Below, one piece after another: positions 1 to 64,000 of a stretch of 64,000 bases of DNA. The position numbers were made by a program, and so were the translations under genes. A model generated the notes under the pieces. The model made no database searches, had not been told where the DNA came from, and saw nothing but the letters and a program-made list of their open reading frames with translations. Numbering within the stretch: position 1 is the stretch's first letter; every line of letters begins with the position of its first letter. This DNA is from Candidatus Poribacteria bacterium (lineage in GTDB: Bacteria > Poribacteria > WGA-4E > WGA-3G): contig CBDBPM010000002.1 in assembly GCA_965208735.1 (NCBI GenBank), positions 3,699,687 to 3,763,686 on the forward strand, read 5' to 3'.

Positions 1-388
1 GGATGTCAACAAGCAGAGTTCCGAGTTCTTGCAACTGTTTTAAATTCACCAAACGCCCATTGATATGGCAGCGACTTCTACCGTTCGCACTGATTTGCCT
101 TGAAAGAATCACCACATCGGATGGGTCTAACAGGTCGTTAAATGCAAAATCAGTGTGCCACATCGGATGCGTATCGTCAGGTGCGACACTCGCTTCTACT
201 TTTGCAAAATCGGCACCTTCGCGTACTATGTCGGCGGAGGCTCTCTCACCTAACACCAATCCAATTGACTTGAGGATAACCGATTTACCAGCACCTGTCT
301 CACCTGTAAAGATATTCAATCCGGATGCCAGTTCCAAGTCAAGTTCATCTATGAGGGCAATATTGCGGATAGAGAGTGTTTCTATCAT
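1..388 (-). CDS. recN: DNA repair protein RecN, N-terminal part; the gene continues beyond the window start
   Basis: Reverse-complement translation from the ATG at 388-386 gives MIETLSIRNIALIDELDLELASGLNIFTGETGAGKSVILKSIGLVLGERA..., the SMC-like Walker A N-terminus typical of RecN. It lies immediately downstream of nadK on the same strand, the classic nadK-recN arrangement. The + strand ORF 3-458 is its antisense. Confidence 0.8.
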   Translation of the reverse strand, partial: MIETLSIRNIALIDELDLELASGLNIFTGETGAGKSVILKSIGLVLGERASADIVREGADFAKVEASVAPDDTHPMWHTDFAFNDLLDPSDVVILSRQISANGRSRCHINGRLVNLKQLQELGTLLVDI

Positions 389-487
389 TAGTTGTCAGTT
401 ATCAGTTTTCAGTTGCCAGAAAGAGGGTATCGTTGTAGAACACCCTTTCAGCAATTGATATTCCTGTTGATTACTGCGGACTATTGC

Positions 488-1498
488 TCATATCCCTTTG
501 ATTCTTTCACCCAACATTAGTTTTTCACGCAAGGCTCTGTAGTAACTATGATGTTGCGAACGGATAAGTTGAATTGTCCGTTCTGCTCTCTCTACTTTTA
601 TGACCGCGCCTGCAGTGAGGCTGTGCGTCTCGCGCTGGCCATCTACAAAAACATCGACGCTCTGATACGCGGCACGCATCTTGACGGTTATCTCAGCATT
701 ACCATCAGCGATAAACGGACGTACGGTCAAACTATGCGGTGCTATAGGTGTCAGAAGGATCGCCTCTAACTGCGGTGCAACGATAGTGCCAGCACAAGAG
801 AGCGAATATCCAGTCGAACCACTCGGCGTTGCGATTATCAATCCATCAGCATTATACGGTATAAAGAGTTCGTCGTCAATATACGCGTCTAATTCAATGA
901 GACGCGTATAGTGCCGAATAACAACATCATTGAGCGCGAAAGCTCGGAACGTTTTTTTTAATTTTCCTTGCGGTTCGGTAAAGTGGGTTTCGGCCTTCAC
1001 GTTCCTGTCCGTATATCCGCCCTCCATTTCATTACGGGCTATGGTTTTATTAGAATCTGCAATTTCTTCTTCCGATTCGGTCAGGTCTACTTGGGGCTGC
1101 CCATCCACAACGACTTCTAACATCATACGATGCTCTATCCTATAGTCTCCCGCCAAGGTCGCCTTCAAAGTCGGATAGAGTTGATCAAGCGAGGCATCCG
1201 TCAAAAACCCAAGCGTCCCAATATTAATCGCTAAGATAGGCACATTCTCAATCTCTGATGTATGTGCTGCGCTCAGTAGTGTGCCATCTCCACCCAGAAC
1301 GAGAAGCATATCCGCTTCTTCAACGACCTCCGTTTTGGAGATACCGGTTTGTGGATACCCTAATTCGACGGCTTGTTCCTCTGGCAGCAGCGGGATAATT
1401 CCGCGTTCTTTTAGCCACGTAGACACATCTTTAACGATACCTGCTGCGTTCGCTTTGGTCGTATTGACAAAGAAACCGACTGTTTTTATTTTTTTCAT
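488..1498 (-). CDS. nadK: NAD(+) kinase
   Basis: GGDGTLL motif, NIGTLGFL, DGLIIATPSGSTGYSLSAGG. At 336 aa it is longer than usual because of an acidic insertion (about 45 aa) in the middle. Confidence 0.85.
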   Translation of the reverse strand: MKKIKTVGFFVNTTKANAAGIVKDVSTWLKERGIIPLLPEEQAVELGYPQTGISKTEVVEEADMLLVLGGDGTLLSAAHTSEIENVPILAINIGTLGFLTDASLDQLYPTLKATLAGDYRIEHRMMLEVVVDGQPQVDLTESEEEIADSNKTIARNEMEGGYTDRNVKAETHFTEPQGKLKKTFRAFALNDVVIRHYTRLIELDAYIDDELFIPYNADGLIIATPSGSTGYSLSCAGTIVAPQLEAILLTPIAPHSLTVRPFIADGNAEITVKMRAAYQSVDVFVDGQRETHSLTAGAVIKVERAERTIQLIRSQHHSYYRALREKLMLGERIKGI

Positions 1499-1541
1499 CT
1501 CGTCATGCGAAAGGGTTTGCTATTAGAAAAAAGATCGTCCT

Positions 1542-2675
1542 TTAATTCTCCAAGCGTGTAAATAAAAGAATAACGCCACCGCCGACGAGAAAAGCCCCCA
1601 CAGTGATGAGCAGGTTCATATCAAGCTGCGGTAATATGTAAGCGGTATCTATGCGTTCCCCGTCAATCATTGCGAACTCGCGGAAGGGCCATAATCCGTA
1701 AAGTGAACCCACCATCAATCCGATCAGAAAGGCAACTGTGAGATTGCGGTACCGTTCCAATAAATAGTTGAGCAACCGTGTAAATGCCAGAAGTCCAAAC
1801 AGACATCCGAGCGCAGCAAAAGCGAGTATCAGAACACTTCCTAACATCGCCTCGCTTAAAGTACTACCATTGATCAACCCTGGAACACCCTCTATCAGCG
1901 TATTTATCGCCGTTAAAAGCGGGAAATAGACCCCGAGTGCAAGCATCAGAAAAGAACCGCTAATACCGGGCAGGATCATCGCTGAAATTGCGAGTACCCC
2001 GCTTCCGAAAAAGAGCCCGAGTTCCCAATACGTTGGAAACCCATCTGTGTGTCCTTTATTGTTATCCATCACTGCCGCGTTCTCGGTTTTATGGGCAACC
2101 CGTTCTAATTGCTGTTCGCCTGTACCGATAGAGAGGCTTAATATCAGGGCAACGGCAATCAATAGGACTAACAATTCCTTCCAGCCGAACGCTTTTAGCA
2201 TTCGCAACGGAACGAGAATAGATGTTAAAATCAAACCGCTAAAGAAGCCATAAGTCGCGTCATGATGATTGTTCAGCAGATAGACAATCAGTTTCGACGT
2301 AAGCAATAGGGCAGCGATCGCGCCGATGCCTAACAGTGCCAGAAAGCCGAAGTCAATACGGCGAAGCTCGGCTCCTGCTTCCGTGAAGGCAGATTTTTTG
2401 AATCTTAGTACCCCAAGTAATTTTTTAACCGTTGAAAGCCCGATACACCGTAATGCGCCAATGAGTCGCTCATAGATACCTAAAACGAGTGCAAGGGTCC
2501 CGCCACTCATACCGGGGATAATATTAGCAATACCTATCAGAAATCCGTTAACAAGAAGTCGGAGTGAATTCATATTTTGGTTGTCGGTTGTCCCATCTGA
2601 CGAACCGTCGTTAATGCCAACAATCTCACTGGCGAATTCAGACGCTGTAACTCGGTAGCAGCAGGCAGGTTTCAT
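1542..2675 (-). CDS. Polytopic membrane protein, DUF368-like, with two PGxSGG/PGISGS half-repeats
   Basis: Hydrophobic 377 aa ORF with an internal duplication carrying IPGMSGGT and LPGISGSF motifs that resemble the PGxSRSG repeats of the DUF368/UppP-like fold. The N-terminal roughly 35 residues are hydrophilic, so the true start may be the downstream Met. Confidence 0.5.
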   Translation of the reverse strand: MKPACCYRVTASEFASEIVGINDGSSDGTTDNQNMNSLRLLVNGFLIGIANIIPGMSGGTLALVLGIYERLIGALRCIGLSTVKKLLGVLRFKKSAFTEAGAELRRIDFGFLALLGIGAIAALLLTSKLIVYLLNNHHDATYGFFSGLILTSILVPLRMLKAFGWKELLVLLIAVALILSLSIGTGEQQLERVAHKTENAAVMDNNKGHTDGFPTYWELGLFFGSGVLAISAMILPGISGSFLMLALGVYFPLLTAINTLIEGVPGLINGSTLSEAMLGSVLILAFAALGCLFGLLAFTRLLNYLLERYRNLTVAFLIGLMVGSLYGLWPFREFAMIDGERIDTAYILPQLDMNLLITVGAFLVGGGVILLFTRLEN

Positions 2676-3837
2676 GATTTTGGATAAATTATACTACAAA
2701 AATGATTTTCTGTCAAACGGTTATATGTGAATTCTATTAGTTCCAGAGGTTTTAAGTTATCGGTAGTGAGCATTAGAATTTTCAGTGTTATACATACTTT
2801 CTGAAAATGAACCGACCTCAATAAATTAACTGTCTGTTAACTTTATTTCACCGCCCAATAGCCTTGATTTTTAGACTGGAAATCTGATGATTTTATGAAC
2901 ATTTCATGAACATGCCATAAAAAATTGTTCACGATTCTTATCGGTGAATTTGTAAGGCTTTCAGACCGCTTGGTACATAGGTTTACGGAATTCTAAAATT
3001 CTGTATTTTCGGAATTTTCATGAACAATTGGGCAATATTTTTTTGAGAGAACTCTGCTTCAATGTGCCACAAATCTAATGGATACGGGAAATCACAGCAC
3101 TTGATAACTTCGGATTATTTTTAGGTTGTTCATAAAACGTAATTTTTATTTGTTACACTTTGTTAACTATTTGTTAATTCCAAAGGTAATTTCGCGCACT
3201 TAGAATTTCTCTCAAAAACTACAATATATATGATAACATATTTAATCTAATAAAATCAAATTTATTCAATAGGACAGGCTTGTTTATATAGCACCCGCCG
3301 GAGTGCAAGAGAGACCCCCTTTTTTCTATAGATATATTGCTCTGCTGGAGCAAAAAGATTTGTTGATAGATATGGGTTTCTCGTGTCAGAAGTGCGATAT
3401 TGCTTCGCAGTGGGAATGTCAATGTAGGGATTCTTGTGGTAGGCGGAACGATAGGTGTATAAACCTTTTCGATTTCCCTTTTGACAAGATATTTACATAT
3501 CCATCTGACAGGGTAACATCTGACACAATTGTATCCATCGGACAGCCCCTAATTTTCGCTTGCAATTTACTATGAATTTGTATATAATACTTCACATAGA
3601 TTTATGATTGAGAAGAAATAAAATAGTAGGAAATTACGGTAATGTCGATTCCTTTGGTGTTAGGAGCAATGTTTGGAACAACTCGCTTTCTGCATTGTAG
3701 CACGAAGAAACATCTGACTGACGGTGAGGATTTGCTTGCCTATTGGGAAGGTGTAACTGGTTTTATTTTTCTACCGTTCAATATTTAAATGGGGATGCTT
3801 TATATTCAAATCTTAAAATTTGCTCTGGGAGGTAGGC

Positions 3838-6708
3838 ATGAGACAAACTGTCGCCGTTAAAGGCGCGCGAGAAAACAATCTACAAAACATTGAACTTGAG
3901 ATTCCGCGGGACCAACTCGTCGTCGTTACTGGCATCAGCGGTTCGGGTAAATCTTCATTGGCATTTGATACTGTTTATGCAGAAGGACAGCGCCGATTTC
4001 TGGAATCGATGTCCACGTACGCTAAACGCTTTATTACACAACTCAAAAAGCCAGATGTTGATTTCATTGATGGCTTGTCCCCTGTTGTCTCTATTGAACA
4101 GAAAACAATTACGATGAACCCGCGCTCCACTGTTGGGACAATGACCGATTTGCAGGACTATCTCCGTATGCTCTTTGCAACGATCGGTGTTGCGCATTGC
4201 CCCTATTGTGAAGTCGAGATTCCTATCCGTTCACACTATCAGATATTGGAACGGATGCTCTCTCTGCCAGAAGACACTGAGGTAGAGATTCACGCGCCAG
4301 TCTTCAAAATCTACGGTGAAGATTACGATTACCTTTTTGACGACATTCGCACGAAAGGATGCAGACACGTCAAAATTGACGGTATTGAACACGACATCAG
4401 CGAGGAAATTGAACTCGATCCAGATCAAGAGTACGATCTCCAAGTGATTGTTGACAAATTCTATGTCAAAAAGGATATTGATAAACAGGTGCTCGCCTCC
4501 CTTGAACACGCGATGCTCGTAGGCGAAGGGTTCATGCGTTTTGATGTCCAGTTTCCCGAAGATGCCGAAGCAGACGCGATACAGTTGTTGGAAGGTTTCG
4601 GATGTCCGAAACACGGCATAATCATGGCTGAACTCGGAGCGCATCATTTTACCTTTAACGAACCGACGGGCGCGTGTGTAACCTGCTCGGGACTTGGCAC
4701 CTACTTACAGGTACACCCAAACCTACTCGTCCCCGACAGGACACGGAGTATTGCCGATGGCGCGTTCGTCCACCAAGCATTCAACTACGACCCAGATAGA
4801 TGGGATGGCAGGACAATGTACAGCCTCGCTGCCCACTATGAGTTTGACCTCGACACGCCTTTTGCAGAACTTCCGGAAGCGGTTATTGATATCCTCTATT
4901 ATGGCACACACGGCGAAGAATTCCCGATCCGACAACCCGAAGGCGCGAAACCTGTTGAAAAACGCCACCTCGGTCGGAAAATCCGTTTCGACGGGATTAT
5001 TACCCGAATTGATAGACACTATCGCCGCTACCGAAAACAGGGCGAGGCGCACTCCGGTATGGAGGAATATCTCCGAAAAGTGATGGTAGAGCGCACCTGT
5101 CCCGATTGCAACGGTGCCAAGCTCAAGCGACAGCGGCTCCTTGTTACTATTGACGGCCAAACCATCCACGAAGTCGGTGAATTACACTTTGAAGAACTGA
5201 GAGATTTTCTGCTAAGTATTAAAGGTGTTCCCGAAAAACAGCGAGAAGCCGGCAAGCGCGTCATTAATGAACTTGTGACGCGGATTAACCTCCTCCTCGG
5301 CATCGGACTCGATTATCTCAACCTCAATCGTCGTGCCGCAACGCTCTCCGGCGGGGAATCGCAGCGTATCCGTCTCTCCACACAGATCGGATCCGGGTTG
5401 ATGGGTATGCTCTATGTCCTTGATGAACCGAGTATCGGTTTGCATCCAAAGGACAACGCTAAGATGATTGAGACCTTACGGAAACTACGGGACATCGGCA
5501 ACACCGTTATCGTCGTTGAACACGATGAAAGCACAATTCGCGCCGCAGATCATATTATTGAACTCGGACCGGGACCCGGTGTCCACGGCGGGCAGGTCGT
5601 CGTTCAAGGTGAACTTAAAACGGTACTTGACTGCCCTGAATCTTTGACAGGTCTCTATTTGAGTGGAAGACAAGAGATCCCAATGCCAGAAGAACGCCGC
5701 GGCTTAAACGGTAAGTTCCTAAGTATTACTGGTGCCAGAGAAAACAACCTCAGAAGCATTGATGTGGATATTCCGGTGGGTGTCTTTATCTGCGTTACCG
5801 GTGCTTCCGGTTCTGGCAAGAGTACCCTCGTCAACGAGATTCTCTATAAGAGATTACATTCTATCTATCATGACAGTCGGACGCTCTACGGTACACACGA
5901 TGAACTTGAAGGGCACGAACACGTCAGCGATGTGATTAGCATCGATCAGTCACCCATCGGGCGTTCCGCGCGTTCTAATCCTGCCACATACATCAAGTTT
6001 TACGATAATATTCGTAAACTCTTTGCCAGCACGCCTCTTTCACTCTCAAGAGGTTATACCGCCTCACGATTCAGTTTCAACGTCAAAGGTGGACGGTGTG
6101 AAGAGTGCCACGGTGAAGGCACAATCACCACGCAGCTTCACTTTATGCCGGATGTTGAGGTCGTTTGTCCGACCTGTAAAGGCGCACGTTACAATGAAGA
6201 TACGCTTGACGTTACTTACAACGGCAAGAATATCTCTGATATCCTTAATATGTCAATTGAGGAGGGCGTTGAGTTCTTCGCCGATCAACGACTGATTAAC
6301 CATAAATTGAGTGTCTTGAACCAACTCGGTATGGGGTATCTCCAGATCGGACACCCTGCTACGATCCTCTCCGGTGGTGAAGCACAGCGGATAAAGTTGG
6401 CAAGCGAACTCGGCAAACTCAAGTATGGCAAGCACAATCTCTATATTTTGGATGAACCGACCACCGGACTTCACCTCGCGGATGTACAGAAACTCTTGGA
6501 CAGCCTTAACCGTCTCGTCGATAACGGACATACTGTGCTTGTGATTGAGCATCATCTGGATGTCATCAAAACTGCAGATTACGTCATCGACCTCGGTCCT
6601 GAGGGCGGACATAAAGGTGGGGAAGTATTGGCGCACGGCACCCCTGAAGAGGTCGCAGCAGTTGAAGCCTCCTTCACGGGGCAATTTTTGAAGGAATATC
6701 TTATCTGA
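3838..6708 (+). CDS. uvrA: Excinuclease ABC subunit A
   Basis: Two ABC ATPase modules ([22 protein letters not shown] and [13 protein letters not shown]), zinc-finger Cys clusters and LSGGE signature motifs, about 956 aa. Start refined to the ATG at 3838, which is preceded by GGGAGGTAGGC. Confidence 0.9.
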
Positions 6709-6729
6709 TTTATGATCAGGTGATGCAAA

Positions 6730-6912
6730 ATGAGCAAAGACGTGTTTGATGGATTCAATGTGAACATATTTCTTGATGAGGACGGCGATTACTTGGCACA
6801 TTTTGTTGAGATGCCCAATGTATCGGCATTTTCAGATACACCCGAAGGGGTATTAACGGAACTCGCGATCGCTTGGAAAGGTGTAAAAGAAATAGGACTT
6901 ACGCATTTTTGA
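6730..6912 (+). CDS. Small HicB-like (UPF0150 fold) antitoxin-like protein, orphan
   Basis: The 60 aa sequence FNVNIFLDEDGDYLAHFVEMPNVSAFSDTPEGVLTELAIAWKGVKE matches the HicB N-terminal/UPF0150 pattern (edDGgyva.vpdlPGc.sqGdT.EEAl.n..eAi). No HicA-like partner ORF is adjacent. Confidence 0.4.
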   Translation: MSKDVFDGFNVNIFLDEDGDYLAHFVEMPNVSAFSDTPEGVLTELAIAWKGVKEIGLTHF

Positions 6913-7487
6913 CTGCCTCCCGTTCTGTTAGATGAGCATTTTCGGAAAACACAGCGTTCTGGTGGCACAAACTAAGAAGTTTGTGCTACAAAAGAGCAGC
7001 AGGCGTCCGTCCTACCTCTGTCAAATAAGGCGCGAGTCGGGTCTATAGGCAGCTCTGCGCGTTTCAGAGTTTTTCAGAGTATTCAGAGTCAACGCTGAAG
7101 TTCGTTTGGTTTTGCAAAGGTTGTAAACATACACTATGACTACTTTCTGTGCGTTTTCCGCATACGGTGCTCAGAAGTTTACTCTGAAAATTTTGTATTT
7201 GGCGAAGGCATGTTCTTTCTGGTGAATGTGAACGCGAAGTGAACGCTAAAAAAGATCTATGCTTTCAGAGTTTATACGTTTGTTAATATTTTGTTGCGAT
7301 GTCAAAGAGATTATGCTGAATCCCCCTCTCTATATTATCGTCCGTTAAGTGTTCATGAAGTGGGTATCGTTCACAGGTTTCGTAATTCAGGTGGAGGGAG
7401 GCGAGGAAGCTGCGTAAGTCCTAAATAAATGACAACTTGCGTTATTTTATTCAGAGGAAAAGCCACGCGAGTTTTTAAGGAAAAGCT

Positions 7488-9311
7488 ATGAAAAACGTCC
7501 TAATTATTGCCTTCTTGCTAATCTCAATTCTGTTTTCTCTAAGTGGATTTGCTCAGAATTACATGAAGTGGGGACTACCTGAACATGCTATACTTCGTCT
7601 TGGGAAAGGGCAAATTTACGACCTAAAGCATTCGCCAAATGGCAACCTGATTGCAGTAGCAACCTCTATAGGCGTTTGGATATATGATGCTCATTCTGGC
7701 AAAGAAATTAGATTGTTTCAAAAGCACGGTTATGAGGTTCATTCAGTGGCATTCTCGCCAAATGGCAAAATGCTGGCAAGTTCCGGTTCCGATGGTATCC
7801 ATCTTTGGGATCCCTCCACCGGTCAACATTTAACTACTCTTAAAGATAATGCACCGAGCGGTACAAAGAATTTGGTATTTTTTTCCCCTGATGGACGAAC
7901 ACTGGTTAGTACAAGGGATAAAATAATTAGATTTTGGGATGTGGTTAATAAGACTGTTTCTAAAACCCTTACAGGGCATACATGGCAAATTTTGTCGCTC
8001 GCTGTTTCACCAAACGGAAAAACTGTAGTTAGTGGATCTTCGATCATTGGTGAGAAACCACAGAGTAATGCCCTGCGTTGGTGGGATGTTGAAACTGGAA
8101 GAATGTTGTTTTTTTCAACAGCCATGGATTCAGCAGTTACTGCTCTGGCGTTTTCGCCTAATGGAAAGATACTAGCTTGCGCGAATAGCTTGTCGGAAAA
8201 TCCAAACATCTATTTATTTGATGGTGTTAGCGGTGAGATATTAAGGACGCTGCCCGAACTCCATGGTAAAACTATAAGCTTAGAATTTTCTCCTGATGGC
8301 AAAATGCTAGCCAGTACTGGATGGGATCGTACTATCCGCCTTTGGGATCCACACACTGGGCACCATATCCATACGTTTAGAGGATACGTAGGGTGGTTAT
8401 CGTTTTCGCCTGATGGTAAAACCCTTGTGAGTGGTGAGGATGGCGCAATCCGGTTTTGGGATACATCAACGAAACAACAGCGTTTTAGTGTCTCTGGTCA
8501 CTGGAATAGTATAGGTGCGTTGACGTTTTCACCCGATAGTAAAATGCTAATCAGTGGTGGTTATGAAACTTCCATGATTCAGAAATGGGATGTATCTACG
8601 GGCGAACTCATGTCTACCTTAACACTAAATAGAGAACTTATTTTGGCTTTTAATGCGAAACGCGGTTTATGTGCTAGCGTAAACATTGATGCAGATCCTA
8701 ATAAAATTCATATCCGTGACATTGATACCGGTCAACTTCGCGCTTCAATGGACTATCAGTTTCTCTCACCACGAATTTCAGGTGTTTCACCACTAACATT
8801 TTCACACGATGGAGAGACAATAATTGTTTTGAACGAACAAGAAATTGGTGAAAAACAGGTGTTGGAATTTTGGGATTTATGGCTTCATTCCGTTAACTTT
8901 CAGTTTGTGCCACATGAAAATGAAATTTTCAAATATTCTTATTCTACATATACTGAGGTTACGGCTCTTGCCTCTTCACCAGATAACACGCTTCTCGCTA
9001 CCGCTGTACGAGGTCGGGTTGCCCTTTGGAAGTTTGGCACCGACGAACTTATTCTGTCTTATCCTGAATTTGGTGGCCTTAGTTGCTATGCGTTGGCATT
9101 TTCCCCTGATAGCAAAATTCTTGCTGTCGGAGACTCTTTGGATATCCGTTTAATTGAAGTGGATACAGGAAATCTTATAACAACCGTGTCCAAACATAAC
9201 AACAGGGTTAAAGCGTTGGCATTTTCCGCTGATGGCAAAATTCTTGCGAGTGGAAGTCAGGACGGTACGATTTTGGTGTGGGACTTAGATAAAGTTATGA
9301 AGAGCCGGTAG
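7488..9311 (+). CDS. Secreted WD40-repeat beta-propeller protein
   Basis: N-terminal signal peptide (MKNVLIIAFLLISILFSLSGFAQ), followed by about 14 WD40 units that each carry an FSPDGK.LASG..D..I..WD motif. Confidence 0.8.
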   Translation: MKNVLIIAFLLISILFSLSGFAQNYMKWGLPEHAILRLGKGQIYDLKHSPNGNLIAVATSIGVWIYDAHSGKEIRLFQKHGYEVHSVAFSPNGKMLASSGSDGIHLWDPSTGQHLTTLKDNAPSGTKNLVFFSPDGRTLVSTRDKIIRFWDVVNKTVSKTLTGHTWQILSLAVSPNGKTVVSGSSIIGEKPQSNALRWWDVETGRMLFFSTAMDSAVTALAFSPNGKILACANSLSENPNIYLFDGVSGEILRTLPELHGKTISLEFSPDGKMLASTGWDRTIRLWDPHTGHHIHTFRGYVGWLSFSPDGKTLVSGEDGAIRFWDTSTKQQRFSVSGHWNSIGALTFSPDSKMLISGGYETSMIQKWDVSTGELMSTLTLNRELILAFNAKRGLCASVNIDADPNKIHIRDIDTGQLRASMDYQFLSPRISGVSPLTFSHDGETIIVLNEQEIGEKQVLEFWDLWLHSVNFQFVPHENEIFKYSYSTYTEVTALASSPDNTLLATAVRGRVALWKFGTDELILSYPEFGGLSCYALAFSPDSKILAVGDSLDIRLIEVDTGNLITTVSKHNNRVKALAFSADGKILASGSQDGTILVWDLDKVMKSR

Positions 9312-9374
9312 CTCTGATTCTGTATCCTCTTGAAGATGGTTTTAACGCCTAAATGTAGAAAGATGTGTTACATT

Positions 9375-9404
9375 GAATTTCCCCTTGCAAATTTAATTCC
9401 AAAT
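9375..9404 (+). promoter_or_regulatory. Candidate sigma70-type promoter for the uvrD/gatCA operon
   Basis: TTGCAA (9375-9380), an 18 nt spacer, then TATACT (9399-9404), about 110 nt upstream of the TTG start. Confidence 0.35.
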
Positions 9405-9512
9405 TGTGTATACTTTATAGCATGAAATTAGGGCACTGTACCAGCTGCTCGTGAATCTGTTACAGCACATTGGTATGTGCCTCTTTAAACACTGTGAGAC
9501 AAGGGGTAGAAC

Positions 9513-11675
9513 TTGACCGATAACTTATTAAGATCCTTAAATGATGTCCAACGCAAAGCAGTCCAACATGTTGAAGGTCCGGCTCTTTGTCTTCTTTCTG
9601 CTGCTGGTAGCGGCAAAACGCGCGTCATCACACACCGTATCGCCTACTTGATTGCACACTATGATGTTTCCCCTTTCCGTATTCTTGCTGTAACCTTCAC
9701 CAACAAAGCGGCAAATGAAATGAAAGAACGACTTGATGCCCTAATTGGCGAAAATATTAGTAAGGATATTTGGGTGTCAACCTTCCATGCGACTTGTGCT
9801 CGAATCTTGCGACAAGAAATTGATAAATTAGAGGATTATACTCGCTCCTTTACAATTTTTGACACGACTGACCAGGTTGTTGTTGTCAAAGAGGCTCTAA
9901 AGAAACTTGGACGCGAAAACAGACAATATAACCCGCGCGCTATTCTGAGTCATATTAGCCGTGCTAAAAACGATTTTCTCAAACCCGCTGCTTATGCTGA
10001 CATTGCAGGTGACTACTTTGAAGAGATTGTCGCGCAGGTTTACCCCATATATCAAGATTTGCTCTGTCGAAATAACGCCCTTGATTTCGATGACTTGCTT
10101 CTCTTGACTCTAGAATTGTTTGATGATCATCCGGATGTGCTTGAACGCTACCAACACAAGTTTAAGCACATCCTTGTTGATGAATTTCAAGATACCAATC
10201 AGTGTCAATATCGGATTGTGAAACAATTGGCTAAACCGCACGGAAATCTCTGTGTTGTTGGTGATGACGATCAATCTATTTATGCCTTTCGTGGTGCTGA
10301 TATTAGAAATATTCTCAACTTTGAAGAAGATTACAAGGATGCCGAAGTATTCCCTTTAGAGCAAAACTACCGATCTACAAAAAATATCTTAGATGCGGCG
10401 TGGAGTGTAGTGCGCAACAACAAGGCTCGGAAAAAAAAGCGGCTTTGGACTGAAAACGACAAAGGGGACCCTGTCTTTTGCTATGAAGCAGTTAACGAAA
10501 ACGACGAAGCTAACTACGTCGCCACGCAGATTGAAAATTTGCACGTGGAGGGGGTTGACTACGCGGACTTTGCCATTTTTTATCGGACTACCGCACAATC
10601 CCGAGTCTTTGAAGAGGCATTCCGAGCAGCAAACATTCCGTATCAGATTGTCGGCGGTGTCGGTTTCTATGACCGAATGGAAATTAAAGATCTTCTTGCC
10701 TACCTCCGTGTAATATGCAATCCTGACGATTCAATTAGCCTCCGACGTATTATCAACATTCCAGGGCGCGGTATTGGCATGAAAACGATTCAGCGGCTCA
10801 TTGATTTTGCAGCCAGCGAACGGATCTCCTTGTTTGAGGCAGTCAAGCGCGTTAATGAGATCTCACAAATTAGTGGTGGTATTAAGACGAAGGTGAAAAA
10901 GTTTAATAACATCTTTGACAGCTTAAGTGACGATATCCTACCTTCCGATGCCTTATATCATATTTTACAAACTACAAAATATCTTGAAAACCTTGAGGGT
11001 CAGAACACCCTTGAGGCGCAGGGTAGAATTGAAAATATTGAACAACTGATTAATGCAATCACTGAGTACGAAACCTATTCCTCTGCCCCGTCTCTTGCTG
11101 ATTACCTAGAAAATGTTGCCCTTACAATGGATGTAGATGCTATGGAAACTGACGAGACGAATGTAGTACCATTAATGACTCTGCATAGTGCTAAAGGCTT
11201 GGAATTTCCGTTTGTTTTCATCGTCGGTGTGGAAGAAGGGTATCTCCCTCATCAACGCTCCATTGACGCGGCAACAGCAGCGGAATTAGAGGAAGAACGT
11301 CGTCTTTGCTACGTCGGAATAACACGAGCGATGGAGCGTCTCTATCTTGTTCATGCGGATGCGAGACGAATATTTGGTAATTCAGAATATCGTACTCCAT
11401 CACGCTTTATCTCTGAGATTCCCGATCAGCTCATCAAGCATGTTGACCGGTACCATTCTCCATTTCACGAATCGACGGGCTTGTATGAAGAGGTACCTGA
11501 GGATGCAGATGATTACTCGGTTGACCAGATTGTCCATCATCCGCAATTCGGAAGGGGTAAGATAACGAAAGTCACTGGTGCTGGGCAGAATGTTTATATC
11601 ACTGTTCGGTTTAGTCGTGCTGGCATGACAAGGCGATTCGCCGCTTCGCTTGCCCCGCTGACAATGTCTGATTAA
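9513..11675 (+). CDS. uvrD: ATP-dependent DNA helicase, UvrD/PcrA family
   Basis: Superfamily 1 helicase motifs: AAGSGKTRVITHRIAYLI (motif I), TFTNKAANEM, VDEFQDTN, and the C-terminal VTLMTLHSAKGLEFPFVFIVG. TTG start preceded by AAGGGG. Confidence 0.85.
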   Translation: MTDNLLRSLNDVQRKAVQHVEGPALCLLSAAGSGKTRVITHRIAYLIAHYDVSPFRILAVTFTNKAANEMKERLDALIGENISKDIWVSTFHATCARILRQEIDKLEDYTRSFTIFDTTDQVVVVKEALKKLGRENRQYNPRAILSHISRAKNDFLKPAAYADIAGDYFEEIVAQVYPIYQDLLCRNNALDFDDLLLLTLELFDDHPDVLERYQHKFKHILVDEFQDTNQCQYRIVKQLAKPHGNLCVVGDDDQSIYAFRGADIRNILNFEEDYKDAEVFPLEQNYRSTKNILDAAWSVVRNNKARKKKRLWTENDKGDPVFCYEAVNENDEANYVATQIENLHVEGVDYADFAIFYRTTAQSRVFEEAFRAANIPYQIVGGVGFYDRMEIKDLLAYLRVICNPDDSISLRRIINIPGRGIGMKTIQRLIDFAASERISLFEAVKRVNEISQISGGIKTKVKKFNNIFDSLSDDILPSDALYHILQTTKYLENLEGQNTLEAQGRIENIEQLINAITEYETYSSAPSLADYLENVALTMDVDAMETDETNVVPLMTLHSAKGLEFPFVFIVGVEEGYLPHQRSIDAATAAELEEERRLCYVGITRAMERLYLVHADARRIFGNSEYRTPSRFISEIPDQLIKHVDRYHSPFHESTGLYEEVPEDADDYSVDQIVHHPQFGRGKITKVTGAGQNVYITVRFSRAGMTRRFAASLAPLTMSD

Positions 11676-11696
11676 TAAGGAGATACTCTACGAAAA

Positions 11697-12029
11697 ATGG
11701 CAACGATTACGACGGAAGGCGTACGCCATGTCGCAAACTTGGCACGCCTTGAATTTAACGATGAAGAGACAGAACACTTTACCGAGCAACTTGCCCGAAT
11801 TCTGGAATATATCGGGAAGTTGAATGAACTTGAGACAGATGATGTGCCACCGACATCGCACATCCATCCGCACCAAGTTTTCATTATGGGTTCGCAAGAG
11901 GGGGCAGCGCATGTCGCCAAACCAGATGTTGTCAAGCCTTCCTATCCCCGCGAAGAAGTCCTCTCTAACGCACCTGAACCTGAAGAAGGATACTTCGGCG
12001 TTCCCAGAGTAGTTGATAGGGATTCTTAA
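11697..12029 (+). CDS. gatC: Asp-tRNA(Asn)/Glu-tRNA(Gln) amidotransferase subunit C
   Basis: MATITTEGVRHVANLARLEFNDEETEHFTEQLARILEYIGKLNELETDDVPPTSH is the canonical GatC sequence. RBS TAAGGAG. Confidence 0.85.
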   Translation: MATITTEGVRHVANLARLEFNDEETEHFTEQLARILEYIGKLNELETDDVPPTSHIHPHQVFIMGSQEGAAHVAKPDVVKPSYPREEVLSNAPEPEEGYFGVPRVVDRDS

Positions 12030-12173
12030 GCGAAGCTCAGGCAACGCGCCGAACCGCAAAGAAAATTAAAAAAAGTTACAAAGAACGATAGTCCGTAATG
12101 AAATGGAGGACGGGTTACGTAAAGGCGGTTGAAGTAACCAACCCGCCTGACCGAACCGCAAGGAAAGTTAAAA

Positions 12174-13649
12174 ATGCTTTATGAATTGACGGCACATGCT
12201 TTACACGAGAAACTCAAAGCGCGTGAGATTACCGCTGTGGAACTCACAGAATCTGTCTATGCGCGTATTACTGAAGTGGAGTCGCATGTCAAAGGCTATT
12301 TGACGCTAACGAAAGATTTGGCTTTGGAGCAAGCGAATCGTGCCGACGCGGGATTTCAAAACGGAGATGAGATGCCGCCGCTCGCGGGTATCCCAATCGC
12401 GATTAAAGATGTGATATGCACCAAAGGTGTACGGACAACCTGCGGTTCTAAAATCCTCGAAAACTTTGTGCCTCCATACAATGCGACCGTCATGGCGAAA
12501 CTCTACGAGCAGGGCGTTGTCATGGTCGGTAAAACGAATATGGACGAATTCGCGATGGGGTCCTCTACCGAAAACTCGGCGTATCAAATTACCCATAACC
12601 CATGGAATCTGGACACTATTCCTGGCGGTTCAAGTGGCGGTTCTGCCGCAGTTGTATCAGCGGATACGGCAATCTGTTCACTCGGTTCAGACACGGGTGG
12701 TTCGATTCGACAACCCGCAGCACTCTGTGGGGTCGTCGGGATGAAACCGACGTATGGGCGCGTCTCTCGCTATGGACTCGTCGCTTTTGCCTCTTCACTC
12801 GACCAGATCGGTCCGTTTACCAAAGATGTTACCGATTGTGCTTTGTTGCTCAATGCTATCTGCGGCAGCGACGCGATGGATGCTACCTCCGTTGATGTCC
12901 CCGTGCCTGATTTTACGCAGGGTCTCATTAACGACGTAAATGGTTTAAGAATCGGTGTGCCGAAAGAGTATTCCACACCGGCATTGGACACAGAAATTGC
13001 AGATAGTGTTCAAAATGCGACTGCTGTTCTTGAAAGCCTCGGGGCGACCGTTGAAGAAATATCCTTGCCACATACGGAGTATGCAATCGCGACGTATTAC
13101 ATCATTGCCCCCGCTGAAGCGAGCGCGAATCTCGCAAGATACGACGGAGTCCGTTATGGATACCGCAACGAAAACCCTGAAGATCTAATCGGGATGTACA
13201 AAAAGACGCGAAGCGAAGGGTTTGGCGAAGAAGTAAAACGTCGAATTATGCTCGGTACTTTTGCCCTGAGCGCCGGTTATCAAGATGCTTATTATAAAAA
13301 AGCACAGAAGGCACGGACGCTGATCAAATCTGATTTTGATGCCGCATTTGAGAAGGTTGATGTTATCGCAACACCTACCTCGCCGACACCAGCGTTCAAA
13401 ATAGGAGAGCGGATTGCGGATCCGTTGCAGATGTATCTTTCTGATGTTATGACAACGCCTGCAAGTCACGCCGGGTTGCCCGGTATCTCTGTGCCGTGCG
13501 GCTTCGTCCAAAGCGGGCTGCCGGTCGGATTGCAACTCCTCGGCGCGCCTTTCGCAGAAGAGAAAGTGCTGCAAGTTGCCTATACTTTTGAACAGAATAC
13601 CGAACATCATCGGCAGAAACCACAAATCCAGATGAATGGAGCTGTTTGA
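12174..13649 (+). CDS. gatA: Glutamyl-tRNA(Gln) amidotransferase subunit A
   Basis: Amidase signature ([13 protein letters not shown], Ser-cisSer-Lys region). GatA-like over its full length. Confidence 0.9.
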
Positions 13650-13651
13650 CA

Positions 13652-14134
13652 ATGAACACCGTGATAGCACCGCTTGGCGGGCTCCTTGGTGCAATACTTG
13701 GTGGTGTACTTTGGGCAAAGTATATCCAGTGGACAGGACACACCGCTGGCTTCATTGCTATCGGTATCGGTCTATTGACTGGGGTAGGGATACTCTTTAC
13801 AAGTAGCCGATGCCTTGAGCGTGAGGCAAGAACAATGTGGCGTGTTGTCAGTATTGCCGCTGCATTCTTCGCGATACTCGGTATCTTTATCGGAAAATAT
13901 CTGGATGTCCAGTGGAATGCGGTTGCACAAATCGCGGAGCAACTCAGCCGGGAGCATAATATATCATTGGAGCAAGCCATGCCGACAGCGACAATTGTGT
14001 TTAAGGGGCAATCTGTCTGGGAACTGATGCAGGCGCGGATGATTGGCATCTATGACCTGCTTTACGGTGCAGCAGCTGCCTTTATCGCTTTTCGCATCCC
14101 AAATATTCAGCGATTACGAAACTTTTTTTATTAA
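13652..14134 (+). CDS. Small integral membrane protein, translationally coupled to gatA
   Basis: Its ATG overlaps the gatA stop (TGACAATG). About four predicted TM segments. No recognisable family. Confidence 0.5.
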   Translation: MNTVIAPLGGLLGAILGGVLWAKYIQWTGHTAGFIAIGIGLLTGVGILFTSSRCLEREARTMWRVVSIAAAFFAILGIFIGKYLDVQWNAVAQIAEQLSREHNISLEQAMPTATIVFKGQSVWELMQARMIGIYDLLYGAAAAFIAFRIPNIQRLRNFFY

Positions 14135-14227
14135 TTTGGGCTTACATAAATTCCATGTTTCTGCAGCTCGATTTCCAACCGCGCCCTTCCAAAGCGCGAC
14201 AGAAACATGCCTGCAGGAGGAGAAAAA

Positions 14228-15679
14228 ATGAAACTTCTAACAATACGTTCTGGAAACCTACAAACTTCAGCCAAAATCTCTTTTCACATTTTGTTATCTA
14301 TATTTCTGGTCTGCATGTTCCTGCCACTCAGTTGGAGTTCGGAAGAGACAGGAAAGACGGCTGATGATAAACTGCTGGAGAGCATCGCGCTCTTTTCAGA
14401 TGTCTTGGCTTATGTCCAACAGTCTCATCTTGATACACCCGATAGTAAAGAGATCATAGAGGGCGCAATCAAGGGGATGCTTCGCGAATTAGATCCATAC
14501 AGCCAATTTATTCCGGATTATCTTGAATTTCAGACCCAGAACCAAGGCAAGTACGGCGGGCTCGGTATGGTCATCGGTTTTCGGGAAGATATGTTGACTG
14601 TGGTTACACCCTTTAAAAATAATCCGGCTGCGTTGGCGGGCGTTCAGAATGGGGACATCATCAGTCGCATTGAAGGCGAATCTACAGCCCCACTGTCCTT
14701 GAGCGATGCTGTAGACCAGCTCCGTGGTGAACCGGGAACCCCTGTTTCTATCACAATCATACGAGAAAACGAGAGTCGCCCGATTGAACTTACCATTACC
14801 CGTGACGTCATCCGGATTCCGAGTGTTGAACAAGATATTATCGGAGATAACATCGGATACATCAAAATCAATCAATTCCTTCAAACAACAGCAAATGATG
14901 TCGATAATGCCCTCGCTGAGTTCAATGCAAAAAATGTCCGTGGCGTTATCCTTGACCTCCGCTCAAATCCGGGTGGTCTACTTTCTTCCGCTGTTGATAT
15001 CGCCAGCGATTTTCTGACACCCGGTCAACTCATTGTTTACAGTCAAGGGCTTGAATCACGAGAGGACTTCCCCGCGAAAGGAATAAAAAGAGAGAATTTT
15101 CCACTAATTGTCCTCGTCGACAATGGAAGCGCGAGTGCCTCTGAGATCGTCGCGGGGGCTATCAAAGACCATGGGCGCGGGCTCGTCATGGGCGACAAGA
15201 CCTTTGGAAAAGCATCTGTCCAACGTGTGTTCCAGTTGCGTAATTCAAAAGCTGCCGTGAAACTAACCGTTGCGCGTTATTATACACCCAACGGCGTTGA
15301 TATTGATAAAATTGGCATTATCCCCGATGTCGAATCAGCAGGATTTAGTCGTTCTGAACAACAGATGCTGGAGTCGAAACTCCAAAATCATGAGAAACTT
15401 AAAGCCTTTATAGAAGAGAATGGCGATGACGTGTTAGAGAAACTTGCCGCTGCTGAACACGCCGCTCGCGACGATCTGCAAGCCGCAAAACAGCGACGGA
15501 GTTACCAACGCTTGAGCGACGCGCTTGCTGAAGAGCAAATTGTTCTGAGTGATTTCGGCATTAAATTCGCACTTGCGCGGATCACGGAAACATCCCGTGA
15601 CGAACTGATGCACGATCCGCAGATTGTCGCCGCTATGGATCAGTTGAAGGTACTTGAACTCTTTGGAAATAAAAACTAA
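14228..15679 (+). CDS. ctpA: Carboxyl-terminal processing protease, S41 family (CtpA/Prc-like)
   Basis: Signal peptide/TM at the N-terminus, a PDZ segment (GLGMVIGF...AGVQNGDIISRIEG), and an S41 catalytic region (VLDLRSNPGG, VLVDNGSASASEIVAGAIKDHGRG...GKASVQ). Start set at the ATG that follows GGAGGAG. Confidence 0.8.
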   Translation: MKLLTIRSGNLQTSAKISFHILLSIFLVCMFLPLSWSSEETGKTADDKLLESIALFSDVLAYVQQSHLDTPDSKEIIEGAIKGMLRELDPYSQFIPDYLEFQTQNQGKYGGLGMVIGFREDMLTVVTPFKNNPAALAGVQNGDIISRIEGESTAPLSLSDAVDQLRGEPGTPVSITIIRENESRPIELTITRDVIRIPSVEQDIIGDNIGYIKINQFLQTTANDVDNALAEFNAKNVRGVILDLRSNPGGLLSSAVDIASDFLTPGQLIVYSQGLESREDFPAKGIKRENFPLIVLVDNGSASASEIVAGAIKDHGRGLVMGDKTFGKASVQRVFQLRNSKAAVKLTVARYYTPNGVDIDKIGIIPDVESAGFSRSEQQMLESKLQNHEKLKAFIEENGDDVLEKLAAAEHAARDDLQAAKQRRSYQRLSDALAEEQIVLSDFGIKFALARITETSRDELMHDPQIVAAMDQLKVLELFGNKN

Positions 15680-15691
15680 CGGAGGAATTAG

Positions 15692-17152
15692 ATGCCTGAA
15701 GTCCAAACACCACTATCAAACTATATTAATAGTGAGTGGCAAAAATCAGAGGCGGCTGAACTGATTGACGTTACGAATCCAGCAACTGGAGAAGTCCTCG
15801 TCCAAGTACCGCTTTCACCCGCTGAAGAAGTGCATCAAGCTGCGACTGCTGCTGCCGAAGCACTCCACGAGTGGCGACGTACCCCGCCTGTTCAACGCAT
15901 TCAATATCTCTTTACCTTAAAAAATCTCCTTGAGGAAAACTTAGACGACATCGCGAGAACGATTACGTTGGAGTGTGGTAAGACAGTTGACGAGGCAAAA
16001 GGCGAAATGCGACGTGCTATCGAAAACGTTGAGGTGGCGTGCGGCATCCCGACGCTCATGCAAGGCACGAACTTAGAGGATATCGCCACCGGTATTGATG
16101 AATTCATGATTCGTCAACCCGTCGGCGTATGTGCTGCGATCGCGCCTTTTAACTTCCCAGGGATGATTACCTTCTGGTTTTTACCTTACGCGATTGCTTG
16201 CGGCAACACTTACATCGTCAAACCCTCCGAAAAAGTACCGCTCACGATGCAAAAGATATTCCAACTGCTTGAGCAGACAGGATTGCCTAAAGGCGTGGTC
16301 AACCTTGTTAATGGCGGACGCGAGACTGTAGATGCTATCTTAACACATCCAGATATCCGCGGCGTTAGTTTTGTCGGTGCGACTGAAACCGCAAAAGCCA
16401 TCTATGCGAAAGCCGCTGCAAACGGGAAACGTGTCCAGTGCCAAGGCGGTGCGAAAAATCCACTGATTGTGCTGCCAGACGCTGATCCACAGTTTACTGT
16501 GAATGCTACAGCGGAGAGCGCGTTCGGGTGTGCCGGTCAACGCTGTCTTGCGGCATCCCTTGCACTTACTGTCGGTGGTGCGCGGAATTGGTTTACAAAA
16601 GCCATCGCTGATACCGCTACTGATCGGGTTGTCGGAAACGGATTGGAGGATGGGGTCGAAATGGGGCCCGTTATCACTGCCGAAAGCCAGAAGCGAATTG
16701 AGGGGCTAATTCAGGCAGGTGCTGATGAAGGTGCACAGGTTCTTGTTGATGGTCGGTACCCAAGCATCTCCGGTGGTGAAAACGGTAATTTCATCCGTCC
16801 GACGATTCTTAACGGTCTTAACCCGGAAGGCGAGATCGCCAAGACTGAAATCTTCGGACCCGTTTTAGGGCTTATCCATGTTGAAACGATTGACGATGCA
16901 ATTGAACTCATCAATAGCGGCAGCTACGGCAATATGGCATGTCTCTTTACGAGTAGTGGCGCGTCTGCCCGAAAGTTCCGCTATGAAGCAGAGATCGGAA
17001 ACATCGGCATTAACATCGGTGTTGCTGCGCCAATGGCATTCTTCCCCTTCAGCGGTTGGAAAGATAGTTTCTTCGGCGACCTCCACGGTCAGAGTTGGGA
17101 TGCTGTAGATTTCTTCACACAGAAGAAAGTCGTCGTTGAACGCTGGGCGTAA
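15692..17152 (+). CDS. mmsA: CoA-acylating methylmalonate-semialdehyde dehydrogenase (IolA/MmsA)
   Basis: Near-collinear match to the IolA/MmsA pattern: [100 protein letters not shown]. Confidence 0.85.
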
Positions 17153-17183
17153 TTTTCATAGCAGTATTTTTTCCAATTCGGTA

Positions 17184-17216
17184 GGCGCGCTTTGCAAGCG
17201 CGCCGATATTTTTTGG
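17184..17216. terminator. Bidirectional rho-independent terminator between convergent mmsA and the 17286-19271 gene
   Basis: GGCGCGC tttgcaa GCGCGCC stem-loop, flanked by T-runs on both strands (TATTTTTT on each side). Confidence 0.6.
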
Positions 17217-17285
17217 AAATACTCTGTCTTTTCGACTTTGCTGGCGAGGCTTAATCTCGCCTTATAGTGCTTATCGCGTTCATGC

Positions 17286-19271
17286 TCACCACGGCTGCCT
17301 ATATGACGGCGAATTCGCGAAACGTTCCATCCCCAATTCCAAATCAATCTCTGTGTTCGGTGGCAGCTGGACACGGAGATACATGCCATTGACCGGAACT
17401 GTTCGCACTGCCTGACCGATGTTAGCGCGTGCTGAAGTGAAGTTGTGCTCACCCATCGCACCTGCTTGCACAATAACTTCCCTTGATGCTGTTTTATTCA
17501 GATTGACAAGCTGCAGTCCGGTTGTATTCGCTGTCATTTTTGTAACCAATGCACCAACATCTGGTGGAAGTCCCGGTCGCTGCTGTTGTGCGTCAAAGTG
17601 CCGCAGCCGTGTCACGAACATGCCTCCGTTGTAATGCGGTAGCGGAGTGCCACAAGTAAGTTGAACCAACCCTTCACACGTAATTGGGTTACGTCGCTGG
17701 AAATAGGCATCTCCATAACTGGCTGGATCTTCATCGTCGTTATCCATAAAATTCAGACGTGCCTCGACTTGCGAGAGGTTGTGATTGAGGATCGCTTCTG
17801 GGTATTCAGGATATTCACCCCGCATATATGCCAACCATGCACCGTCATGTCCACCGCTATCCTTCGTATGATGCCAAGCGTTGATGTCAAATTTCGATCC
17901 CGTCTTTTTAGCGATGTTCTCTGCGCGTTTTTGATCTGTCTGATCCATTGACAGTGCCCATAGATGCGCAACATCCGAGGCGTGCATCGGCATGAATTCA
18001 AACCAGCCGTCCACCTGCAAAGCCGTGCCACCCTCGTTTGTAATTGGATACTGCAACCACGAACCCGGAACATAGTTAACCTTACCCGGATCGCCATACT
18101 TCTGTGGGACGTAGAGTTGATCGTTCTGCTCAATCCCTCTCTCAATTAAAACGTCAATCTGTGAGCGCGGAAAATCAAGATACGCCAAATCTCGCCAGAG
18201 CAACGCCGCATTCTGTCCAGCGATACTTACTGCTTGTCCGACGCTATGCCATCCATGCGGCCAACTCCACCCATAGTATGAACCATACCACTTACCGTCT
18301 ATATGTTCACCAATCTTACCTGAAAGTCCGACATTGTCTGGAACGATTCCGCCGTTTTCCGCTGTACGTTCTATCCACGCCTCAACATATTCCCGTACCC
18401 ACGCTTTATATTTATCTTCACCGGTTAGGAGATAAGCATTGGCAGCAAGCGTCGTGGCGGCGAGGTTGACGACTGTATCTCCGACACCTTGCCGTTCCCT
18501 GATAAGCTGCCCCATGCGTATGCGCAGTGCCTCATTTTCCCGCACCGCTTCATGGCTCGTGCCGCCCGGTATATCGTAGAACGGCATATTATAGCCGTCC
18601 CAGGGCCAATATGGGTGTCCAGCAAAAGCCCAAAACGCCGGTCCTTTACTACCGTTCATAGCGCACTTGATGATTTTGTGCTGCGGGTCGTAGTTCAGTG
18701 CATCAGGGTCTTCGTTCATAAAAAACCCCGCAAACCGTTTTGCCCGTTCAATGTGCTTAGGGTTTGACGGGTCCGCCATGCAGAGCATATAAAAAAGGTA
18801 GTTTCCCTCGCTTTGATGAAACCAGTCATAACCGGGTTGATACTCCTTCACGACCATCGGGTAACCGTGACCGGTACCATATCGCGCCATATCATTTGTG
18901 ATGACATCGAATTCCGTATCTGCGTCAACCAAGAATTGCGTATCACCACCGAGCATATAAAAGAGGGGCCAGTTATGAAAACTTTCATAAGCATCGTCCA
19001 ATCCGTCAATACTCTGAAAGTCTGGATTCGTTGGCCAGAGCAGTGTGCCATCTGGACGCGTATATTTCTGTAAGACTTCTGGTCCTGCTGCGTTCATTTT
19101 ATCAATGAGTTCGCGTTCAAGGACTGCCCACGTCGGTGGTGTTTGGATGTGCGTCTGCGCTTCAATCGTTGGAAACACGATTTTTACCCCTGACATTTGG
19201 ATTGCAATTGGTTGCAGTATATCATATTTTCGTGTATTCGTGAAACTTATGTTTTTGGGCACCAGAGACAT
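17286..19271 (-). CDS. Large hypothetical protein, possibly a polysaccharide-active (alpha/alpha)6-type enzyme
   Basis: Uninterrupted 661 aa ORF with uniform codon usage. Aromatic- and Trp-rich (WSWPHGWHS, DGWFEFMPMH), as in glycoside hydrolase or lyase folds. No family identified with confidence. Confidence 0.55.
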   Translation of the reverse strand: MSLVPKNISFTNTRKYDILQPIAIQMSGVKIVFPTIEAQTHIQTPPTWAVLERELIDKMNAAGPEVLQKYTRPDGTLLWPTNPDFQSIDGLDDAYESFHNWPLFYMLGGDTQFLVDADTEFDVITNDMARYGTGHGYPMVVKEYQPGYDWFHQSEGNYLFYMLCMADPSNPKHIERAKRFAGFFMNEDPDALNYDPQHKIIKCAMNGSKGPAFWAFAGHPYWPWDGYNMPFYDIPGGTSHEAVRENEALRIRMGQLIRERQGVGDTVVNLAATTLAANAYLLTGEDKYKAWVREYVEAWIERTAENGGIVPDNVGLSGKIGEHIDGKWYGSYYGWSWPHGWHSVGQAVSIAGQNAALLWRDLAYLDFPRSQIDVLIERGIEQNDQLYVPQKYGDPGKVNYVPGSWLQYPITNEGGTALQVDGWFEFMPMHASDVAHLWALSMDQTDQKRAENIAKKTGSKFDINAWHHTKDSGGHDGAWLAYMRGEYPEYPEAILNHNLSQVEARLNFMDNDDEDPASYGDAYFQRRNPITCEGLVQLTCGTPLPHYNGGMFVTRLRHFDAQQQRPGLPPDVGALVTKMTANTTGLQLVNLNKTASREVIVQAGAMGEHNFTSARANIGQAVRTVPVNGMYLRVQLPPNTEIDLELGMERFANSPSYRQPW

Positions 19272-19584
19272 TCAATTGTCCATTTTTCGATCGAATTTTC
19301 ACCCCGGGCCCGGTAGGTTCGGTTTTTGCGGCGTACACGCCCAGATGCGAAGTGCATCGCGGTGTACTCACCCAAATTTTGCCCACACGCGGAGACCAAA
19401 TTTGTCTTTGCTTTACATTTGCGACTTGCATTCCAACCGAACCGGGTTCTAAGAGAAAATCTTGACCACTTCAAATCCTCTTGAATCCCATCTCAACCCC
19501 AGGTCCGGTAGGTTCGGTTTCCTAACCGAACCGGCTCCTTCAAAAAAAGATGTGAAACCCAATAATTTCTTAAAATTGAATGCC
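19265..19584. repeat. Composite intergenic repeat carrying CCGGTAGGTTCGGTTTCCTAACCGAACCGG hairpin units and a conserved 3' module (family shared with 28.7-29.2 kb and 46.8 kb)
   Basis: TCCATTTTTCGATCGAAT...CCGGTAGGTTCGGTTTT at the left end; GCATTCCAACCGAACCGG and CCGGCTCCTTCAAAAAAAGATGTGAAACCCAATAATTTCTTAAAATTGAATGC at the right end are near-identical to 29118-29174. Confidence 0.6.
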
Positions 19585-19710
19585 CTGATCATAGTTAGGT
19601 TTTCCTTGACATCTGGTCTCTTGTTATGATATGTTAATTCAGTAAAGTATATTGATTTGTATTACGTTAACTTGTGGTAAAAAATTACCGCTCGGAGTCT
19701 GGATGTACGT

Positions 19711-20583
19711 GTGCCAACTGATTTGCCATTAGGGATGGACATCTTAGAAATGACAGATAGTGAACTTTATGAAATAGGGATTAAAATCCTTACTGCTAAA
19801 CTCGGTGACTCTGAGGTGCCACGGTTTATTCGGCAGTGCAATCCCGGTAAAGGCGATTACTCTGTTGATCGACATAAATTGCTGGCAAATCAGCCCGGCA
19901 TTGACACCATTGTCAAGCGGATCCAAGATAGACGTGCGGCAAGGGAAGCAGAAGAACGCTCGCGTGCTAAAAGGTTTGCTATGCCTCAAAGTGAAATCCA
20001 AAAAATGACAGATATTGAGATTTCTGAAATCGGAAATCAGGTTCTTATCAATAAACTTGGCACAGCTGGATTGATAGGGTTTATCAGGATTTGCCAGGAA
20101 CTTAACGGTGGTTATCCTCGGGGACTGATTGAAAGTAGTGAAGAGGCTAAAGAATACATTAAACTTTACACTGCAAGCTTGATCTTAAATCCTAAAATAG
20201 TCGAAGACTACATTAAACGCGGCAATGCCTATAGTTACATTGGTGAGCATGACAAAGCCATTGCTGACTATGATCAGGCGATAAAACTCAAACCTAATTA
20301 TGCCAAAGCCTATTACAATCGCGGCAACGCTTATCGTGATAAAGTTGATTTTGACCAAGCTATCGCCGACTATACCAGAGCAATAGAACTCGAGCCCGAT
20401 TATGTTGATGCCTATTACAATCGCGGTAAACTTTACGATGAGATAAATGCGTATAACAAAGCCATTGAAGACTTTAGCACAGTGATAAAACTTGACCCTG
20501 AACATGCCGATGCATATAACTATCGTACTACGGTTTACCGCGATAAAGGCGAGTATGACAAAGCTAGGGAATCAGTCAGATAA
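19711..20583 (+). CDS. TPR-repeat protein with a duplicated N-terminal about 70 aa module
   Basis: The N-terminus has two copies of an (L/I)xxMTDxE(L/I)xEIGxx(I/V)LxxKLG...FIRx module, followed by at least five TPR units (AYYNRGNAYRDKVDFDQAIADYTRAIELEPDY...). GTG or ATG (19735) start. Confidence 0.7.
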   Translation: MPTDLPLGMDILEMTDSELYEIGIKILTAKLGDSEVPRFIRQCNPGKGDYSVDRHKLLANQPGIDTIVKRIQDRRAAREAEERSRAKRFAMPQSEIQKMTDIEISEIGNQVLINKLGTAGLIGFIRICQELNGGYPRGLIESSEEAKEYIKLYTASLILNPKIVEDYIKRGNAYSYIGEHDKAIADYDQAIKLKPNYAKAYYNRGNAYRDKVDFDQAIADYTRAIELEPDYVDAYYNRGKLYDEINAYNKAIEDFSTVIKLDPEHADAYNYRTTVYRDKGEYDKARESVR

Positions 20584-20610
20584 AGAAATTCTTCTTGTGA
20601 AGGAGGGCGA

Positions 20611-22239
20611 ATGAACGATAAATCCGATTCTCAAAATGAACTTAATAGGGTTTTGGAAAAGATTCAAGAAATAGTAAAAAAGTCCGCTGATGGAGATTAC
20701 ATCTATCGGGGTGAACCAGAACTGCATCAAGAACATCCTTATCATGGAAAGGTTTCCTCAAGCCTGTATCGCTCGTCATTGACTGATTCTGTAATGGAAG
20801 AGGGTATAGAAGAGTACCGTAAAATTATTGAATCTCAGATTGGGAACAGGGAACGGTGGACTTTGGAGTTGGCGAAAGAATATTTATATGAAACTGGCAG
20901 CGAAACAATCAGCGATTTTGAAATCTTAGCGCGACTCCAACACCATGGTGGTAAGACCAATCTTATAGATTTCACAACTGACTACCTGATTGCTCTCTTT
21001 TTTGCCTGTGATAGATCCTATCATAAAGATGGCAGGGTTATCTTACAAAAAAGAGAATCGGAAGATTACCAAGCGGAAACACCTTCAGAAGCAATTAAAC
21101 GGGTGGAATCCCAAAAAAGTGTACTGCTCCGGTCGCCAAAAGGTTTTATCAATCCAGATGTTGTGGTGATTATTCCAAAGGAACTCAAATTTTCCGTGCT
21201 AAACTATCTTGAAAAGCACCACGACATATCTACTAAAAAGATTTACAAAGATATCCACGGATTTGTAAAATGGTTAGGCGGATACATTGATCCTATGGCT
21301 GAATTTGGTAAAGGGGTAATTTGTCAAAATAGGGCGAGTTTAGGAAATAACATGCAGGAGAAATTGAAATGGTATGAAAAAGCTTATGAGCATTTTACCG
21401 AAGCATTGAGACTAAAATCAGATTTCACCGAAGTTTATATTCATCGCGGAGCTGTTTTTCGCGATGTTGCCCAGTTTGATCCTGCTCTTAAAGACTTTAA
21501 TACTGCAATAGAAATAGTCCCTGAGGCTGCCGATGCGTATAACGAGCGCGGAAGATGTTATGCTAAAATGGGTGATACTGAAAAAGCACTAAAGGATTTC
21601 AACATTGCTATAGATTTGAATTCAGAGAAGGCAGATTTCTATAACAATCGCGGTATAACTTACAAAGATATGGGTGAAGTTGACTTGGCAATGAAAGATT
21701 ATAATAAAGCAATAGAACTAGATCCAGAATTTCCCGAGGCCTATAACAATCGCGGCATAGTTTATGACGAGAGAGGTGAACTTGACTGTGCTATCAAGGA
21801 CTATAGTAAGGCAATAGAACTCAAATCTTATTATGCGAATGCCTGTAATAATCGCGGTCTGGCCTACCGAGAAAGGGGTGATGTTGATCTTGCCATTGAA
21901 GACTTTAGAAATGCAATTATAGGAGAGTATGATTTTGCTGAAGCTTACTACAATCTCTGTGAAGCCTACCTCATCAAAGGTGATTTTGAGAGTGCTTATA
22001 CTGACTTGGCTACACTAGCAATGCTAATGTCGTCTCCCTATGCGTATTTTGCTTGCGGTATAATCGGGTTGTGCCAACAGCAATGGGAAAAGGCTAGATC
22101 AGACTTTACTGTTGCTACGGATAACGGATTGGATATCGTCGCTTTATTTTATAAAGATTATGGAGGCATTGAAGACTTTGAGCAGAAGAATGATCTTCAG
22201 TTACCGGAAGACATCGCGACGATGTTGAGGCAGCAATAA
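20611..22239 (+). CDS. FRG-domain protein fused to a C-terminal TPR array
   Basis: N-terminal YIYRGEPELHQEHPYHGKVSSSLYRS ... LARLQHHGGKTNLIDFTTDYLIALFFAC fits the FRG-domain (PF08867) pattern: FRG ... L.PS.fR ... QHyG.PTrLlDwT...A.yFA. The C-terminal half is at least seven TPR units plus a tail shared with the next gene. Confidence 0.7.
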   Translation: MNDKSDSQNELNRVLEKIQEIVKKSADGDYIYRGEPELHQEHPYHGKVSSSLYRSSLTDSVMEEGIEEYRKIIESQIGNRERWTLELAKEYLYETGSETISDFEILARLQHHGGKTNLIDFTTDYLIALFFACDRSYHKDGRVILQKRESEDYQAETPSEAIKRVESQKSVLLRSPKGFINPDVVVIIPKELKFSVLNYLEKHHDISTKKIYKDIHGFVKWLGGYIDPMAEFGKGVICQNRASLGNNMQEKLKWYEKAYEHFTEALRLKSDFTEVYIHRGAVFRDVAQFDPALKDFNTAIEIVPEAADAYNERGRCYAKMGDTEKALKDFNIAIDLNSEKADFYNNRGITYKDMGEVDLAMKDYNKAIELDPEFPEAYNNRGIVYDERGELDCAIKDYSKAIELKSYYANACNNRGLAYRERGDVDLAIEDFRNAIIGEYDFAEAYYNLCEAYLIKGDFESAYTDLATLAMLMSSPYAYFACGIIGLCQQQWEKARSDFTVATDNGLDIVALFYKDYGGIEDFEQKNDLQLPEDIATMLRQQ

Positions 22240-22271
22240 CTCTAAAACCCATCGAATAGGGGTATAGTGAA

Positions 22272-23105
22272 GTGGTAACGCGTAAACCTAATGATACCGA
22301 GTCATATTACAATCGTGGCATCGCTTACTACGAAAAACGTGAGTATGATAAAGCCATCGCAGACTTTAGCGAGGTCATAAAACGCGCACCCAATCATGTT
22401 GATGCTTATTACAATCGCGGCAATGCTTATTGGGATAAAGTTGATTTTGACGAAGCCATTGCAGACTATACCAAGGCGATAGAACTCAAGCCCGATTATG
22501 CCGAAGCCTATTACAAGCGCGGTAGAATTTATGCTGAGGACGATGAGTATCACAAAGCCATTGACGACTTTGGTATGACGATAAAGTTTGACCCTGAACA
22601 TTCCAACGCGCATGGTTATCGTGCTGACCTTTACCGTGATATAGGCGAATACGACGAAGCCGTTGCGGGGTATAACATGGAAATGGAACTCCGCCCCGGT
22701 GCCCCCGAGGTCTATTATAACCGTGGAAACACTTACGCCGCAAAAGGTGAATATAACAACGCCATTGAAGACTTTAGCAAAGCGATAGAACTAAATCCAG
22801 AGTTTGCAGAGGTTTATGTCAAACGCACTTTAACTTATATCCGAATAGGCAAATTTGATCGCGCCATTCAAGATTATGACAAGGTGCTGGATCTCAAACC
22901 AAAATCTATTGCATTCTACGCGGCTCGTGGTATAATATCTCTACAAATAGAAGAATGGGAAAGTGCTAAATTAGACCTGATTTTTGCCAGAAATTTAAGA
23001 GTGAATATCATCAATATATTCCATACAATGTACGAAAACGTTGCTGACTTTGAAGAAAAAAATAATGTGCAGTTGCCGAAAGACATCACGGCAATGCTGA
23101 CGTAA
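22272..23105 (+). CDS. TPR-repeat protein, paralog of 19711-20583 and of the C-terminal half of 20611-22239
   Basis: TPR units with 80-90% nucleotide identity to stretches of the first TPR gene. The C-terminal tail (NVADFEEKNNVQLPKDITAMLT) is paralogous to the tail of the FRG-TPR protein. GTG start with a weak RBS. Confidence 0.65.
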   Translation: MVTRKPNDTESYYNRGIAYYEKREYDKAIADFSEVIKRAPNHVDAYYNRGNAYWDKVDFDEAIADYTKAIELKPDYAEAYYKRGRIYAEDDEYHKAIDDFGMTIKFDPEHSNAHGYRADLYRDIGEYDEAVAGYNMEMELRPGAPEVYYNRGNTYAAKGEYNNAIEDFSKAIELNPEFAEVYVKRTLTYIRIGKFDRAIQDYDKVLDLKPKSIAFYAARGIISLQIEEWESAKLDLIFARNLRVNIINIFHTMYENVADFEEKNNVQLPKDITAMLT

Positions 23106-23160
23106 CAATAAGCATAATTCCTGATTCATCAATTTTTGGAAGACTATAACAGGGGAGCAT

Positions 23161-24363
23161 ATGCTGGCACAAACTATTTCCGATATCATAGAATGCAAGC
23201 AAACAATTGAAAATCATAGGTTTGACGAAACCGCGACTAAACAGTATATTGTTCTCCCTATTCTCAGATCCTTAGATTGGCAAGATGACAATTTATATAC
23301 GTTAGAGGTGTTTCCAGAAAAAAGAGTTGGCGATGGAAAAGTTGACTATGCTTTGCAACATGATCAAACCTCTTTGGTATTTGTTGAGTGTAAACGTTGG
23401 GGCACAAGCATTGAGAAATATCAGGCACAAATTTGCCAGTACGCTTTTCAAGCAGGAATAGAAATAGCCGTTATCACCAACGGAAAAATATGGGACTTCT
23501 ACCTACCTAATCTAACAAGTACACCTGACAGGAGGATTATACCATGGGAAGATAGGATTTTCTGTTCCATTGATCTTGAAATACAGCAGGAAGCAGCATC
23601 CGACTTCCAAAAATATCTCTCCAAGTCTAATGTTGAACAGGGGAAAGCAAAGGTGGAAGCGCGAGAAGCGTTTCAACCCCGATTGTCCGATACTCCTTTA
23701 CCACGGCAGAATTATGGATTACCGATTCTGAAAGCCTTAGAAAGTCTTGGAGGTTCTGGAGCGACCCACCGAGTATTAGAATTGGTCTATCAATTCATGG
23801 ATTCGGCTAATGAGCTGCGAGAAATAGATAAGTCTCTTCGATCAGACGGTCAGTTTTATTGGGATAATCGGACCCAGGACATGCGACGAGAATTAATCAG
23901 TAAAGGTCTAATGAAAGATGATTCTCCGTGGGGTATTTGGGAAATCTCTAATGCTGGGCTTGAATACCTCTGTGATATGGATGTCCAAAAATCACCACGA
24001 TCCCCAACCCTGAATACTTCTTCGCACGAACATGGGGCTGAACCTTCTGATACTCCGCTTCCACGAACGAGCTATGCTTTACCTATTTTAAAAGCCTTAA
24101 TCCAGCTTGGTGGCTCTGCAATCACCAGTGAGGCACTCAAAACAGTTCGCCAATTAATGGAAAACGAATTGAAACCAATAGACCTATCACAACGTCCAGC
24201 CGGACATTTGTATTGGGAAAACCGTGTTCACGATATGCGACGAGAATTGATAAATAGGGGTCTAATGGTAGCCAATTCTCCGCGCGGAATTTGGGAAATT
24301 TCTGATGCCGGGCGTGAGTATCTTATTAATCTTAATAGTAAGGAAAATTTAGACAGTGGATAA
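23161..24363 (+). CDS. Restriction-endonuclease-like protein: N-terminal HsdR_N-type PD-(D/E)xK nuclease domain plus two tandem Mrr_N-like winged-helix domains
   Basis: GDGKVDYALQHDQTSLVFVECKRW...IAVITNGKIWDFY fits the HSDR_N pattern (rpDYvl...vvEaK...iiTNG..w.fy). The C-terminal half is two repeats of about 110 aa (DTPLPR..Y.LPILKAL..LGGS.....L..V.Q.M.....E...R..G..YW.NR..DMRRELI..GLM...SP.GIWEIS.AG.EYL) that match the Mrr N-terminal wHTH pattern. RBS GGGGAG. Confidence 0.7.
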   Translation: MLAQTISDIIECKQTIENHRFDETATKQYIVLPILRSLDWQDDNLYTLEVFPEKRVGDGKVDYALQHDQTSLVFVECKRWGTSIEKYQAQICQYAFQAGIEIAVITNGKIWDFYLPNLTSTPDRRIIPWEDRIFCSIDLEIQQEAASDFQKYLSKSNVEQGKAKVEAREAFQPRLSDTPLPRQNYGLPILKALESLGGSGATHRVLELVYQFMDSANELREIDKSLRSDGQFYWDNRTQDMRRELISKGLMKDDSPWGIWEISNAGLEYLCDMDVQKSPRSPTLNTSSHEHGAEPSDTPLPRTSYALPILKALIQLGGSAITSEALKTVRQLMENELKPIDLSQRPAGHLYWENRVHDMRRELINRGLMVANSPRGIWEISDAGREYLINLNSKENLDSG

Positions 24364-25180
24364 TACAACTAAACCTGTTATAGCAGCTCCAACAGCGCGT
24401 GCGGAGTCCGATCTTGACGGTGCGAGAAACATCCTTGCGGATGCCCTTTACGAGATGGGGTATGATGGCACGTTAGTAGACACTCTGATAGAAAGAAATG
24501 TCATTGATTTCAGTACTGTTGACTACACAAGCCATATCAAGTACCAACTTAGAGAACGTTATGGAGAATCTATTTTATGGGATGATAGTCTTGAAGATGC
24601 TGTTGCCGTTGAGGTTTTAACAGTTTCTTTAACAGGTGAACTGGGAAAAAACTGGAGTGCCTCTAAGAACGACACTTTTCAAGAACGTATCCGAGATGTG
24701 ATCGGAAAATTAATTGAAAAGTTAGGGCTAAAGGTAGTTTTGCGCTATGATTTAGTAAAGAATGGCACCTTATCCGAAGAATTGGAAAGTGTTAAACAAC
24801 ATTTGACAGTTGATTATGGAGAATTTAACTCTGATCTCCCGTATGTTGATCTTGTAATTTATACCGCCGAAAATTCGCGTGTTATTGCTGTAATCTCGTG
24901 CATAATTAATTTGAAACCCCGAATTTTTGACACAGTTTATTGGAGACTCAAATTTCGGGAAGACGAAGATAAAGCCTCTATCAAATTCTATCTCGTCACA
25001 ACTGATATAGACGAAACTCTGAAGATTGCAGACTTACCGGAAAAAAGACGAGCCATTTTAGAGGCAGAACTTGATGGCATCTATGTACTAACAGCATCGG
25101 AATTTCAGCAAAGCGATAAGGTTAAACTGTTTGAACATTTTATTGAGGATTTTAAACAAGCCATAGAAGAGAGTCAATAA
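24356..25180 (+). CDS. Hypothetical protein, translationally coupled to the nuclease gene
   Basis: Overlaps the upstream stop by 8 nt. 274 aa, acidic, no recognisable family. The segment PYVDLVIYTAENSRVIAVISCIINLK could be a degenerate D...(D/E)xK motif, but this is speculative. Confidence 0.55.
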   Translation: MDNTTKPVIAAPTARAESDLDGARNILADALYEMGYDGTLVDTLIERNVIDFSTVDYTSHIKYQLRERYGESILWDDSLEDAVAVEVLTVSLTGELGKNWSASKNDTFQERIRDVIGKLIEKLGLKVVLRYDLVKNGTLSEELESVKQHLTVDYGEFNSDLPYVDLVIYTAENSRVIAVISCIINLKPRIFDTVYWRLKFREDEDKASIKFYLVTTDIDETLKIADLPEKRRAILEAELDGIYVLTASEFQQSDKVKLFEHFIEDFKQAIEESQ

Positions 25181-25184
25181 CCTA

Positions 25185-26078
25185 ATGAAAATAGCAAATG
25201 CCCCGTGTTCGTGGGGTGTGCTTGAGTTTGAGTTAGACGGTGAAGCACCCAACTATACACAAGTATTAGACGAAATGCACGCCATCGGTTACATCGGCAC
25301 CGAACTCGGAGATTGGGGGTTTATGCCGACGAATGCCGGACAGCTTCGCGACGAACTTGCGAAGCGGCAATTAACACTGTTGGGCGCATTCGTAGCGGTC
25401 GCGCTCGCCGATACGAAGACACACGCAGTTGGTGAAGCAGCAGCACTGCGTCACGCCCGTTTGTTAGCAGATGTCGCTGGCGACACGCCGTTCATCGTGC
25501 TTTCAGATGATAACGCCACCACAGAACTACGTACCCGTTATGCCGGTCGTGTCCGGCCTGAACACGGGTTGACACCTGCAGAGTGGGATACCTTTGTACA
25601 GGGCGTACACCGTATCGCGCAATCGGTGAAAGACGAAACAGGACTTCGCACCGTTTTTCATCCGCATTGTGCAGGGTATATAGAGACAGCAGCAGAAGTG
25701 GATACATTGATGGAACGCACCGATCCGAGCCTCATTGGGTTGTGTTTTGATACCGGGCATTACCGATTCGGTGGCGGTGATCCACTTGAAGCGTATACGC
25801 GTCATGCAGACAGGATATGGCACGTCCATTTCAAGGACTGTCATCCTGACATCGCTGCCCGTTCTCGAAAAAATGAATGGGATTACTTTGCATCTGTCGG
25901 AAACGGTGTTTTTTGCGAATTAGGCAACGGAGAGGTCGATTTTCCGTCATTCCTTGCAGAATTGCGAAACCGGGATTACGACGGTTGGATCGTTGTGGAG
26001 CAGGATGTCCTACCGGGGATGGGGAGTCCTTACGAGAGCGCGGAACGGAATCTGCGGTACCTAAATTCGATTCTATAG
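25185..26078 (+). CDS. iolE: Inosose dehydratase-like sugar phosphate isomerase/epimerase (xylose-isomerase-like TIM barrel, IolE-like)
   Basis: AEVDTLMERTDPSLIGLCFDTGHYRF...RIWHVHFKDC...DGWIVVEQD parallels B. subtilis IolE ([26 protein letters not shown]...RIKHVHFKDV...GWIVVEAEQD). Confidence 0.7.
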   Translation: MKIANAPCSWGVLEFELDGEAPNYTQVLDEMHAIGYIGTELGDWGFMPTNAGQLRDELAKRQLTLLGAFVAVALADTKTHAVGEAAALRHARLLADVAGDTPFIVLSDDNATTELRTRYAGRVRPEHGLTPAEWDTFVQGVHRIAQSVKDETGLRTVFHPHCAGYIETAAEVDTLMERTDPSLIGLCFDTGHYRFGGGDPLEAYTRHADRIWHVHFKDCHPDIAARSRKNEWDYFASVGNGVFCELGNGEVDFPSFLAELRNRDYDGWIVVEQDVLPGMGSPYESAERNLRYLNSIL

Positions 26079-26126
26079 CAGTGGATATTGAAATTAATAC
26101 ACAGCGTGGGAGTTAGGAGACCTTTG

Positions 26127-27146
26127 ATGAACAACCCTTCAAAAATTGGTGTTGGTGTTATCGGGGCGGGACGTATCGGTAGACTTCATATTGAGCATCT
26201 TGCACAGCGTATACCAGAAGCCGAACTGCTCTCGATTTGCAGCTTGAACCCCTCTGGTGCCGAATCCCTTGCTGAACAGTTTAAGGTCCCGAAAGTGATG
26301 ACCGATTACAAGGCTCTCTTGGCAGATCCGCAGGTTGATGCTGTGCTTGTCGCCTCTTCAACGGATACGCATGTCGAAATCAGCCAAGCCGCCGCGAAAG
26401 CAGGGAAACACATCTTTTGCGAGAAACCGATCGCGTTTGACTTGGATCAGATTGACGAAACCTTGGCGATTGTAGAAGAGGCAGGCGTGAAGTTTCAGAT
26501 CGGTTTTAACCGTAGGTTTGATGCAAGTTTTAAGCGTGTGCGTGAAGCGGTTGCCTCTGGCGAGATTGGCGAGCCGCACATCATACGTATCACGAGCCGC
26601 GACCCGGCACCACCGCCGATTGAATACGTCAAGGTCTCCGGCGGGATTTTTCTTGACATGACGATCCACGATTTCGATATGGCGCGGTATCTGATCGCGG
26701 ACGAGGTTGTTGAAGTCTACGCAGCGGGCGGCGTGCGCGTTGATCCGAAAATTGGCGAGGCAGGCGATATTGACACAACGGTTATCACCCTACGATTCCA
26801 GAATGGGGTTATCGGAATGATAGATAACAGTAGAGAGGCCGTCTACGGCTACGACCAGCGGGTTGAGGTATTCGGTTCAAAGGGGATGGTTACGGCGGCG
26901 AATCCACCGAGGGATACTGTTACCTTCAGCGGTAGTGAGGGCAGTCGTGCTGCATCGCCCCCCTACTTTTTTGTGGAACGTTATCAGCCCGCATTTCTCG
27001 CGGAATTGCAAGCGTTCTTTACATGCATCCAAGAAGACACACCACCACCCGTCACAGGGGCAGATGGTCGCGCACCTGTCGTAATGGGTTTTGCAGCGTT
27101 GAAATCGCTGCGCGAAAATCGTCCAGTCCTTTTGTCGGACATTTAG
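26127..27146 (+). CDS. iolG: myo-Inositol 2-dehydrogenase-like Gfo/Idh/MocA oxidoreductase
   Basis: N-terminal Rossmann GVIGAGRIGRLH, EKPIAFDL, GFNRRFD and RITSRDPAPPP segments fit the IolG pattern. Start set at the ATG after AGGAG. Confidence 0.7.
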   Translation: MNNPSKIGVGVIGAGRIGRLHIEHLAQRIPEAELLSICSLNPSGAESLAEQFKVPKVMTDYKALLADPQVDAVLVASSTDTHVEISQAAAKAGKHIFCEKPIAFDLDQIDETLAIVEEAGVKFQIGFNRRFDASFKRVREAVASGEIGEPHIIRITSRDPAPPPIEYVKVSGGIFLDMTIHDFDMARYLIADEVVEVYAAGGVRVDPKIGEAGDIDTTVITLRFQNGVIGMIDNSREAVYGYDQRVEVFGSKGMVTAANPPRDTVTFSGSEGSRAASPPYFFVERYQPAFLAELQAFFTCIQEDTPPPVTGADGRAPVVMGFAALKSLRENRPVLLSDI

Positions 27147-27169
27147 TGGTAAGGGTCTAAGCAGATGCC

Positions 27170-27898
27170 CTACTCACCGCCGACATCACCGACTTCGATT
27201 TCGATCTCATCTCGATTTCGGACACGCTCCACGAGACCGTCGCGGATGTCCACAATCCGGTCAGAGACATCAAGCATTTTCAGGTCGTGCGTTGCCGAGA
27301 TTACAGTGACACCCTGCTCGTTATTCAGGTGTTTAATGAGATCAATGATCTCGCGTCCAGTAATTGTGTCGAGGTTTGCTGTCGGTTCATCAGCGAGGAT
27401 AATGCTTGGATCGTTGGCAAGTGCTCTGGCAATAGCAACGCGTTGACGCTGACCGCCTGAGAGTTCATCAGGGAGATGGTACATCCTGTCTCCTAAGCCT
27501 ACCATATCCAGCAACTTTTCCGCTCTTTCATTGCGGTCTTTCTCAGAAATCCCAGCGAAAATCATAGGTAGCGTTACGTTTCCGTGCGCGCTCCGAACAT
27601 GCAGCAGGTTGTAACTCTGAAAAATGTAGCCCACGCGGTGGCACCGAAACGCCGCAATCTGTCTTTGTGACAGTTGGGACATGTTTTGACCATCAATGTA
27701 GACCTGTCCTTCTGTAGGGCGGTCGAGCGCACCGATCATGTTAAAGAGGGTAGATTTACCTGAACCGGAGGGACCCATAAGCGAGATATACTCGCCGCGT
27801 TCAATCTCAATGTTGATGCCATCCAAAGCACGAAGAATGTTTGAACCCATGCGATATTCTTTGACAACATCTTCAGTTTTCACAACGATATCATTCAT
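27170..27898 (-). CDS. ABC transporter ATP-binding protein (LolD/MacB-type)
   Basis: Walker A GPSGSGKST, signature LSGGQRQR, Walker B ILADEPT. Classic short N-terminal TEDVVKEY...L.G..L motif. Confidence 0.85.
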   Translation of the reverse strand: MNDIVVKTEDVVKEYRMGSNILRALDGINIEIERGEYISLMGPSGSGKSTLFNMIGALDRPTEGQVYIDGQNMSQLSQRQIAAFRCHRVGYIFQSYNLLHVRSAHGNVTLPMIFAGISEKDRNERAEKLLDMVGLGDRMYHLPDELSGGQRQRVAIARALANDPSIILADEPTANLDTITGREIIDLIKHLNNEQGVTVISATHDLKMLDVSDRIVDIRDGLVERVRNRDEIEIEVGDVGGE

Positions 27899-27913
27899 AA
27901 TTTTCCTCCGTGC

Positions 27914-28591
27914 CTATACCTCGGTACGCATCGCTTCAGCTGGTGGGAGTTTCGCAGCACGCCACGCGGGGAACGATGAACCGATGACTGCCAAAATCAT
28001 ACCGAGTACACATCCAATCAGAATGACAACTATTACACCAAGCTGCATCGGTCCATTTTCAGGCTGTGCCGGTAATAGCGGGAAATAGAAAAATAGGTCT
28101 AACCCATAGTCTTTAAGTCCTAAAAGTACTGCACCCAGTGTTCCGAGGAGTGCACCGATCAGTGCCCCGGAGAACCCTTGGAATCCTGATTCAAGTAGGA
28201 ACAGTCTAACCACGAAGCCGTCTAATGCACCGAGACATTTCATTGTGCCGATCTCGCGAAAACGCTCTGTTACTGCCATCAGCATTGAGTTTGCGATACC
28301 TACCACACAGACAATCAAAGACATAACAATGAGCCATATATCTTTTGTGGAAATACCTTGTTCCGTTGTCTCTTCAAAAGTGTTAATTGTTGATTGTCGT
28401 CCGCTCTCCTGTAGCGCAATGCCGATTTCGTTGTTCGTCCATACCGAAACCAGAAACGCGATACCCAGTGTAATGCCTGCTGTCGTGATTATTGAACGGC
28501 CAAAACGGATTTTCAAACTCTGAAAGCTAATTTTTAGCGATTCTACGAAAGGCAGATCGATCTGTTCTTCAATTGGTGTTCTTTGTTGCAA
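27914..28591 (-). CDS. FtsX-like ABC transporter permease (short form)
   Basis: Four predicted TM helices with the FtsX-like permease C-terminal pattern (MAVTERFREIG..K.LGA). Adjacent to and co-oriented with the ABC ATPase. Confidence 0.65.
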   Translation of the reverse strand: MQQRTPIEEQIDLPFVESLKISFQSLKIRFGRSIITTAGITLGIAFLVSVWTNNEIGIALQESGRQSTINTFEETTEQGISTKDIWLIVMSLIVCVVGIANSMLMAVTERFREIGTMKCLGALDGFVVRLFLLESGFQGFSGALIGALLGTLGAVLLGLKDYGLDLFFYFPLLPAQPENGPMQLGVIVVILIGCVLGMILAVIGSSFPAWRAAKLPPAEAMRTEV

Positions 28592-28696
28592 ATCTCTGTC
28601 TCCTTATTTTTAGGTATCTATGAAGATATTGTATCAAATTTACAATTTCAAGTCAAGTTTTTCATGCATATTGCATACGCGACAGAGTTATTCAGT

Positions 28697-29174
28697 TCTC
28701 CATTTTTCGATCGAATCTTCACCACCAGAGCCGGTAGGTGCGGTTTTGCGGCGTACTCATAGGGGTCAATTTAAGAAAAAATAACCGTCGTTGCCACCAG
28801 AAACGGTAGGCACCATTTGAAACTACACTGGATTTTACGCAGAAACCTTGGATACTTCTAAACTGCTCTTTAGTCCCGTAGGGACGGTATCTATGTAGTA
28901 CGTGTATGAACCTAAACCCTCAGCCCCGTAGGGGCGGCATCTGTATAATAGCGAAGGTTCTATAGATGTCACCCCTACGGGGTTCAAGACTTCTGGCAAT
29001 ATGTGTCTACAGAGATATCGTCCCTACGGGACTAAAAAACATGTCTGTTTCTCTTAAATTGACACCTATGGTGCGGTTTCGCGGCGTACTCGCCCAAATG
29101 CGACCTGCATTCCAACCGCACCGGCTCCTTTAAAAAAAGACGTGAAATCCAATATTTTCTTAAAATTGAATGCT
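28697..29174. repeat. Mosaic palindromic repeat element (MITE/REP-like) with four periodic GTA/TAC-loop hairpins
   Basis: The left arm is shared with 19265- and 46767-. The centre has hairpins A 28871-28886 AGTCCCGTAGGGACGG, B 28921-28936 AGCCCCGTAGGGGCGG, B' 28969-28984 and A' 29018-29032 (the reverse complement of A), spaced about 50 bp apart. The right arm 29118-29174 is near-identical to 19530-19584. Confidence 0.7.
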
Positions 29175-29197
29175 TCTGGTTGACTACCTCTATAGCA

Positions 29198-29226
29198 TTG
29201 ACTTTTCAATTTTTCGTTGTTATACT
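29198..29226 (+). promoter_or_regulatory. Candidate sigma70 promoter for the 29250 gene
   Basis: TTGACT (29198-29203), 17 nt spacer, TATACT (29221-29226), 24 nt upstream of the ATG. Confidence 0.5.
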
Positions 29227-29249
29227 GACGCAAAGGCAGGTACAAACCG

Positions 29250-29858
29250 ATGCTCCAAAAGATTTTATTTTCTCTGCTACTATCCCTATCTGTCGGTATA
29301 TTGTGTTTGGGTACGCCGATTTCTGCACACGACGCTTTCTATCCACACCATCGCGAAGATTTTGAGAACATGGCGCGCCGTCGCGAATTACGGACAACTG
29401 TCCTTCTTAGCACGGCTGCTTTTCTCTGTGTGCTTGGAGTAGTCGTCTACGTTGCCTTGCGAAGAAGCACAGATGATAATGATGTTGACGAAGTTGATGC
29501 GAAAACGGTTCAGGAGAGCTTGACGGATGCCGCAAATCGAGCCGCGCGTGCTGCGCGACAGGTACTTGACACCACAGGAGACATCACAGAAGCTGCCACA
29601 GCATGCTTCACAACCTATGCTGAGGCATTTGGTATGACATGGCGACGACCTTCTTATGAACAGCCTCGTCCTGAATTAGTGCCTTACCAGATGCGAGGCA
29701 AAATTGGGGCGGATGTCGTTACCCTCAGCATTGATACGCAAGTCGTTCAATTGAAGGTAGAACACGTGCCTTCTAAAATAGGTTTGAGTTCGCAGGGATC
29801 ATCGAAAAGTGTGAATGCAACTGTTGTACTGGAAAGATCTGATAAAGGAGAAGAATAG
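29250..29858 (+). CDS. Hypothetical exported/membrane-anchored protein
   Basis: Signal peptide (LLLSLSVGILCLGTPISA) and a second TM segment. No family recognised. Confidence 0.5.
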   Translation: MLQKILFSLLLSLSVGILCLGTPISAHDAFYPHHREDFENMARRRELRTTVLLSTAAFLCVLGVVVYVALRRSTDDNDVDEVDAKTVQESLTDAANRAARAARQVLDTTGDITEAATACFTTYAEAFGMTWRRPSYEQPRPELVPYQMRGKIGADVVTLSIDTQVVQLKVEHVPSKIGLSSQGSSKSVNATVVLERSDKGEE

Positions 29859-29876
29859 AGGATTGCTGGTTACTTC

Positions 29877-29932
29877 GTAGGAGCGAGCTGTGCTCGCGAT
29901 CTTTGTAGGAGCGAGCTATGCTCGCGATCTTT
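29877..29932. terminator. Two tandem 28 bp hairpin units between convergent genes (candidate bidirectional terminators)
   Basis: GTAGGAGCGAGCTGTGCTCGCGATCTTT repeated twice (29877-29904 and 29905-29932, one mismatch). Each unit is a GCGAGC/GCTCGC stem followed by TCTTT. Confidence 0.45.
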
Positions 29933-29997
29933 CGGAAAAAACGTTAACGCCTGTAAACGAAAATCAAAATCAAAGCCGAAAACTGAATAGCCTTGGG

Positions 29998-30753
29998 TTA
30001 CTTCGTGAGTCGGTTGATGAGTGAGGCACTATAGCCTGCACCGAAACCGTTATCAATGTTAACAACGGTAACACCGGACGCACAACTATTTAGCATGCCT
30101 AACAAGGCAGCGAGTCCACCGAAACTTGCACCGTAACCGATACTGGTGGGTACAGCAATGACGGGACAATCCACCAACCCACCGACAACACTCGGAAGCG
30201 CGCCTTCCATCCCTGCAATGACGATGATAACGCGAGCCGTCAGAAGTTTTTCGTGATTGCTGATGAGGCGGTGTAACCCTGCCACGCCGACATCATAAAG
30301 TCGTTCCGGTGCATTTCCCATCATCAGTGCCGTTTCAGCGGCTTCTTCTGCAACCGGTAGGTCGGATGTGCCAGCAGAAACAACGAGAATCCCTGGTGTA
30401 CCTTCTTCTTCAGATTCGGAGACGGTAATTGTGCGTCCAAGGACGTTATAGCGTGCCGCAGGTTGGATTGCTTTTACGGCTTCGTACATGTCAGGGGTCG
30501 CGCGAGTCGCAAGGAGGGGGTGCCCAGCAGCGAGGATGCGTTCACTGATCTGCTTGACATGTTCAACTGTCTTCCCTTGACAGAAAATGACTTCCGGGAA
30601 CCCTGTACGAAGCTGACGATGGTGATCAATTTTTGAGAACCCTAAATCTTCAAACGGAAGCGTGCGGAGAGATTGCAGCGCGTCATCCACTGCAATCTCT
30701 CCACCTTTAACCTCTTCAAGCAGGGTTCTTAACTTTTCAATTTTCATTGACAT
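29998..30753 (-). CDS. larB: PurE-like LarB-family protein (nickel-pincer cofactor biosynthesis type)
   Basis: N-terminal [27 protein letters not shown] plus a C-terminal PurE-like [18 protein letters not shown]...[27 protein letters not shown] segment. Confidence 0.55.
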
Positions 30754-30939
30754 CCTCCCACAGATAAATCAGTGGGATTCCTCCATTCCTGCTTCAACGT
30801 CCACAGCCTCCAAAGTGAGGTCTTACACGAACTCCACAGGCGTTTAGACTCTCCGCCTGCCCGACGGCGAGTAAGTTGGTGGCAGGAGAGGTGGAACTGG
30901 TCCCACCACAGTTAAAGTTAGCATCCAGAAAAGAGACCC

Positions 30940-31350
30940 TTAGGCTTTCTCTGTAGTCTCTTCGTCGGTTCCGCCATTGCCACCAACGCCCGGAATGGAC
31001 TCGGCGATTTTAGCGCGAACATCCGCAGAAACTTTACGACCTGTTTCCACGGCACCCTTCACCTGTGCTCCTGCTTCTTGGAGACGTTCTTTTGAGGTAT
31101 CTACGATGCCATGAACGCTCTCTTTGCCCTGTTCCACGATGGTCTGAGCACCTTGTCGCGCGCTATCGGCGGCTTGATGCGCGAGTTCAACTGTCCGGTT
31201 TTTCGCATCAATTGAGGTGTCGCGAATTTTCTGTCGGGTCTCCTTGCCCGAACTCGGGGCATACAGCAGACTGACGACTGCACCTGCCATAAACCCGGTG
31301 AAAAAAGCGAAAACCATTGTTAGCCCGTTGTTCTGTCCGTTATTACTCAT
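30940..31350 (-). CDS. YtxH-like membrane-anchored stress protein
   Basis: N-terminal TM helix, then an apolipoprotein-like coiled-coil rich in A/Q/K/E, typical of YtxH family proteins. Confidence 0.55.
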   Translation of the reverse strand: MSNNGQNNGLTMVFAFFTGFMAGAVVSLLYAPSSGKETRQKIRDTSIDAKNRTVELAHQAADSARQGAQTIVEQGKESVHGIVDTSKERLQEAGAQVKGAVETGRKVSADVRAKIAESIPGVGGNGGTDEETTEKA

Positions 31351-31584
31351 TTTTTTATCCTTTCTACTCGGTTAAATCTATTTAGATGTCGCTTACAAGC
31401 CAAAACTTATAATTAAAAAGAATGGTGCCACTTGCAAGCCAAAACTTAGTGTTAAAGTTTACGAAAATCAGCGTTAAAAGTTTCAATTCTTGTGTTTATC
31501 TCTTGGTGTAATTTAAAATGCGTTCCATTGTAATTAAACGTTTAAGGCTTCACAAAGTTGACATTCAGAGTTTGCTCAATTCGC

Positions 31585-32142
31585 TTAGTCGTTAGTCGCT
31601 TCGGATATTGGTGTATCTTCTTCTGGCGCAGATGGCTGTGTGATAGTGAAACTGTCCCATCCAGCTTTGATGCCTTGCCACAAACTTACGATATCTGCAA
31701 GTGAGACTGCTATCTGGTTACGGAAAAACGTCGCTTGCTCAATTGTCTGTCCGGAAAAACCACTCACTTTCTGAACCAATTCTTCAAGTTGTTGAATACT
31801 TTGATTCAGAGCACCACTCATTTCTTGGATATTATGCACAGTCGGTTGAATTTCCGATTCGCTGATCCCTTGTAAGGACGCTGTCAACCCGTTTAGATTT
31901 TGTAGTAGTTCGGGGAGTTCCGCATTTACCGCTTTCACCGTCTTATCCACATCAGTAATCAATTCCCCGATTTCCTGGTTGATCATGTTTTCTGCTGAGT
32001 TCAAAGTGTTTCGGATGCTATTTAGCGAATTGCGAAAACTACCAACTGCCGCGCAGAGATACCCTACAAGTGCCGTAAGCGCAAGTAATAAAACGCCAAG
32101 GCTAAATTTCCAAAAAATAGAACCAATAAAATTCCAATCCAT
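31585..32142 (-). CDS. DUF948-like membrane-anchored coiled-coil protein
   Basis: N-terminal TM segment and a long helical region. Commonly paired with YtxH-like genes. Confidence 0.5.
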   Translation of the reverse strand: MDWNFIGSIFWKFSLGVLLLALTALVGYLCAAVGSFRNSLNSIRNTLNSAENMINQEIGELITDVDKTVKAVNAELPELLQNLNGLTASLQGISESEIQPTVHNIQEMSGALNQSIQQLEELVQKVSGFSGQTIEQATFFRNQIAVSLADIVSLWQGIKAGWDSFTITQPSAPEEDTPISEATND

Positions 32143-32234
32143 AATTCTTCCTTTACATGATCACTGTAGAACACTACCCTATGATAGATGAATTTTCAGA
32201 CGTATTTACTATAAAAGATACGTGTCCTACAAAC

Positions 32235-34892
32235 TTAAATTTGAAGCTGTTTTTTCACAATTTCACCCGCTGCGTCAATTGCGGCGTTCACTTTACTCGG
32301 ATCTTTGCCGCCACCTTGTGCGAGTTCAGGACGGCCACCGCCGCGACCATCTGCTAACTGTGTTAATTCAGAGATAATTTTGCCTGCTTGCAAACCACGA
32401 TTTTTCACCAAGTCTGAGGTTACACCAACCACAAAAGCGACCTCATTTCCAGTCACAGCGGCAAGCGCAACAACACCGGATTCTAAGCGGTTTTTCAGTT
32501 CATCAACGAGCCGACGCAAACCGTCTCTATCTGTGTCTGCAACACACGAAGCGACAACCCTAACATCTTCTACAAGTGTCGCGTCTTTAACCAAAGCATC
32601 AACGTTACCAAGCGCGTGCTGGCTTTTGAGTTGCTGAAGCTGCTGTTCCAACTCCCGTTGTTCTTGCAATAGCCGTTCGATCCGTTCGAGCAAATCCGTT
32701 TTCGGTGCTTTTAACAGACCCGCCGCGTTAGAAAGCAGCGCAGTTTCTTCTTGAATATTAACCGCCGCTGCACTACCCGTCAGTGCCTCAACGCGTCGGA
32801 CACCTGCGGCGATGCTGCTCTCACTCATAAGTTTCACGAAACCGAGTTCGCCAGTTGCACCGACATGCGTGCCACCACAGAGTTCAACGCTATAGTCTCC
32901 AGCTTGCACGACGCGGACGATGTCTCCATACTTATCCCCGAAGAAGGCTAACGCGCCTTTCGCTTTCGCAGCGTCCAGTGGCAGTTCATTGATAGAAAGC
33001 GGGTCATTTCCACGGATTTTTTCGTTGACGAATGCCTCAATGTCACGTAACTGCTCCGCTGAAACAGATTCGTAGTGTGAAAAGTCAAACCGGAGTCTAC
33101 CGGCTTCAACGAGTGAACCTGCTTGCCCGACATGTGTGCCGAGTATCTGCCGTAATCCACTGTGTAGAAGATGCGTTGCGGTATGGCTCACTGCAACAGC
33201 ACTTCGGTGTTCGGTATCAATCTTTGCGTGCACAGCAGTATAGGGTGTAATTTCACCCGCAAGTACCTTGCATTTATGGACAACCAGATCAGCGGAAGGT
33301 CTGAGTGTGCCTTGTACAGCCAATTTTGCGTTTTGGCTCTCAATTGTGCCGACATCGCCGACTTGCCCGCCAGACTCGCCGTAGAAAGGCGTGCGATTTA
33401 ACAGCACGAACACCTCGTTGCCCTCTTGCGCACTACCTATTGATTCTGCGTTGGCAATTAAAGCGACGATCTCTGCGTCAATGTGGTCTTGCGTGTAGCC
33501 GACAAATTTCGTTTCACCGTGCTCTTTGAGGACTTCTGCATAAACGGAAATCTCTTCGTCTTTCGCACCGCCTTTCGCTTCCCATGCGGCACGTCCACGC
33601 GACCGTTGCGCTTCCATACTCTCTTCAAATCCAGCATCGTCAACAGTGAACCCACGCTCCCGAGCGAGCATCTCTGTCAAATCGAGTGGGAAACCAAACG
33701 TATCGTATAACTCAAAGGCGCGCTGTCCATCAAGTTGTGTGCTATCTTTTTCTCTGAGTGTATCAAAGGACTGGTCAAGGAGTTCCAAGCCGCGTTCAAT
33801 CGTCTGATGAAAGCGGTTTTCTTCACCCTGAATCGTTCGGGTAATAAATTCACGGCGCGGTAGAACGTCGGGGAATACATCACCGAGCAATCCAACGACG
33901 TTATCAACGAGTCGGTAGATAAAGGCTCTGTTCATCTCTAATTTTTTGCCGTAAAGTACGGCACGTCGTAGAATCCGACGGATAACATAACCGCGTCCCT
34001 CGTTAGACGGCATCACACCGTCACCGATCGCGAACGTCAAGCACCGGATATGATCAGCGATGACCCGATGCGGTAAGCCGCGTTCATCATCAAAATAGGC
34101 GGTGTCTGTCATATCAGCAATGGTTGACAAGAGCGGTGTAAAGAGATCTGTCTTGTAGTTTGAATCGACACCTTGCAATATAGAGGTAATCCGCTCAAAA
34201 CCCATGCCTGTATCTACATGCGTCGCAGGCAGCGGCTCAAGCGTGCCATTTTCGCTCCGATTGTATTGGATGAACACCAGATTCCAGAATTCTCGGAACC
34301 GATCGCTGATGTTAGGACCGGTGTCTGGATCATTTGCGGTTTCGGGGTAGGCTTCAACACCCATATCAACGAAGAGTTCGCTACACGGACCACAAGGACC
34401 CGTCTCTCCCATTTCCCAGAAGTTATCCTTATCGCAGCGACGGATACGCGAGAGCGGTAGATCTGTCTCTTGGAGCCAGATTTTTTCTGCTTCGTCATCT
34501 TCGAGATATACCGTTGCCCAGAGACGTTCCTGCGGAATCTGCCAGAGTTCAGTTACCAATTCCCACGCAAAGGCGATCGCTTCCTGTTTGTAATAATCGC
34601 CAAATGACCAGTTTCCTAACATCTCGAAGAAGGTATGGTGGCTTGGCGAATAACCGACCTCCTCAAGATCGTTATGTTTACCGCTGACGCGTAGACATTT
34701 TTGCGTATCAACAGCACGCGTGTACTCCCGCTGCCCGATACCGAGAAACACATCTTTGAATTGGTTCATACCGGCGTTGGTAAACAATAACGTCGGGTCA
34801 TCTGCGGGTATCAAGGATGCACTCGGGACGATCGCGTGTCCGTGTTTGTGGAAGTATTCTAAGAAACTGGCTCTGATTTCATCTGATGTCAT
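32235..34892 (-). CDS. alaS: Alanine--tRNA ligase
   Basis: Class II aaRS motifs (FTNAGM, WSFGDYYK), editing domain HTATHLLH...CGGTH, C-terminal DHHA1 (GGGRP..AQGGG). 885 aa. Confidence 0.95.
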   Translation of the reverse strand: MTSDEIRASFLEYFHKHGHAIVPSASLIPADDPTLLFTNAGMNQFKDVFLGIGQREYTRAVDTQKCLRVSGKHNDLEEVGYSPSHHTFFEMLGNWSFGDYYKQEAIAFAWELVTELWQIPQERLWATVYLEDDEAEKIWLQETDLPLSRIRRCDKDNFWEMGETGPCGPCSELFVDMGVEAYPETANDPDTGPNISDRFREFWNLVFIQYNRSENGTLEPLPATHVDTGMGFERITSILQGVDSNYKTDLFTPLLSTIADMTDTAYFDDERGLPHRVIADHIRCLTFAIGDGVMPSNEGRGYVIRRILRRAVLYGKKLEMNRAFIYRLVDNVVGLLGDVFPDVLPRREFITRTIQGEENRFHQTIERGLELLDQSFDTLREKDSTQLDGQRAFELYDTFGFPLDLTEMLARERGFTVDDAGFEESMEAQRSRGRAAWEAKGGAKDEEISVYAEVLKEHGETKFVGYTQDHIDAEIVALIANAESIGSAQEGNEVFVLLNRTPFYGESGGQVGDVGTIESQNAKLAVQGTLRPSADLVVHKCKVLAGEITPYTAVHAKIDTEHRSAVAVSHTATHLLHSGLRQILGTHVGQAGSLVEAGRLRFDFSHYESVSAEQLRDIEAFVNEKIRGNDPLSINELPLDAAKAKGALAFFGDKYGDIVRVVQAGDYSVELCGGTHVGATGELGFVKLMSESSIAAGVRRVEALTGSAAAVNIQEETALLSNAAGLLKAPKTDLLERIERLLQEQRELEQQLQQLKSQHALGNVDALVKDATLVEDVRVVASCVADTDRDGLRRLVDELKNRLESGVVALAAVTGNEVAFVVGVTSDLVKNRGLQAGKIISELTQLADGRGGGRPELAQGGGKDPSKVNAAIDAAGEIVKKQLQI

Positions 34893-35008
34893 TATGTAGA
34901 TAGACTCCTATGATTCCTATTCCAATTATAATCAATTCTTGTAGAGAAGTCAAGGCAAAACGGATATAAAGATGCGGTTGGATTGTTTGTATAGAATGCC
35001 TTCACACG

Positions 35009-35689
35009 TTAAAAAATTTGTTCCAAGACCTGCCGAACAATGTCAGATCCGAACCCGCGCCGCGCCAAGAATCCGTGGAGTCGTCGTTTAGCAACGTGGG
35101 TTGGCAGTCGTTTATACTGTTTCGCTCGTTTTTGTGCAATTTCAAGCGCGACTTTTGTTTCGTCCTCGGTTTCTACCGTCGCTATAACTTGTTCAGCGGT
35201 CTCTCTGTCGATCCCTTTGTCAACCAGTTCACGCTTAAGCAGCGTTTTTCCTCTCGGATTTGATTTTTGTCTACGGACTATCCAATTCTCTGCGTACTTC
35301 CGGTCGCGAATATGTCCTGAACGAATCAATTCCACAATAGATGTTTCAATTGCGTCTGATGAAAAACCTTCTCGTTGAAGTTGCCGTTCTATTTCACTCT
35401 TAGTATATGTTTTCCGTTTTAGTGTGAGGCGGGAATCTTCTGACGCGTCCGTTCTGGTGTTCTCTTTCTCTTCACGGAGCAGCCTTAACGCATAGTTCTT
35501 CGCGCGCATGACTTCATCCGCTGCAATTATCTTTTCGATGACTTCGGCTTCAATCTCTAAGCCGATACGCAGCCCAAATTTTTCGACCAGGGATGCGTGA
35601 ATCACAACAAACGGCGCACTATCAAGGAAAAGTTGTTGATGTGAGGGCAATTCAGGGGATGCCTGAATATCAGTGATTTTCTGTTTCAT
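35009..35689 (-). CDS. recX: Regulatory protein RecX
   Basis: Three-fold helical repeat pattern with ALRLL.REEK..RT and LKRELVDKGIDRE segments. In the conserved position upstream of alaS. Confidence 0.65.
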   Translation of the reverse strand: MKQKITDIQASPELPSHQQLFLDSAPFVVIHASLVEKFGLRIGLEIEAEVIEKIIAADEVMRAKNYALRLLREEKENTRTDASEDSRLTLKRKTYTKSEIERQLQREGFSSDAIETSIVELIRSGHIRDRKYAENWIVRRQKSNPRGKTLLKRELVDKGIDRETAEQVIATVETEDETKVALEIAQKRAKQYKRLPTHVAKRRLHGFLARRGFGSDIVRQVLEQIF

Positions 35690-35845
35690 AGTGGCTCTCG
35701 GCTTTCGGAGACCATCAGCAGTCAGAAACCTAAATCAACGCTGAATGCATATATGGCGTTCAGCGGGTAGGGTTGTGGCAGTTACCATTTCTGCTACTGC
35801 CACAGCTCCCTCTTTGCCGAAAGCCGACTGCTGATGGCTATTCGT

Positions 35846-36478
35846 CTATTCGCCGCCGTTACTGCCTGCCCAGAGGGCACCGCGTTGCAGGAGTGTTCCA
35901 AACATCTCGTGCTGGCACGCCGAGGCATCATGACCGAGCGCGAGGTAGAAAACTTTGCCTTCGCCCCAGTTCTTCGTCCATGCCACTGGTGCCGCGGCAC
36001 CTTTCCACAAGGCTGATGCAAGCACATGGTTCCGAGGATCGTAATCGAGGATGTACTGCTCATCCGTCACGACGAATTCGTCAAGGCCTTCGGTGATTTC
36101 ATGCTCGCCATCAACGATGCTGACTTGGTAGTCGCGGTAACGCGGATGTGTAACAAAATAACCACCGACCATTGAACGGTATTCTGGACAGCCGCGGAAC
36201 GAATCTGCCGCTGAATGGACACCGACATACCCCTTACCTGAAGCGACATGGTTGAGCAAACCGTTCTTTTGCGCGTCCGAAATCTCGCCGACTGTGTAAT
36301 AGAAAACGATAAGATCGTACGGGTCCAAATTCGGTGAAACAAGCGCGTCAAGGTCTTCCTCGACTCTCGTGATCTCAAATTCATCTCGCTGTGAAAGCAC
36401 GTTCACGATTGCGTCGCTACAGCCTTTCCAATCATGAATCGCGCCACCCGCGAAAACAAGTGTGTTAATTTTTCCCAT
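35846..36478 (-). CDS. ThuA-like (type 1 glutamine amidotransferase-like) protein
   Basis: Matches the ThuA family pattern: LVFAGG..HDW, GYVGVHSAADSF, YFVTHPRYRDYQV, ALGHD. Confidence 0.6.
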   Translation of the reverse strand: MGKINTLVFAGGAIHDWKGCSDAIVNVLSQRDEFEITRVEEDLDALVSPNLDPYDLIVFYYTVGEISDAQKNGLLNHVASGKGYVGVHSAADSFRGCPEYRSMVGGYFVTHPRYRDYQVSIVDGEHEITEGLDEFVVTDEQYILDYDPRNHVLASALWKGAAAPVAWTKNWGEGKVFYLALGHDASACQHEMFGTLLQRGALWAGSNGGE

Positions 36479-36637
36479 TAGTTTAGTTAGCCTCCTTGCT
36501 ATATGATATTGCTATTATATCACACGTGCAAAAATACACACAAACTTTTTTTAGTGCCTTAACGCTTCTTATAGGAGCGACTTCCCGGTCGCGCCCTCAC
36601 TGACTGCTGATGGTTGAAGGCTAACCGCCACTCTGAT

Positions 36638-36666
36638 TTGCATCACGAGATGTCTTGTGATATAAT
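36638..36666 (+). promoter_or_regulatory. Near-consensus sigma70 promoter with extended -10
   Basis: TTGCAT (36638-36643), 17 nt spacer, TGaTATAAT (36658-36666). It is followed by the AGGACTTACGCA repeat and the CCCCCTGATAAGGGGG hairpin. The nearest downstream ORF (coaD) is about 370 nt away. Confidence 0.5.
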
Positions 36667-37032
36667 GAAAGGAGTTAGGACTTACGCATTTTCTCTTAAA
36701 GTCCCCCTGATAAGGGGGATTTAGGAGGTTAAATACAACAAAATATACCCGTTCTCTGTTCAATTTGCGTAAGCCCTAGGAGTATTAGAAACATCTGCTG
36801 CCTCGGTATATCTGCTGCCAAAAGGGAATTAGAATGGAACTCAAAAGCGTTTTGTCTTGATCGGTTATTGTAGTCGGTGTTCTCATCGGTATATTCGTTA
36901 TACTTTCATTACGCCGGTGGAACATTGATTACCCACGACCAACGCCGCGGACAGTTGAAATCCCAAACGCAATTCGACAGAGATTCGCAGAGCCGTCCGA
37001 AAAGCCTTAGTTTCATCAGAAAGGAAACCGTA

Positions 37033-37545
37033 ATGCCAAAAAAAATTGCCATCTTCCCAGCGAGTTTCGATCCCGTCACAAACGGACATGCCGACCTTAT
37101 TGACCGGATTTGCAATCTCGGTGTCTTTGATGAACTCGTCGTTGCTATCGGTGTGAACCCCGCCAAACCCGCACGTTTCACGCTTGAGGAACGCACCGAG
37201 ATGCTTGAAACCGTCATTCAACCCTATCCGCAAGCCACGATTGATGGGTATACCGGGTTGACAGTACATTACGCACAGACACGCGGCGCGTGTGCTATTA
37301 TCCGCGGACTACGCGAAATCTCAGATTTTGAATGGGAATTCAAGATGGCACGGATGAATCAGCAGATTGCACCAGACATTGATACCCTCTTTATGATGGC
37401 GAACACGCAGTACGCACATATCAGTTCAACGCTCGTGATGGAGGTCGTCCAGATGGCACAGCGGAAGGTCAGCGAGGAGAAGTTAAGGGAAATGGTCCCA
37501 GAAATCGTCGTCGAATTTATTAAACGAAAATTTGATGTGCTGTAA
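37033..37545 (+). CDS. coaD: Phosphopantetheine adenylyltransferase
   Basis: IAIFPASFDPVTNGHADLIDR (the PPAT H/T-x-G-H motif) and ISSTLVME. Start set at the ATG after AAAGGAAACC. The long upstream extension in the ORF track is rejected. Confidence 0.9.
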   Translation: MPKKIAIFPASFDPVTNGHADLIDRICNLGVFDELVVAIGVNPAKPARFTLEERTEMLETVIQPYPQATIDGYTGLTVHYAQTRGACAIIRGLREISDFEWEFKMARMNQQIAPDIDTLFMMANTQYAHISSTLVMEVVQMAQRKVSEEKLREMVPEIVVEFIKRKFDVL

Positions 37546-37555
37546 ATAGTTGTTA

Positions 37556-37692
37556 ATTGTCGGTTTTCAGTTATCAGTTAAGGATTCCGCTTTCGGAACT
37601 ATCCCTCCAAACTTAGAGCACCTTAGAAGGCAGTAAATTGTTACATGAAACCTCTTAACCGATAACTGACGACTGATAACTGACAACTGTTA
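37556..37692. repeat. Long imperfect inverted repeat built from CAGTTATCAGT-type units between convergent coaD and the TonB receptor gene
   Basis: The left arm TTGTCGGTTTTCAGTTATCAGTTAAGG (37556-37584) pairs with the right arm CTTAACCGATAACTGACGACTGATAACTGACAACTG (37638-37675). A related copy, CAGTTGTCAGTTATCAGTTTTCAGTTGCC, lies at 391-420. Confidence 0.5.
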
Positions 37693-40062
37693 AAACCGAT
37701 TGTCCAGACTCAAACTCACATTGAAACCCGGTGCGTTTACACCGGAACCGTGTGGACGATACCGCTGATTGAGCAGGTTTTCAAGGGATAATGTCAAACG
37801 TGTGTAGTCAAAAAGCTTGACACCACCGCGAATGTTCAGTGTAAACCATCCCGGTGTCCCTGCGTCTATAGCGGCACCGTTGGCATCAAATTTAACTTCC
37901 GCTGGATCGCGCGTCGATCCTTGGATTCGTGGGTCGCGGATGTCGCTCCGGTTCAACCGTCTCTGTTCAGCTGCGGCACGCACAAAGAACATCGCCCAAT
38001 ACTGCGTATTCAGCGGTTCCCACTGGATACCAACGATGCCGTTCAACGGAGGTTCTCTTCGGGTGCGTGCTTCCCAAGGCTTCTCAGGATCAGGTGCTTC
38101 ACCACCAATCGTGAGGACTTCCCCACGCAGTAGTGCTACATTACCAAAAACCGATAATGCCGGCTGAATCGGAACAAGTCCGGCTAATTCAACCCCCTGA
38201 AACTGTGCTTCATCGATGTTATCAAATACGAGTACATCAATATCCTCGTACGTTTTGATCAGGTCTTGATGCAGTTGAGGAATCTCTTGGCCCTCGTATG
38301 CCTCTTGAACAGGTTTGCGTCCAACTAAACCGCTAACCCGGCTGTAGAACAGTGTTAAGGCACCACGGAAGTAGGAGTGTTGTGCCTTGAGACCGCCTTC
38401 AACTGTCCATGAGCTTTCAGCATCCAAATCCGGACTCGGTGCCGTGACACCCTCATTGGTGACTTCCACTGCTGTTGTGTCATTTAGGGAAGGCGCACGG
38501 AAGGCTGTGCCAAAACTGCCGACAACGTTCAGATACTCCGTCAAACCAACCACTACCCCGGCACTTCCTGTTAAACTGCTGTCGAATACGTTGAACTCGT
38601 CAAAAGCCGGATCTCGGACGGAAAGGTCTGCATTCGTTTGATAAAACGTAGCACGTCCACCGAGTGTGAGTTCGACACGCTCGTGCACCGTAATTTCATC
38701 TTGAAGATACAGACTCGCATCCCAGAACTGAGAACCGTTAATGAAGCGTCCTTTTTCATTGTCAACATCTTCCGTGCCACCATCAGTTTTAACGGTCTGA
38801 CTCTGGATCGTATCGAAATAGAATTCAGCACCACCGACCAAACGTTGCTTCGGAAGAATTGAACTCACCGCTTGCGCACTCAAACCGATGGTGTTAACCG
38901 TATCATATCGCTGCCGTCGCGCTGTTGCACCACGGACCACCTCGTTGCGTCCCTCTTTTTGGCGATGATAAGAGGCTGTCACTCGGAACGCGTCAATGTT
39001 CGCTTCTACTGGGTTAACTATGTAGTTGGCATAAACGAGGTCGCGATCTTGTGGTTCAAAAAAGAACTCGGCAAACTCTTGCGGTGCGATTTTATCATAC
39101 CGCGGTGTTTGCGGCTGTCGCCACATCTGGTAAGCAATGTTGATATTGCTTGTATCGTTCAGTTGATACCCCAATTTTGCATCGGCGTTAAAGGCTCTCC
39201 AACCTAAGGGACCTTCAGTGTCAATGAGCCATCTGTCGGGAATATTGTCCTTTGATAGTGCACTCACCTCATCATAATCATAGAGTTTCACGCCACTCGG
39301 CATATCGTCCACTATTTCATACTTCCGATTCTTGTAGTGGAGGTCATACCCGCTTCCGGGTGTTATATTGCCGTAGTCTCGCACACCACCCCCAACAATG
39401 AATCCGAGTCGTCCTTGGTTCCCTGATACTTCTAACCGCCCAAGTTTTTCCTGTGTGGCAGTTGAGTAACGAGCAAGGAGTCGTGGATGTATAGCCAAGG
39501 TTTCTTGCGATGGATCAATCAGAACATTTTTGGTAAAGAAACTGACAACACCACCCATCGCACCACTGCCATATAGCATGGAACTTGAACCGAGTAACAC
39601 CTCCGCACGTTCTAACATCTCTGGCGCGATTGTTGCGGTGTATTGATTGGGTCCCGAACGGAATGTTGAATTGTTGAGGCGGACCCAATCAACTTGTATC
39701 AACGTCTGGTAACCCGTTAAGCTTCGGAGCATCGGTGATCCTTGTCCGACTGTTGTTTCCTGAGCGATTACGCCAACGGAATCACGAAGTAGGTTGGACC
39801 CATGTTCTGCGTTGGACCGCTCCATCTGTTTTAAATCGAGAACAGTGATAGCATTAGGCGTTTTGAAAGGCTCTTTCTCAGCGCGTGTAGCGGTCACCGT
39901 TACTTCCTCCACCTCCACAACTTTCTCCGCTTCCACAACTTTTTTGTCAGATTTTTTATCAGTATGTTTTTTCGCGAACGTAGGTGGAATCCAAATTACG
40001 GATAGCCAAATTACAAATAGAATCAAGCTTGTGATAAGAAAAAGATGAAGCGATTTTGGCAT
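37690..40062 (-). CDS. TonB-dependent outer-membrane receptor
   Basis: Signal peptide, plug domain (TVTATRAEKEPFKTPNAITVL), a long beta-barrel with a C-terminal aromatic residue (..NRF), 790 aa. Confidence 0.85.
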   Translation of the reverse strand: MPKSLHLFLITSLILFVIWLSVIWIPPTFAKKHTDKKSDKKVVEAEKVVEVEEVTVTATRAEKEPFKTPNAITVLDLKQMERSNAEHGSNLLRDSVGVIAQETTVGQGSPMLRSLTGYQTLIQVDWVRLNNSTFRSGPNQYTATIAPEMLERAEVLLGSSSMLYGSGAMGGVVSFFTKNVLIDPSQETLAIHPRLLARYSTATQEKLGRLEVSGNQGRLGFIVGGGVRDYGNITPGSGYDLHYKNRKYEIVDDMPSGVKLYDYDEVSALSKDNIPDRWLIDTEGPLGWRAFNADAKLGYQLNDTSNINIAYQMWRQPQTPRYDKIAPQEFAEFFFEPQDRDLVYANYIVNPVEANIDAFRVTASYHRQKEGRNEVVRGATARRQRYDTVNTIGLSAQAVSSILPKQRLVGGAEFYFDTIQSQTVKTDGGTEDVDNEKGRFINGSQFWDASLYLQDEITVHERVELTLGGRATFYQTNADLSVRDPAFDEFNVFDSSLTGSAGVVVGLTEYLNVVGSFGTAFRAPSLNDTTAVEVTNEGVTAPSPDLDAESSWTVEGGLKAQHSYFRGALTLFYSRVSGLVGRKPVQEAYEGQEIPQLHQDLIKTYEDIDVLVFDNIDEAQFQGVELAGLVPIQPALSVFGNVALLRGEVLTIGGEAPDPEKPWEARTRREPPLNGIVGIQWEPLNTQYWAMFFVRAAAEQRRLNRSDIRDPRIQGSTRDPAEVKFDANGAAIDAGTPGWFTLNIRGGVKLFDYTRLTLSLENLLNQRYRPHGSGVNAPGFNVSLSLDNRF

Positions 40063-40359
40063 GACGGTATTCTCCTCTGATTTTTTTATAAGGTGTGTTG
40101 TCCGAACATCCGATACGTCCGCAACCTATGTTTGGCATGTATGCAAATTGTATGCCATCCAAGATTTTACGTGAAATTGACGAATTTTAACCCATTTCCG
40201 CCATAATTTGTGCTATAGTGTTCATTTATTGGACGGTTTTTTATCAGCTATTATACAGCATATCCGCATCTCGCGTCAAAAATTAACGCTTGCATTTTGC
40301 CATAGGTTGTGATAGGTTATATTCAATATAACTCCGTAAATCCAAAAGAGGTTCAACAA

Positions 40360-41388
40360 ATGGTACATTTCAGATTGACTTTCGTTTTAATGGCATTCGC
40401 GATACTGTTTACTGGGATCGCTGTGCCAGAAGATCAAGATACACAAAAGGGCGGCACGATCATAGGGGATATTAAAGACACAACACTTCTTGAAAAATCG
40501 CTTAGTGGGGTTCGGGTTGTATGTGTAAACGCAGACGGTGCGGAATTTGAGACACAGTCTGATAAAGACGGCCATTTTGAACGTGCGGGTTTACCCGCTG
40601 CTCAGTATGTTGTCAATCTCTATAAACCCGGATACGAAGACCGTCTGGGAAAACCCGTTTCAGTTATTGATGATGGACGGCATTATGTCCCACTGACGAT
40701 GAATATATCCAAGAATCCAGACGATAACAGCAACCGAGGCGGTGTCCTTCGGTTCCGGGCTCACAATCGCACTAAACCCGGAGGTCCAATAGAGGGGCTT
40801 GAGATTATAATTACCGGAGCTGTTGGCGTTAATCCGCCAGTAGTGACGGGTATTTCTGGCGTACACGGACAATATCAAAGTAACAAATTGTCTCCGGGTA
40901 CCTACATCGTAACGCTCATCAAAAATGATTATCATGTCGTTTGCCCAATGACTGTTCATCCCGATAAAATCACCGAGACCGGTATATCCCTCTCAATTCC
41001 CGATAAAAACACAGATGCCAATGTTCCACAAGCACAGGAAGCGGAATGGGCAAACGCAAAAAACGTTATCCACGGTAGGATTCATGAGATGATTCCGCTT
41101 CGGCCCGCCTTGAGTGATGTTAAAGTTGTCATTGAGAGCGTAGACAGGATTGTGTTTAGTGACACATCCAACGCCGACGGAGAATATGAGTGTCGTGGCT
41201 TGTCGCCAGGTCGCTATCTCATTAGCCTCCATAAAGAGGGATATATTGAGAAAAAAGGGATGCCTCTAATTGTTACGAACAATGGAAACCATGGCGTATG
41301 GGTTACTGAAGAAGGCATGTTTATCAGTTATGCCGTGGTTGCAGACAAAAGTATCTTTAAACTCACACACGGAATGCGGAAACAATAA
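40360..41388 (+). CDS. Secreted protein with repeated carboxypeptidase-regulatory-like (CarboxypepD_reg) domains
   Basis: Signal peptide, then three repeats of G.I.D......L.GV.V......G......D.DG.F....L.A.YV..L.K.GYED..GKPVSV. Start set at the ATG 40360 after AGAGG. Confidence 0.6.
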   Translation: MVHFRLTFVLMAFAILFTGIAVPEDQDTQKGGTIIGDIKDTTLLEKSLSGVRVVCVNADGAEFETQSDKDGHFERAGLPAAQYVVNLYKPGYEDRLGKPVSVIDDGRHYVPLTMNISKNPDDNSNRGGVLRFRAHNRTKPGGPIEGLEIIITGAVGVNPPVVTGISGVHGQYQSNKLSPGTYIVTLIKNDYHVVCPMTVHPDKITETGISLSIPDKNTDANVPQAQEAEWANAKNVIHGRIHEMIPLRPALSDVKVVIESVDRIVFSDTSNADGEYECRGLSPGRYLISLHKEGYIEKKGMPLIVTNNGNHGVWVTEEGMFISYAVVADKSIFKLTHGMRKQ

Positions 41389-41463
41389 AATCGCTGAGTA
41401 AATGTGCTTTTTAACGTCTTTATTGAAGACGGGTCTGCTGGGGCATTTAAAAAGGAAAGACAG

Positions 41464-42705
41464 ATGACGCATTTTAGGGCAACCCTCATTTTAATTGCGT
41501 GTGTAGTTTTATATCTCGCTGGCGCAACTGCGCAGGAATCAGACACACTGGGTGAAAAAGGCACTGTCCATGGATATATTACAGATACAACCCCGGCACA
41601 GCTTCCTATTGTTGGTGTGCGTGTTCAGATTGACAACGGAAAAGGGCATATTTTTGAAACAACGTCTGCCGAAACTGGTGAATTCGTATACAGAGATATA
41701 CCGGCAGATGATTATCTGATTAATATCCACAAGTCTGGATACCAGAGTCGAAATGGGAAACCCGTGTCGGTCACAAGTGGTGGCGTTCATTATGTTCCCT
41801 TTACAATGAACAAAAAGGAGAGTATATTCACCCGACTCCAAAATTGGTTCAGCCCGAAAGAGACGCAAGGCGGCACGCTTCAATTACAGGTTACAACGCT
41901 ATCTCCGCAATCTGTTCCGATTGAAAACGCTGAAGTTAAAATTTCAAAAATTCGTGGCAAGGGCACCTTCTCAAATAGTATCCAAATCACAGACGCGAGC
42001 GGACAGTGTCGGTACGACAATTTACCATCGGGACTCTACTTCGTTACCGTTCGTAAGGACGGTTATCATACTACAATTTCGATGACTGTTCAAGAAAATC
42101 GGATGACCACTGCCGCTGTAAAATTTCCCATTTCTAATGGGACCGCGGACGCTAACGTTTTACCTTCACAGGAAACAGACACAAAATGGGTGATTCGTGG
42201 TAAAATTTTTGATACCAACTTTCAACGAACCCCGGTAAGTGGTGTCGAAGTCAATATTAGGGGTGGAAACTTGAAATCCCCTAAGAACGCTTTATCCAAT
42301 GCGGATGGCGAATATGAGTTTTCTTTACTTCCAGGACGCTACAGCATTTACCTTTATAAATATAAAGACGGGTATGAGGACGCAATCGGTCTTCCTGAAG
42401 TAACTGCTGCGAGTCGGCAAAACAGTGTCACTGTGATTAAAGAAGGTATGTTCGTTGTTTACGAGGCTGTTGCGAATGGGAATGTGCTTGAACTTAAACA
42501 CGGTATATCGAAAGAACAGAAGAGTTTTTTCGAGAAATATGGGAGAACGATTCTGGGCACGCTTTTCTCTACAATCATGGCTAGTATATTAGGCTGGTCC
42601 TTTCAAGCCTTTACAAGGCACTTAAACAGACATCAACGGTCCTTAAACGAACGTCGACGAAACTTACACAAACGTCAACGTCAACAGTACTTAAACGAAC
42701 GTTGA
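41464..42705 (+). CDS. Secreted CarboxypepD_reg-like repeat protein, paralog of 40360-41388, with a repetitive basic C-terminal tail
   Basis: Same domain pattern (GYITDTT...GVRVQIDNGKG..FET.T...GEF....IPADDYLINIHKSGYQSRNGKPVSV). The C-terminal 40 aa (HLNRHQRSLNERRRNLHKRQRQQYLNER) is encoded by degenerate tandem DNA repeats. Start set at 41464 after AAGGAAAG. Confidence 0.6.
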   Translation: MTHFRATLILIACVVLYLAGATAQESDTLGEKGTVHGYITDTTPAQLPIVGVRVQIDNGKGHIFETTSAETGEFVYRDIPADDYLINIHKSGYQSRNGKPVSVTSGGVHYVPFTMNKKESIFTRLQNWFSPKETQGGTLQLQVTTLSPQSVPIENAEVKISKIRGKGTFSNSIQITDASGQCRYDNLPSGLYFVTVRKDGYHTTISMTVQENRMTTAAVKFPISNGTADANVLPSQETDTKWVIRGKIFDTNFQRTPVSGVEVNIRGGNLKSPKNALSNADGEYEFSLLPGRYSIYLYKYKDGYEDAIGLPEVTAASRQNSVTVIKEGMFVVYEAVANGNVLELKHGISKEQKSFFEKYGRTILGTLFSTIMASILGWSFQAFTRHLNRHQRSLNERRRNLHKRQRQQYLNER

Positions 42706-42728
42706 CGAAAATACAATCAGGAGTCAAT

Positions 42729-43730
42729 ATGTCAAAACAGAAATTAAATTTTGCATTCATCGGATGTGGTGGCAACGCACGCGGACACGGACGTAGTGTC
42801 TCAAGTGTTGAAAACGTAGAGATTGTCGCCCTTGCGGATCCGAGTGCAGGTTCACTCGATGCCTTCAAGGAAACTGTCGGGTTAGACGATTCGCTACCTA
42901 CCTATGCCGACCACGTTGAGATGTTAACCGCTGCCAAACCCGATGCTGTGGTTATTAGTTCACCGCACGGACTCCATTTCCAGCATATCATGGACGCGCT
43001 GGATGCTGGATGCCATGTCCATACCGAAAAACCGATGGTTTGCACGGTGGATCATGCGAAACAGGTAATTGCGAAAGTTGAAGAGACCGGTTTGCACCTG
43101 ATGATTGGCTATCAAAGACATCTAAGCCCGACCTATCAATACTGCCGCAATGTCGTCCAGAGCGGTGAACTCGGACGCGTTAATTTTGTCTCCGCGCATC
43201 AATCACAGAATTGGTATCGCAATCAGCAGGGAAAATGGCGACAAGATCCATTTCTCGGCGGCGGTGGTCAACTCAACGATTCAGGAAGTCACTTAATTGA
43301 CATTCTGCTCTGGGTGTTGGAATCAAGTCCTGATACCGTCTTCGCCATGATAGACAACTTAGATATTGAAGTTGATGTACTCACGGCGATGTCAATCAAA
43401 TTTGATACCGGTGCCTTGTGCAATATCAGCATTGTCGGACACGCTTACGGTGGGGTGCGAGAAGCATTTTCTATCTGGTTGGAGGAAGGCGCGTTACATC
43501 TTCGTGAAGGCGAACTCCTTCGTCAGGAACAAGATGGTAAACCGCAACCCGTTGACGAATCTGAGATGCCGGCATCAGGGAATAAGGATGTTGCTTTCAT
43601 TGAGATTATCCGTGGTGAACGGACAGAGAACCCGATTGGTGTTGAAAACGGGTTGCGTGTTATCCAATTAACCGAAGCCGCATGGCAATCCGCCGAACTC
43701 GGTAGACCCGTCAAGGTGGATCTGAGTTGA
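42729..43730 (+). CDS. Gfo/Idh/MocA family oxidoreductase
   Basis: NAD(P)-binding Rossmann N-terminus (FAFIGCGGNARGH) and the HTEKP motif. Start at the ATG after AGGAG. Confidence 0.8.
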   Translation: MSKQKLNFAFIGCGGNARGHGRSVSSVENVEIVALADPSAGSLDAFKETVGLDDSLPTYADHVEMLTAAKPDAVVISSPHGLHFQHIMDALDAGCHVHTEKPMVCTVDHAKQVIAKVEETGLHLMIGYQRHLSPTYQYCRNVVQSGELGRVNFVSAHQSQNWYRNQQGKWRQDPFLGGGGQLNDSGSHLIDILLWVLESSPDTVFAMIDNLDIEVDVLTAMSIKFDTGALCNISIVGHAYGGVREAFSIWLEEGALHLREGELLRQEQDGKPQPVDESEMPASGNKDVAFIEIIRGERTENPIGVENGLRVIQLTEAAWQSAELGRPVKVDLS

Positions 43731-43734
43731 GCTA

Positions 43735-44484
43735 ATGCTTAATGTCCAAAACCTGTGCAAATCTTTTGGAAAAAAGCCGTTTCTTACAGAACTCACGTTC
43801 CAGGTAGCAGCCGGTGAGTGCCTCGTTCTGCTTGGCAGAAATGGTGCAGGTAAAACGCTCCTGCTCAACATCTTGGCGACTTTAGTCAAACCGACCTCCG
43901 GGACCGTCTCTATTAACGGCGTTGATGCATTCGCAAACCTGAAACAGGTGCGTCCATCTATCGGGTATATCCCAGTCGGGTTTGAGGGGTACCCTGAGTT
44001 ATCTGTCGCGGATTATCTCAATTTTTTCGCCGCTGCTTACAAATTGGAGAAGCGCGAACGTGCCTCAGCAATTGATACTGTGCTTGAATTAATGGACATC
44101 CAACACCTGCACAACGCTAAAATTGGTGACCTGTCAACAGGAGAAAGGCAGCGACTCTTATTCGCTAAAACTTTTCTGCATGAGCCGCAGCTGTGGCTGC
44201 TTGATGAACCGCTTACGCCTCTTGATCCGAGTGGACAGGTCGAGATGGTGGAGCTCCTTAGAGAACTCCAAGCAATGGGCAAGACAATCATACTTGCTAC
44301 CAATCGCCTCGAAGATGTCTCTAAGGTGTACAGTACTGATTCGCAGCGCGAAAACTTCATCGGAATACTGGACAGCGGTAAGTTTGCTGTTTTCAAAAGG
44401 TTTAGCGAGTTACAGGGAGAGGTTACGGAAACCGACGGTGCAGACAGTCTCTCGCCAGATTGGTTTAATGAACTTTTAGCGTAG
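43735..44484 (+). CDS. ABC transporter ATP-binding protein (no cognate permease nearby)
   Basis: Walker A GRNGAGKT, signature LSTGERQR, Walker B LLDEP. Confidence 0.8.
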   Translation: MLNVQNLCKSFGKKPFLTELTFQVAAGECLVLLGRNGAGKTLLLNILATLVKPTSGTVSINGVDAFANLKQVRPSIGYIPVGFEGYPELSVADYLNFFAAAYKLEKRERASAIDTVLELMDIQHLHNAKIGDLSTGERQRLLFAKTFLHEPQLWLLDEPLTPLDPSGQVEMVELLRELQAMGKTIILATNRLEDVSKVYSTDSQRENFIGILDSGKFAVFKRFSELQGEVTETDGADSLSPDWFNELLA

Positions 44485-44534
44485 CTTGCAAGCTAAAACT
44501 TGCTCTACAAAAGTGTGGAGGTTACAAAAACATA

Positions 44535-45308
44535 ATGTCAGATATAGGAAAATTCTTTCAAGAAAACGGATACTATTTCGCTAAGGGGGTCTATTCACCC
44601 GAAGAGATCAAAGCGATGGAAGGCGACTTTGATCGCGTGGTGGATCAGCTCCTTAAAAGCGATGAAAATGTCAACGCACGCTGGGGTGGCAGATTAATGG
44701 ATGCCCTTGACGGCGGCGAATCCGTTATTATCCATACGCACAATATCCAGAGTTTTTCTGGGGTCTGGATGCAGGCATTCGTGCAGGAGAAGTTTCTGGA
44801 TACCACCGAAGCCATCATCGGACCGGATATTATGCTTCACCATTCCAAACTTTTCTGTAAACCGCCAGAGAAAGGTGCACCTTTCCCAATGCACCAAGAT
44901 TGGCAATACTTCCCCTCTGTCAAAGACAGCATGATAGCTGCTATCATTTATGTATCAGAAGCCACCGATGAGATGGGGTGTGTTCGGGTCTACCCTGGTT
45001 CCCACAAGCAGCTCGGACGCACTGACGGTATGATGGGAAGTGGCGCGAATGTTGAAATTACGGAAAAATATCCGATTGAGGACGCGACTGTTTTGGAAGC
45101 GGAACCCGGAGATGTGCTTTTCTTTAGTTACTTCACCCTACACGGCTCGATGCCGAACCATTCCAACAAGACGCGGAAAAGCGTTCTCGTTCAAATGCAT
45201 GCCGGAGACGATGAGATTGAATCCGAAAATCGCCACACCAACGTCCAATTGGTACTGCGTGGCTGGAACCATCTCGCAACCCGTTCTTCTGTGGGTGGGA
45301 TTAAATAA
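44535..45308 (+). CDS. Phytanoyl-CoA dioxygenase (PhyH)-family Fe(II)/2-oxoglutarate oxygenase
   Basis: HxD...H facial triad candidates (PMHQDWQYF ... TLHGSMPNHS) and PhyH-like overall length and pattern. Confidence 0.65.
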   Translation: MSDIGKFFQENGYYFAKGVYSPEEIKAMEGDFDRVVDQLLKSDENVNARWGGRLMDALDGGESVIIHTHNIQSFSGVWMQAFVQEKFLDTTEAIIGPDIMLHHSKLFCKPPEKGAPFPMHQDWQYFPSVKDSMIAAIIYVSEATDEMGCVRVYPGSHKQLGRTDGMMGSGANVEITEKYPIEDATVLEAEPGDVLFFSYFTLHGSMPNHSNKTRKSVLVQMHAGDDEIESENRHTNVQLVLRGWNHLATRSSVGGIK

Positions 45309-45393
45309 ATCAAGGAGCATTTTGGGCTACTTGGTTATTGGGTGGGTCTAACTGTTTTTAAGGCTTTAACCGTTGAAGCGTCTTCCACATTTT

Positions 45394-45693
45394 TTAAGGA
45401 ATCCCGGGTTGATAGTTAAGCAAAATCAAGGGGCTGCGTAAGTCCTATTAGAAAAATGAACATAGCCCGTAATGAAATGGAGGAGCGGATCTACGGACTC
45501 TCGCTGCGAGGCAAACTTCAAATTCCAAACCCGCTCTGACCGAACCGCTTTTAAGGAACCCTGGGTTGATAGTTAAGCAAATCACTGGGTTGCGTAAGTC
45601 CTATTAGAAAAACGAAACGTAGCCCGTAATGAAATGGAGGGCGGCACTACGGAATAGCACTTCAAATTCCTAACCCGCTCTGACCGAACCGCA
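45394..45693. repeat. Tandem duplication of an about 150 bp intergenic element that ends in an SD-bearing leader (GACCGAACCGCAAGGAAAATTAAAA-ATG)
   Basis: Unit 1 is 45394-45548 and unit 2 is 45551-45693, with about 85% identity. Both contain TGCGTAAGTCCTATTAGAAAAA and TAGCCCGTAATGAAATGGAGG. Single diverged copies lie at 12085-12173 and about 52750-52840. Confidence 0.7.
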
Positions 45694-45708
45694 AGGAAAA
45701 TTAAAATT

Positions 45709-46704
45709 ATGATTAGAGTTGCAAAAATTAGTATGGCGCATGTCCATGCTGGTGGCTACGCCCGAAAACTTCACGAAAACCCCGAAACCGAACTCGTCGC
45801 TGTTTGGGACGAAGAAGAATACGGCGGAAAAGAGGCTGCGGAGCAATACGAAGTTCCCTTCTACACAGATCTTGATGAAATCCTCAGTCGCGACGATGTA
45901 GACGCTGTCGCTGTTGACGCGATTACGTCTGACCATCCGCGTGTCATGATTGCTGCCGCTGAAGCCGGTAAACACATCTTCACTGAGAAGGCACTTGCGA
46001 TTACCGTCGCTGAGTGCGATCCGATTATTGATGCCGTTGAGAAAGCCGGTGTAAAATTCATGATTTCGCTGCCTTCGCGTGCGAACCCTGAAATCCTGTT
46101 TGCGAAAAAGGCAATCGACGATGGACTGCTGGGGGACATCACATTCGGTAGAGGACGGATTGCACATTCCGCCGCGCTGGATAGCTGGTTCAGCGGCACG
46201 AGCGCATGGTTTGCGGATCCCGAACGCGCAGGCGGTGGGGCACTCTTCGATTTAGGATGCCACCGTGTTGATGTTATTCGATGGTTAATGGGTGAACCTA
46301 AGAGTGCTATCGCCAAAATTAACAACTTTACAGGCAATTTCCCGATTGACGATAACAGCGTCTCGGTTGTTGAATTTGCAAACAAAGCACTCGGCGTGAT
46401 TGATGTCGCGTGGACGCACCGTTCAGGTCCGAACATGCTTGAGATTTACGGCACAGAGGGCTCGTTTGCCGCCGGACACGGCGAAATGCATTTTGAAACC
46501 CGCAAACTCTCTGATGAAGAAAAAGCAGAATACATCGCCAACGCACCGGCTGCACCCCCCGAACCGATGCAACAGTGGATCAACGCTATTCTTCGCGACG
46601 AACCGATGACGATTACGATTCAAGATGGACGGAACCTCACAGAGTTGATGCAGGCAGTCTATATGTCGGCTGAACAGGGACAGTCAATTGATTTTCCGCT
46701 CTAA
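45709..46704 (+). CDS. Gfo/Idh/MocA family oxidoreductase
   Basis: Rossmann N-terminus, HIFTEKA, typical C-terminal alpha/beta domain. The ATG is 8 nt after the AAGGAAA supplied by the repeat. Confidence 0.8.
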   Translation: MIRVAKISMAHVHAGGYARKLHENPETELVAVWDEEEYGGKEAAEQYEVPFYTDLDEILSRDDVDAVAVDAITSDHPRVMIAAAEAGKHIFTEKALAITVAECDPIIDAVEKAGVKFMISLPSRANPEILFAKKAIDDGLLGDITFGRGRIAHSAALDSWFSGTSAWFADPERAGGGALFDLGCHRVDVIRWLMGEPKSAIAKINNFTGNFPIDDNSVSVVEFANKALGVIDVAWTHRSGPNMLEIYGTEGSFAAGHGEMHFETRKLSDEEKAEYIANAPAAPPEPMQQWINAILRDEPMTITIQDGRNLTELMQAVYMSAEQGQSIDFPL

Positions 46705-46766
46705 GTCGCTATGCTAAACTCACGTTATAGTAAAGTCTATAATTACTTGGACACTGCTGTAGTACA

Positions 46767-46913
46767 GGCGGTAGGTTCGGTTTCCTAACCGTACCATAGG
46801 TGTCAATTTTAGAAAAAATAACCGTCTTGGGACCAGTCCCGGTAGGTTCGGTTTCCTAACCGAACCGGATTCTACGCGGAAACCTTGAAGACTTCAAAGA
46901 CCTCTTGAGTCCC
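46767..46913. repeat. Copy of the GGTAGGTTCGGTTTCCTAACCG hairpin repeat family (left arm of the 28.7 kb element)
   Basis: GGCGGTAGGTTCGGTTTCCTAACCGTACCATAGGTGTCAATTTTAGAAAAAATAACCGTC...CCGGTAGGTTCGGTTTCCTAACCGAACCGG...GAGTCCCGTAGG aligns with 28735-28885. A degenerate inverted partner (ACCTACGG) lies at about 47172. Confidence 0.65.
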
Positions 46914-47299
46914 GTAGGTGTTTTTGCTGTGGTGTTTCCCTTAGGTTGAACGGCGTTGAAAAGGTTGATGTTGATATGCCAAGCACACCTGAAAGTCAAT
47001 AGTTTGCCATATCCATTCAAGAATGGAGTGAAACCCAACTTTACGCTGTCAGGATTCCGGGAACTTCCAAGCCAAAACGTTGGGTTTCACTCGGTTTCTG
47101 GTGAATGTGGTGTACTTAGAGAAAGTTGTGTTTTTCTATGATTTTCAGTGTTTTGATAGCATCCGTTCAACCCAACCTACGGTGTTAGGATTGTTTTTTC
47201 TAAAATCGACCCCTAACCTACTATGTATACTTGTGATGTGCGAAAAGTATAAAAGAAAATAAAGACGAACAGGTTACCAGTATATCTAAGGCAGGAACT

Positions 47300-47524
47300 T
47301 TGGAGGAGATAGCCGACTATTGGGACACGCATAGCTTGGCTGACCACTGGGATGAAACACATGAAGTCAATTTTGAGGTTCGGATGCAGCGAAAGTGTCG
47401 TGTAACACTTACCCCAGAAATCTATGAAAAAATTGAAAAACAAGCCCTTGAACAGGGAGTCTTACCGGAAACTTTGGTTAACTTGTGGTTAGCTGAACGC
47501 CTCCACGCGATCGAATCATCGTAG
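47300..47524 (+). CDS. BrnA/CopG-like antitoxin-like small protein (orphan)
   Basis: The C-terminal RKCRVTLTLTPEIYEKIEKQALEQGVLPETLVNLWLAERL fits the BrnA-type pattern K.vtiRLd.dvl.w.K.qA...G.gYQTlIN..Lre.l. No BrnT-like toxin ORF is adjacent. Confidence 0.4.
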   Translation: MEEIADYWDTHSLADHWDETHEVNFEVRMQRKCRVTLTPEIYEKIEKQALEQGVLPETLVNLWLAERLHAIESS

Positions 47525-47587
47525 ATGACAATCGCCTGGCACAACTATAAGTTGTCCCATTCCATTTAAGCAGATTGAATAACGAAT

Positions 47588-47610
47588 ATTATTCAGAAAT
47601 CCCCTGATAA
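47588..47610 (+). terminator. CCCCTGATAAGGGG hairpin downstream of the 47300 gene (second copy of the 36703 hairpin)
   Basis: ATCCCCTGATAAGGGGTTTCC. Stem of 4-5 GC pairs, loop TGATAA, followed by TTT. Confidence 0.35.
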
Positions 47611-47734
47611 GGGGTTTCCTCCAAGAGAAACGTCTGATTGGGGCAATACTCTCCATGTGTGGATACCGTTTTTTTACATGACAACCTATCCGGCGGGGAG
47701 ATGTAAACCCCGCTAATAAGAGGCGATATAAAAG

Positions 47735-48544
47735 ATGAATTTCAAACAAAAGTTAGCATATATGGCAATCGGTTGTGTATTTACGTTAGTAGGCTACCTC
47801 CTTGCTACACTCGGTGCGGGTGGGTTCAACCCACAAAACGCAACCGCACAAGACAATATGAAACAGGTAATTGATGAAATCATCACTCGGAAATTAAAAG
47901 TTGTCAATTCCGAAGGTAAAACGATTGCTATCTTGGGTGAAGATGAAAACGACAACGGCACCTTATTTATATTCAACAAAGCAAGTGGCTCCAGGGTGGG
48001 TTGCGACTTTGATAAGAATGGAGATGGCAGACTGTTTATCGGTAACAAATCAGGTAAACCCGTCGTTGGCTTGAGTGCTTTTGAGGGATACGGGACCTTA
48101 ATAATTGGCAACAAATCAGGTAAAATTGTCGCTGGTTTAGGTGTTGAAGACGATGCCGGCATCCTATCTATCGCCAACAAAAATGAGATAGAAGTTGCTA
48201 CCTTGAAAGGTTATCTCGGATCTGGCAGTCTGTCTCTCTCCAACAAAGAAGGGATGACCAGGGCTGTGTTGGCAGCAAGTCCCAGTAGTTACCTACCCTC
48301 AATTTATAGGCAGAGGGAAAGAGAAGGGGAAGATGGCGTAACCTTGAGTTACGGCTACGAAGACTCCGGTTTTCTATCTATCTCTAACAAAAACGGGCAT
48401 GAAGTTGCGACATTGGGTGCTACTTCAGACGGTGGCATCCTGTCCATCTATAACAAAAATTCTAAAGTCTCTGCTCGGGTTGGAATAGACACCCATGGAT
48501 GGGGCGGATTCCAATACTTTAAGGGAAAGTGGAGAACCCATTAA
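47735..48544 (+). CDS. Membrane-anchored protein with periodic G.L.I.NK.G repeats
   Basis: N-terminal TM helix. Then at least six repeats of about 24 aa (GTLFIFNKASGSRVG / GRLFIGNKSGKPVVGL / GTLIIGNKSGKIVAGL / GILSIANKNEIEVATL / GSLSLSNKEGMTRAVL / GFLSISNKNGHEVATL / GILSIYNKNSKVSARV). Confidence 0.55.
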   Translation: MNFKQKLAYMAIGCVFTLVGYLLATLGAGGFNPQNATAQDNMKQVIDEIITRKLKVVNSEGKTIAILGEDENDNGTLFIFNKASGSRVGCDFDKNGDGRLFIGNKSGKPVVGLSAFEGYGTLIIGNKSGKIVAGLGVEDDAGILSIANKNEIEVATLKGYLGSGSLSLSNKEGMTRAVLAASPSSYLPSIYRQREREGEDGVTLSYGYEDSGFLSISNKNGHEVATLGATSDGGILSIYNKNSKVSARVGIDTHGWGGFQYFKGKWRTH

Positions 48545-48584
48545 CCTTTACCGTTTTTGAATCGAAATCCAATTATGTAGCAGA

Positions 48585-48902
48585 ATGGAGAGTACAATGA
48601 AATTATTGTCAGAAGATACTAAGGTTGTGAATGCACTTAAGCGTATCTTATTAGGAGAAGACTACTTTTACTTCAAATATAATGAATCAAAGTCAAAAGA
48701 CTACGATTTTTTACATGTTGATGTAATTGATGATAAACCTGATAATGCTAATATGCACAGGAGTTGTATAGTGGAAGAATTAGAACGCGCTTCTAGACGT
48801 TTCTTTAGAGGAGTATATGATTCAGGTCCAAGAGATACTCGTCGGGGAGATTTAGACAAGCAATGGGGTTATTTCAGAATACGTGAACGTAAAAAACCAT
48901 AG
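48585..48902 (+). CDS. Small hypothetical protein (AT-rich ORF)
   Basis: 105 aa ORF with an AGAATGGAGAG RBS-like sequence upstream. No similarity recognised. Composition differs from the neighbouring genes. Confidence 0.35.
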   Translation: MESTMKLLSEDTKVVNALKRILLGEDYFYFKYNESKSKDYDFLHVDVIDDKPDNANMHRSCIVEELERASRRFFRGVYDSGPRDTRRGDLDKQWGYFRIRERKKP

Positions 48903-48988
48903 AGGAGGCACAGAATCTCCACAGTTTTGTGTCTGAAATTACTTATTGCGCTACTTTATCTGCCCACTAACCCAAATTGAGGAATATC

Positions 48989-51484
48989 ATGCAGGACTAT
49001 CAACCAATTTCCCTTACCGACTTATGTAATGTAGGTGCAGAGATTATCGGCGAGAACGCAACGCCGAGCGTCGGGGCACAGACGTTCCACGGGCTTCCTT
49101 TTGAAATCGCTGAGGGTGAAGCCTGTTTCTTGGGCTTCGGTGAAGGTATTAACGCCGATTCTATCCAAGTTCCTATCAGTGCAAGTCCGAAGCGGGTGAT
49201 TTTTGTGCATCGGCTGCTTGAGTCACGCATTCCTGAAGGTGAACCGATCGGCAGGCTGATTGCCAATTATGTTTTCCGGTACACCGATGGTGAAACGGTC
49301 AGCGTGCCAATTCGCGAACGCTTTGAAATTGGCAGTGTACCGCAAGGATGGGGACAACAGACCTTCCTTGCGATACCTGACCGGCAAGAAAGTTTAGCAT
49401 CGCGGCACGAGGGACCTTGGGGGTCCGCAGGCAACCGACAAACGGAGGTGAGCCAAGGGACACCGCGCGACTACTATTTATGGACCTGGAAAAATCCGAG
49501 GGACGGCGTTGAAGTCGCATCCATTGAAATCCAGCCGCAAGAACGGCGTTTTATTGTTGCAGGGATTACGCTCGGTTATCTCAACGAAGACCCAATACCG
49601 CGTCGTCCACGCCGCGAAGTCAAAATCACGCTTCCGCAATCTGATGATGCCGACAAACCCTTTGATATGGAAGTCAATGTTGATCGTGGTGTTGCGACCT
49701 ATCCGTACCCACTACCCGAAAACTCACCTGATGCGTTTATCAACGACGATTTCAAGGGTTGGGGTGAATCTCAAAACAACAAAAGCAGTCCTGCCTATGT
49801 TGAAGTGTCCGCGACGCCATCCGCAAGTGTTGAAGTCAAAAACCAAGGTGAGACGCTTGGCACTGTCAATTGGGGAGAAGTCGAAGAAAAAGGAGTTGTT
49901 CAGCCTAACGAGCGTGTCAAAGTAGAGGTCATTGACTCTGGCAGGAACTGGGTATATACCACTGTAATTGACGACGATACGAACAAACCGGTGCCGTGTC
50001 GTGTCCATTTCCGTTCACCGCACGGCGTGCCGTACGCGCCGCACGGGCACCATGCGCACGTCAACTCAAACATGGGGACGTGGCACGTGGATGTCGGTGG
50101 CGATGTGCGACTTGGACAGATTAGTTACGCCTACATTGACGGCACGTGTCAGGGATGGCTCCCTCGCGGTGAAGTTATCGTGGATGTCGCCCGCGGCTTT
50201 GAATATACGCCTTTGCGAACGACCGTCAACATAGAACCCGGACAACGCGAGTTAACACTCCGCTTAAAGCGGTGGTGCAATATGAACGCTGAACGCTATT
50301 TCAGCGGCGACACGCACGTCCATTTCCTCTCCACGCAAGGCGCGCATACCGAAGCACAAGGCGAAGACCTTGGCGTTGTCAATCTTCTCCTTTCGCAATG
50401 GGGACACCTCTTCACGAATACCGAAGAATTCATCGGGAGACCTACGACCTCTGCCGATGGACGGAGCATCGTCTACGCGACGCAGGAGAATCGCCAGCAT
50501 GTCCTCGGTCACCTCACACTGTTGGGCTTGAAGGAACAGGTCGCACCGTGGTGTTCGGATGGTCCCGGAGAAGCGGAACTCGGTGGAAATATGGAGGTCA
50601 CGCTCTCACACTGGGCAGATGCGTGTCACGCACAGGGTGGCACCGTTGTTTTACCCCATATTCCGAACCCAAATTGCGAACCAGCGACGCTTATCGCTAC
50701 GGGACGCGTGGATGCCGTCGAATACCTCACCAACGCTATGTATGGGCATCTTGAGTACTACCGTTATCTCAACTGTGGCTATAAATTGCCACTCGTCGGT
50801 GGAACGGATAAGATGACGAGCGATGTGCCAGTCGGTGTCTATCGCACTTATGTTCACATTCCTGACAACGAGGAATTCAATTACGATAACTGGTGCAAAT
50901 ACATGAGTGCCGGAAACACATTCCTCAGCGGCGGTCCCATGATCCGCCTGACCGTCGATGGACAGCCAATCGGTAGCACGATTAACCTACCCGGTAACGG
51001 TGGCACTGTTGAGGTTGAAGCCTCTGCGGATTCCATCTTCCCGATACACACCTTGCAGATTGTGCAAGCAGGACAGGTCGTCGCTTCCACTGAGGACAAG
51101 GATGGTAAAGCGCATTTACACCTGAAAGCGAACCTGAAAGTGGACAAACACTCATGGATTGCGGCGCGATGCGGTGGACCTAACTACGCACAAGCCGTCC
51201 CGCACTACGATGGGTGGGGACGCGGCATCATTGCACACACCTCCCCAGTCTATATTGCAGTCGGCGGCGAATGGTGGATGTTCGACCCAGAAACGGCAAA
51301 CTATATGCTGACCTTGATTGAGGGTGGGTTGTCCTATATCCAGCAGACAGCGCGTCATCATGAACACGGCACTGTAACGCACCACCACGGCGAGGATGAC
51401 CATCTGGAATTCCTTTCTCGTCCGTTCCAAGAAGCACGACAGGCAATCCATCGCCGAATGCATCAGTTGGGTATCCCGCATTAG
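48989..51484 (+). CDS. Large protein with a C-terminal PHP/CehA-McbA-like metal-dependent hydrolase region
   Basis: GDTHVHFLSTQGAHTE (the HxH metal motif), further His clusters (HIPNPN, HYDGWGRG) and a histidine-rich tail (HHEHGTVTHHHGEDDH). The N-terminal 400 aa are unassigned. Confidence 0.55.
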   Translation: MQDYQPISLTDLCNVGAEIIGENATPSVGAQTFHGLPFEIAEGEACFLGFGEGINADSIQVPISASPKRVIFVHRLLESRIPEGEPIGRLIANYVFRYTDGETVSVPIRERFEIGSVPQGWGQQTFLAIPDRQESLASRHEGPWGSAGNRQTEVSQGTPRDYYLWTWKNPRDGVEVASIEIQPQERRFIVAGITLGYLNEDPIPRRPRREVKITLPQSDDADKPFDMEVNVDRGVATYPYPLPENSPDAFINDDFKGWGESQNNKSSPAYVEVSATPSASVEVKNQGETLGTVNWGEVEEKGVVQPNERVKVEVIDSGRNWVYTTVIDDDTNKPVPCRVHFRSPHGVPYAPHGHHAHVNSNMGTWHVDVGGDVRLGQISYAYIDGTCQGWLPRGEVIVDVARGFEYTPLRTTVNIEPGQRELTLRLKRWCNMNAERYFSGDTHVHFLSTQGAHTEAQGEDLGVVNLLLSQWGHLFTNTEEFIGRPTTSADGRSIVYATQENRQHVLGHLTLLGLKEQVAPWCSDGPGEAELGGNMEVTLSHWADACHAQGGTVVLPHIPNPNCEPATLIATGRVDAVEYLTNAMYGHLEYYRYLNCGYKLPLVGGTDKMTSDVPVGVYRTYVHIPDNEEFNYDNWCKYMSAGNTFLSGGPMIRLTVDGQPIGSTINLPGNGGTVEVEASADSIFPIHTLQIVQAGQVVASTEDKDGKAHLHLKANLKVDKHSWIAARCGGPNYAQAVPHYDGWGRGIIAHTSPVYIAVGGEWWMFDPETANYMLTLIEGGLSYIQQTARHHEHGTVTHHHGEDDHLEFLSRPFQEARQAIHRRMHQLGIPH

Positions 51485-51704
51485 ATAATCGTAGGGGCGA
51501 GGTCACCTCGTCCCTACAGCAAACGCATTCCAAAATCCTAAGTGGACAAATCCGTAATTTTAGACAGTTCTTGTAGGTTGGGTTGAACGGTAAAAGACAG
51601 ATAACTATCAGGTTTCAAAGGAGATACGGTTTTCCAATAAACCGTCGATAGAGATAGGCATAGCGAAACCCAACAATCCAACGACACCATCATTGGGGGT
51701 AAAC

Positions 51705-52679
51705 ATGCCGAAAGAATTAATAGCCGTTGCGCCACGACAACCCGTTTTGCAAGAATATGAGGACGGTCCCGTTCCCGCAGGCAGCGTTCGAGTTCAAGTC
51801 GAATTCGGTGCCCCTAAACGCGGCACTGAACTAACAGCGTACTACGGATACAACAACGCAAATTTTCCACTCAGACTTGGGAATATGTGCGTCGGAAAAA
51901 TTATTGAAATCGGAGACGATGTTGAAGGTTTCACTATTGGGGAACGCGTTTCCAGCCACGGGCATCTCAAGGAGACACACACATGGGACGCAAACCGGCT
52001 TCTCAAAATGCATGATCAGATGACATGGAAAGAGGCGGTCTGCTATGATCCATTACACTTCGCAATGTCCGCAATTCGTGATGGCAAGGTCCGTGTTGGC
52101 GAGAGGGTGGCCGTCTTTGGACTCGGTGCCATCGGGTTGATGACAGTACAGATGGCGCGGATCGCGGGGGCGGATTTCGTCGCTGCTGTGGACCCGATTG
52201 AAAGACGGCGGAAAGTCGCTGGAAAGACTGGCGCGGAACTTGTTATTGATCCGATCGCCTCCAATACTGGCGAAGTGCTCAAAAAAGCGACCGGGGGGCT
52301 TGGCGTTGATGTGGCTGTGGAAACGAGTGCAATCTACGAGGCACTTGATGATGCACTTCGCAGCGTCACCTTTGAAGGAACAATTGTCTACGCTGGGCGC
52401 GCAAAAGCATGTACAGGTGGGCTCGACCTCGGTGCTGTCGCGCATGTCAATATTCCGAATATCATCTTTGCACGCGCCAACAGCGATCCGAACCGCGATC
52501 ATCCGCGCTGGAATTTCAAGCGTATTATTGATACCTGTTGGAAATGGCTCGCAGAAGGGCGATTTGACTGTGAAGATGTCGTTGATCCGGTTGTGCCGTT
52601 TGAAGATTCAGTCGAGGCTTACATAGAGATGGACAATCATCCTGAACGGAGCGTTAAATTGGGAGTTTCCTTCGGTTGA
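51705..52679 (+). CDS. Zinc-dependent medium-chain dehydrogenase/reductase (threonine/sorbitol dehydrogenase-like)
   Basis: GERVAVFGLGAIGLMTVQMARIAGA Rossmann motif and an MDR N-terminal catalytic domain. Start at the ATG 51705. Confidence 0.75.
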   Translation: MPKELIAVAPRQPVLQEYEDGPVPAGSVRVQVEFGAPKRGTELTAYYGYNNANFPLRLGNMCVGKIIEIGDDVEGFTIGERVSSHGHLKETHTWDANRLLKMHDQMTWKEAVCYDPLHFAMSAIRDGKVRVGERVAVFGLGAIGLMTVQMARIAGADFVAAVDPIERRRKVAGKTGAELVIDPIASNTGEVLKKATGGLGVDVAVETSAIYEALDDALRSVTFEGTIVYAGRAKACTGGLDLGAVAHVNIPNIIFARANSDPNRDHPRWNFKRIIDTCWKWLAEGRFDCEDVVDPVVPFEDSVEAYIEMDNHPERSVKLGVSFG

Positions 52680-52841
52680 GGTTTTTTACTTCTTCGGTTT
52701 TCGCTCTGTACTTCGCTTCGCTTACGTGCAGGTTTCTGGTGATGCTAAAGACGTAGCCTGCAACAACGGCGCAGGCGGATCTACGGCAAATAACGTTATT
52801 TAACCAATTCACCTAATCGAACCGCAAGGAATAATTAAAAA

Positions 52842-53732
52842 TTACTGATATGCAATTAAAAAAATGCCGAGGACCATCACAATAGCGGCGATGAATCGGC
52901 GTTTTGTGTAAGTCTCTTTCAGGGTGTACCCACCGAGCAAAACAACGAAAATGACAGAACACTGCCGAACCGCGGTCACATAACTGACCTTTTCTGTCAT
53001 CAAGACGTAGAGGATGAGCGAATAGGATACCAACGAAAGTACAACAACAGCGAGCGCACGTTTCCATTCTGTGCGTCCAATCTCGGCAATTTGCTGGTGT
53101 GGAAACCGGGCAAGGCAGGACAAACCGTAAAGGACTTGCGAAATACTATTCTCCATTAAATAGTAGGTCACGGCTCGCCACAAGGGAGCATCCATCGAGT
53201 AGCGATGAAATTCAGACATCCCTTGCTTGTCTATCAGTGAATACCCAATGACGCTTGCCAGGGTTGCGTAAGCCCAGAGAGCATCAGGTTTGCCAAGGTA
53301 ACGAAACAACGTCTTGAACTGGATGCGCGCCTCGCGTTGCTGATAGAGTATTATGGATGCCATTACACATAAGATGCCGACCATGCCTTGTGCTGAAATT
53401 CGTTCCTTCAAAAAAAGAAAGGCAAAGAGTGGCAAGAAGGCTGGTGCAGCACGTGTAATTGGATAAACAAACGAAATCTCGCCAACTGTATAAGCGTGCG
53501 TCAAAAACAACTTGTATAACAGGTGGACAAAAGCGGAGCCAAGAATATAGATCCATACCGGTTTCGGAATTACCGGTTGCTTGATACCAAAGGCAATGAA
53601 CGCTATTACTATGGTGTAGAATCCACACCAGAAAAAGAGGATTCGTGTATCTCTACTGGATTTGCTGTAGAAATTCCATAAGGCGTGGCAAAATGCTGAC
53701 AGCAGAATTAAGGCGATTGAAGTAGAAGCCAT
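52842..53732 (-). CDS. EamA/DMT-family transporter
   Basis: Ten predicted TM helices arranged as two EamA-like halves. Confidence 0.7.
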   Translation of the reverse strand: MASTSIALILLSAFCHALWNFYSKSSRDTRILFFWCGFYTIVIAFIAFGIKQPVIPKPVWIYILGSAFVHLLYKLFLTHAYTVGEISFVYPITRAAPAFLPLFAFLFLKERISAQGMVGILCVMASIILYQQREARIQFKTLFRYLGKPDALWAYATLASVIGYSLIDKQGMSEFHRYSMDAPLWRAVTYYLMENSISQVLYGLSCLARFPHQQIAEIGRTEWKRALAVVVLSLVSYSLILYVLMTEKVSYVTAVRQCSVIFVVLLGGYTLKETYTKRRFIAAIVMVLGIFLIAYQ

Positions 53733-53799
53733 AGGACCCCTTGTTATTTGTAGTCAACGATCTTGTGTCGTTCTTTTTCTAATTCCACAGGAGATAATT

Positions 53800-54792
53800 A
53801 TGTACAAAAAATGGAAAAAACACCAGCCTTTTATTTTATTTGGGTTTGTCTTTGGCGTACTTGCCCTCACAACAACCGTTACGCTCACCCAAGAATCGTG
53901 GTTTCCTTCTGAATGGGGTGCTGATGACCGACGGGGTGCCGTAAACCGATTAACGCCAGAGAAAGTGTTGGAAGCTGCGGGTTTGATTAAAACTGGTGAA
54001 GTTTATCAACTCGGCAGAGTCTATGAGAGTGGCATCCCTGTTTTCGGGACACGACACTATAGCCTGCGGATTCCAGCGATGTCCGGTCCTCTTGGTGAAA
54101 ACAAAACAACGTGGTTTGAGGAAATTTTCAGCGGCGAGATCGGTCAGATCGGCACCCAATTTGACGGACTCGGTCACATCGGTATCGGCGATCTCTACTA
54201 CAACGGCTTGGACCAGCGCGATTTCGCCAAAGCCGAAGGGCTCACGGAACTTGGTGTTGAAAACGTGGGTCCTATTGTAACACGCGGTGTCCTGATTGAT
54301 GTTGCTGGCTATAAAGGCGTTGAATGCCTCGGCGATAGTTATGAAATTACGCGCGCTGATCTGGAAGGTGCCTTGAAAAAACAGGGAGTCGAGATTACTC
54401 CGGGTGATGTCGTTATCATCCATACGGGTTGGGGTAAATTCTGGATGACGGACAATGATCGCTACGGGACCACTGAACCGGGCATCGGGTTGGAAGCGGG
54501 ACAATACCTCGTTGACCAGAAAATTGTGATGCTCTGTTCTGATAACTGGGGTATTGAGGTCGTCCCGAACCCTGATGAGTCCCTCGCCTTTCCGGTGCAT
54601 CAACTGTTTATCGTCAAACACGGGATTTACAACCTTGAGAACATTATCACAGAAGAGTTAGCGGCGGCGAAGGTCTACGAATTCGCCTTCAGTTTCGCGC
54701 CCTGCGTCTCAAAGGCGCGACGGGTTCCCCCGGCAATCCGATCGCCATTCGATAGTTGCTTATGGTGGGACAGCAGCCTTGCTGTCCCATAA
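53800..54792 (+). CDS. Cyclase-family protein (kynurenine formamidase-like fold)
   Basis: N-terminal TM/signal segment and a GTQFDGLGHIG motif that resembles the cyclase-family HxGTHxDAPxH region. Confidence 0.6.
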   Translation: MYKKWKKHQPFILFGFVFGVLALTTTVTLTQESWFPSEWGADDRRGAVNRLTPEKVLEAAGLIKTGEVYQLGRVYESGIPVFGTRHYSLRIPAMSGPLGENKTTWFEEIFSGEIGQIGTQFDGLGHIGIGDLYYNGLDQRDFAKAEGLTELGVENVGPIVTRGVLIDVAGYKGVECLGDSYEITRADLEGALKKQGVEITPGDVVIIHTGWGKFWMTDNDRYGTTEPGIGLEAGQYLVDQKIVMLCSDNWGIEVVPNPDESLAFPVHQLFIVKHGIYNLENIITEELAAAKVYEFAFSFAPCVSKARRVPPAIRSPFDSCLWWDSSLAVP

Positions 54793-54978
54793 CACTTCTT
54801 TTTTCTCCATCCACATCTGCACAAATCCGTGCAGTCTTCTCTCCGTTTGCCCCATTTCGTGCAGATAGTATCCACGCTGAACCCACTAAATCCGTGATAT
54901 TTCCCATTTTTCCCATCGTTTTAAATTGGCACAGAATTTGCTATTTACCTGACAACATAACTTTAGGGGAGATGTTCC

Positions 54979-55956
54979 ATGAAATTGCTACGTATTTTCT
55001 GTTTATGTTGCCTGAGTTTAGGACTGGTGTATTCTGTCTCTGCGAAACCACTCACAACCGAAAAAATTATCTTTTCGTCTTATCGAAATGGCAACTCGGA
55101 AATTTATATGATGAATCCCGATGGCAGTGAACAGGTTAGATTAACCAATCACCGAGCAGACGATTTCAGTCCGGTTTGCTCACCAACAGGGGAAGAAATC
55201 CTCTTCGTTTCTGATCGAGGCGGCGAGCGTGATCTCTATATTATGCGTGCTGATGGACACGGAGAGCGACCTGTATTTCGCACAGCACCCGCATATAGAG
55301 ATGATCCCGCTTGGTCCCCTGATGGAGGAAAAATTGCTTATATTCAACTTAACCGTGAGACTAAAAGGACAGCCGTCTATACTGCCAAGGCAGACGGAAC
55401 GTCGGTAAACCGCATTGTCGAAATGGAAAAAGCGGATGGTGAAGAGCCCATTTGGTCCCCGGATGGAACAGAAATTGCGTATGTTGTGAGGGACGAGATT
55501 CGTTGGGCGAGCCGCCAGATCCGATTTATCAACCTAAAAACCGACAAGCAAGAGACACTCCAACTCGATGGTCACCAGCGAATGTTTCAACCGGCATGGT
55601 CACCGACTCACAACAAAATCGCCTTTGTCTGGCGCAGACCGGAGTTTGCACAACAGTCCATATTCATCGTCAATCGCGATGGTAGTGAACTTCAACAGAT
55701 TGTTGATGATGTGAGTATTGTCATAGGGATAAAAACACTCACTTGGTCGCCGTCTGGCGATGAACTTGCCTATTCCCAAACAATTGACGGTAAAACTCAG
55801 ATTTTCAAAATCAATGTGGTAACGCTCGAAATCGCGCAACTTACGCACGATGGAAGCAATTATATAGGTAATTGGTTTGACCCGTTGGCTTTACCCGTCT
55901 CACCGCAGCCGCAGTTACTCACGACCACATGGGGTGAAATCAAAAGTTCGGATTGA
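54979..55956 (+). CDS. Periplasmic TolB-like beta-propeller protein (PD40 repeats)
   Basis: Signal peptide and multiple PD40 units (FSP.CSPTGEEILFVSDR...DLY, PAWSPDGGKIAY, PIWSPDGTEIAY). Confidence 0.7.
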   Translation: MKLLRIFCLCCLSLGLVYSVSAKPLTTEKIIFSSYRNGNSEIYMMNPDGSEQVRLTNHRADDFSPVCSPTGEEILFVSDRGGERDLYIMRADGHGERPVFRTAPAYRDDPAWSPDGGKIAYIQLNRETKRTAVYTAKADGTSVNRIVEMEKADGEEPIWSPDGTEIAYVVRDEIRWASRQIRFINLKTDKQETLQLDGHQRMFQPAWSPTHNKIAFVWRRPEFAQQSIFIVNRDGSELQQIVDDVSIVIGIKTLTWSPSGDELAYSQTIDGKTQIFKINVVTLEIAQLTHDGSNYIGNWFDPLALPVSPQPQLLTTTWGEIKSSD

Positions 55957-56128
55957 ACCTGAATGATTATATTGCTTTCCTCTTATGTAGCATAGACTGT
56001 TAGTCTGTATTCCCGTATGCCAACGTCCTTCATAACATTCGGTAATGCGACAACACTATTCACCTGAAAAACGCATCAAGGAGGTGTTCATTGTGGTGCC
56101 CCAAATTTTCCAACAGACTGTTTTGAAA

Positions 56129-56611
56129 ATGAACAGATTTGCTTTTACTTTACATTTCGCGTTTATCGCAAGCATTTTACTGGCAGGGTGCACGGCACCC
56201 GCACATTTGAGGCAGAGGGCGCATCCCTCTACTTCAGAGCTCTCACCAGATGAGAAGATGCAGCAAACTATAGGCAGATGGAAAGGTACACACATCTCAA
56301 AGGCTGTTCAGAAATGGGGAGCACCAAAGGAAGTTAACGATGACGGGACGGGTTGGCAGACCTATATTTGGCACGTACCCGTGCAGGGGTTCTTAGCTGG
56401 ACAAGAGGCAGATATACCGGGATTTCAAATCCGACAAGACCATCAATTCTATTCCCAACGCCGTCCGAGTGGCATGCAGGGAGTAGGTGGAGTCTATGGG
56501 TCAACAGGTTACACCTACGAACTCACATTTTATACGCGTCCAGACGGCATAATTTCCAAAACTGACACCAAAAAGAATTATGACCCTGCAAGCGAACTCA
56601 AGTGGAAGTAG
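56129..56611 (+). CDS. Lipoprotein (paralog A)
   Basis: MNRFAFTLHFAFIASILLAGC lipobox. Shares ISKAVQKWGAP...YIWHVP and YELTFYTRPDG segments with 57262-57717. Identical 5' leader TTTTGAAAATGAACAGATT. Confidence 0.6.
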   Translation: MNRFAFTLHFAFIASILLAGCTAPAHLRQRAHPSTSELSPDEKMQQTIGRWKGTHISKAVQKWGAPKEVNDDGTGWQTYIWHVPVQGFLAGQEADIPGFQIRQDHQFYSQRRPSGMQGVGGVYGSTGYTYELTFYTRPDGIISKTDTKKNYDPASELKWK

Positions 56612-56653
56612 AGGTATTTAGGCTATTCACAAATAAAACGGAGGTGAAAACCA

Positions 56654-57232
56654 ATGTTGAGTAGAATCTGCTCTTTATGTGTATGTGTGGCAATCGGAGT
56701 GTGTTTACTCACGGTAGGGTGTGCACCACTTCCAAGACGAATAGAGACTACACACCTATCCTGCAAGGCGTATCCATCGCTTGTTGACGGTGATCTTGCC
56801 ACAAATAGCTTCCTGAAGGTAAAAGGCTTTGTTGAAAAGGATAACACTGCTTATAAGCACAGTCTCCGATATGGCGATTGGGTGGAAGGTAAACATAAGG
56901 CTGAGGCATTGATTCAACTTGATACGCTTACGCCTGTCGCTTACATTCAGGTGCATCCAATTTCAACCATTTATCGTCTCTCGGTAGACACATCGACGGC
57001 AGAGATCGCGCATGAAAAATTACATCATTTTGAGCCAGTGACGAGTCATAAGATTGCAAGATCCGAGAACGGCGCAGTGATACGCATTGATATCGACAGA
57101 CCCGTTCGGACGCTGCGAGTTTCTATCTATGCCAATCGTGATTTAGCGGGTGCTACACGAGAACCAGTAACTGGTAGAACTAAAGTGTCCTTTGAGGATG
57201 TTGTGATTCGGGAAATTCGGGTGTATCAGTGA
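56654..57232 (+). CDS. Lipoprotein
   Basis: Signal peptide with LTVGC lipobox. RBS GGAGGTG. Confidence 0.55.
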   Translation: MLSRICSLCVCVAIGVCLLTVGCAPLPRRIETTHLSCKAYPSLVDGDLATNSFLKVKGFVEKDNTAYKHSLRYGDWVEGKHKAEALIQLDTLTPVAYIQVHPISTIYRLSVDTSTAEIAHEKLHHFEPVTSHKIARSENGAVIRIDIDRPVRTLRVSIYANRDLAGATREPVTGRTKVSFEDVVIREIRVYQ

Positions 57233-57261
57233 TGGAAACCAAGACAATAGGAGTTTTGAAA

Positions 57262-57717
57262 ATGAACAGATTCACATTTGCTTTATACTTTGTGTTTATC
57301 GCAAGCCTCTTGGCTGCAGGGTGTACGGCACCATCATTTTTGATGAACCCACCAGAACCGTCACCACCATCACCGGATAAAAAAGCACAGCAAACCGTGG
57401 AAGCGTTAATGCGGAAACCCATTTCAAAGGCGATTCAGAAGTGGGGCGCACCACATGGTCTCAGTGACGACGATGCAGGAACGCGCATCTACATCTGGCA
57501 CGTACCCGCGCAGGCATTTCTTGCCCCACAAGATAACAGCACCCTTTCTCGACGATCTCCCAAGGTTTTGAACAAGGCGACAGAGACCCCGCTGCCTACA
57601 GATGACATTTACGAACTGATGTTTTATACACATCCAGACGGTGTAATTTACAAAACACTCACGAAAAAGGAGCAAGCCTCCGCGTTTTCTTCAAGGAACT
57701 TTAGCGTCACAAAATAA
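57262..57717 (+). CDS. Lipoprotein (paralog A')
   Basis: MNRFTFALYFVFIASLLAAGC lipobox. Paralog of 56129-56611. Confidence 0.6.
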   Translation: MNRFTFALYFVFIASLLAAGCTAPSFLMNPPEPSPPSPDKKAQQTVEALMRKPISKAIQKWGAPHGLSDDDAGTRIYIWHVPAQAFLAPQDNSTLSRRSPKVLNKATETPLPTDDIYELMFYTHPDGVIYKTLTKKEQASAFSSRNFSVTK

Positions 57718-57721
57718 CACA

Positions 57722-58531
57722 ATGAAACTACCAACAATTTCCATCGCATCACATCGCGTCACGCGACTCATCATCGGCGGCAATCCGTATAGTGGCATCT
57801 CACACCACTCCCCTGCGGCATCGAAAGCCATGGAGGACTACTATACGACGCTGCAGATTATGGCAGACCTCCGGCAAGCAGAGGAGAACGGAATTAACAC
57901 CGTCCTCGCTCGTGCTGATCGGCATATCATGCGTACCTTGAATGAATATTGGAACACAGGCAGTACAATCCAGTGGATTGCCCAGACACCTAAAGATACA
58001 GAATACGCGAACCTCAACGAATACCTCCAGATTATTGCGCGCTATAAACCGATTGCCATCTACCATCACGGTGGCACGACCGATAAGTTGTACGCAGAAG
58101 GACGACTCGGTTCATTACGTGAAGGTCTCAAACGCATCCGGGACCTCGGTTGCGCGGTCGGACTCGGCACGCACGATCCACAGATTCTCAAGTATTGCTA
58201 CACTGAAGGATATGATGTTGACTTTTATGTCTGTGCGTTATATAATCATACAAGGCATAGAGAACTCTATCTGCCGGATGATCGGTACGCAGCGTTCGCC
58301 GCTATACAGGCGATACCGATACCGATAATTGCTATCAAAGTATTAGCCGCTGGTAGAAACGAACCGCGTGATGCATTTCAACTTGCACTCGAAAATATAA
58401 AGCCCACAGATGCAATGGCGGTTGGAATGTACACCCAATTTCAATCCGACCAGATTCGCCAGAACGCGCGAACTGTTGCAAAATTATTGTCTGAATCAGG
58501 ATTATCGGGATTAGAGGATTTACAGGATTAG
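57722..58531 (+). CDS. Hypothetical protein
   Basis: 269 aa ORF packed tightly after the lipoprotein genes. No family recognised. Confidence 0.5.
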   Translation: MKLPTISIASHRVTRLIIGGNPYSGISHHSPAASKAMEDYYTTLQIMADLRQAEENGINTVLARADRHIMRTLNEYWNTGSTIQWIAQTPKDTEYANLNEYLQIIARYKPIAIYHHGGTTDKLYAEGRLGSLREGLKRIRDLGCAVGLGTHDPQILKYCYTEGYDVDFYVCALYNHTRHRELYLPDDRYAAFAAIQAIPIPIIAIKVLAAGRNEPRDAFQLALENIKPTDAMAVGMYTQFQSDQIRQNARTVAKLLSESGLSGLEDLQD

Positions 58532-58643
58532 AGAACAGATCGTTAGTGCTTTGTCGACTTTGAAATTGAAGGGAGTCAGGCTCGTAGTAGGGCAATTCAT
58601 TGCCCGTCACGGCTGCAAGCACATTCCAGAAAGACCCAACACA

Positions 58644-59297
58644 ATGAACCGAATCGTAGAACCAGAAGTCATGGATACACAGGAAGCCGCAGAAGCCTAC
58701 GATGCGATGGAGCACGGTGAGGTTGATCAGGCTTTCGTGGATCGCGTTATCGCACTCGGTGCCAGCACCGGACATTTTCTCGATGTCGGTACCGGTCCCG
58801 CACAGATTCCAATCCTACTCGCCCAACGCTGTCCCGATATCCACATCACCGCTATTGATTTATCCGAAGAGATGCTAAAAATAGCGAAATGCCACGTCGC
58901 AGATGCCGGTCTCACTGATCGGATAACCCTTAAACGCGTCGATGCCAAAACCTTACCCTACCCCGACAACACCTTTGACGGACTTATCTCCAACAGCATT
59001 GTCCATCACATCCACGACGCGATGAAAGCACTCCAAGAGATGGGCAGAGTTGCCCGTTCCCAAGGAACAGTCCTTATCCGCGACCTCATCCGTCCTGAAA
59101 CACCCGCAGACGCACAAGCCTTTGTGGATCTGTATGCTGCAGATGATACCCCTTATCAACAGAAATTGTATTATGACTCCTTCCTTGCCGCCTTTACCAT
59201 TGCTGAAATCAACGAGATGCTGACACAGATGGATATGCCGGATGCCGTTGTCCTCCAAAGCACTGAGCGGCATTGGTCTATTGAACGTGCTGGATAA
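58644..59297 (+). CDS. Class I SAM-dependent methyltransferase
   Basis: FLDVGTGPAQIPILLA is the SAM-binding motif I (E/DxGxGxG), followed by motif II/III-like segments. Start set at the ATG 58644 (MNRIVEP). Confidence 0.7.
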   Translation: MNRIVEPEVMDTQEAAEAYDAMEHGEVDQAFVDRVIALGASTGHFLDVGTGPAQIPILLAQRCPDIHITAIDLSEEMLKIAKCHVADAGLTDRITLKRVDAKTLPYPDNTFDGLISNSIVHHIHDAMKALQEMGRVARSQGTVLIRDLIRPETPADAQAFVDLYAADDTPYQQKLYYDSFLAAFTIAEINEMLTQMDMPDAVVLQSTERHWSIERAG

Positions 59298-59526
59298 GTG
59301 TTGCAATTTTAGTGGTGTAAGCAATTTCGCAACTGAGACAGGCTAATACTTCTGGAAAAGGTTTGGTCATTCAATTTTTCATGTTTGAAACCAAATTAAC
59401 AGGATTGGTAGGACAATAGGTTAAGGTTTCAAGTTCCTGCTATGGGGGTCTCATCAGAAAACTAAATCGCCCGTAGGTGAAAAACTGTATCCTTTCCTTA
59501 GTTTTCGTATAAGTTCAACAGACTAT

Positions 59527-60084
59527 TCAATTACCCACTAAACTGCATTCTCCAAGGATTACGTAAAAAAAACTTTTACCTGTATTTGTATAGGTGCCTT
59601 TACGCAATCCCCCAAACTTTACGTCCCGCCAATCTCCGACGAATGAGGTATTCTGTCGTATCACATACCCCCGTATTTTTACAAAATCACCCACCTTGAG
59701 ATTATTCAGCGGATCGACCGCTGGCCTACGGAGGAATTTACAAAGGACTTCAGCAGAAGGATTACTGTTGTTACCCGAATAAAGCTTCGAGTCATCAACA
59801 TGCAACCAAATGGAATGATCGAATTGGTTAATGTAGTTATCCGATTCTTCTTTATGGTGTTGTTTTATAGTTCCTGTTACTATGAAGAATTTTGTAGAGG
59901 GAAATCCATAGGTTTCGTCTGCGTGACTTGCATCCCTCATATAATGAGACATCAATTCTGTAGCACTCACGGATCGGTCTACAAAACGCTTCTGTGTCTG
60001 TGATTCACAACCCTGCAGCATACCTATTTCTAACGCGAATAGAACAAATACCATAATTTTACTAAAAAATTTCATCGGAAACAT
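59527..60084 (-). CDS. Lipoprotein, hypothetical
   Basis: Signal peptide with LQGC lipobox. The start may be the ATG at 60075 (MKFFSK) rather than 60084. Confidence 0.5.
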   Translation of the reverse strand: MFPMKFFSKIMVFVLFALEIGMLQGCESQTQKRFVDRSVSATELMSHYMRDASHADETYGFPSTKFFIVTGTIKQHHKEESDNYINQFDHSIWLHVDDSKLYSGNNSNPSAEVLCKFLRRPAVDPLNNLKVGDFVKIRGYVIRQNTSFVGDWRDVKFGGLRKGTYTNTGKSFFYVILGECSLVGN

Positions 60085-60307
60085 GCCCCCATCGGTTAGT
60101 AAACTACCTTTTTAACACCAAAAAGGTTCTGATAATAGAAGGTTTAGAGAAAATAATGATGCTATAGTAGATCGAAAACCCTCCAACCGGGCACTATTGC
60201 ATTTTATTATGAAAATAATATCATATTATGCCGAAACTATCAAGAACCGAATCGGGCAGGCTATTTAATTTTCGGTTTCGTTCCTTGTCCGGATCGGCCG
60301 AAATGGC

Positions 60308-60336
60308 TTGACATTCGTCTTGAAATGTGTTAATAT
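60308..60336 (+). promoter_or_regulatory. Near-consensus sigma70 promoter with extended -10
   Basis: TTGACA (60308-60313), 17 nt spacer, TGtTAATAT (60328-60336), about 40 nt upstream of the 60375 ATG. Confidence 0.55.
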
Positions 60337-60374
60337 GTGATTATTGAATTTAGAGCAAAGGATGTGAAAGAAGA

Positions 60375-62159
60375 ATGAACGATGGGTTTGACGATGAACG
60401 GGACTTGTCGCAAATCCCAAGCGAAGTTACGACTCGTGTGCTGAAATTAGACGTACGGCAACACGATATTCATCGGAACCTGAGAAGTATTGGGGAGGAA
60501 ATAGCAGCTTTCTATCTGGATGGACTCAAAATCCTGCATGATGGAAACTTGCAGACTGCGGCAAGTCTCTTAGGACATCTTGCTAAGGAAATTGATAGTG
60601 GCTTAAAAGATCTTCTGCCGACAAAAGAGGATACTAAGAAAATATTTAAGCGGCTTGATGGAAAAGGTTTTGCCCAACCAAAACAAATTGCATTAATCTT
60701 AGCTGCTCTAAACTTAGATATTGATAATTTGCAATCGTCCACGCCGTTGACAAACCAGGACCGAGCGCGAATAGAGAATCATCTCAGAAGCAGGGGATTA
60801 AGTCTATCAAAAGAACTTGCTTCAATACTTATAATACTCAATCTGGATGCTAATAATTTACCATCGTCGGATGTTGCAAACCGTGTAGATATTGCTATCC
60901 GATGGATAGATGTTTCGATAAGGTTTAACGACTTTGACCACGATCATGGTGTTGGAAAACCTCCACGGCCCCTGGAAGAATTTATGCCGCTTTGGGAAAC
61001 TTTTGAAAGTGTTCTGGCAAATCTGGTAGGGACTTATCTCAATTTTTCCTCTCATGTAATAGATCAAATTCTTAAACACGAGGTCCCTACTAAGGAGGTA
61101 AAAAATTCTCTCCCCAACATGGTAAAACTTGATCCGTTGGAAGCTGGACCAGGATATCGGTATTTCTTTGAGCAGCTTCCCCACCGTGGGTGGTTAGAGC
61201 CGCTGAGCAATATTGGGTATTTCAATCCAAAATATAATCCTGCTCCTCAGGAAATACCAGATCAGCCGGGATACTATCGTATCCCGGTCTGGTATGCTTT
61301 GGAATACCTGGTGAAGGTTGCCGATCAAACTAAAAATCGACGATCCAACCAAATAGTCAACACCTTGGTCAAAATTATAGATGCAATTATCTACTATACT
61401 AATGACAATGGAGAGCGGATTGAGAATGATCGGACAGACCTGCAGACTATCAAAATTATAGGAACGCTTCCTATAAACCTATTAGAACCTCAGCATATTA
61501 CTTTCATAGAGACAGCATTGAAATCCAAATTGAAGTATGGGACAACAGTAGATCAAGAAATAGGTGAAACAATTCTGCCCAAGCTTCTTGATGCGGAAAC
61601 TCAAAAGTTAACCCTCATGTTGCTTGCAATAATTTTTGAGGCGAACTCCGTTGATCGAGAGATTCAACCCATAATGGACGAATATTGGCTTGAGGATGCA
61701 TTGAAGAAATATGGGCACACCATCGCGAATTTATGTGGCCTTGAGGCAGCACAGATTGCACTCACACAGATCCGAGCACTTGCTGCCGAAGATTCTTCTG
61801 TGTTTCACTTTATACACCCCGTTGAGAGCGATCTTTCGCGCCTCTCTCGTGCAGATTACACTGAACTTATCGTAAGTTTTACCAGTAGTATTTTTCAATC
61901 TGCTGAACCTGTGAGTATTACGGAAATAATTCAAAGCTTGCTACAAGAACGGTACGTCATTATTAAACGGATCGCACTTAAGGCTATCACGCACCATTAC
62001 GGCGACTTGAAACATCTATTTTGGGGGTGGGAGGGCAATCCCCTTGATGAGATTGGATTAGAAACCGAAATATCCCAATTAATTCAAGCCAACAGCTATA
62101 CATTTAATGAAGACGAAATGGAGCAGATACTACAATGGATAGAATCAACCCAATACTAA
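60375..62159 (+). CDS. Large hypothetical alpha-helical protein (operon gene 1)
   Basis: 594 aa ORF downstream of a strong promoter. Internal repeat PKQIALILAALNLDIDNLQSS / SKELASILIILNLDANNLPSS. No nucleotide-binding or catalytic motif recognised. AT-richer than the core genes. Confidence 0.6.
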   Translation: MNDGFDDERDLSQIPSEVTTRVLKLDVRQHDIHRNLRSIGEEIAAFYLDGLKILHDGNLQTAASLLGHLAKEIDSGLKDLLPTKEDTKKIFKRLDGKGFAQPKQIALILAALNLDIDNLQSSTPLTNQDRARIENHLRSRGLSLSKELASILIILNLDANNLPSSDVANRVDIAIRWIDVSIRFNDFDHDHGVGKPPRPLEEFMPLWETFESVLANLVGTYLNFSSHVIDQILKHEVPTKEVKNSLPNMVKLDPLEAGPGYRYFFEQLPHRGWLEPLSNIGYFNPKYNPAPQEIPDQPGYYRIPVWYALEYLVKVADQTKNRRSNQIVNTLVKIIDAIIYYTNDNGERIENDRTDLQTIKIIGTLPINLLEPQHITFIETALKSKLKYGTTVDQEIGETILPKLLDAETQKLTLMLLAIIFEANSVDREIQPIMDEYWLEDALKKYGHTIANLCGLEAAQIALTQIRALAAEDSSVFHFIHPVESDLSRLSRADYTELIVSFTSSIFQSAEPVSITEIIQSLLQERYVIIKRIALKAITHHYGDLKHLFWGWEGNPLDEIGLETEISQLIQANSYTFNEDEMEQILQWIESTQY

Positions 62160-63853
62160 CATCCATCGAAAATGATGAAAGGCGCGCAAAATCAGTAGCG
62201 TATAGTAGGCGAAAATGGCTGTCTAAACTTTTGAAAACCGGCAACCAAAAGGTTATCGACGCTTACGAAAAATATGATCGCCTTTGCCCAGAAAACACTG
62301 AAAATTCTGGGATTATGCCTAAGTCCGGAGCAATTGGTCCAGTGAGACCGTTGGCAGTCAATGAACTTTCCAAGATGTCAAATACTGAAATTGCTGATTA
62401 TCTAAGTCATTACAAAGAGCAGGAAATCATCGGTTTGTCCGTTTTAACCGGGCGTGGACTTGCAGACACACTTTCGGAATGTGTAGCAGCGAACCCGCAG
62501 CGGTTCACGGATAACCTACTACCTTTCCAAGATGTTCGGAATCTATACCAATCTTCTCTACTGCGGGGTTTCTTGAATGCGTGGAAGGATAAGAAAACAT
62601 TTGATTGGGCTGCACTGCTTGGATTTATACGTTCTATTCTCGTATCAGAATACTTTTGGAATGAGCAATACGAGGATGGTTTTAATTATAGGAATTGGGT
62701 TCTTTCTGGTGCAGCAGATTTGATAGCAGAAGGCACAAGGGATGATACACACGCGTTTGATACACAACTCTTGCCCCTTGCTGAAGAGATTCTTTTGATT
62801 CTTGTAGATAAGGCACAGCAGAGTGTTTCAACCCTTGATAATCTTCCCACCGATGTTCTAAATTCAGACAGAGGTAGAGTGTTTTCAGCAATGGTAGGCT
62901 ATGCCTTGCGATTCGCCCGTACCAGCCAGTCTGAGTACACAGATTGCCGATGGCCCTACGCCATCAGAGCAGATTTCACCAAAAGATTAGATCGAAGCGT
63001 TGAACCCTCGTTTGAATTCTCTTATACGCTTGGCTTTTATCTACTCTATCTGTCGTATCTTGATAAAGAGTGGGTTCACCTCAACATAAATCATATCTTC
63101 CCACAGCGTAATGAAGACCATTGGCAAGCCGCTTTTTCCGGGTACTTGTTGCGCCCGGGAGTCCGAAAGGAGTTTCATTCTCTACTCAAAGCACACGGAC
63201 ACTATCAGAAGGCATTGAGCACCCACTTTGCTGATGCAGAGGTGTTGGATGGGCTTGTTCGGCATATTTGTACGGGTTGGATCGAAGACAGCGAAACCTT
63301 AGACGACAAAACCAGTCTCATTTATCAGTTGATACACAGTGGCAATCCAAATTTGCTTGCGGGTGTAGTCTACTTTTTCTCTCGACGTGCTGATAACCTA
63401 TCTGATAAAGTGAAAGTAAAGGTTATACCGGCGTGGCGTGCCTTGTTTGAAGTCCTTTCCCAAAGCAGTAATGAAGCAGCATATCAGAATGTTTTAGTTC
63501 CGCTATTAGGATGGCTCGGACTCATTGACAAAATAGACGCGGAAGTACTCACTTGGGTAAAACTATCCACCAAATATATTGACAGAAGTCCCCAACCTGT
63601 TAATTTGGAATTATTTGTTCAAGCATTATTGAAGAAGGCACCAGAGATGCCAAAGGAGATAGGGGAAATTTACCTAGGAATTCCTGCAAATGTCTTATCG
63701 CGTTTATGGCCCGGAACGCCAGAAATTACCCAAACTGTCCAGATTGTGTATGAAAAACAGCATAAGAAAATTGCTGATGCCATCTGCAATCGGTTTGCGG
63801 AAGCTGGGTTTGATTTCTTAAGGGAACTTTATGAAGAATATCAACGTCGATAG
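62135..63853 (+). CDS. Large hypothetical protein (operon gene 2), overlapping gene 1 by 25 nt
   Basis: 572 aa ORF. Its start overlaps the end of gene 1, consistent with translational coupling. No recognised domain. Confidence 0.6.
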   Translation: MDRINPILTSIENDERRAKSVAYSRRKWLSKLLKTGNQKVIDAYEKYDRLCPENTENSGIMPKSGAIGPVRPLAVNELSKMSNTEIADYLSHYKEQEIIGLSVLTGRGLADTLSECVAANPQRFTDNLLPFQDVRNLYQSSLLRGFLNAWKDKKTFDWAALLGFIRSILVSEYFWNEQYEDGFNYRNWVLSGAADLIAEGTRDDTHAFDTQLLPLAEEILLILVDKAQQSVSTLDNLPTDVLNSDRGRVFSAMVGYALRFARTSQSEYTDCRWPYAIRADFTKRLDRSVEPSFEFSYTLGFYLLYLSYLDKEWVHLNINHIFPQRNEDHWQAAFSGYLLRPGVRKEFHSLLKAHGHYQKALSTHFADAEVLDGLVRHICTGWIEDSETLDDKTSLIYQLIHSGNPNLLAGVVYFFSRRADNLSDKVKVKVIPAWRALFEVLSQSSNEAAYQNVLVPLLGWLGLIDKIDAEVLTWVKLSTKYIDRSPQPVNLELFVQALLKKAPEMPKEIGEIYLGIPANVLSRLWPGTPEITQTVQIVYEKQHKKIADAICNRFAEAGFDFLRELYEEYQRR

Positions 63854-63901
63854 TTTTCCTGATTTAACTCATAAATTCCAATGAAAAGGGGTGTGAATTT
63901 G

Positions 63902-64000
63902 ATGTTGGAACAAACACAAATCTTAAGGTATTCTTCATCAGGTGGACATGGTTTTGCAGCGGAGGATGCAAATAATTTGAAGGACAAGCTCCGAGATAAG
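63902..64000 (+). CDS. 5' end of an ORF that continues past the window end
   Basis: The ATG at 63902 follows AAAAGGGGTG. Only 33 codons are visible. Confidence 0.3.
   Translation, partial: MLEQTQILRYSSSGGHGFAAEDANNLKDKLRDK

Follow-up and report, generated by a model that had tools for sequence, protein, structure and literature searches.

Defense-island hotspots with conserved flanks have been described for the pan-genomes of E. coli, Pseudomonas, and Vibrio. These hotspots have core-gene flanks, interchangeable defense cargo, low GC, and IS elements, and the Poribacteria locus analyzed here resembled them in each of these respects. In contrast to the described hotspots, it had no integrase and no attachment site, one island gene (the long form of g5, defined below) was itself quasi-fixed at its boundary, and the host lineage consisted of uncultivated sponge symbionts.

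Single genes of the locus also had well-described counterparts. BsaWI, which is grouped with the CCGG-family Type IIP endonucleases NgoMIV, Kpn2I, and SgrAI, has the catalytic and recognition residues D145, K165, and R169-D170-R171, and a D145A substitution leaves no hydrolysis (PMC4652773). DpnI is an m6A-dependent Type IIM enzyme, and fusions of a PD-(D/E)XK nuclease to a winged helix (wH) were found by experiment to be m6A-dependent Type IV enzymes (PMC11037411). Mrr (Mrr_N plus Mrr_cat) and GmrSD (DUF262 plus DUF1524) are Type IV systems as well. The FRG domain belongs to the ART superfamily and is a predicted NADase and antiviral effector (PMC9503650; Aravind lab); our literature search found no functional study of the PADLOC candidate PDC-S15.

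The window was a 64-kb stretch of Poribacteria DNA, and it contained the following features.

15692..17152, + strand: mmsA/iolA, methylmalonate-semialdehyde dehydrogenase, outer left flank (TIGR01722)
17286..19271, - strand: DUF8034 protein, inner left flank (ortholog and conserved position)
19290..19548, no strand: palindromic REP-like repeats within the intergenic leader (440 nt)
19606..19635, + strand: sigma-70-like candidate promoter, best match 5' of g1 (TTGACA-18-TATGTT with TG)
19711-20583, + strand: g1, first ORF of the five-gene block
20611-22239, + strand: g2, second ORF, gap to g1 of 27 nt
22272-23105, + strand: g3, third ORF, gap to g2 of 32 nt
23161-24363, + strand: g4, fourth ORF, gap to g3 of 55 nt
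23161..23655, + strand: N-terminal PD-(D/E)xK nuclease domain of g4, HsdR_N type (motif and fold matches)
23686..24336, + strand: tandem Mrr_N-type winged helices of g4, aa 176-275 and 296-392 (Mrr_N, E=6e-17)
24356-25180, + strand: g5, fifth ORF, gap to g4 of -8 nt (overlap)
24356..24640, + strand: g5N, helical lineage-specific N-terminal extension of g5 (cluster search, AF2)
24641..25180, + strand: BsaWI-family catalytic-fold domain of g5, degenerate active site (PF18643, alignment, fold)
25185..27146, + strand: iolE-like gene (AP_endonuc_2) and iolG, right flank (profile matches)

As the first-pass annotation had proposed, the five genes were tightly packed on the same strand and the block was AT-rich, with a GC content of 0.407 versus 0.462 for the window. 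The block value was the minimum among 235 sliding 5.47-kb windows of the 64-kb stretch, and GC3 was 0.32 to 0.42 in the block versus 0.43 to 0.54 in the flanks. The flanking inositol genes were also borne out: mmsA (TIGR01722, 540 bits; cut-off, 448.5) and iolG (TIGR04380, 470; cut-off, 355) scored above their profile cut-offs, and the iolE-like gene, which started 4 nt past the g5 stop codon, scored 208, below its cut-off of 290. The DUF8034 protein was assigned via its ortholog in locus L001, which carried PF26099. The mosaic repeat element that had been placed at 19265-19584 held up in part. The leader contained two families of direct repeats (36 nt at 19290 and 19485; 25 nt at 19435 and 19524) and a hairpin at 19505-19534, but the repeat core CCGGTAGGTTCGGTT occurred at five sites in the window (0.07 expected), including sites at 28.7 and 46.8 kb. 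CCGGTAGGTTCGGTT is a dispersed REP-like palindrome and thus not specific to the block. The candidate promoter was a consensus match alone, and the regional total of such matches was at chance level.

Our survey covered 78 loci, which were anchored on g5 relatives. The site (mmsA and DUF8034 on one side, iolE-like and iolG on the other) was common to about 50 Poribacteria species genomes, in which the flanks (DUF8034, iolE-like, iolG, ABC, and FtsX) were constant and the interior was variable. The mmsA gene was 84 to 95% identical across related loci, and most Poribacteria loci had a DUF8034 protein of 73 to 87% identity at this position. Elsewhere, the cargo included a complete Type II CBASS (SMODS, 1e-43; ThiF-E2; JAB; Cap4-SAVED), GmrSD (2e-27), an N6_N4 methyltransferase (MTase) with an HNH gene, a 437-aa MTase with RE_BsaWI (canonical restriction-modification, or R-M), a C5 MTase, PIN pairs, DUF4258, and IS elements. 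Thus, the defense-like context suggested for the block was supported by known defense genes in the same slot of other Poribacteria. The suggestion of a recent insertion into an iol locus was not, as the block was one state of an old hotspot present in about 50 species-level genomes.

With confidence somewhat above even, we propose that Poribacteria have a hypervariable defense-island hotspot at this site and that the block is one of its allelic states, in which separate modules (g1, g2, g3, and a g4-g5 restriction-type cassette) would be juxtaposed and would not form one machine. The same joint explanation would make g4 a probably modification-dependent nuclease and g5 a non-catalytic partner, and we infer an anti-phage phenotype for the block genes. 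The observations that bear on this proposal concern domain content, loss of the g5 active site, selection, synteny, cassette swapping, and adjacency statistics.

The g1 protein consisted of a domain that we designated g1N (aa 1-160, with an internal duplication) and three to four TPRs. No Pfam match was found in aa 1-165. Nearly all of the 183 homologs were labelled Poribacteria or had no source name, and the domain is Poribacteria-specific. The L092 ortholog of g1 was 93% identical at the nucleotide level from position 19735 onward, and the ATG at 19735 is probably the true start of g1. A PIN gene was located in front of the L092 ortholog. Of 24 PIN genes, 23 had a g1N-type gene as their downstream neighbor, mostly with an overlap. 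No PIN remnant was detected in the 64-kb window. Hence, g1 is the orphan half of a PIN-g1N pair and would be the partner half of a toxin-antitoxin-like unit whose PIN gene is missing here. The pairs were similar to VapBC in that a PIN-domain gene (E=2e-5) overlapped or abutted a small partner gene. Unlike in VapBC, the partner was downstream of PIN, had no Pfam family, and was often fused to TPRs, and the g1 gene of the window had no PIN gene.

The description of g1, g2, and g3 as three recently diverged TPR paralogs was accurate for g1 and g3, which were 61% (aa) and 77% (nt) identical over their TPR regions, but g2 was only 34 to 38% identical to either. The FRG domain reported in g2 was confirmed by a PF08867 match (E=2.8e-13, aa 30-139), with about six TPRs behind it; the C terminus was formed by a conserved tail (DFEQKN..QLP.DI..ML). 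The g2 dN/dS values were 0.08 to 0.26. When g2 was compared with PADLOC models, 13 PDC-S15 models were matched (best E=1.5e-16) in the FRG part only, so that g2 corresponded to the PADLOC candidate PDC-S15 at the domain level. The (F/Y)RG and QHxGxxTxLxDxT motifs were present. Unlike PDC-S15, g2 matched only the FRG half of the models and had an added TPR array and conserved tail, and in relatives, an (inactivated) nuclease domain was added at the N terminus or a DUF4258 gene was located upstream. We suggest that g2 would be a single-protein sensor-effector, with the TPR array and tail serving as a sensor or scaffold and the FRG domain (ART fold, predicted to consume NAD+) as the effector; NADase activity would be expected from this domain assignment. 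The g3 protein was composed entirely of TPRs (TPR_1, E=7.9e-53) and ended in a tail that was 43% identical to that of g2. It would be a TPR-tail protein that is always located just 5' of the current restriction cassette of the island.

The modules were found to be separate across related loci, which spoke against the idea that the five genes travel together. Contig L092 was 96.6% identical to the window at the nucleotide level over g5 and the iolE-like start, 93% identical over g1, and 85% identical over g3. However, GmrSD was located exactly in the g4 position of L092, with a breakpoint 13 nt 5' of the g5 start, the PIN gene preceded g1, and the FRG-TPR gene was another allele in another position. 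In locus L003, g4 was reduced to its final ~180 nt. Adjacencies were counted as raw loci, with kinship ignored, and the co-occurrence frequencies are biased because the loci were all anchored on g5 or g4; an FRG-anchored scan returned one locus. In these counts, MTase267 was followed by HNH in 21/27 cases, MTase437 by a restriction endonuclease in 37/40, and g4 by a long g5 in 19/22. The neighbors of FRG-TPR varied.

The first-pass claim of one five-gene defense unit was contradicted by L092 and by the neighbor counts, and we regard it as unlikely that the genes form one undescribed system, with TPR sensors, FRG and g4 nuclease effectors, and a g5 accessory protein. The shared strand, the small gaps, the single plausible upstream promoter (the consensus match above), and the C-terminal tail common to g2 and g3 would fit such a system. 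So would fusions of FRG-TPR-tail to the g4 nuclease domain (g4N) in proteins of 527 to 765 aa (P0209 and others, including a 765-aa protein in L038), 209-aa g4N genes located directly 5' of FRG-TPR in L005 and L012, and an FRG-TPR/TPR/g4 order that was seen again in L035 and, at another chromosomal site, in L090. The fusions and the recurring order provided some evidence that FRG-TPR and the nuclease domain of g4 are linked, and the fusions hint at cross-talk. However, the Glu of ExK was lost (IVVK) in the fused g4N domains, so the fusions tie FRG to no active nuclease. In addition, FRG-TPR was followed by an MTase gene in eight loci and by a TPR gene in eight, g3-like genes were directly upstream of GmrSD in 11 loci, MTase in five, and g4 in only three, and the genes upstream of long g5 were g4 (18), GmrSD (13), or HNH (7). 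The regular partner of g1 was absent, and all five genes in this order were seen nowhere outside the window among the loci surveyed.

The composition proposed for g4, an HsdR_N-type nuclease with two Mrr_N domains, was upheld by two Mrr_N stretches and by the agreement of fold and motif. The HSDR_N_2 match (22.2 bits) was below the Pfam cut-off of 25. The motif (E49, D62, E76-C-K78) was intact, and D62, E76, C77, and K78 were invariant in 33 g4 homologs and in all Mrr_N-bearing orthologs. In Foldseek searches, the g4 model matched the nuclease domains of BpuSI (1e-4), DpnI (1.2e-3; 4kyw, over 251 columns), and HsdR (5.7e-3), and it also matched winged-helix proteins. The winged helices were 60% identical to each other (an internal duplicate found via tblastn), AF2 pLDDT was 84 to 96 in both, and the g4 dN/dS was 0.09 to 0.16.

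Like DpnI and the PD-(D/E)XK-wH fusions (PMC3424567, PMC11037411), g4 had an N-terminal nuclease followed by winged helices and no partner MTase. Unlike DpnI, to which it had no sequence similarity, g4 had an HsdR_N-type nuclease and duplicated Mrr_N-type winged helices, possibly of another wH family than that of DpnI, and it showed translational coupling to a dead homolog of BsaWI. It shared with Mrr the combination of Mrr_N (PF14338) and a PD-(D/E)xK nuclease, but the order was inverted, the winged helix was present in two copies, and the nuclease was HSDR_N-like instead of Mrr_cat (no PF04471 match). GmrSD was found in the exact g4 slot in 11 to 13 loci, including the near-identical L092, with a TPR-tail gene upstream and a long g5 downstream as for g4, although g4 belongs to an unrelated family and has no GmrSD domains. 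Because of the DpnI-like order, the slot shared with GmrSD, and the lack of a nearby MTase, we propose by analogy that g4, which carries the only intact nuclease site of the cassette, is probably an MTase-independent and modification-dependent DNA nuclease.

If g4, with or without g5, were instead an ordinary restriction enzyme protected by an MTase encoded elsewhere in the 6-Mb genome, the 64-kb view would have missed it. One-wH forms of g4 had MTase/HNH in front in 12/14 cases, and never a TPR gene, and a ~372-aa two-wH sister subfamily (L088-L090) adjoined MTase or MTase-HNH; therefore, two winged helices alone do not imply MTase independence. However, R-M genes are in tight linkage as a rule, and no MTase was located within 7 to 10 kb on either side of g4 in any of the five loci of the ~400-aa two-wH subfamily of the window (the window, L010, L017, L035, and L087). 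A TPR gene preceded two-wH g4 in 6/8 cases and GmrSD in 11/13. Given also the exchange of g4 for MTase-independent GmrSD in L092, we consider a distant MTase improbable.

The g5 protein, which had been said to have no recognizable family, matched RE_BsaWI (PF18643, E=2.7e-24). NCBI labelled its homologs "BsaWI family type II restriction enzyme," and BsaWI itself (4zsf) was the best PDB match of the g5 model (Foldseek E=2.4e-5, prob 1.0), with which it shared a two-domain fold (helical N and alpha/beta C). We refer to BsaWI-family ORFs with g5N as long forms and to those without it as short forms. g5 was 42 to 53% identical over aa ~93-274 to short forms from Poribacteria and many phyla, and it differed from BsaWI by an extra lineage-specific N-terminal extension of ~45 residues, by the lack of a cognate MTase, and by its fixed, non-mobile position beside the iolE-like gene. 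The g5N region was found in 17 clusters among 1.84 billion representatives and its conservation exceeded that of the C-domain (for example, 73% versus 47% in L028). The AF2 pLDDT was 80 to 92 at aa 20-150.

In a 97-sequence alignment with BsaWI, Tyr163 and Ile183 of g5 were located at the positions of the catalytic D145 and K165, respectively, and K-P-R replaced R169-D170-R171, the R-(D/E)-R motif for CCGG recognition. All 55 short forms had the signature D-D-[ST]-K-[RA]-E-R (49 R-E-R, 6 A-E-R), and 27 of them directly followed an ORF of about 437 to 467 aa; the three such ORFs tested were all N6_N4 MTases. In contrast, none of 41 long forms had the full signature (Y-D-S-I-K-P-R in the window). 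Both Asp and Lys were kept in 5/41, so the long-form family is not uniformly dead. The g5 dN/dS was 0.18 to 0.39, versus 0.05 to 0.15 for neighboring genes. Judged from its sequence, g5 is a catalytically dead restriction-enzyme relative kept by purifying selection. It would descend from a BsaWI-type Type II enzyme that lost the catalytic Asp/Lys and the CCGG-reading motif and gained an N-terminal extension. Since purifying selection maintains it, g5 presumably works with the upstream nuclease as a partner that lacks catalytic activity, and it would act in dimerization, DNA clamping, or regulation. A physical g4-g5 partnership would follow, but the same g5 allele was found with g4 or with GmrSD, which argues against a g4-specific one. 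Long g5 genes were directly before the iolE-like gene in 28/40 cases, with a gap of 4 to 8 nt, and g5 might be tied to that gene instead of g4.

The eroded active site and recognition motif of g5 could also mark g4-g5 as the decaying remnant of an MTase-[HNH]-g4-g5 R-M module that lost its MTase, and the block as island debris. The 64-kb window contained no MTase, HNH, or GmrSD homologs, relatives had the fuller cassettes MTase-HNH-g4-g5 and MTase-g4-g5, g4 leftovers were present in L003, and the g5 AF2 model was ill-defined exactly at aa 187-207 and 220-238. However, the g4 and g5 ORFs were intact in dozens of species, with a conserved 8-nt overlap, and the dN/dS values given above included pairs inside the MTase-less subfamily (L010, L017). 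Moreover, the MTase-less ~400-aa g4 was a populated subfamily (>20 clusters) with a confidently folded, duplicated winged helix. Decay therefore seemed a poor explanation to us.

Least probable was a role outside defense, with the TPR proteins as "eukaryote-like" sponge-interaction proteins and g4/g5 as co-opted DNA-binding regulators of the adjacent inositol-catabolism operon: repeat proteins are numerous in Poribacteria (a WD40 protein was encoded in another low-GC patch, 7488-9311), g5 was close to the iolE-like gene with no terminator detected between them and formed a single 572-aa ORF with it in L017, and a dead nuclease fold is expected after co-option to DNA binding, but in relatives the same slot was occupied by CBASS, GmrSD, R-M systems, and PIN pairs, direct reading of the g1-g3 starts revealed no hydrophobic signal-peptide-like segment, g2 had an FRG effector domain, the g4 nuclease motif was strictly conserved, and the g4-g5 pair, which was present in at least three chromosomal contexts, was also found away from iol genes (L083-86 and L089).

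Our preferred reading, a hotspot state made up of separate modules, would mean that Poribacteria, which are sponge symbionts, keep a shuffled anti-phage island at a fixed spot among their inositol genes.

The five genes of the block were recovered as + strand open reading frames (ORFs) at the positions claimed by the first-pass annotation, with gaps of 27, 32, 55, and -8 nt:

19711-20583, + strand, g1: Pfam-less N-terminal domain (g1N) followed by TPRs
20611-22239, + strand, g2: FRG-TPR gene
22272-23105, + strand, g3: TPR-tail gene
23161-24363, + strand, g4: PD-(D/E)xK nuclease with two Mrr_N winged helices (wH)
24356-25180, + strand, g5: BsaWI homolog

The source names of homologs assign the window to Candidatus Poribacteria, whose members are sponge symbionts. 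The block was AT-rich, as had been claimed; its GC content was 0.407 versus 0.462 for the window, the lowest value among 235 sliding windows of 5.5 kb, and GC3 was 0.32-0.42 in the block versus 0.43-0.54 in the flanks. The left flank consisted of mmsA (above the NCBIfam cut-off) and then a DUF8034 gene, and the right flank of an iolE-like gene (below the NCBIfam cut-off) and then iolG (above the cut-off). In the case of the repeat element reported upstream of the block, repeats were present, but the REP-like palindrome was scattered across the window and was not block specific. Specifically, the palindromic motif CCGGTAGGTTCGGTT, which pairs with a partner, AACCGAACCGG, into hairpins, was located in intergenic DNA at window positions 19310, 19505, 28731, 46768, and 46839 (five sites versus 0.07 expected by chance). 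No Rfam matches were found in 17-27.5 kb of the window, and promoter and terminator scans returned counts at the chance level, with a single decent promoter-like site. Elsewhere in the window, another low-GC patch (GC ~0.41) contained the gene for a 607-aa WD40-repeat protein (7488-9311), which adjoins uvrA (3820-6708) and uvrD (9513-11675). A 269-aa ORF (47735-48544) and two large ORFs of 594 and 572 aa with overlapping ends (60375-62159 and 62135-63853) had no Pfam match; these three ORFs, all in low-GC stretches (0.40-0.43), could likewise belong to the accessory or island gene set.

The block had been suggested as a possible insertion into an iol locus. When it was compared with loci collected from other genomes (L001 to L092), the site proved to be not a recent, single insertion but a conserved hotspot in about 50 Poribacteria species-representative genomes. 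These genomes shared the same arrangement: a DUF8034 gene on the minus strand, a variable interior, a g5-type gene, the iolE-like gene 4-8 nt from it, iolG, and ABC/FtsX. Some interiors contained a 267-aa methyltransferase (MTase) plus HNH, with or without g4, some contained GmrSD, and others contained a 437-aa MTase plus a canonical BsaWI-type restriction endonuclease (REase). Interiors also included PIN and DUF4258 genes, several IS transposases, a C5 MTase accompanied by an IS1595 element, and a complete Type II CBASS, which comprised a SMODS cyclase, a ThiF/E2 fusion, a Prok-JAB protein, and a Cap4 nuclease-SAVED effector. The CBASS operon was located on the minus strand of L013 (3695-8319), and the same ORF sizes and order were observed in L014 and L030. 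The conserved flanks and the variable, defence-rich interior define a defence-island hotspot, and the presence of CBASS, GmrSD, MTase plus REase, and PIN in the same slot of relatives agreed with the defence-like context that had been proposed. A second chromosomal hotspot was observed in L089 and L090 between TMP-TENI and Phos_pyr_kin/PfkB genes; its modules (g1N, FRG-TPR, TPR, a ~372-aa g4, g5, MTase, and HNH) were permuted.

The idea that the five genes form a single novel system did not survive this comparison, as the modules paired independently. Among non-redundant loci, the direct downstream neighbour of the 267-aa MTase was HNH in 21 of 27 cases, and that of the 437-aa MTase was a REase in 37 of 40. 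An FRG-anchored scan of metagenome contigs, intended as an unbiased check of co-occurrence, returned one locus, L092, which shared 96.6% nucleotide identity with the window across g5 and the first part of the iolE-like gene, 93% over g1, and 85% over g3. In L092, GmrSD occupied the place of g4, and the breakpoint was 13 nt ahead of the start of g5; g1 had a PIN gene upstream of it, and the FRG-TPR gene was a 65%-identical allele located upstream of PIN. In another relative (L003), g4 was reduced to its final ~180 nt. The five genes are separate modules of defence-related cargo, not one system.

The gene at the hotspot edge, g5, had been assigned no family. We found that it matched RE_BsaWI (PF18643, E=2.7e-24) and that BsaWI was the best PDB match of its structural model (4zsf; Foldseek E=2.4e-5, prob 1.0). 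Single-sequence PDB searches with g4 and g5 yielded chance-level matches alone, and NCBIfam profiles matched neither protein. A g5 profile reached BsaWI in the PDB at just E=0.021; therefore, the active-site mapping rests on an alignment of 97 g5-type ORFs from 78 loci against BsaWI residues 81-173, together with the fold search. The crystal structure of BsaWI shows that Asp145 and Lys165 are catalytic and that R169-D170-R171 reads CCGG, and a D145A substitution abolishes hydrolysis (PMC4652773). The signature D-D-[ST]-K-[RA]-E-R was present in all 55 short-form g5 proteins (~226 aa, lacking the N-terminal extension g5N), which were not confined to Poribacteria but spanned ten or more further phyla, archaea included. 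Twenty-seven of these 55 directly followed an ORF of ~437-467 aa; three of these preceding ORFs were tested, and all were N6_N4 MTases.

In the alignment, the window g5 had Tyr163 at the BsaWI D145 position and Ile183 at the K165 position, and thus both catalytic residues were gone. Its signature read Tyr, Asp, Ser, Ile, Lys-Pro-Arg, with K-P-R instead of R-(D/E)-R as the recognition motif. Among long-form proteins, which carry g5N, neither the full signature nor RER was found (0/41 each), and 5 of 41 had both Asp and Lys. The ~95-aa g5N region itself was found in merely 17 clusters in 1.84 billion representatives. Relative to the window copy, dN/dS was 0.18-0.39 for g5 versus 0.05-0.15 for the iolE-like gene and iolG; because the ORF was intact in dozens of species and dN/dS was in this range, g5 is not a pseudogene. 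Judged by its residues, g5 is a predicted catalytically dead, selection-maintained BsaWI derivative at the hotspot edge. In long g5, the N-domain is well kept and the C-domain is drifting or recombining; in L028, for example, identity was 73% in the N-domain versus 47% in the C-domain. NCBI names the long-form homologs (P0005, P0051, P0072, and others) "BsaWI family type II restriction enzyme", which is probably a misleading over-annotation for proteins predicted to lack the catalytic and recognition residues.

Canonical BsaWI-type restriction-modification systems have an MTase neighbour, whereas g5 had no cognate MTase in the 64-kb window: seven MTase queries of the N6_N4 and C5 types found no homolog in all 64 kb. 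HNH and GmrSD homologs were also absent from the 64-kb window. In g4 cassettes, g5 retained both D and K in 0 of 10 cases with HNH versus 2 of 2 that had only an MTase. We set aside the idea that the arrival of HNH displaced g5 catalysis as speculation, since L033 (MTase-HNH-g5) keeps D and K and the numbers are small.

Several other arrangements of BsaWI-family genes were observed. In L017 (10001-11719), the g5 stop codon was absent, and g5 and the iolE-like gene were one in-frame 572-aa ORF, reflecting either a genuine fusion or a misassembly of OZ244804.1. In many Poribacteria (L039-L056; e.g., L040 8543-11249), the hotspot ended with the 437-aa MTase and two tandem short BsaWI-family genes with both signatures intact; the second occupied the place of long g5 beside the iolE-like gene, and some second copies had AER, not RER. 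In L057-L080 (e.g., L060 8509-11222), a three-gene cassette that combined a BsaWI-family REase of ~228 aa with two N6_N4 MTases, the first ~450 aa and the second ~228 aa long, was carried by Atribacterota, WOR-3, Deltaproteobacteria, Omnitrophica, Bacteroidetes, Patescibacteria, and archaea, and the near-identical REases among phyla suggest wide horizontal spread.

The gene directly upstream of g5 encodes the nuclease g4. The proposed Mrr_N assignment held (PF14338, E=6e-17, two copies), and in the N-terminal PD-(D/E)xK domain, which gave a sub-threshold HSDR_N_2 match, D62 and E76-C-K78 were invariant in 33 homologs. An AF2 model (pLDDT 77) showed an alpha/beta nuclease core and two wH, and Foldseek matched it to the nuclease domains of BpuSI, HsdR, and DpnI and to many wH proteins; searches of PDB chains with the g4 sequence and profile found no relation. 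The order of an intact N-terminal nuclease followed by wH is like that of DpnI and the PD-(D/E)XK-wH Type IV enzymes (Foldseek DpnI E=1.2e-3). Any kinship of the g4 wH with the DpnI-like 6mA-sensing family is tentative, as the Foldseek match was to the whole protein and had a high rmsd. Two other known architectures fit less well. Mrr has a C-terminal Mrr_cat after its wH, whereas g4 had no Mrr_cat match and its nuclease is N-terminal and HSDR_N-like. Type I HsdR has an SF2 helicase/translocase and works with HsdM/HsdS, whereas g4 is 400 aa, has no helicase domain, and has no HsdM/S genes nearby.

No MTase was located within +/-7-10 kb of g4 in the window's ~400-aa two-wH subfamily (5/5 loci). 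This was not a general rule for proteins with two Mrr_N copies, as the sister ~372-aa two-wH subfamily (L088-L090) adjoins an MTase or MTase-HNH. In L088, no g5 accompanied the ~372-aa g4-like gene (7001-8119); its surroundings were plasmid-like (ParA/CbiA, RHH antitoxin, and HTH_36), and an FRG-TPR gene and a divergent N6_N4 MTase were nearby. Strong purifying selection acts on g4 (dN/dS 0.09-0.16), and PD-(D/E)XK-wH fusions have been shown experimentally to be m6A dependent (PMC11037411). The DpnI-like order, this precedent, the selection, and the exchange with the Type IV enzyme GmrSD together suggest that g4 acts as a nuclease that is independent of an MTase and probably modification dependent. 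Against a plasmid collection, g5 had no match and g4 had weak N-domain matches only (26-34%, to "type I restriction endonuclease / HsdR N-terminal domain" genes); thus, plasmid carriage was unsupported.

Among non-redundant loci, long g5 was directly downstream of g4 in 19 of 22 cases, and this adjacency occurred in at least three chromosomal contexts: the island, a compact MTase-g4-g5 cassette (L052, L083-86) with housekeeping genes around it, and a second site, where the order was g4-g5-MTase-HNH (L089). The upstream partners of g4 differed by type. One-wH g4 genes had MTase/HNH directly upstream in 12 of 14 cases and a TPR gene in none, whereas a TPR gene was upstream of six of eight two-wH g4 genes (Fisher p ~4e-4 for TPR upstream, uncorrected for phylogeny) and of 11 of 13 GmrSD genes. 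In 38 of 40 loci, long g5 had a nuclease-type gene upstream (g4 in 18, GmrSD in 13, and HNH in 7). The conserved g5 N-domain and this upstream gene fit a non-catalytic partner or a boundary gene, but any such partnership is not g4 specific, since one g5 allele pairs with g4 or GmrSD.

In the TPR part of the block, the N-terminal ~160 aa of g1 formed a domain that is internally duplicated and belongs to no Pfam family; three to four TPRs follow it. The 183 homologs of g1N were nearly all from Poribacteria and were usually encoded downstream of an overlapping PIN gene; a g1N-type gene was directly downstream of 23 of 24 PIN genes. No PIN gene or remnant was found in the window, including upstream of g1. 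The three TPR genes had been called recently diverged paralogs; g1 and g3 were indeed close (61% aa identity), but g2 was not (34-38%). The C-terminal tail of g2 is common to g3, which is otherwise all TPR.

The FRG domain claimed for g2 was confirmed (PF08867, E=2.8e-13), along with its TPRs. FRG was reportedly first assigned to the ART superfamily in an earlier paper. According to the Aravind group, this ART-superfamily domain is predicted to be an antiviral effector and may be an NADase (PMC9503650). The FRG part of g2 (aa 3-170) matched 13 PDC-S15 models of PADLOC (best E=1.5e-16), with partial coverage of about model positions 19-197 of 276-324, and we found no functional study of PDC-S15 in the literature. 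In relatives, the g4 nuclease domain was fused to FRG-TPR-tail in proteins of 527-765 aa (53% identity over aa 1-161) and was also encoded on its own, by a 209-aa gene immediately preceding FRG-TPR; the Glu of the ExK motif was gone in the fused copies (IVVK) and kept in the separate ones. The order FRG-TPR, TPR, g4 appeared again in L035 and, at a different chromosomal site, in L090. Judging from these arrangements, some cross-talk of FRG-TPR with a g4-type nuclease-fold domain is plausible. The neighbours of FRG-TPR varied, with DUF4258, g1N, or a stand-alone g4 nuclease domain upstream and a TPR-tail gene (8 cases) or an MTase (8 cases) downstream. A 95-aa DUF4258-like gene (toxin-like, sub-threshold E=1e-4), absent from the window, overlapped the FRG-TPR start in L001 (5746-6033), L004, L008, L011, L023, L028, and L035, and the two genes could be a two-gene unit.

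The analysis shows which domains are present, which residues are lost, how selection acts, and how the genes are arranged; mechanistic steps beyond these are predictions. One such prediction is that long g5 is a non-catalytic hub for swapped upstream nucleases and that the g4-type nuclease domain is a nucleic-acid sensor for FRG-TPR NADase effectors, a joint reading that we consider improbable. As a hub, the BsaWI-derived long g5, fixed at the island boundary, would dock, license, or regulate the nuclease cassette directly upstream; the sensor role is suggested by the domain fusions. If the hub reading were true, the island would hold a restriction platform of modular design whose catalytic subunits can be exchanged, and if both were true, restriction and abortive infection would be linked within one island.

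The most interesting points are the predicted dead BsaWI derivative at the edge of a phylum-wide hotspot, the two-wH nuclease that swaps with GmrSD, and the fusion link to FRG-TPR. These extend known kinds of systems and do not overturn current concepts. If our assignments are right, g4 would represent a new MTase-independent restriction architecture (PD-ExK, two Mrr_N winged helices, and a dead REase partner) that is naturally interchangeable with GmrSD, and the fusions and recurrent neighbourhoods would be genomic evidence that TPR sensors and a nuclease-fold domain are linked with the uncharacterised effector FRG (PDC-S15). The g5 proteins would be a natural series, with intermediates in sister species, of a Type II restriction enzyme that is kept despite its loss of both catalysis and sequence reading, and would bear on the recycling of defence genes into non-catalytic parts. 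In Poribacteria, an uncultivated sponge-symbiont phylum, the mapped defence hotspot is useful for mining more systems.

Follow-up and report, generated by a model that had tools for sequence, protein, structure and literature searches.

A NADase head joined to a repeat sensor is an already known kind of protein. BcTpr of Bacillus cereus carries a DrHyd/MilB-like NADase head with C-terminal TPRs and has a TIR partner, BcTir; the TPR tunes the NADase, and anti-phage activity is reported in the preprint (10.1101/2023.05.26.542521). In DSR2 a SIR2 NADase is combined with a helical-repeat sensor, which binds the phage tail tube protein, and the outcome is abortive infection. The FRG domain, in turn, is described as uncharacterised in Pfam. 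Papers from Aravind's group assign Frg to the ADP-ribosyltransferase (ART) superfamily and see in it a possible NADase effector in prokaryotic immunity. PADLOC lists FRG proteins as the phage defence candidate PDC-S15, detected through 'guilt by embedding'; the PDC label marks candidates that lie inside known defence systems. Hence, the view of the preliminary description that FRG is functionally uncharacterised is right for experiments, none of which on any FRG protein appeared in the literature searched, but overlooks the published ART-superfamily/NADase assignment and the PADLOC candidate. The 2020 paper of Burroughs and Aravind is said to be both the primary one on Frg and the basis of the BcTir/BcTpr work.

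Here we describe a FRG-TPR gene in a 64,000-nt stretch of Candidatus Poribacteria DNA (the window). Among sponge-symbiont bacteria it is a typical member of a large, undescribed family in which a FRG or TIR head is followed by a TPR array and a C-terminal cap; this FRG/TIR-TPR-cap family is what is new here. We suggest, at a probability of roughly 0.55, that the gene product is a cytoplasmic NTPase-free sensor-effector immune protein of a defence island, with a FRG head whose predicted chemistry is directed to NAD+. The gene, its parts and its neighbours are the following.

19735..20583, + strand: 'head2'-TPR gene, 3-4 TPRs after an N-terminal domain of ~150 aa, no cap
20611..22239, + strand: FRG-TPR-cap gene, 542 aa, with FRG head, TPR array and C-terminal cap
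20611..21285, + strand: FRG head, aa 1-225, Pfam core aa 30-139
21286..22038, + strand: linker (EFxKG motif) and TPR array, aa 226-476
22039..22236, + strand: conserved C-terminal cap, aa 477-542, the last TPR-like hairpin and three short helices
22272..23105, + strand: headless TPR-cap paralogue, 277 aa
23161..24363, + strand: PD-(D/E)xK (HSDR_N-like) nuclease domain and two Mrr_N winged-helix domains, 400 aa
24356..25180, + strand: BsaWI-like endonuclease homologue, overlapping 23161..24363 by 8 nt

We find the FRG-TPR-cap gene to be genuine and intact. Its Shine-Dalgarno sequence is strong, an AGGAGG six bases upstream of the ATG. The strings quoted earlier from its product, YRG (aa 32-34), LYRS and LARLQHHGGKTNLIDFTTDYLIALFFA, all occur in it verbatim, as do the two quoted tails in this protein and in the downstream TPR paralogue. 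The protein has a FRG head, and the cap follows its TPR array, as in the family. It has no signal peptide and its N-terminus is hydrophilic. The full-length AF2 model (pLDDT 80.7, pTM 0.56) leaves the packing of the head against the TPR array undefined.

The FRG assignment is confirmed. In the HMM search that had been proposed as a check, PF08867 matched significantly at aa 30-139, with 51 bits (E 2.8e-13; the cut-off is 25 bits) and positions 3-92 of the 94-position profile covered; aa 1-225 alone gave E 4.5e-14. The FRG signature, tested as [FY]RG and QHxGxxTxLxD[FW]T...A..FA, is present as YRG at aa 32-34 and as QHHGGKTNLIDFTTDYLIALFFA at aa 110-132. In the alignment of 50 relatives at ~50% identity the conserved N-terminal domain extends to ~aa 225. 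About 23 head residues are invariant there, among them R33, G34, E35, S50, R54, Q110, H111, T116, N117, D120, D124, R164, Q168, K169 and S170. The AF2 head model built from this 50-sequence alignment is an alpha/beta domain (pLDDT 84, pTM 0.83). Foldseek of the head against PDB and BFVD gave nothing significant, with no MilB-like structure among the matches, and the FRG alignment profile matched none of the PDB sequences. There is likewise no signal in hhalign of FRG against Arr-2, the sequence of which was verified against PDB 9iba; a local FRG/Arr-2 match (QHHGGKTNL / YHGTKANL) lacks significance and conflicts with the secondary-structure prediction. R33, S50 and Q168 are candidate residues for the NAD+-binding triad of ARTs (R/H - S/Y - E/Q). 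By Foldseek and hhalign no known catalytic triad could be mapped onto the head, which would suit an inactive FRG fold serving as a scaffold or regulator; the invariance of ~23 residues at ~50% identity argues against such a fold.

Behind the head Pfam TPR_1 matches six stretches (E 7.9e-48), and a match to TPR-S (PF20308), with 19.5 bits (E 0.0015), stays below its threshold of 27.6 bits. In the AF2 model aa 215-540 consist entirely of helices, which are paired at aa 215-504 and form ~8 TPR-like hairpins, so that the earlier count of at least seven repeats is fair. The tail that had been noted as common to the downstream paralogue is the last ~66 aa, 41% identical between both window proteins. 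Its three short helices (aa 509-517, 520-526 and 533-540) are well predicted, with pLDDT ~90; hence, the tail is a folded cap and not a loose peptide. The cap carries the motif W..EWxKAKxDL...G.DI...F...Y....DFExK...LPxDIAxML, and the cap HMM matches the FRG-TPR-cap protein with E 1.3e-33 and the headless paralogue with E 1e-32. In Pfam and NCBIfam this ~65-aa unit has no match beyond TPR. It is thus a new conserved module, whose role can be tested.

The linker between the head and the TPRs is only ~40 aa long and holds no P-loop, NACHT or NB-ARC module, nor is there any NTPase family among the Pfam, NCBIfam or PADLOC matches of the protein. This makes it different from the Avs/STAND proteins, which it resembles in having an effector head and a TPR-type sensor array, diversifying sensors and several paralogues per genome. 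With DSR2 it shares a single polypeptide with an N-terminal NAD+-depleting head (here predicted), a C-terminal alpha-solenoid and no NTPase. However, the DSR2 head has the SIR2 fold, which Pfam and PADLOC do not find in our protein, the repeats are of another type and there is no sequence relationship. As in BcTir/BcTpr, a head predicted to process NAD+ is followed by TPRs, and in related Poribacteria loci the FRG-TPR gene is likewise paired with TIR genes. Unlike in BcTpr, the head is FRG and not MilB-like; the TIR domains of the relatives sit on their own TPR+cap chassis instead of in a small partner, and the window has no TIR gene. Membership in Avs/STAND, DSR2 or BcTpr is therefore rejected, as the defining domains are missing. 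PDC-S15 has a homologous head, and its single proteins are likewise lodged among restriction-type genes. Thirteen PDC-S15 models, which have no curated cut-off, match the FRG head with E-values from 1.5e-16 to 1.1e-6. These models are 254-487 aa long, the match covers the FRG part only, and TPR+cap is not known there. Another FRG protein (454 aa, E 2.4e-21) lies in the cos-proximal anti-phage hot spot of the P2-like phage P2_2H1.

With the head as query 1,421 relatives were found; over half of the 120 best also have TPR Pfam domains, and the only named organisms among these 120 are Candidatus Poribacteria. Scanning one genome per GTDB species yielded 396 loci, the best 80 of which come nearly all from Poribacteria MAGs, where a chromosome often has two or three of them; a few of these 80 are labelled Latescibacterota, Binatia or Dehalococcoidia. 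The window is accordingly almost certain to come from a poribacterial sponge symbiont. ORFs were called in 87 loci, the window included, and scored with custom FRG and cap HMMs. TPR and cap are in the same ORF for 59 of the 98 FRG ORFs (373-966 aa, median 551), and a separate TPR-cap ORF starts <200 nt downstream, often with an overlap, for another 23; most of the remaining 16 are truncated by an IS element or by the end of the contig. Thus, what was taken for an unusual architecture is the standard form for this FRG clade in Poribacteria, either fused or as adjacent genes. To find a pair both fused and split is classic evidence for joint action of its parts.

The cap leads to the same family from the other end. 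An exhaustive cap-profile search covered 1.84 billion cluster representatives; as the profile contained one TPR unit, it was inflated by generic TPR proteins, and its counts (99,900, 30,679 and 1,824) are not family sizes. After the best 150 were re-scored with a cap-only HMM there were 46 true cap proteins (50%-cluster representatives). FRG heads are found in 27 and TIR in 17, so that 44 of the 46 are of one or the other kind; among the other cap proteins one has head2 and two begin inside the repeats. Fourteen of the 17 TIR assignments were made by phmmer; the others are P0275 (TIR_2, E 2.4e-26), P0268, placed by its P0275-like N-terminal sequence only, and P0261, where TIR_2/SEFIR stands behind the cap. 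Another TIR_2 head on the TPR+cap chassis has E 2.4e-16. A word-indexed cap search listed only proteins of 67-130 aa, probably through a coverage effect and 3' fragments of broken genes. The array, regarded earlier as a generic protein-interaction scaffold, is probably no such thing, since it belongs to a TPR+cap chassis that bears almost exclusively FRG or TIR heads.

The linker motif EFxKG is common to the TIR and FRG versions, and TIR-TPR-cap genes are in tandem with FRG-TPR-cap genes in six loci (L056, L060, L061, L068, L069 and L086) and were counted next to them in 9 related loci; no TIR ORF lies within the window. TIR is a proven NAD+-cleaving immune domain. The one-for-one exchange of FRG and TIR on one chassis is the best evidence here for the function of FRG: it suggests, independently and from context, that FRG acts on NAD+. 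Interchangeable heads also give a direct experimental handle on FRG.

Other members of the family carry restriction-type domains. Behind the cap there are TaqI_C (E 4.5e-13; L048, L058 and L086, and also the independently called proteins P0242, P0250, P0333 and P0370), Mrr_N (2.1e-9; L023) and DUF4268 (2.2e-22; L034). A PD-(D/E)xK domain is placed ahead of FRG in L033 and P0249, Trypsin_2 forms the N-terminus of P0245 and P0263 (1.8e-24), and a weak HEPN match occurs in the family. The nuclease gene of the window, 23161..24363, is related to these fusions in both its halves: its N-terminal domain is 51% identical over 172 aa to the PD-(D/E)xK domain of the L033/P0249 FRG-TPR-cap proteins, and its Mrr_N winged helix-turn-helix (wHTH) is 58% identical over 93 aa to that of the L023 fusion. 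Hence, the nuclease adjacency reflects a real functional link. The earlier statement that the FRG-TPR-cap gene is next to a nuclease is loosely right: nucleases are nearby, with the TPR paralogue 22272..23105 in between.

We suggest that defence against phages is the most likely role of the FRG/TIR-TPR-cap family. This reading builds on the PDC-S15 matches, the FRG/TIR exchange, the fused and split forms and the restriction-type fusions; on the hot spot with its IS elements, the multiple copies, the variable TPR number, the mosaic 3' end and the dN/dS values (see below); and on the P2_2H1 location of a FRG protein, the BcTpr and DSR2 precedents and the published ART assignment. In the proposed mechanism the FRG domain would be the enzymatic effector acting on NAD+, either as a NADase or generator of a signal nucleotide, or as an ADP-ribosyltransferase. 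The TPR array and cap would be the regulatory and recognition part, keeping the head inactive, in cis when fused and in trans when split. Binding of an invader-derived protein, or assembly of an oligomer through the cap, might then free the head activity. Once freed, this activity would halt the replication of the phage and, as in abortive infection, probably sacrifice the infected cell. The headless TPR-cap paralogue and the nuclease/wHTH gene probably assist as accessory partners: the former may serve as a regulator or decoy, and the latter may couple DNA sensing to the activation of the FRG-TPR-cap protein.

The same build could also belong to a host-interaction factor, an 'eukaryote-like repeat' protein acting at sponge cells, with a head that modifies host targets or immune signalling and TPRs that bind host proteins. 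Nearly all members of the family come from Poribacteria or from other MAGs of phyla that are known to occur in sponges, across phylum labels, and TPR proteins are enriched in sponge symbionts, where they are thought to maintain the host association. Among effectors aimed at the host, ART-type and TIR enzymes are classic examples. However, secretion systems are mostly missing from sponge MAGs, the protein has no signal peptide and begins with a hydrophilic N-terminus, restriction genes and IS elements surround the gene, and fusions to TaqI_C, Mrr_N and PD-(D/E)xK make little sense for such a role, which we consider quite unlikely. Like the eukaryote-like repeat proteins of sponge symbionts, the family is TPR-rich and abundant in Poribacteria and Latescibacterota; it differs from them in its FRG/TIR heads, its restriction-type fusions and its location in restriction islands. 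In Pfam surveys its members would count as eukaryote-like repeat proteins, yet they are probably not host-interaction factors. This calls for caution when the 'eukaryote-like' TPR proteins of sponge symbionts are counted by Pfam, as such counts mix immune and host-interaction proteins.

Returning to the defence role, we put forward, tentatively and as a possibility that we would not call probable, a joint reading of these observations. TPR+cap may be an unrecognised NTPase-free pattern-recognition module of sponge symbionts, on which NAD+-cleaving heads, FRG and TIR, are swapped by recombination at a fixed linker. It would come in fused and two-gene forms and make up a length-variable repertoire of multiple paralogues, possibly hetero-oligomerising via the cap and regulated by its headless members. 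On this reading FRG would process NAD+ as a new immune enzyme, functionally equivalent to TIR, and a sizeable part of the 'eukaryote-like' TPR expansion in sponge symbionts would be antiviral immunity. With this family an uncultivated phylum would contribute a repeat-sensor immune architecture that has no NTPase.

Conserved housekeeping genes border the hot spot in which the gene lies, a variable region of low GC content. A variable cassette occupies this one chromosomal site in at least 20 poribacterial species, flanked by a DUF8034 gene and a sugar-phosphate isomerase-like gene (AP_endonuc_2). Its order is head2 genes, a small acidic protein, FRG-TPR-cap, a headless or head2-bearing TPR-cap gene, optionally an N6_N4 methyltransferase with HNH, optionally PD-(D/E)xK-Mrr_N, and the BsaWI-like gene, which is the constant member of the hot spot. 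IS elements share the site with the methyltransferase, HNH and BsaWI-like genes. In the window the cassette consists of head2-TPR, FRG-TPR-cap, TPR-cap, PD-(D/E)xK-(Mrr_N)2 and the BsaWI-like gene, with intergenic gaps of 27, 32 and 55 nt and then the overlap of 8 nt, and its GC content is 0.39 against ~0.47 in the flanks. A phage origin was considered and rejected, since only 2 loci were found in IMG/VR.

The head2-TPR ORF is listed from GTG 19711, and its likely start is ATG 19735, where the alignment with head2 of the close relative L001 begins. The ~150-aa head2 domain has an internal duplication; it is absent from Pfam and NCBIfam, and its profile matches none of the PDB sequences. Its homologues in 19 related loci are either stand-alone (146-157 aa) or fused to TPR(-cap). 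A headless TPR-cap partner lies directly downstream of the fused gene in many related loci (L008, L013, L014, L017, L022, L028, L029 and L032). The DNA of the two TPR genes flanking FRG in the window is repetitive, positions 20243-20542 being 77% identical to 22339-22638. An inserted FRG gene that left the 290-aa and 277-aa genes as halves of a single one is ruled out by this repeat, as their homologous TPRs overlap, and is also countered by L014 and L022, in which the same separate genes flank FRG.

The arrangement of the cassette also bears on a toxin-antitoxin or addiction module, in which a FRG toxin would be checked by TPR-cap, in cis or in trans, or by the small upstream proteins, with no sensing of an invader. 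The split forms resemble two-gene toxin/partner pairs, a headless TPR-cap gene follows the fused one, and in relatives the small acidic protein shares 4 nt with the start of FRG or is in frame with it. ART-fold toxins such as RES, DarT and ParT form toxin-antitoxin pairs. The literature puts Frg in the same ART superfamily as the toxins of RES-Xre, DarTG and AbiGi/AbiGii, whose organisation the split forms and small upstream genes recall. However, no homology to these systems was detected, and the partner is TPR+cap instead of an HTH or macrodomain antitoxin. The small acidic protein is absent from the window by tblastn, and both it and head2 occur only at the hot-spot type of locus and not with FRG-TPR-cap genes generally; hence, the minimal conserved unit is FRG with TPR-cap. 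Long TPR arrays of variable length and fusions to DNA readers exceed what a simple antitoxin needs. We regard a pure addiction module as unlikely, and note that it is only partly a rival of phage defence, since toxin-antitoxin and abortive-infection roles overlap.

Last but not least, the evolution of the gene fits a sensor-effector protein of this kind. Against the closest species representatives, identity falls from 77-89% in the head to 57-75% in the TPR array and 42-58% in the cap, and close orthologues are 509-762 aa long. This gradient, with the length range, points to a mosaic 3' part and a variable number of repeats. In the two closest relatives the orthologues are broken by IS elements: in L002 an IS630 is inserted after codon 207, with the 3' half continuing in frame without a stop, and in L001 a DDE_Tnp_4 element lies near window position 21644. 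These disruptions, and the many family members that are fragments in databases, would also be expected of a gene being lost in an IS-rich symbiont genome. Against this, the window copy is intact, with its strong Shine-Dalgarno sequence, and dN/dS of the head is low; we hold decay, like the inactive fold mentioned above, to be very improbable. By the Nei-Gojobori method dN/dS is 0.12-0.18 in the head and 0.28-0.33 in the TPR array, and dN in the array is about three times that of the head. Purifying selection acts on the window gene, whose putative recognition part evolves faster.

The BsaWI-like gene is always present at the hot spot, and the genes upstream of it differ between loci: they encode an N6_N4 methyltransferase with an HNH protein, a PD-(D/E)xK-Mrr_N protein, or both. 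In the window and at the related locus L018 no methyltransferase gene adjoins the BsaWI-like gene, hence its product is unlikely to be a type II enzyme of the classical sort, paired with a cognate methylase.

Features in the window, at related loci (L-numbers; L001 and L002 are the two closest relatives) and in cluster-representative proteins of the cap search (P-numbers)
Window 23161-25180; also L001, L002, L010, L012, L015, L018, L019, L026, L031: BsaWI-like gene with its upstream partner
Window 19711-20214; L001 7113-7586; L012 5113-5586; L020 2541-3718; others: head2
L001 7587-7913; L008 2530-2754; L027 416-640: small acidic protein, separate ORF
L010, L015, L018, L019, L032: small acidic protein in frame with FRG
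L002 8713-9572; L001 10313-11042: interrupted orthologues of the window FRG-TPR-cap gene
L048, L058, L060, L061, L069, L086; P0242, P0250, P0333, P0370: TaqI_C-type fusions

One to three copies of head2 can lie upstream of FRG genes. The family is about 150 aa long, contains an internal duplication of about 40 aa with the motif MTDxExYExG...L...LG, and has no matching entry in Pfam, NCBIfam or PDB. In an alternative form head2 is fused to TPR or TPR-cap and takes the place which is held elsewhere by FRG or TIR. A head2-TPR-cap gene of this kind is found, for example, at L011 (8842-10134, 430 aa). In the window, positions 20243-20542 of the head2-TPR gene and 22339-22638 of the headless TPR-cap gene share 77% identity over 300 nt, and the two genes look like partial copies of a head2-TPR-cap gene such as that at L011.

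Directly upstream of the orthologous FRG genes a small acidic protein with the core MKQNKFPPGWDEERVQKVIDYYENQTEDEAVAEDEAA is encoded. In many cases its ORF and the FRG start share 4 nt, or the two seem to be in frame; none is present in the window. This protein could be an antitoxin or a regulator. The ORFs at the related loci were called with the first-start rule, which may have produced the in-frame arrangement artificially. Transposase genes of the IS630 family and of DDE_Tnp_4 type interrupt the orthologues of the window gene in both of the closest relatives. The 3′ half in L002 picks up in frame, without a stop.

Behind the cap, some FRG- and TIR-TPR proteins carry a TaqI_C-type DNA specificity domain of about 350 aa without a methyltransferase domain. 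The genes of these fusions adjoin those of TaqI_C-containing proteins of 1,140-1,240 aa, which are probably type IIG-like enzymes. P0245 and P0263 are built in two tiers: a Trypsin_2 protease and a first TPR array precede TIR or FRG, behind which come another TPR array and then the cap.

L088 (NC_049386.1 30979-32343) is gp44 of the P2-like phage P2_2H1, an FRG protein of 454 aa annotated only as hypothetical, and its gene occupies the known anti-phage hot spot of P2, from gpA to the end of the genome. L090 (IMGVR_UViG_2740892559_000001) and L034 are on the same 78,675-bp poribacterial contig, which encodes FRG-TPR-cap-DUF4268 and is classed as viral in IMG/VR; this listing may reflect a prophage or a misclassification.

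Residues 110-144 of the FRG protein ('HHGGKTNLIDF...DGRVI') locally resemble the NAD-binding segment of Arr-2 ('YHGTKANLAIG...DGRIL'). The likeness is not significant in hhalign (probability 0.5%) and conflicts with the predicted secondary structure, and it was rejected.

Follow-up and report, generated by a model that had tools for sequence, protein, structure and literature searches.

The target gene was found to encode a protein in which an N-terminal domain of the HsdR-N type is followed by two tandem winged-helix domains of the Mrr_N type, and to be followed directly by the gene for a BsaWI-like protein. With a probability that we place at roughly 0.55, the target would be an active endonuclease carrying two equivalent DNA-binding heads and acting, within a defence island, as a pair with the BsaWI-like protein. 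What is new here is the genomic context, that is, the pairing with the BsaWI-like gene and the near-confinement to Poribacteria, while the fusion type and the domain order are already known. The window refers to the whole stretch of DNA analysed, 64 kb in length.

Domain organization of the target protein

The following features were assigned to the target gene.

23161..24363, + strand: target ORF, 400 aa, intact, ATG start; predicted HsdR-N-type PD-ExK nuclease, then two Mrr_N winged-helix domains
23151..23157, + strand: Shine-Dalgarno-like AGGGGAG, 4 nt before the target ATG, read directly from the sequence
23161..23676, + strand: N-terminal nuclease domain, aa 1-172 (predicted from sub-threshold Pfam HSDR_N_2/HSDR_N, Foldseek, PDB profile search and conserved motif)
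23317-23319 (E53), 23344-23346 (D62), 23386-23388 (E76) and 23392-23394 (K78), + strand: candidate catalytic residues, including the E76-C-K78 motif
23683..24006, + strand: winged-helix repeat 1, aa 175-282, Mrr_N type (Pfam Mrr_N, own repeat HMM, AlphaFold2 secondary structure H-E-H-H-E-H)
23992..24042, + strand: disordered linker between the repeats, aa 278-294 (AlphaFold2 pLDDT below 50)
24043..24360, + strand: winged-helix repeat 2, aa 295-400, Mrr_N type (best Pfam Mrr_N stretch aa 304-388)

All the peptide strings quoted in the sequence-only reading, by which the protein was described as Mrr-like with inverted domain order, were found in the target ORF. By Pfam search, the N-terminal domain gave matches that were all below threshold: HSDR_N_2 (E = 1.6e-4, 22.2 bits against a gathering cut-off of 25), HSDR_N (E = 1.4e-3, 18.9 bits against 25.1) and Mrr_cat, PF04471 (E = 0.018, 15.6 bits against 21). 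Among the homologues, HSDR_N matches were precomputed or above threshold, and the HSDR_N-type cut-off was exceeded by the relatives L049 (38.8 bits), P0247 (41.1 bits) and L059 (67.8 bits). The PADLOC match of the domain was REase_MTase_IIG. In the AlphaFold2 model of the target (mean pLDDT 87.2), strands of the N-terminal domain were predicted at residues 54-77, 102-114 and 133-138, with a restriction-endonuclease-like alpha/beta core, and the best PDB folds detected by Foldseek were the Type IIG enzyme BpuSI (3s1s, E = 2.4e-4) and an HsdR fragment (3h1t), followed by DrdV and EcoR124I HsdR. BpuSI and HsdR were returned again by profile search of PDB with this domain, at a non-significant E of about 0.07, and in the same alignment D62 and E76-x-K78 were located opposite the D...ExK of both proteins. 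A phmmer search of PDB with the whole target gave nothing significant.

The motif E53...D62...E76-C-K78 (E.D.ECK) was intact in 86 of the 87 relatives with one or two winged-helix domains (N-R and N-R-R), and D62, E76 and K78 were invariant across 32 two-copy homologues. In contrast, E76 was lost in all 13 N-FRG-TPR fusions (VVK or VVQ), indicating that the motif is maintained specifically where winged-helix domains are attached. As judged from sequence comparison and the structural model, the N-terminal domain is a PD-(D/E)xK nuclease of the HsdR-N or Type IIG kind rather than Mrr_cat. The earlier proposal of a PD-(D/E)xK nuclease with D62, E76 and K78 is thus borne out by fold and motif. Since the HSDR_N, REase_MTase_IIG and BpuSI/HsdR matches are better than that of Mrr_cat, the target appears to be a different nuclease fused to an Mrr_N reader and not an inverted Mrr: the order, with the nuclease (aa 1-172) before the winged helices (aa 175-400), and the presence of Mrr_N stand, but the catalytic domain is of another type. 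Nor is the nuclease-first order as unusual as had been supposed, being already established in DpnI, FcyTI and Psp4BI (PMC3874153, PMC11037411).

Pfam Mrr_N (PF14338) was detected on the target in two stretches with E = 6e-17 and 62 bits against a cut-off of 29.5. The two repeats (aa 176-278 and 296-398) share 57% identity over 103 aa (BLASTP E = 5e-41), and at the DNA level an identity of 75% persists over 127 nt. This similarity is far above chance, and the recognition of two tandem paralogous copies from the letters was correct. Both repeats showed the winged-helix fold in the AlphaFold2 model, with Foldseek matches including LmrR/PadR regulators and the STIV F93 protein; structure prediction and Foldseek, which had been suggested as a check, thus keep the N-terminal domain inside the PD-(D/E)xK superfamily and the repeats inside the winged-helix fold. 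No relative was found in PDB with the profile of the winged-helix repeats. The linker between them varies in length and is missing from a two-copy clade of 370-aa proteins. Repeat 1 is the copy with which the single-copy relatives cluster.

Conservation between the two copies was highest in the N-arm SDTPLP, in the putative recognition helix H3, which has 11 of 15 residues conserved, and in the wing strand IWEI, with 4 of 4. This pattern speaks for two equivalent heads, by which a monomer would bind DNA in the manner of a dimer. Of the two roles previously considered for the duplicated reader, this one gains support, and recognition of two different marks appears less likely.

Selection and upstream sequence

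The target ORF was uninterrupted in all orthologues, with dN/dS around 0.1 at dS of up to 1.8 (0.09-0.13 against orthologues L013-L016). Each domain stayed below 0.25 against L014-L016, and repeat 2 gave 0.12-0.24; a single higher value, 0.47 for repeat 1 against L013, has very few substitutions behind it. The target is under strong purifying selection.

C genes classically lie directly upstream of an R-like gene and overlap it, as the target gene does, and a protein with two DNA-binding winged helices could be a controller-type transcription factor of the downstream restriction gene, with the winged helices on an operator and the nuclease-like domain serving only as a dimerization or ligand module. 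In the alignment of 10 orthologous loci, however, a purine-rich Shine-Dalgarno sequence plus the ATG was the sole conserved upstream element, and no conserved palindrome or operator was present. In addition, the target, with 400 aa, far exceeds C proteins in size, its catalytic E/D/E-x-K residues do not vary and are under purifying selection, and the solitary relatives lack an R gene that could be controlled. On protein size, active site and the missing operator in the 10 upstream regions, this idea was rejected as highly improbable.

The BsaWI-like partner gene

The sequence-only reading had overlooked the genomic context, namely the BsaWI-like partner gene and, in relatives, a cassette of the R-M type.

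24356..25180, + strand: partner gene, BsaWI-family restriction-endonuclease-like protein, 274 aa (Pfam RE_BsaWI E = 2.7e-24)

The partner gene overlaps the stop codon of the target by 8 nt (GTGGATAA). A BsaWI-like gene was found directly downstream of the target gene in the window and in every locus extending downstream (about 30, near-duplicate contigs included), with a spacing, as called, of -17 to +3 nt and often with overlap. Both in loci with upstream methyltransferase and HNH genes (L009, L017-L028) and in L010, where these genes are downstream, the pair is kept together. It is from gene order only that we infer a partnership of the two proteins.

By profile comparison, the partner family was weakly related to the BsaWI structure 4ZSF (E = 0.0028). 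The catalytic residues of BsaWI are E92, D145, K165 and D175, and CCGG is recognized by an R-(D/E)-R motif (PMC4652773). Against this set, the window partner carries Q/E, Y, I and K-P-R, with Y163, I183 and K-P-R opposite D145, K165 and R169-D170-R171 in a weak alignment, and its active site may have shifted. The D145 counterpart was Y, H, N or S in 94 of the 120 partner homologues and Asp or Glu in 25, and Lys was retained at the K165 position in only 4. The canonical E/PD/K/R-E-R set was found only in three copies (L011, L012 and L032), which pair with a different methyltransferase of 437 aa. The partner has thus probably lost its own cutting residues, as far as the alignment tells. Two residues past the position of the lost Asp, the window partner has D165, and its K187 hardly varies among homologues, so that a rearranged active site is conceivable. 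The AlphaFold2 model of the partner was poor (pLDDT 68.7, with residues 188-239 below 50), and Foldseek with this model gave no significant fold match, AgeI ranking second at E = 0.78, so that the case for a dead nuclease is one of sequence alignment only. A special N-terminal extension of the partner was also considered and dropped, since a helical N-terminal domain of 69 aa is present in BsaWI too and the L011 and L012 copies are the short ones. Exact-sequence look-ups of the target and of P0121, a protein identical to the partner, gave no record.

The low-GC island and its variable content

The target and its partner are located in an island together with genes for TPR proteins.

19400..25180, no strand: low-GC island, GC about 0.37-0.45, flanks about 0.50; TPR, FRG-TPR, target and BsaWI-like genes
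19711..20583, + strand: TPR protein in the island, 290 aa
20611..22239, + strand: FRG plus TPR protein, 542 aa (Pfam FRG plus TPR; PADLOC PDC-S15, E = 1.5e-16)
22272..23105, + strand: TPR protein immediately upstream of the target, 277 aa (Pfam)

What occupies this chromosomal slot (aldehyde dehydrogenase / DUF8034 ... AP_endonuc_2 / GFO_IDH_MocA) differs among related genomes. An N6/N4 methyltransferase gene and an HNH gene belong to the cassettes of most relatives, and both are missing in the window clade; by tblastn and HMM searches, no homologue of either was found in all 64 kb of the window. A methyltransferase could be encoded elsewhere in the 6-Mb genome. WCCGGW sites were not avoided in the window (65 found against 54 +/- 7 expected). 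The methyltransferase adjacent to the gene in most Poribacteria relatives sits uneasily with a purely modification-dependent enzyme.

The loss of the methyltransferase and HNH genes, the decayed catalytic positions of the partner and the short, fragment-like genes upstream of the target in L001 might be taken to mark the locus as a decaying, functionless remnant of an R-M cassette. Such decay is contradicted by the intact target ORF in all orthologues with its dN/dS of about 0.1, by the invariant catalytic motif of the target and by the non-neutral dN/dS of the partner (0.23-0.40). The remnant idea was rejected on the dN/dS of both genes and has very little probability. Since the window clade is devoid of the methyltransferase and HNH genes and yet the pair is under purifying selection, the pair does not need that methyltransferase.

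The FRG-TPR protein at 20611..22239 probably belongs to the same island or system as the target. FRG-TPR proteins are a listed defence candidate (PADLOC PDC-S15), for which we know of no mechanism. In an abortive-infection-like arrangement, FRG-TPR would sense the invader and activate the target nuclease, for instance through contacts between N-domains, the winged helices only tethering it to DNA. FRG-TPR genes do lie beside most cassettes, relatives encode FRG-TPR fused to a catalytically dead copy of the target N-domain, and an FRG-TPR-Mrr_N fusion is located directly upstream of the BsaWI-like gene in L030; the window protein matches PDC-S15 and, weakly, the TPR-S 'sensor'. This sensor-effector arrangement nevertheless seems quite unlikely: no FRG gene was present in the fetched flanks of L005-L008, L027 and L029, the window FRG-TPR protein is devoid of the N-domain, and no experiment is known to link FRG to nuclease activation. 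In addition, TPR proteins are abundant in sponge symbionts anyway.

Distribution of the family

Among 120 listed relatives plus the query, two winged-helix copies were found in 42 proteins and one copy in 45. The duplicated reader is therefore not unique, as it had seemed from the single sequence; a 31%-identical protein of another lineage is likewise two-copy, natural one-copy and two-copy variants exist at 70-90% identity, and tandem Mrr_N arrays of 2-5 copies occur in other proteins. HSDR_N plus Mrr_N fusions with one or two winged-helix domains were observed in many metagenomic proteins, and in the representative library the HSDR_N-Mrr_N family amounts to 1072 clusters with E <= 1e-10, a share of which have both domains. 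By sequence, the target is a member of a broad and widespread HSDR_N-Mrr_N fusion family. To our knowledge, this family has no characterized member, and a literature search on Mrr_N/PF14338 gave unrelated papers only. The close family of the target is nearly restricted to Candidatus Poribacteria. Some loci (L033 and L034) encode the N-domain on its own, in a gene that has no winged-helix domain, which indicates that the winged-helix reader is not indispensable to the cassette.

At the two loci examined outside Candidatus Poribacteria, the distant N-R and N-R-R relatives are encoded by solitary genes. These relatives, together with the lack of a methyltransferase in the window, would suit a stand-alone modification-dependent nuclease (Type IV/IIM, DpnI-like) whose winged helices sense a methylated base and which has only its operon in common with a Type II R-M remnant, without any partnership with the BsaWI-like protein; clustering of defence genes is common. 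Mrr is presumed to bind DNA through Mrr_N, and the winged helix reads m6A in DpnI-type fusions (PMC3874153, PMC11037411). This possibility is judged unlikely, as the two genes are strictly adjacent and overlapping in all Poribacteria loci examined, rearranged ones included, and as most relatives adjoin an N6/N4 methyltransferase whose product the enzyme would have to ignore. PDB searches revealed no sequence similarity to DpnI or any solved modification reader; neither phmmer nor profile searches of PDB, run with the full-length protein, the N-domain and the winged-helix repeat, brought up DpnI, which was also absent from the top 50 Foldseek matches.

Proposed mode of action

We propose that the HsdR-N/Type IIG-type PD-ExK domain, with E53, D62, E76 and K78, would be the cleavage module of the endonuclease, and that the tandem Mrr_N-type winged helices would form near-identical reading surfaces, like a covalently linked dimer, contacting two adjacent or symmetric DNA sites. 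Solitary members outside Poribacteria may resemble stand-alone Type IV/IIM nucleases. In the Poribacteria lineage, the target would be translationally coupled to the BsaWI-family protein, which might act as a non-cutting DNA-binding or oligomerizing subunit, the cut being supplied by the target. The pair would belong to a defence island that also holds FRG-TPR proteins. In the window clade, the methyltransferase and HNH genes would have been lost and the pair retained, and restriction may be methyltransferase-independent and possibly modification-dependent.

As a tentative extension, the pair could be a two-protein module specific to sponge-symbiont Poribacteria, in which a BsaWI-family protein without catalytic residues is the recognition or scaffold subunit and cutting is performed by the coupled HsdR-N-type nuclease with one or two Mrr_N domains; domains would be exchanged with FRG-TPR proteins (dead N-domain-FRG-TPR and FRG-TPR-Mrr_N), and no cognate methyltransferase would exist in the window clade. 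If the pair works in this manner, a classical Type II restriction fold has been turned into the non-catalytic partner of a separate nuclease-reader, a route of restriction-system evolution for which we know of no experimental demonstration. As the HSDR_N-Mrr_N family is large, many genes would gain an annotation from the first determination of specificity. Should the Mrr_N heads read a modification, the one-copy and two-copy variants provide a test of reader copy number against site requirements, and use as epigenetic tools is possible. The locus is also an entry point to FRG-TPR proteins.

Comparison with known systems

DpnI-type enzymes (DpnI, FcyTI and Psp4BI; Type IIM/IV) share with the target an N-terminal PD-(D/E)XK domain followed by a C-terminal winged helix, and are small and NTP-independent. 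In PMC11037411, methyltransferase genes are described as rare near such fusions, as in the window. The target differs from them in its nuclease of the HsdR-N/Type IIG kind, its winged helices of the Pfam Mrr_N kind, the number of winged helices (two against one) and the coupled BsaWI-like gene. With E. coli Mrr and Mrr-like Type IV enzymes (Mrr_N plus Mrr_cat), the target shares the Mrr_N winged helix (Pfam E = 6e-17), but it is devoid of Mrr_cat (a PD-QxK variant; E = 0.018), and its domain order is reversed and its reader duplicated.

C proteins of Type II R-M systems are likewise encoded immediately upstream of, and overlapping, an R-like gene and carry DNA-binding domains of the helix-turn-helix type. 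In contrast, the target is four to five times larger, has a conserved nuclease active site and is preceded by no conserved operator (C-box). BsaWI and the CCGG-family Type IIP/IIF enzymes resemble the partner in the RE_BsaWI domain, in size (274 aa for the partner against 272 aa) and in an N-terminal helical region before the catalytic core, but the counterparts of D145, K165 and R-D-R are mostly replaced in the partner, and the window is without an adjacent methyltransferase. The N-domains of Type I HsdR and Type IIG/IIL enzymes (EcoR124I HsdR, BpuSI and DrdV) gave the best fold and profile matches and share the D...ExK...TNG core layout with the target. Unlike these enzymes, the target carries no helicase/translocase, methyltransferase or target-recognition domain, and the pair of winged helices would be its targeting module.

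Domain organization and predicted fold

The protein under study (the target) lies in a low-GC island of the window together with its BsaWI-like partner.

19400-25180: low-GC island, with three TPR genes (one with FRG, PADLOC PDC-S15), then target and partner
23161-24363, + strand: target, one intact 400-codon ORF with ATG start
4 nt upstream of the target ATG: Shine-Dalgarno-like AGGGGAG
24356-25180, + strand: partner, 274 aa (Pfam RE_BsaWI, E = 2.7e-24)

All peptide strings quoted in the sequence-only reading were present in the target ORF, and the two paralogous C-terminal winged-helix (wH) copies that it proposed were recovered at aa 176-278 and 296-398, where 103 aligned residues are 57% identical (BLASTP E = 5e-41) and 127 nt of the underlying DNA are 75% identical. 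Pfam Mrr_N was called twice (E = 6e-17, 62 bits; cut-off 29.5). For the N-terminal 170 residues, the Pfam matches were all sub-threshold (HSDR_N_2, 1.6e-4; HSDR_N, 1.4e-3; Mrr_cat, 0.018), and with PADLOC this region matched the N-terminal part of Type IIG enzymes.

The AlphaFold2 model of the target, built on 86 homologues, gave a mean pLDDT of 87.2, with disorder limited to the inter-repeat linker (aa 278-294). By Foldseek search against PDB, the first match was the Type IIG enzyme BpuSI (E = 2.4e-4) and the second a Vibrio HsdR fragment, followed by DrdV, EcoR124I HsdR, and FokI. The BpuSI and Vibrio HsdR entries were again returned for the sequence profile of the N-terminal domain (N-domain), with D62 and E76-x-K78 aligned on the D...ExK motif and TNG on TN(G). 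These matches indicate that the N-domain is a predicted PD-(D/E)xK nuclease of the HsdR-N/Type IIG kind, not Mrr_cat. The other good local Foldseek matches were winged-helix proteins (LmrR/PadR, STIV F93, and TubR), by which the repeats are modeled as winged helices; a profile search of PDB detected no solved structure related in sequence to this wH subtype. Structure prediction and Foldseek thus placed both parts within the folds originally assigned, PD-(D/E)xK and wHTH. The description as an Mrr-like protein of inverted order holds for the nuclease followed by two Mrr_N winged helices, but not for the catalytic domain. DpnI and the PD-(D/E)XK-wH enzymes FcyTI and Psp4BI also have the nuclease first and the wH second (PMC3874153, PMC11037411), and the target architecture is not very unusual.

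Duplication of the winged-helix reader

Among 120 listed relatives and the target, two repeats were found in 42, one in 45, and none in 34. In a rough neighbor-joining tree, single-copy proteins grouped with repeat 1 of the target clade, repeat 2 grouped with the second copies found in a clade of 50-60% identity, and P0029 and P0030 represented an independent recent duplication, indicating that the repeat copy number has changed more than once. An exhaustive phmmer search against 1.84 billion representatives gave 4248 relatives with E <= 1e-3, of which 1072 had E <= 1e-10. Among 145 new top representatives, 27 carried the N-domain with one repeat and a single protein (P0247, 31% identity) carried it with two. 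Tandem Mrr_N arrays of 2, 3 or 5 domains were detected in other proteins (P0260, P0282, P0287).

Identity between repeats 1 and 2 (target; mean over 41 two-copy proteins)
N-arm SDTPLP: 6/6; 69%
Helix H3, the usual wH recognition helix (aa 233-247 vs 351-365): 11/15; 70%
Wing strand IWEI: 4/4; 89%
Helix H2: diverged; 56%
C-terminal helix: diverged; 37%

The initial proposal left a choice between recognition of two marks and dimer-like binding by a monomer. As the N-arm, helix H3, and wing strand are the best-conserved segments between the target repeats, this comparison favors two equivalent DNA-reading heads, a putative covalent pseudo-dimer, over two different marks.

Conservation of the catalytic site and selection

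D62, E76, and K78 were invariant in 32 two-copy homologues with identity down to 52%, and the motif E53.D62.E76-C-K78 was intact in 86 of the 87 proteins with one or two wH among the 120 listed relatives and the target. E76 was lost in all 13 N-domains fused to FRG+TPR. The active site is thus kept specifically in nuclease-wH proteins, and replacement of the catalytic Glu suggests that the nuclease domain of the FRG+TPR fusions is reused as a non-catalytic module. These fused paralogues (P0089-P0119, e.g. L011:7001-9025) share about 50% identity with the target N-domain and carry V-V-K or V-V-Q for E-C-K.

Overall dN/dS of the target was 0.09-0.13 against orthologues of four Poribacteria genomes (93-74% identity), contradicting the very improbable view of the locus as a decaying remnant. 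Each of the three domains gave dN/dS < 0.25 against L014-L016; the sole higher value, 0.47 for repeat 1 against L013, rests on very few substitutions. These low values indicate that both repeats are, as judged from substitution patterns, maintained by selection. Regulation of the C-protein type by the target is likewise most improbable; no operator was found in an alignment of 10 orthologous upstream regions.

The comparison with locus L013 (target orthologue 8001-9200) also gave a strong mosaic of dS within the gene (N-domain 0.585, repeat 1 0.043, repeat 2 0.242), and the partner protein was 69% identical vs 93% for the target. This pattern suggests recent recombination or allele exchange inside the locus.

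Pairing with a BsaWI-like gene

Nearly all members of the target family come from MAGs of Candidatus Poribacteria, which are sponge symbionts; among public loci, OZ251998.1 is closest (93% identity). More distant relatives of the N-domain were found in Planctomycetota, Desulfobacterales, and Bacteroidota. A BsaWI-family gene lies immediately downstream of the target-family gene in the window and in all of the loci that continue past that gene (about 30, near-duplicate contigs included); the spacing, as called, ranges from -17 to +3 nt, with an 8-nt overlap in the window (GTGGATAA). The pair was unbroken both in loci with the other cassette genes on the upstream side (L009, L017-L028) and in L010, where they are downstream. 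This genomic context is the main new finding on the target. That the target is a stand-alone Type IV enzyme, merely co-located with the partner, is unlikely. Outside Poribacteria both relatives examined were solitary genes, one (P0247) adjoining priA and the other (L049) surrounded by LPS genes and close to a MazF toxin.

In the usual cassette, an FRG-TPR gene is followed in turn by genes for an N6/N4 methyltransferase of about 270 aa, an HNH protein of about 195 aa, the nuclease-wH protein, and the BsaWI-like protein. In the clade of the window (window, L001-L004, L013-L016), the methyltransferase and HNH genes are both absent, and no homologue of either was found in the whole 64-kb window by tblastn and HMM searches. 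The island, with GC of about 0.40 vs 0.50, occupies a chromosomal slot of which the gene content differs among related Poribacteria genomes. Its conserved left border is a 661-aa ORF (17286-19271, - strand), which gave no Pfam match in the library copy used; in related genomes, its positional orthologues carry the annotation PF26099 (DUF8034).

The FRG-TPR gene at 20611-22239, two genes upstream of the target, matches the PADLOC defence candidate PDC-S15. In paralogues the dead N-domain fused to FRG-TPR is 53% identical to the target over aa 1-161, and at L030 (12454-14316) a 621-aa FRG + TPR + Mrr_N fusion occupies the usual target-family place directly upstream of the BsaWI-like gene, with the N-domain as a separate gene upstream. 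The two kinds of fusion suggest a functional link between FRG-TPR and the target family, but the FRG gene is absent from several cassettes, and control of the target as an effector by FRG-TPR sensors is decidedly unlikely.

Probable degeneration of the BsaWI-like partner

BsaWI has its active site at E92, D145, K165, and D175 and reads CCGG through R169-D170-R171 (PMC4652773). The partner-family profile aligned weakly with BsaWI (PDB 4ZSF, E = 0.0028). In the same weak alignment, E, PD, K, and R-E-R were kept in three copies (L011, L012, L032), which adjoin a different, 437-aa methyltransferase and have no target-family gene upstream. Among 120 partner homologues (identity of 61% or more), the D145 position was occupied by Y in 48, D in 24, H in 23, N in 19, and S in 4, and the K165 position by I in 58, E in 23, A in 20, and L in 8, with Lys in 4 only; the R-D-R counterpart is K-x-R. 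The window partner has Y163, I183, and K-P-R at these positions. The remainder is conserved (mean column identity 67%; dN/dS 0.23-0.40). Free variation at catalytic and reader positions within a conserved protein, the pattern expected for a fold retained after catalytic loss, indicates that the partner is a restriction-enzyme homologue that has probably become catalytically dead. A shifted active site could be formed by D165 (Asp in 72/120, Asn in 47/120) and K187 (Lys in 113/120). The AlphaFold2 model of the partner was of low quality (pLDDT 68.7), and a fold search with it returned no significant match. WCCGGW was not avoided in the window (65 sites vs 54 +/- 7 expected), which fits an inactive or differently specific partner; a distant methyltransferase would explain it equally well.

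Partners in cassettes without HNH (L005-L008, L029) still have both the PD Asp and the Lys at the catalytic position, and those in cassettes with HNH mostly lack at least one of them, hinting that HNH acquisition relaxed selection on the BsaWI-like active site. Islands of this type also carry a second BsaWI-type R-M pair (L011:10140-12143, L012:11636-13636, L032:11085-13114), apparently canonical and made up of the 437-aa methyltransferase and a 227-aa enzyme keeping E, PD, K, and R-E-R; at L012 this pair is adjoined by an IS605 OrfB/TnpB gene. In one Poribacteria genome (L002:9207-10925, L014:9192-10910), the BsaWI-like ORF continues into the downstream xylose-isomerase-like (AP_endonuc_2) gene; the 572-aa product could reflect loss of the stop codon, a genuine fusion or misassembly.

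Proposed mode of action and comparison with known systems

We favor, with a probability of about 0.55, an active endonuclease with two equivalent wH heads, acting with a probably non-catalytic BsaWI-like partner as a defence module independent of the cassette methyltransferase. The two heads would bind DNA, the HsdR-N-type domain would cut it, and the partner, possibly in a complex with the target, would act together with it in defence, the methyltransferase not being needed; cleavage may depend on modification. A more doubtful interpretation, though the most novel one, is a restriction module of two proteins that builds on a Type II enzyme devoid of catalytic activity.

In its way of working the target may be likened to the DpnI-type PD-(D/E)XK-wH class, but by sequence it is not a member. 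With Mrr it has the reader in common but fails two defining features, Mrr_cat and the domain order; its predicted nuclease belongs with HsdR-N/Type IIG domains. Within an uncharacterized HSDR_N-Mrr_N fusion family, the target combines a duplicated reader with lineage-specific coupling to a seemingly degenerate BsaWI-like protein.

Follow-up and report, generated by a model that had tools for sequence, protein, structure and literature searches.

The intergenic element and its flanks

The window analysed here, a 64-kb stretch of DNA from Candidatus Poribacteria, a sponge symbiont, contains between an FtsX-permease gene and an ORF of 202 amino acids (ORF202) an intergenic, strongly self-folding mosaic of 496 bp (28683-29178). 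This element is a nested stack of hairpin-forming mobile repeats of the REP/RAYT type (Table 1), and amounts to selfish repeat DNA, not to a novel gene, RNA or regulatory device. Folded as single-stranded DNA, it reaches -98.6 kcal/mol (z = -9.96). A sequence-only reading had set its ends at 28697 and 29174 and had taken it for one single element. All sequences quoted in that reading are present in the window, but the ends lie further out, at the inverted repeats CAGAGTTATTCAGTT and AATTGAATGCTTCTG, and matches from other species likewise begin at 28682/28683 and stop at 29178-29181. Four nested elements are present instead of one: a 130-nt type A element, a 31-nt insert (M3) in the loop of a REP hairpin, a 311-bp T element and a four-hairpin palindrome (H4) inside T.

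The element sits between two divergent promoter-like sites, both firing away from it. The sigma70-like promoter that had been assigned to its 3' end lies 19 nt beyond that end, and relatives without the element have conserved it. Within the element there is one weak promoter-like match (minus strand, 28972 to 28945), and no terminator-like site was found in it. An Rfam search of the window at gathering thresholds gave no matches, and a permissive search returned chance-level microRNA matches only (E of 0.12 or higher). Readings of the element as a CRISPR array, an integron attC site or a terminator were rejected: it has no T-runs and only 2-4 units, the variable parts of which are 14 nt long, and neither a cas nor an integrase gene lies nearby.

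Table 1. Positions of the layers of the focal element, of the flanking promoter-like sites and of related loci in the window.
Feature	Position	Strand	Description
Promoter-like site of the FtsX-permease gene	28628-28656	-	TTGACT-17-TACAAT; outside the element
Type A left arm	28683-28732	+	terminal inverted repeat CAGAGTTATTCAGTT at 28683-28697
Central REP, 5' half, G variant	28733-28746	+	GTAG tag and 5' stem (GGTAGG TGCGGTTT)
22-nt direct duplication, left copy	28737-28758	+	GGTGCGGTTTTGCGGCGTACTC; REP 5' stem and head of M3; abuts T
T element, 311 bp	28759-29069	+	terminal inverted repeats ATAGGGGTCAATTTAAG and CTTAAATTGACACCTAT (inverted repeat I2)
Degenerate internal REP of T	28804-28829	+	CGGTAGG and CACCATTTGAAACTACACT
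Linker	28830-28866	+	begins GGATTTTACGCAGAAACCTTGG; homologous to REP-to-RAYT sequence; aligns to L104 6068-6161 and 5474-5585
H4 four-hairpin palindrome	28864-29041	.	two ~50-nt hairpin units, then their inverted copies (inverted repeats I1, I3-I5)
22-nt direct duplication, right copy	29070-29091	+	GGTGCGGTTTCGCGGCGTACTC; 21/22 identical to the left copy
M3, 31-nt insert in REP loop	29080-29110	+	CGCGGCGTACTCGCCCAAATGCGACCTGCAT; 10 copies
Central REP, 3' half	29111-29124	+	TCC AACCGCACC GG
Type A right arm	29125-29178	+	ends in inverted repeat AATTGAATGCTTCTG (29164-29178); 92% identical to 19524-19583
Promoter-like site of ORF202	29198-29226	+	TTGACT-17-TATACT; outside the element
Second type A composite	19263-19587	+	left arm, REP with M3 insert(s), short linker, second REP, right arm
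Third related locus	46767-47216	+	REP, then T element (46796-47216) with intact internal REP

BLAST within the window bears out the sharing of the left arm with two other loci, pairing 28690-28756 with 19270-19336 (87%) and 28758-28789 with 46795-46826 (94%). The right arm had been matched to 19430-19584; its similarity to that locus holds for 29114-29173 against 19524-19583 (92%) and is not contiguous, the pieces at the second locus being GCATTCCAACCGAACCGG (19428-19445) and 19524-19583, about 78 nt apart. At 46767 the related locus is longer than had been given, reaching 47216, and its first hairpin is split by a further palindromic insert of ~280 nt.

Absence of the element from close relatives

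An exact-sequence look-up of the two flanking proteins found no record, and relatives were therefore located through FtsX homologues. In the closest of them, L118 and L123, whose FtsX is 95% and 92% identical to that of the window, the entire 496-bp element is absent from the orthologous intergenic site, and it is absent from the FtsX/ORF202 site in all four relatives examined. The intergenic region measures 658 nt in the window, which leaves 162 nt once the element is subtracted, compared with 157 nt in L118 and 221 nt in L123; the comparison uses region lengths and an alignment of the flanks with the element removed, because alignments of the whole region (MAFFT and a global aligner) put the short sequences of the empty sites in the wrong place across the 496-bp gap. 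The ORF202 promoter-like site is intact in both relatives, and the FtsX promoter-like stretch aligns in element-less relatives with substitutions in the -10 region. Since L118 and L123 keep the promoters without the element, the element represents an insertion that shows no sign of a function at this locus and does not include the promoter. The insertion appears to occupy the dispensable middle of a divergent promoter region, and the locus itself is unaffected in that both neighbouring genes retain their own promoter-like sites.

The core REP hairpin, its M3 insert and the type A element

The basic unit of the family is the core hairpin CCGGTAGGTTCGGTTTCCTAACCGAACCGG, a GTAG-tagged REP. Its stem of GGTTCGGTT/AACCGAACC has the 9 bp that had been proposed, enclosing a loop of 4 nt and extended by an outer CCGG/CCGG. 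The motif GGTAGGTKCGGTTT occurs five times in the window against 0.02 expected by chance, and the 5' context is nearly always NNCGGTA followed by GG (189 copies; 5/5 in the window). We collected 152 strict REP copies; at stem position 4, where T/A and G/C variants occur, the two sides vary together (129 + 10 paired vs 12 unpaired), and the focal 3' stem AACCGCACC (29114-29122) bears the C variant matching the G variant of the half at 28733-28746. Further copies are plentiful, the 22-nt REP core being found at more than 117 loci among the matches listed. All named loci are Candidatus Poribacteria MAGs, of many species, and among these same matches there are up to six copies per 8-kb locus and several loci from one chromosome (e.g., OZ243938.1). 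In the retrieved loci the REP is strongly extragenic: 9.5% of 275 REP heads fall in stop-free stretches of at least 150 codons, compared with 81.6% of all bases. Convergent (+-) REP pairs number 57, against 5 in the -+ arrangement, and elsewhere in the family convergent doublets dominate at spacings of ~54, 77-82 and 102 nt. The general assignment to a structured repeat of the MITE/REP/BIME type can thus be made specific, as a GTAG-tagged REP with a cognate RAYT in related genomes.

The M3 insert also occupies the loops of two other GTAG-tagged hairpins in L003 and L093, which makes three different GTAG hairpins in all, and its mini-stem covaries (GGCG/CGCC vs GGTG/CACC). Other inserts also lie in hairpin loops in L110.

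The outer layer, type A, is an inverted-repeat element of ~130 nt centred on one REP and composed of a left arm, the REP and a right arm, with terminal inverted repeats CAGAGNCATTCAATT / AATTGAATGNCTCTG. Intact copies of ~130 nt are found at L063 194-324, L048 5083-5216 and L030 1069-1198, and homology to the left arm with its REP is seen in the sequence flanking the L071 RAYT gene upstream. Direct repeats of 8-10 bp lie exactly at the ends of the type A copies in L063, L087 and L054; no target duplication was found around the focal copy, whose left and right flanks read GCATACGCGA and GTTGACTACC, respectively.

The T element and its flanking duplications

The focal type A REP, with M3 in its loop, is split 22 nt into the hairpin by the 311-bp T element. 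The T family has the terminal inverted repeats ATAGGKGTCAATTT / AAATTGACMCCTAT, and 39 candidate paired-end elements were recovered from the loci and the window together. Near-perfect flanking direct repeats of 20-25 nt accompany 15 of 18 T elements, some of them at targets other than this REP, and the target is nearly always a GG...CC 22-mer adjoining GTAG. The junction type seen at the left end of the focal T (28737-28758) recurs in L074. These 20-25-nt duplications are the single unusual feature of the element. The idea that T inserts at a constant distance from GTAG was dropped, as the spacing is 21-26 nt across REP types with junctions counted by eye. BLAST of the T flanks against all loci gave no filled/empty pairs because the flanks are themselves repeats. 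Terminal inverted repeats combined with flanking direct repeats are hallmarks of DDE transposition and, in this respect, count against a REP/RAYT explanation.

The internal REP is degenerate in the focal T; the colinear position is held by an intact REP at 46839-46868 and in L093 and L104, and by a GGCGC/GCGCC hairpin in L074. The linker that follows it is common to 46867-46887. The left 126 nt of T are 74-77% identical to both ends of a 688-bp RAYT-bearing unit in L104. Because the T ends and the left arm are the sequences that bound or flank the RAYT of L104, T would on the simplest reading be a RAYT unit whose gene is replaced by the four-hairpin palindrome.

The four-hairpin palindrome

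The four CCCGTAGGG hairpins described at a period of roughly 50 nt are all present, at 28872-28887, 28922-28937, 28970-28985 and 29019-29033, their starts being separated by 50, 48 and 49 nt. The consensus YCCCGTAGGGR occurs four times in the window, each time in an H4 hairpin, against 0.04 expected by chance, and the outer hairpin pair forms part of 35-nt inverted arms that are 89% complementary. The compensatory stem changes reported from the sequence are real, as three fully paired stem types exist (GTCCC/GGGAC, GCCCC/GGGGC and ACCCC/GGGGT), and an L129 copy 92% identical to the window has GTCCT/AGGAC in place of GTCCC/GGGAC. Covariation also holds across a hairpin family of 75 units, in which each of the five pairs shows changes on both sides and pairing in the 5-bp stem amounts to 93.9%, a fraction somewhat inflated by seeding the family from perfect hairpins; the observed pairing and covariation were equalled by 0 of 500 shuffles. 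Covariation of this kind would be explained just as well by selection on an RNA hairpin or on a symmetric protein-binding site.

The four-hairpin layout is also found free-standing, at L083 6040-6240 and L110 7300-7500, and a variant with an interrupted fourth hairpin lies at L129 3290-3100. A metagenome scan with the H4 centre yielded one further locus, in another context, and the focal copy is thus not part of a recent burst detectable in that scan.

RAYT genes in related genomes

Two RAYT genes were identified in related genomes, at L104 5579-6070, with a product of 163 aa, and at L071 3084-3557. Both match Pfam Y1_Tnp and the NCBIfam model NF047646, 'REP-associated tyrosine transposase' (125 bits for L104 and 115 bits for L071; cutoff 80), and the L104 RAYT also matches E. 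coli TnpA-REP (PDB 4ER8). The first lead came from tblastn with an E. coli RAYT sequence, and the matches were confirmed independently by Pfam, NCBIfam and PDB. Either gene lies between two inverted REPs whose GTAG sides face outward. The two REPs of L104 carry a common loop-region variant, TTTGCAA, where the usual REP has TTTCCTAA, and the L104 gene lies inside the 688-bp unit bounded by T-type inverted repeats. Three further RAYT subfamilies are each flanked by their own REP type. In total, we found 160 RAYT homologues; all organism-named ones are from Poribacteria, and most are single on their contig.

No RAYT gene lies within the 64-kb window, and a DDE transposase with type A or T ends was met neither there nor in ~1 Mb of repeat-rich loci. 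In the same material, the sole gene found between T ends is a RAYT, as is the sole coding partner with a type A arm. The RAYTs of E. coli, Stenotrophomonas and Marinomonas are the only ones for which binding and cleavage of single-stranded REP have been demonstrated (PMC8266576).

Origin of the nested element

The focal element is best explained as a nested pile-up of non-autonomous mobile repeats of the Poribacteria REP/RAYT system, to which we assign a probability of roughly 75%. In published work, RAYTs recognise GTAG together with a hairpin, and cut and rejoin the DNA beside it. The hairpins would then be present because the mobilising enzyme acts on folded single-stranded DNA, existing hairpins would be the preferred landing sites and so give rise to the Russian-doll nesting, and stem complementarity would be maintained since copies that do not fold no longer propagate. 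The spread of REPs by RAYTs is itself still treated as a hypothesis (PMC8266576), and models have been put forward of how TnpA-REP excises, integrates and tandemly amplifies BIME units (PMC3333891). A further and more speculative proposal is that the T elements and the RAYT unit sharing their ends belong to a still-mobile REPtron lineage, in which RAYT is carried inside a transposable unit bounded by inverted repeats that lands on, and duplicates, REP-like GG...CC 22-mers; we regard it as doubtful. We know of no described RAYT or IS200/IS605 pathway that leaves such a 20-25-nt duplication footprint. If true, the proposal would provide the first genomic footprint of RAYT spread of REP-containing units, or else a new insertion chemistry with staggered cuts on either side of a hairpin-sized target.

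Type A and T might instead be ordinary MITEs that owe their movement to an unseen DDE transposase, or to several, with the REPs as preferred targets or passengers and RAYT uninvolved. Both layers have terminal inverted repeats, direct repeats accompany them (8-10 bp at type A ends in L063, L087 and L054, and 20-25 bp at T elements), and L110 carries, nested in the same repeats, a MITE that is clearly flanked by TA, all of which favours this origin, as do the description of IS200/IS605-type enzymes without inverted repeats or target duplications and the fact that REPs are known targets of several insertion sequences (PMC3333891). However, ~1 Mb of repeat-rich loci contains no DDE transposase with these ends, the only coding partner sharing T ends or the type A arm is RAYT, and the focal type A copy lacks a target duplication. 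A target duplication of 20-25 bp (22 nt for T) is, to our knowledge, not typical of known DDE families, and the T target, mostly a GG...CC 22-mer next to GTAG, points to recognition of a hairpin or of GTAG. We therefore consider DDE-driven MITEs an unlikely source of these layers.

A benefit to the host is less likely still, although the element or its four-hairpin core lies exactly between two divergent promoter-like sites, where it could act as a topological or transcriptional insulator or as a binding platform for nucleoid proteins or gyrase. Such roles are documented for REPs and BIMEs, including some of those of E. coli (PMC8266576, PMC3333891), and compensatory change keeps the hairpin stems. 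Nevertheless, the closest relatives have the same gene pair without the element, copies occur in many unrelated contexts and orientations, their composition varies from copy to copy, and the element has no terminator-like site. Least probable, to the point of being remote, is a hairpin array that encodes a structured non-coding RNA, whether an sRNA or a processed transcript. The covarying stems, the strong predicted folding (z = -9.96) and the weak internal promoter-like match on the minus strand would suit an RNA, but no Rfam family reaches threshold, presence varies among close relatives, and the flanking promoter-like sites point away from the element. Moreover, the core is palindromic and both strands fold alike, which is expected of DNA-level hairpins and not of an RNA gene.

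Significance and comparison with known systems

REP/RAYT systems are best known from Proteobacteria. Our literature search found no paper on REPs in Poribacteria, and the present data extend these systems to an uncultivated phylum of sponge symbionts in which at least four RAYT/REP pairs occur. They also offer a legible record of events, in the form of nested insertions, a filled versus an empty site in close relatives, and constant-length duplications around one class of element. In practical terms, these repeats break Poribacteria metagenome assemblies, are worth masking before searches for regulatory RNAs and may serve as strain markers.

Modular intergenic repeats are known from other bacteria, among them cyanobacterial small dispersed repeats in MITE-like hosts, pneumococcal BOX and enterobacterial ERIC. 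The mosaic intergenic regions of Neisseria are a further case (PMC3733652). The Poribacteria repeats resemble these in their hairpin modules arranged in variable mosaics, in inserts of 21-31 nt within the hairpins of other repeats and in presence or absence among relatives; they differ in sharing no sequence similarity with them and in having an evident cognate RAYT, whereas most of the other families are not known to be paired with an enzyme. With IS200/IS605 elements and the gene-less PATEs they have in common the Y1_Tnp fold, HUH/Tyr motifs (matches to PDB 2FYX and 2XM3), subterminal hairpins and gene-less derivatives. The NCBIfam score nonetheless favours the RAYT model (125 vs 56 bits), and IS200/IS605 elements have neither terminal inverted repeats nor target duplication (PMC3333891).

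There are RAYT genes with long inverted repeats of a repeat family at their flanks, and REPs that are nested in long palindromes (PMC3733652). The L104 RAYT, bounded by repeat-family long inverted repeats, recalls the 'TIRtrons' of Di Nocera et al. 2013 (PMC3733652), and the Poribacteria REP can likewise be central in longer palindromes, e.g., CTAAATTGACACCTAT-REP-ATAGGTGTCAATTTAG. In contrast to TIRtrons, inverted repeats and genuine GTAG REPs occur in one unit (L104), and the derived Poribacteria elements have 20-25-nt flanking direct repeats that are not reported in that paper. The convergent REP doublets elsewhere in the family and the occurrence of RAYT mostly once per contig are reminiscent of REPINs (Bertels and Rainey 2011, PMC3116915), but the focal element contains no doublet, its REPs being a split one and a degenerate internal one that both lie on the plus strand.

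REPs are palindromes of 20-50 nt that are preceded by GTAG, extragenic and clustered in BIMEs, with RAYT genes located in 'REPtrons' (PMC8266576). In a BIME, REPs of alternating orientation are clustered with conserved linker motifs between them, often amplified in tandem; conserved linkers and tandem arrays occur in L026, L074 and L104 and convergent pairs prevail across the family, whereas the REP parts of the focal element are all on the plus strand. As in the REPtrons of E. coli, Pseudomonas and Stenotrophomonas (PMC2817692, PMC3333891, PMC8266576), GTAG and a 20-50-nt palindrome form an extragenic, many-copy unit, RAYT lies between inverted REPs, a distinct REP family goes with every RAYT subfamily, and REPs and conserved linkers are clustered in mosaics that differ by locus. 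What sets the present system apart from those REPtrons is the host phylum, the same rather than alternating orientation of the focal REPs, the embedding of REPs in elements that have inverted repeats at their termini and direct repeats at their flanks, and the four-layer nesting.

The composite element and its insertion site

The element between the FtsX-permease gene and the 202-aa ORF (ORF202) is a four-layer composite of a REP/RAYT repeat system in Poribacteria (REP, GTAG-tagged repetitive extragenic palindrome; RAYT, REP-associated tyrosine transposase). The mosaic palindromic repeat described by the sequence-only reading is real, and all its quoted sequences were found in the window, but its ends (28697 and 29174) lie slightly wider, at 28683 and 29178, as set by matches in other genomes. 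BLAST of 28640-29240 against the window recovered the internal inverted repeats as well as the modules reported to be shared with other loci (19270-19336, 19420-19445, 19524-19583, and 46787-46918). The four hairpins start, as described, at 28872, 28922, 28970, and 29019; they form nested inverted repeats, with outer arms of 35 nt that are 89% complementary. The 64 kb contain the motif YCCCGTAGGGR four times, always within the element (0.04 expected), and GGTAGGTKCGGTTT five times in the window (0.02 expected), where G+C content is 40-53%. As single-stranded DNA, the element has a predicted fold of -98.6 kcal/mol (z = -9.96).

Related loci show the element to be an insertion, with an insertion polymorphism at this site. 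The FtsX/ORF202 intergenic region measures 658 nt, leaving 162 nt without the 496-bp element; the orthologous regions measure 157 nt in L118 (FtsX 95% identical, same gene order) and 221 nt in L123 (FtsX 92% identical), and neither contains any part of it. The 8.7 kb of L118 hold no REP, no T end, and no hairpin unit. FtsX homologues reach 95% identity, and the named ones belong to Candidatus Poribacteria. The promoter-like site of the next gene, previously placed in the 3' end of the element, lies outside it and is conserved in relatives.

Features of the composite, its neighbours, and the associated RAYT genes
Feature	Location	Strand	Layer	Remarks
Type A left arm	window 28683-28732		0	
Type A REP, two halves	window 28733-28746 and 29111-29124		0	
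Type A right arm	window 29125-29178		0	
M3, insert in REP loop	window 29080-29110		1	31 nt
T element	window 28759-29069		2	inverted repeats ATAGGGGTCAATTTAAG and CTTAAATTGACACCTAT
Four-hairpin palindrome	window 28864-29041		3	
FtsX permease and ABC ATPase genes		minus		neighbours of element
ORF202		plus		neighbour of element; 202 aa
Promoter-like site	window 28656 to 28628	minus		outside element
Promoter-like site, ORF202	window 29198-29226	plus		outside element
RAYT ORF	L104 5579-6070			Pfam Y1_Tnp; 125 bits, NCBIfam equivalog 'REP-associated tyrosine transposase' (cutoff 80)
RAYT ORF	L071 3084-3557			Pfam Y1_Tnp; 115 bits, same equivalog (cutoff 80)

The core hairpin and its transposase

The core hairpin belongs to the REPs and is associated with RAYTs in this phylum. 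Further genomic copies, for which a BLASTN check had been proposed, exist: a scan covering a single genome for each species found the 22-nt core at more than 117 loci, a lower bound, and the named loci among the matches listed are all Poribacteria MAGs from many species and many sponge hosts. The core is strand-asymmetric, and its 5' context is nearly always CGGTA-GG, which places a GTAG tag at the 5' foot of a palindrome with a 9-bp stem. Across the window and some 1 Mb of loci, we counted 275 REP heads, 9.5% of them in long stop-free stretches, which make up 81.6% of all bases; REP pairs were convergent in 57 cases and divergent in 5.

RAYT candidates were obtained from a tblastn lead followed by Pfam, NCBIfam, and structure matches. 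The L104 protein matches 4ER8, the E. coli TnpA-REP structure. Both the L104 and the L071 genes lie between two inverted REPs with the GTAG side outward, and the two REPs in L104 share one loop-region variant. The protein family comprises 160 members (E below 1e-10), mostly one per contig, and those with organism names are all Poribacteria; three further subfamilies carry three other GTAG-type palindromes in their flanks. Within the earlier 'MITE/REP/BIME-type' label, the REP identity is borne out by the tagged palindrome, the extragenic bias, and the RAYT genes with inverted REPs.

A second GTAG-tagged REP family, one of the three found beside the further RAYT subfamilies, occurs just past the ORF202 stop, as two tandem 28-nt units of CTTYGTAGGAGCGAGCTRTGCTCGCGAT (29873-29928). 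In L127 it lies on both sides of a different RAYT gene (four copies upstream, two inverted copies downstream), and in L125 it takes up the orthologous FtsX intergenic region; the nearest relative, L118, lacks it after ORF202, with a gap of 13 nt. In L126 (211-1965), a TnpB-like gene (OrfB_IS605/Cas12f-like domains) lies directly upstream of a RAYT homologue on the same strand, which would be an IS605-like pair or, alternatively, the result of an insertion beside the RAYT.

Compensatory changes in the hairpin stems

Hairpin units (n = 75) were gathered by a profile search whose seeds were perfect hairpins of five stem types (GTCCC/GGGAC, GCCCC/GGGGC, ACCCC/GGGGT, GTCGC/GCGAC, and ATCCC/GGGAT). 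In the alignment, 93.9% of cells pair, an upper estimate because the seeding favours paired copies. The compensatory changes first noticed between units of the window recur in the family: all five stem pairs covary, with changes on both sides in 46 cells. None of 500 shuffles reached these values, and the signal vanished when the partner was shifted by 1-3 columns. Non-seed matches add four stem types (GTCCT/AGGAC, GCCTC/GAGGC, GTTCC/GGAAC, and ACCCT/AGGGT), and a copy of the window T core in L129 (92% identical) has GTCCT/AGGAC in place of GTCCC/GGGAC. The covariation shows that there is pressure to retain a hairpin, which may form in either DNA or RNA.

Nesting order of the layers

Intact type A elements of about 130 nt, consisting of CAGAGNCATTCAATT..., a REP, and ...AATTGAATGNCTCTG, occur in other species (L063, L048, and L030). 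Both REP halves in the window carry the rarer G/C stem variant, and therefore once formed one hairpin; the left arm and REP match the upstream flank of the L071 RAYT. Two other GTAG hairpins, in L003 and L093, carry the M3 insert in their loops as well, and the mini-stem of M3 covaries. Two copies of GGTGCGGTTTYGCGGCGTACTC, identical at 21 of 22 positions, flank the T element, and only the right copy runs on into the remainder of M3; M3 is thus older than T, and duplication affected the initial 22 nt of the hairpin. These junctions show the nesting order of the layers.

In L104, the T inverted repeats delimit a 688-bp unit that contains the RAYT. The leftmost 126 nt of the window T element (inverted repeat, CCAG..CGGTAGG, REP position, GGATTTTAC..GAAACCTT, CTCTT.AGTCCC) are colinear with both ends of that unit (77% and 74% identity), and from this alignment T elements look like RAYT units minus the gene. 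Ordinary T elements (L093, L087, L104, and L074) contain two hairpin units in direct order, whereas the window has the palindromic four-hairpin form. T elements of L083 contain this form too, L110 has it free-standing, and L129 has a variant of it.

Further nesting was observed around these elements. A palindromic element of about 280 nt (46915-47195; CCGTAGGTTGGGTTGAACGG-type inverted ends, inner GTGAAACCCAAC/GTTGGGTTTCAC pair, solo head at 51573) interrupts the T element at 46796-47216 within its first hairpin, immediately after CCCGTAGG; its relatives occupy the same position in L074 (5325-5568) and L129 and another position in L103. In L110, a TA-flanked MITE (ATGAAGATTAA...TTAAACTTCA, ~1912-2036) lies in the loop of a CCCTACGGG hairpin and carries a doublet of another REP, GCGAGGTTAGGAAACCTCGC, and at ~7250-7530 the TA-flanked MITE hosts the free four-hairpin palindrome. 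Nesting therefore goes both ways.

Flanking duplications, proposed mechanism, and alternatives

Near-perfect direct repeats of 20-25 nt flank 15 of the 18 T elements examined. Most start with GG and end with CC, many follow a GTAG, and they include targets other than this REP (L014, L026, L068, L096, and L107). In arrays (L026, L074, and L104), adjacent elements share one 22-mer. In L074, from a different species and gene context, the layout seen in the window recurs (type A arm, REP, M3 head, T, M3 tail, type A arm), except that the T elements number four; they stand one after another and share 22-mers (4700-5850). Local amplification was also seen as a 34-nt tandem triplication of the REP in L054 (5923-6012) and as T-type elements with a 152-nt period in L026 (2400-3010). 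The flanking repeats can be read in two ways: as true target duplications upon insertion, or as the trace of a 'T plus one REP' unit that would move between equivalent cleavage sites beside REPs, following published BIME excision and amplification models (PMC3333891).

In the most likely mechanism, the RAYT would act on folded single-stranded DNA, recognizing the GTAG and hairpin and cutting beside it. Hairpins would then be both the cargo and the landing place, copies that do not fold would stop spreading, and the window copy would probably do nothing for the cell. Under the main rival, type A and T elements would be DDE-type MITEs for which REPs are mere targets. Their inverted repeats and flanking duplications fit this view; however, no such transposase was found in the window or in some 1 Mb of loci, and the elements share their ends with RAYT units. 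Target duplication is not expected of a RAYT-type enzyme, and no direct repeats are visible at the ends of either type A copy in the window, including the focal one. Elsewhere, 8-10-bp direct repeats lie exactly at the ends of type A copies in L063 (184-334), L087 (6150-6860), and L054 (5850-6070), reading TTATMATAAA, CCATCTTTAR, and GGGAGTCG. A BIME-like role serving the host and an RNA gene are both less likely: close relatives lack the element, its two strands are symmetric, and Rfam gives no match.

Other repeats in the window

A 157-nt unit without an Rfam match occurs twice in tandem (45392-45707), ending exactly at the ribosome-binding site and ATG (45709) of a GFO/IDH/MocA oxidoreductase gene. 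Partial copies lie at 12084-12173, ending at an amidase gene ATG (12174), and at 956-1041 (minus strand). The unit may serve as a shared leader or promoter cassette, or may belong to a further repeat family. Genes built of internal repeats occupy 7488-9311 and 19711-23105, one WD40-like with 120-nt periodic repeats and the others TPR with 102-nt (34-aa) periodic repeats. Sponge symbionts are often reported to carry such eukaryote-like repeat proteins.

Comparison with known REP systems

In the literature, the way in which RAYTs spread REPs is still an open question, and the feature that deserves follow-up is the set of constant 20-25-nt duplications flanking the RAYT-derived T elements. Our literature search found no paper describing REPs or REPtrons (a RAYT gene with its REPs) in Poribacteria; the REP/RAYT features seen in this phylum are those by which REPs and REPtrons have been defined (PMC8266576, PMC3733652).
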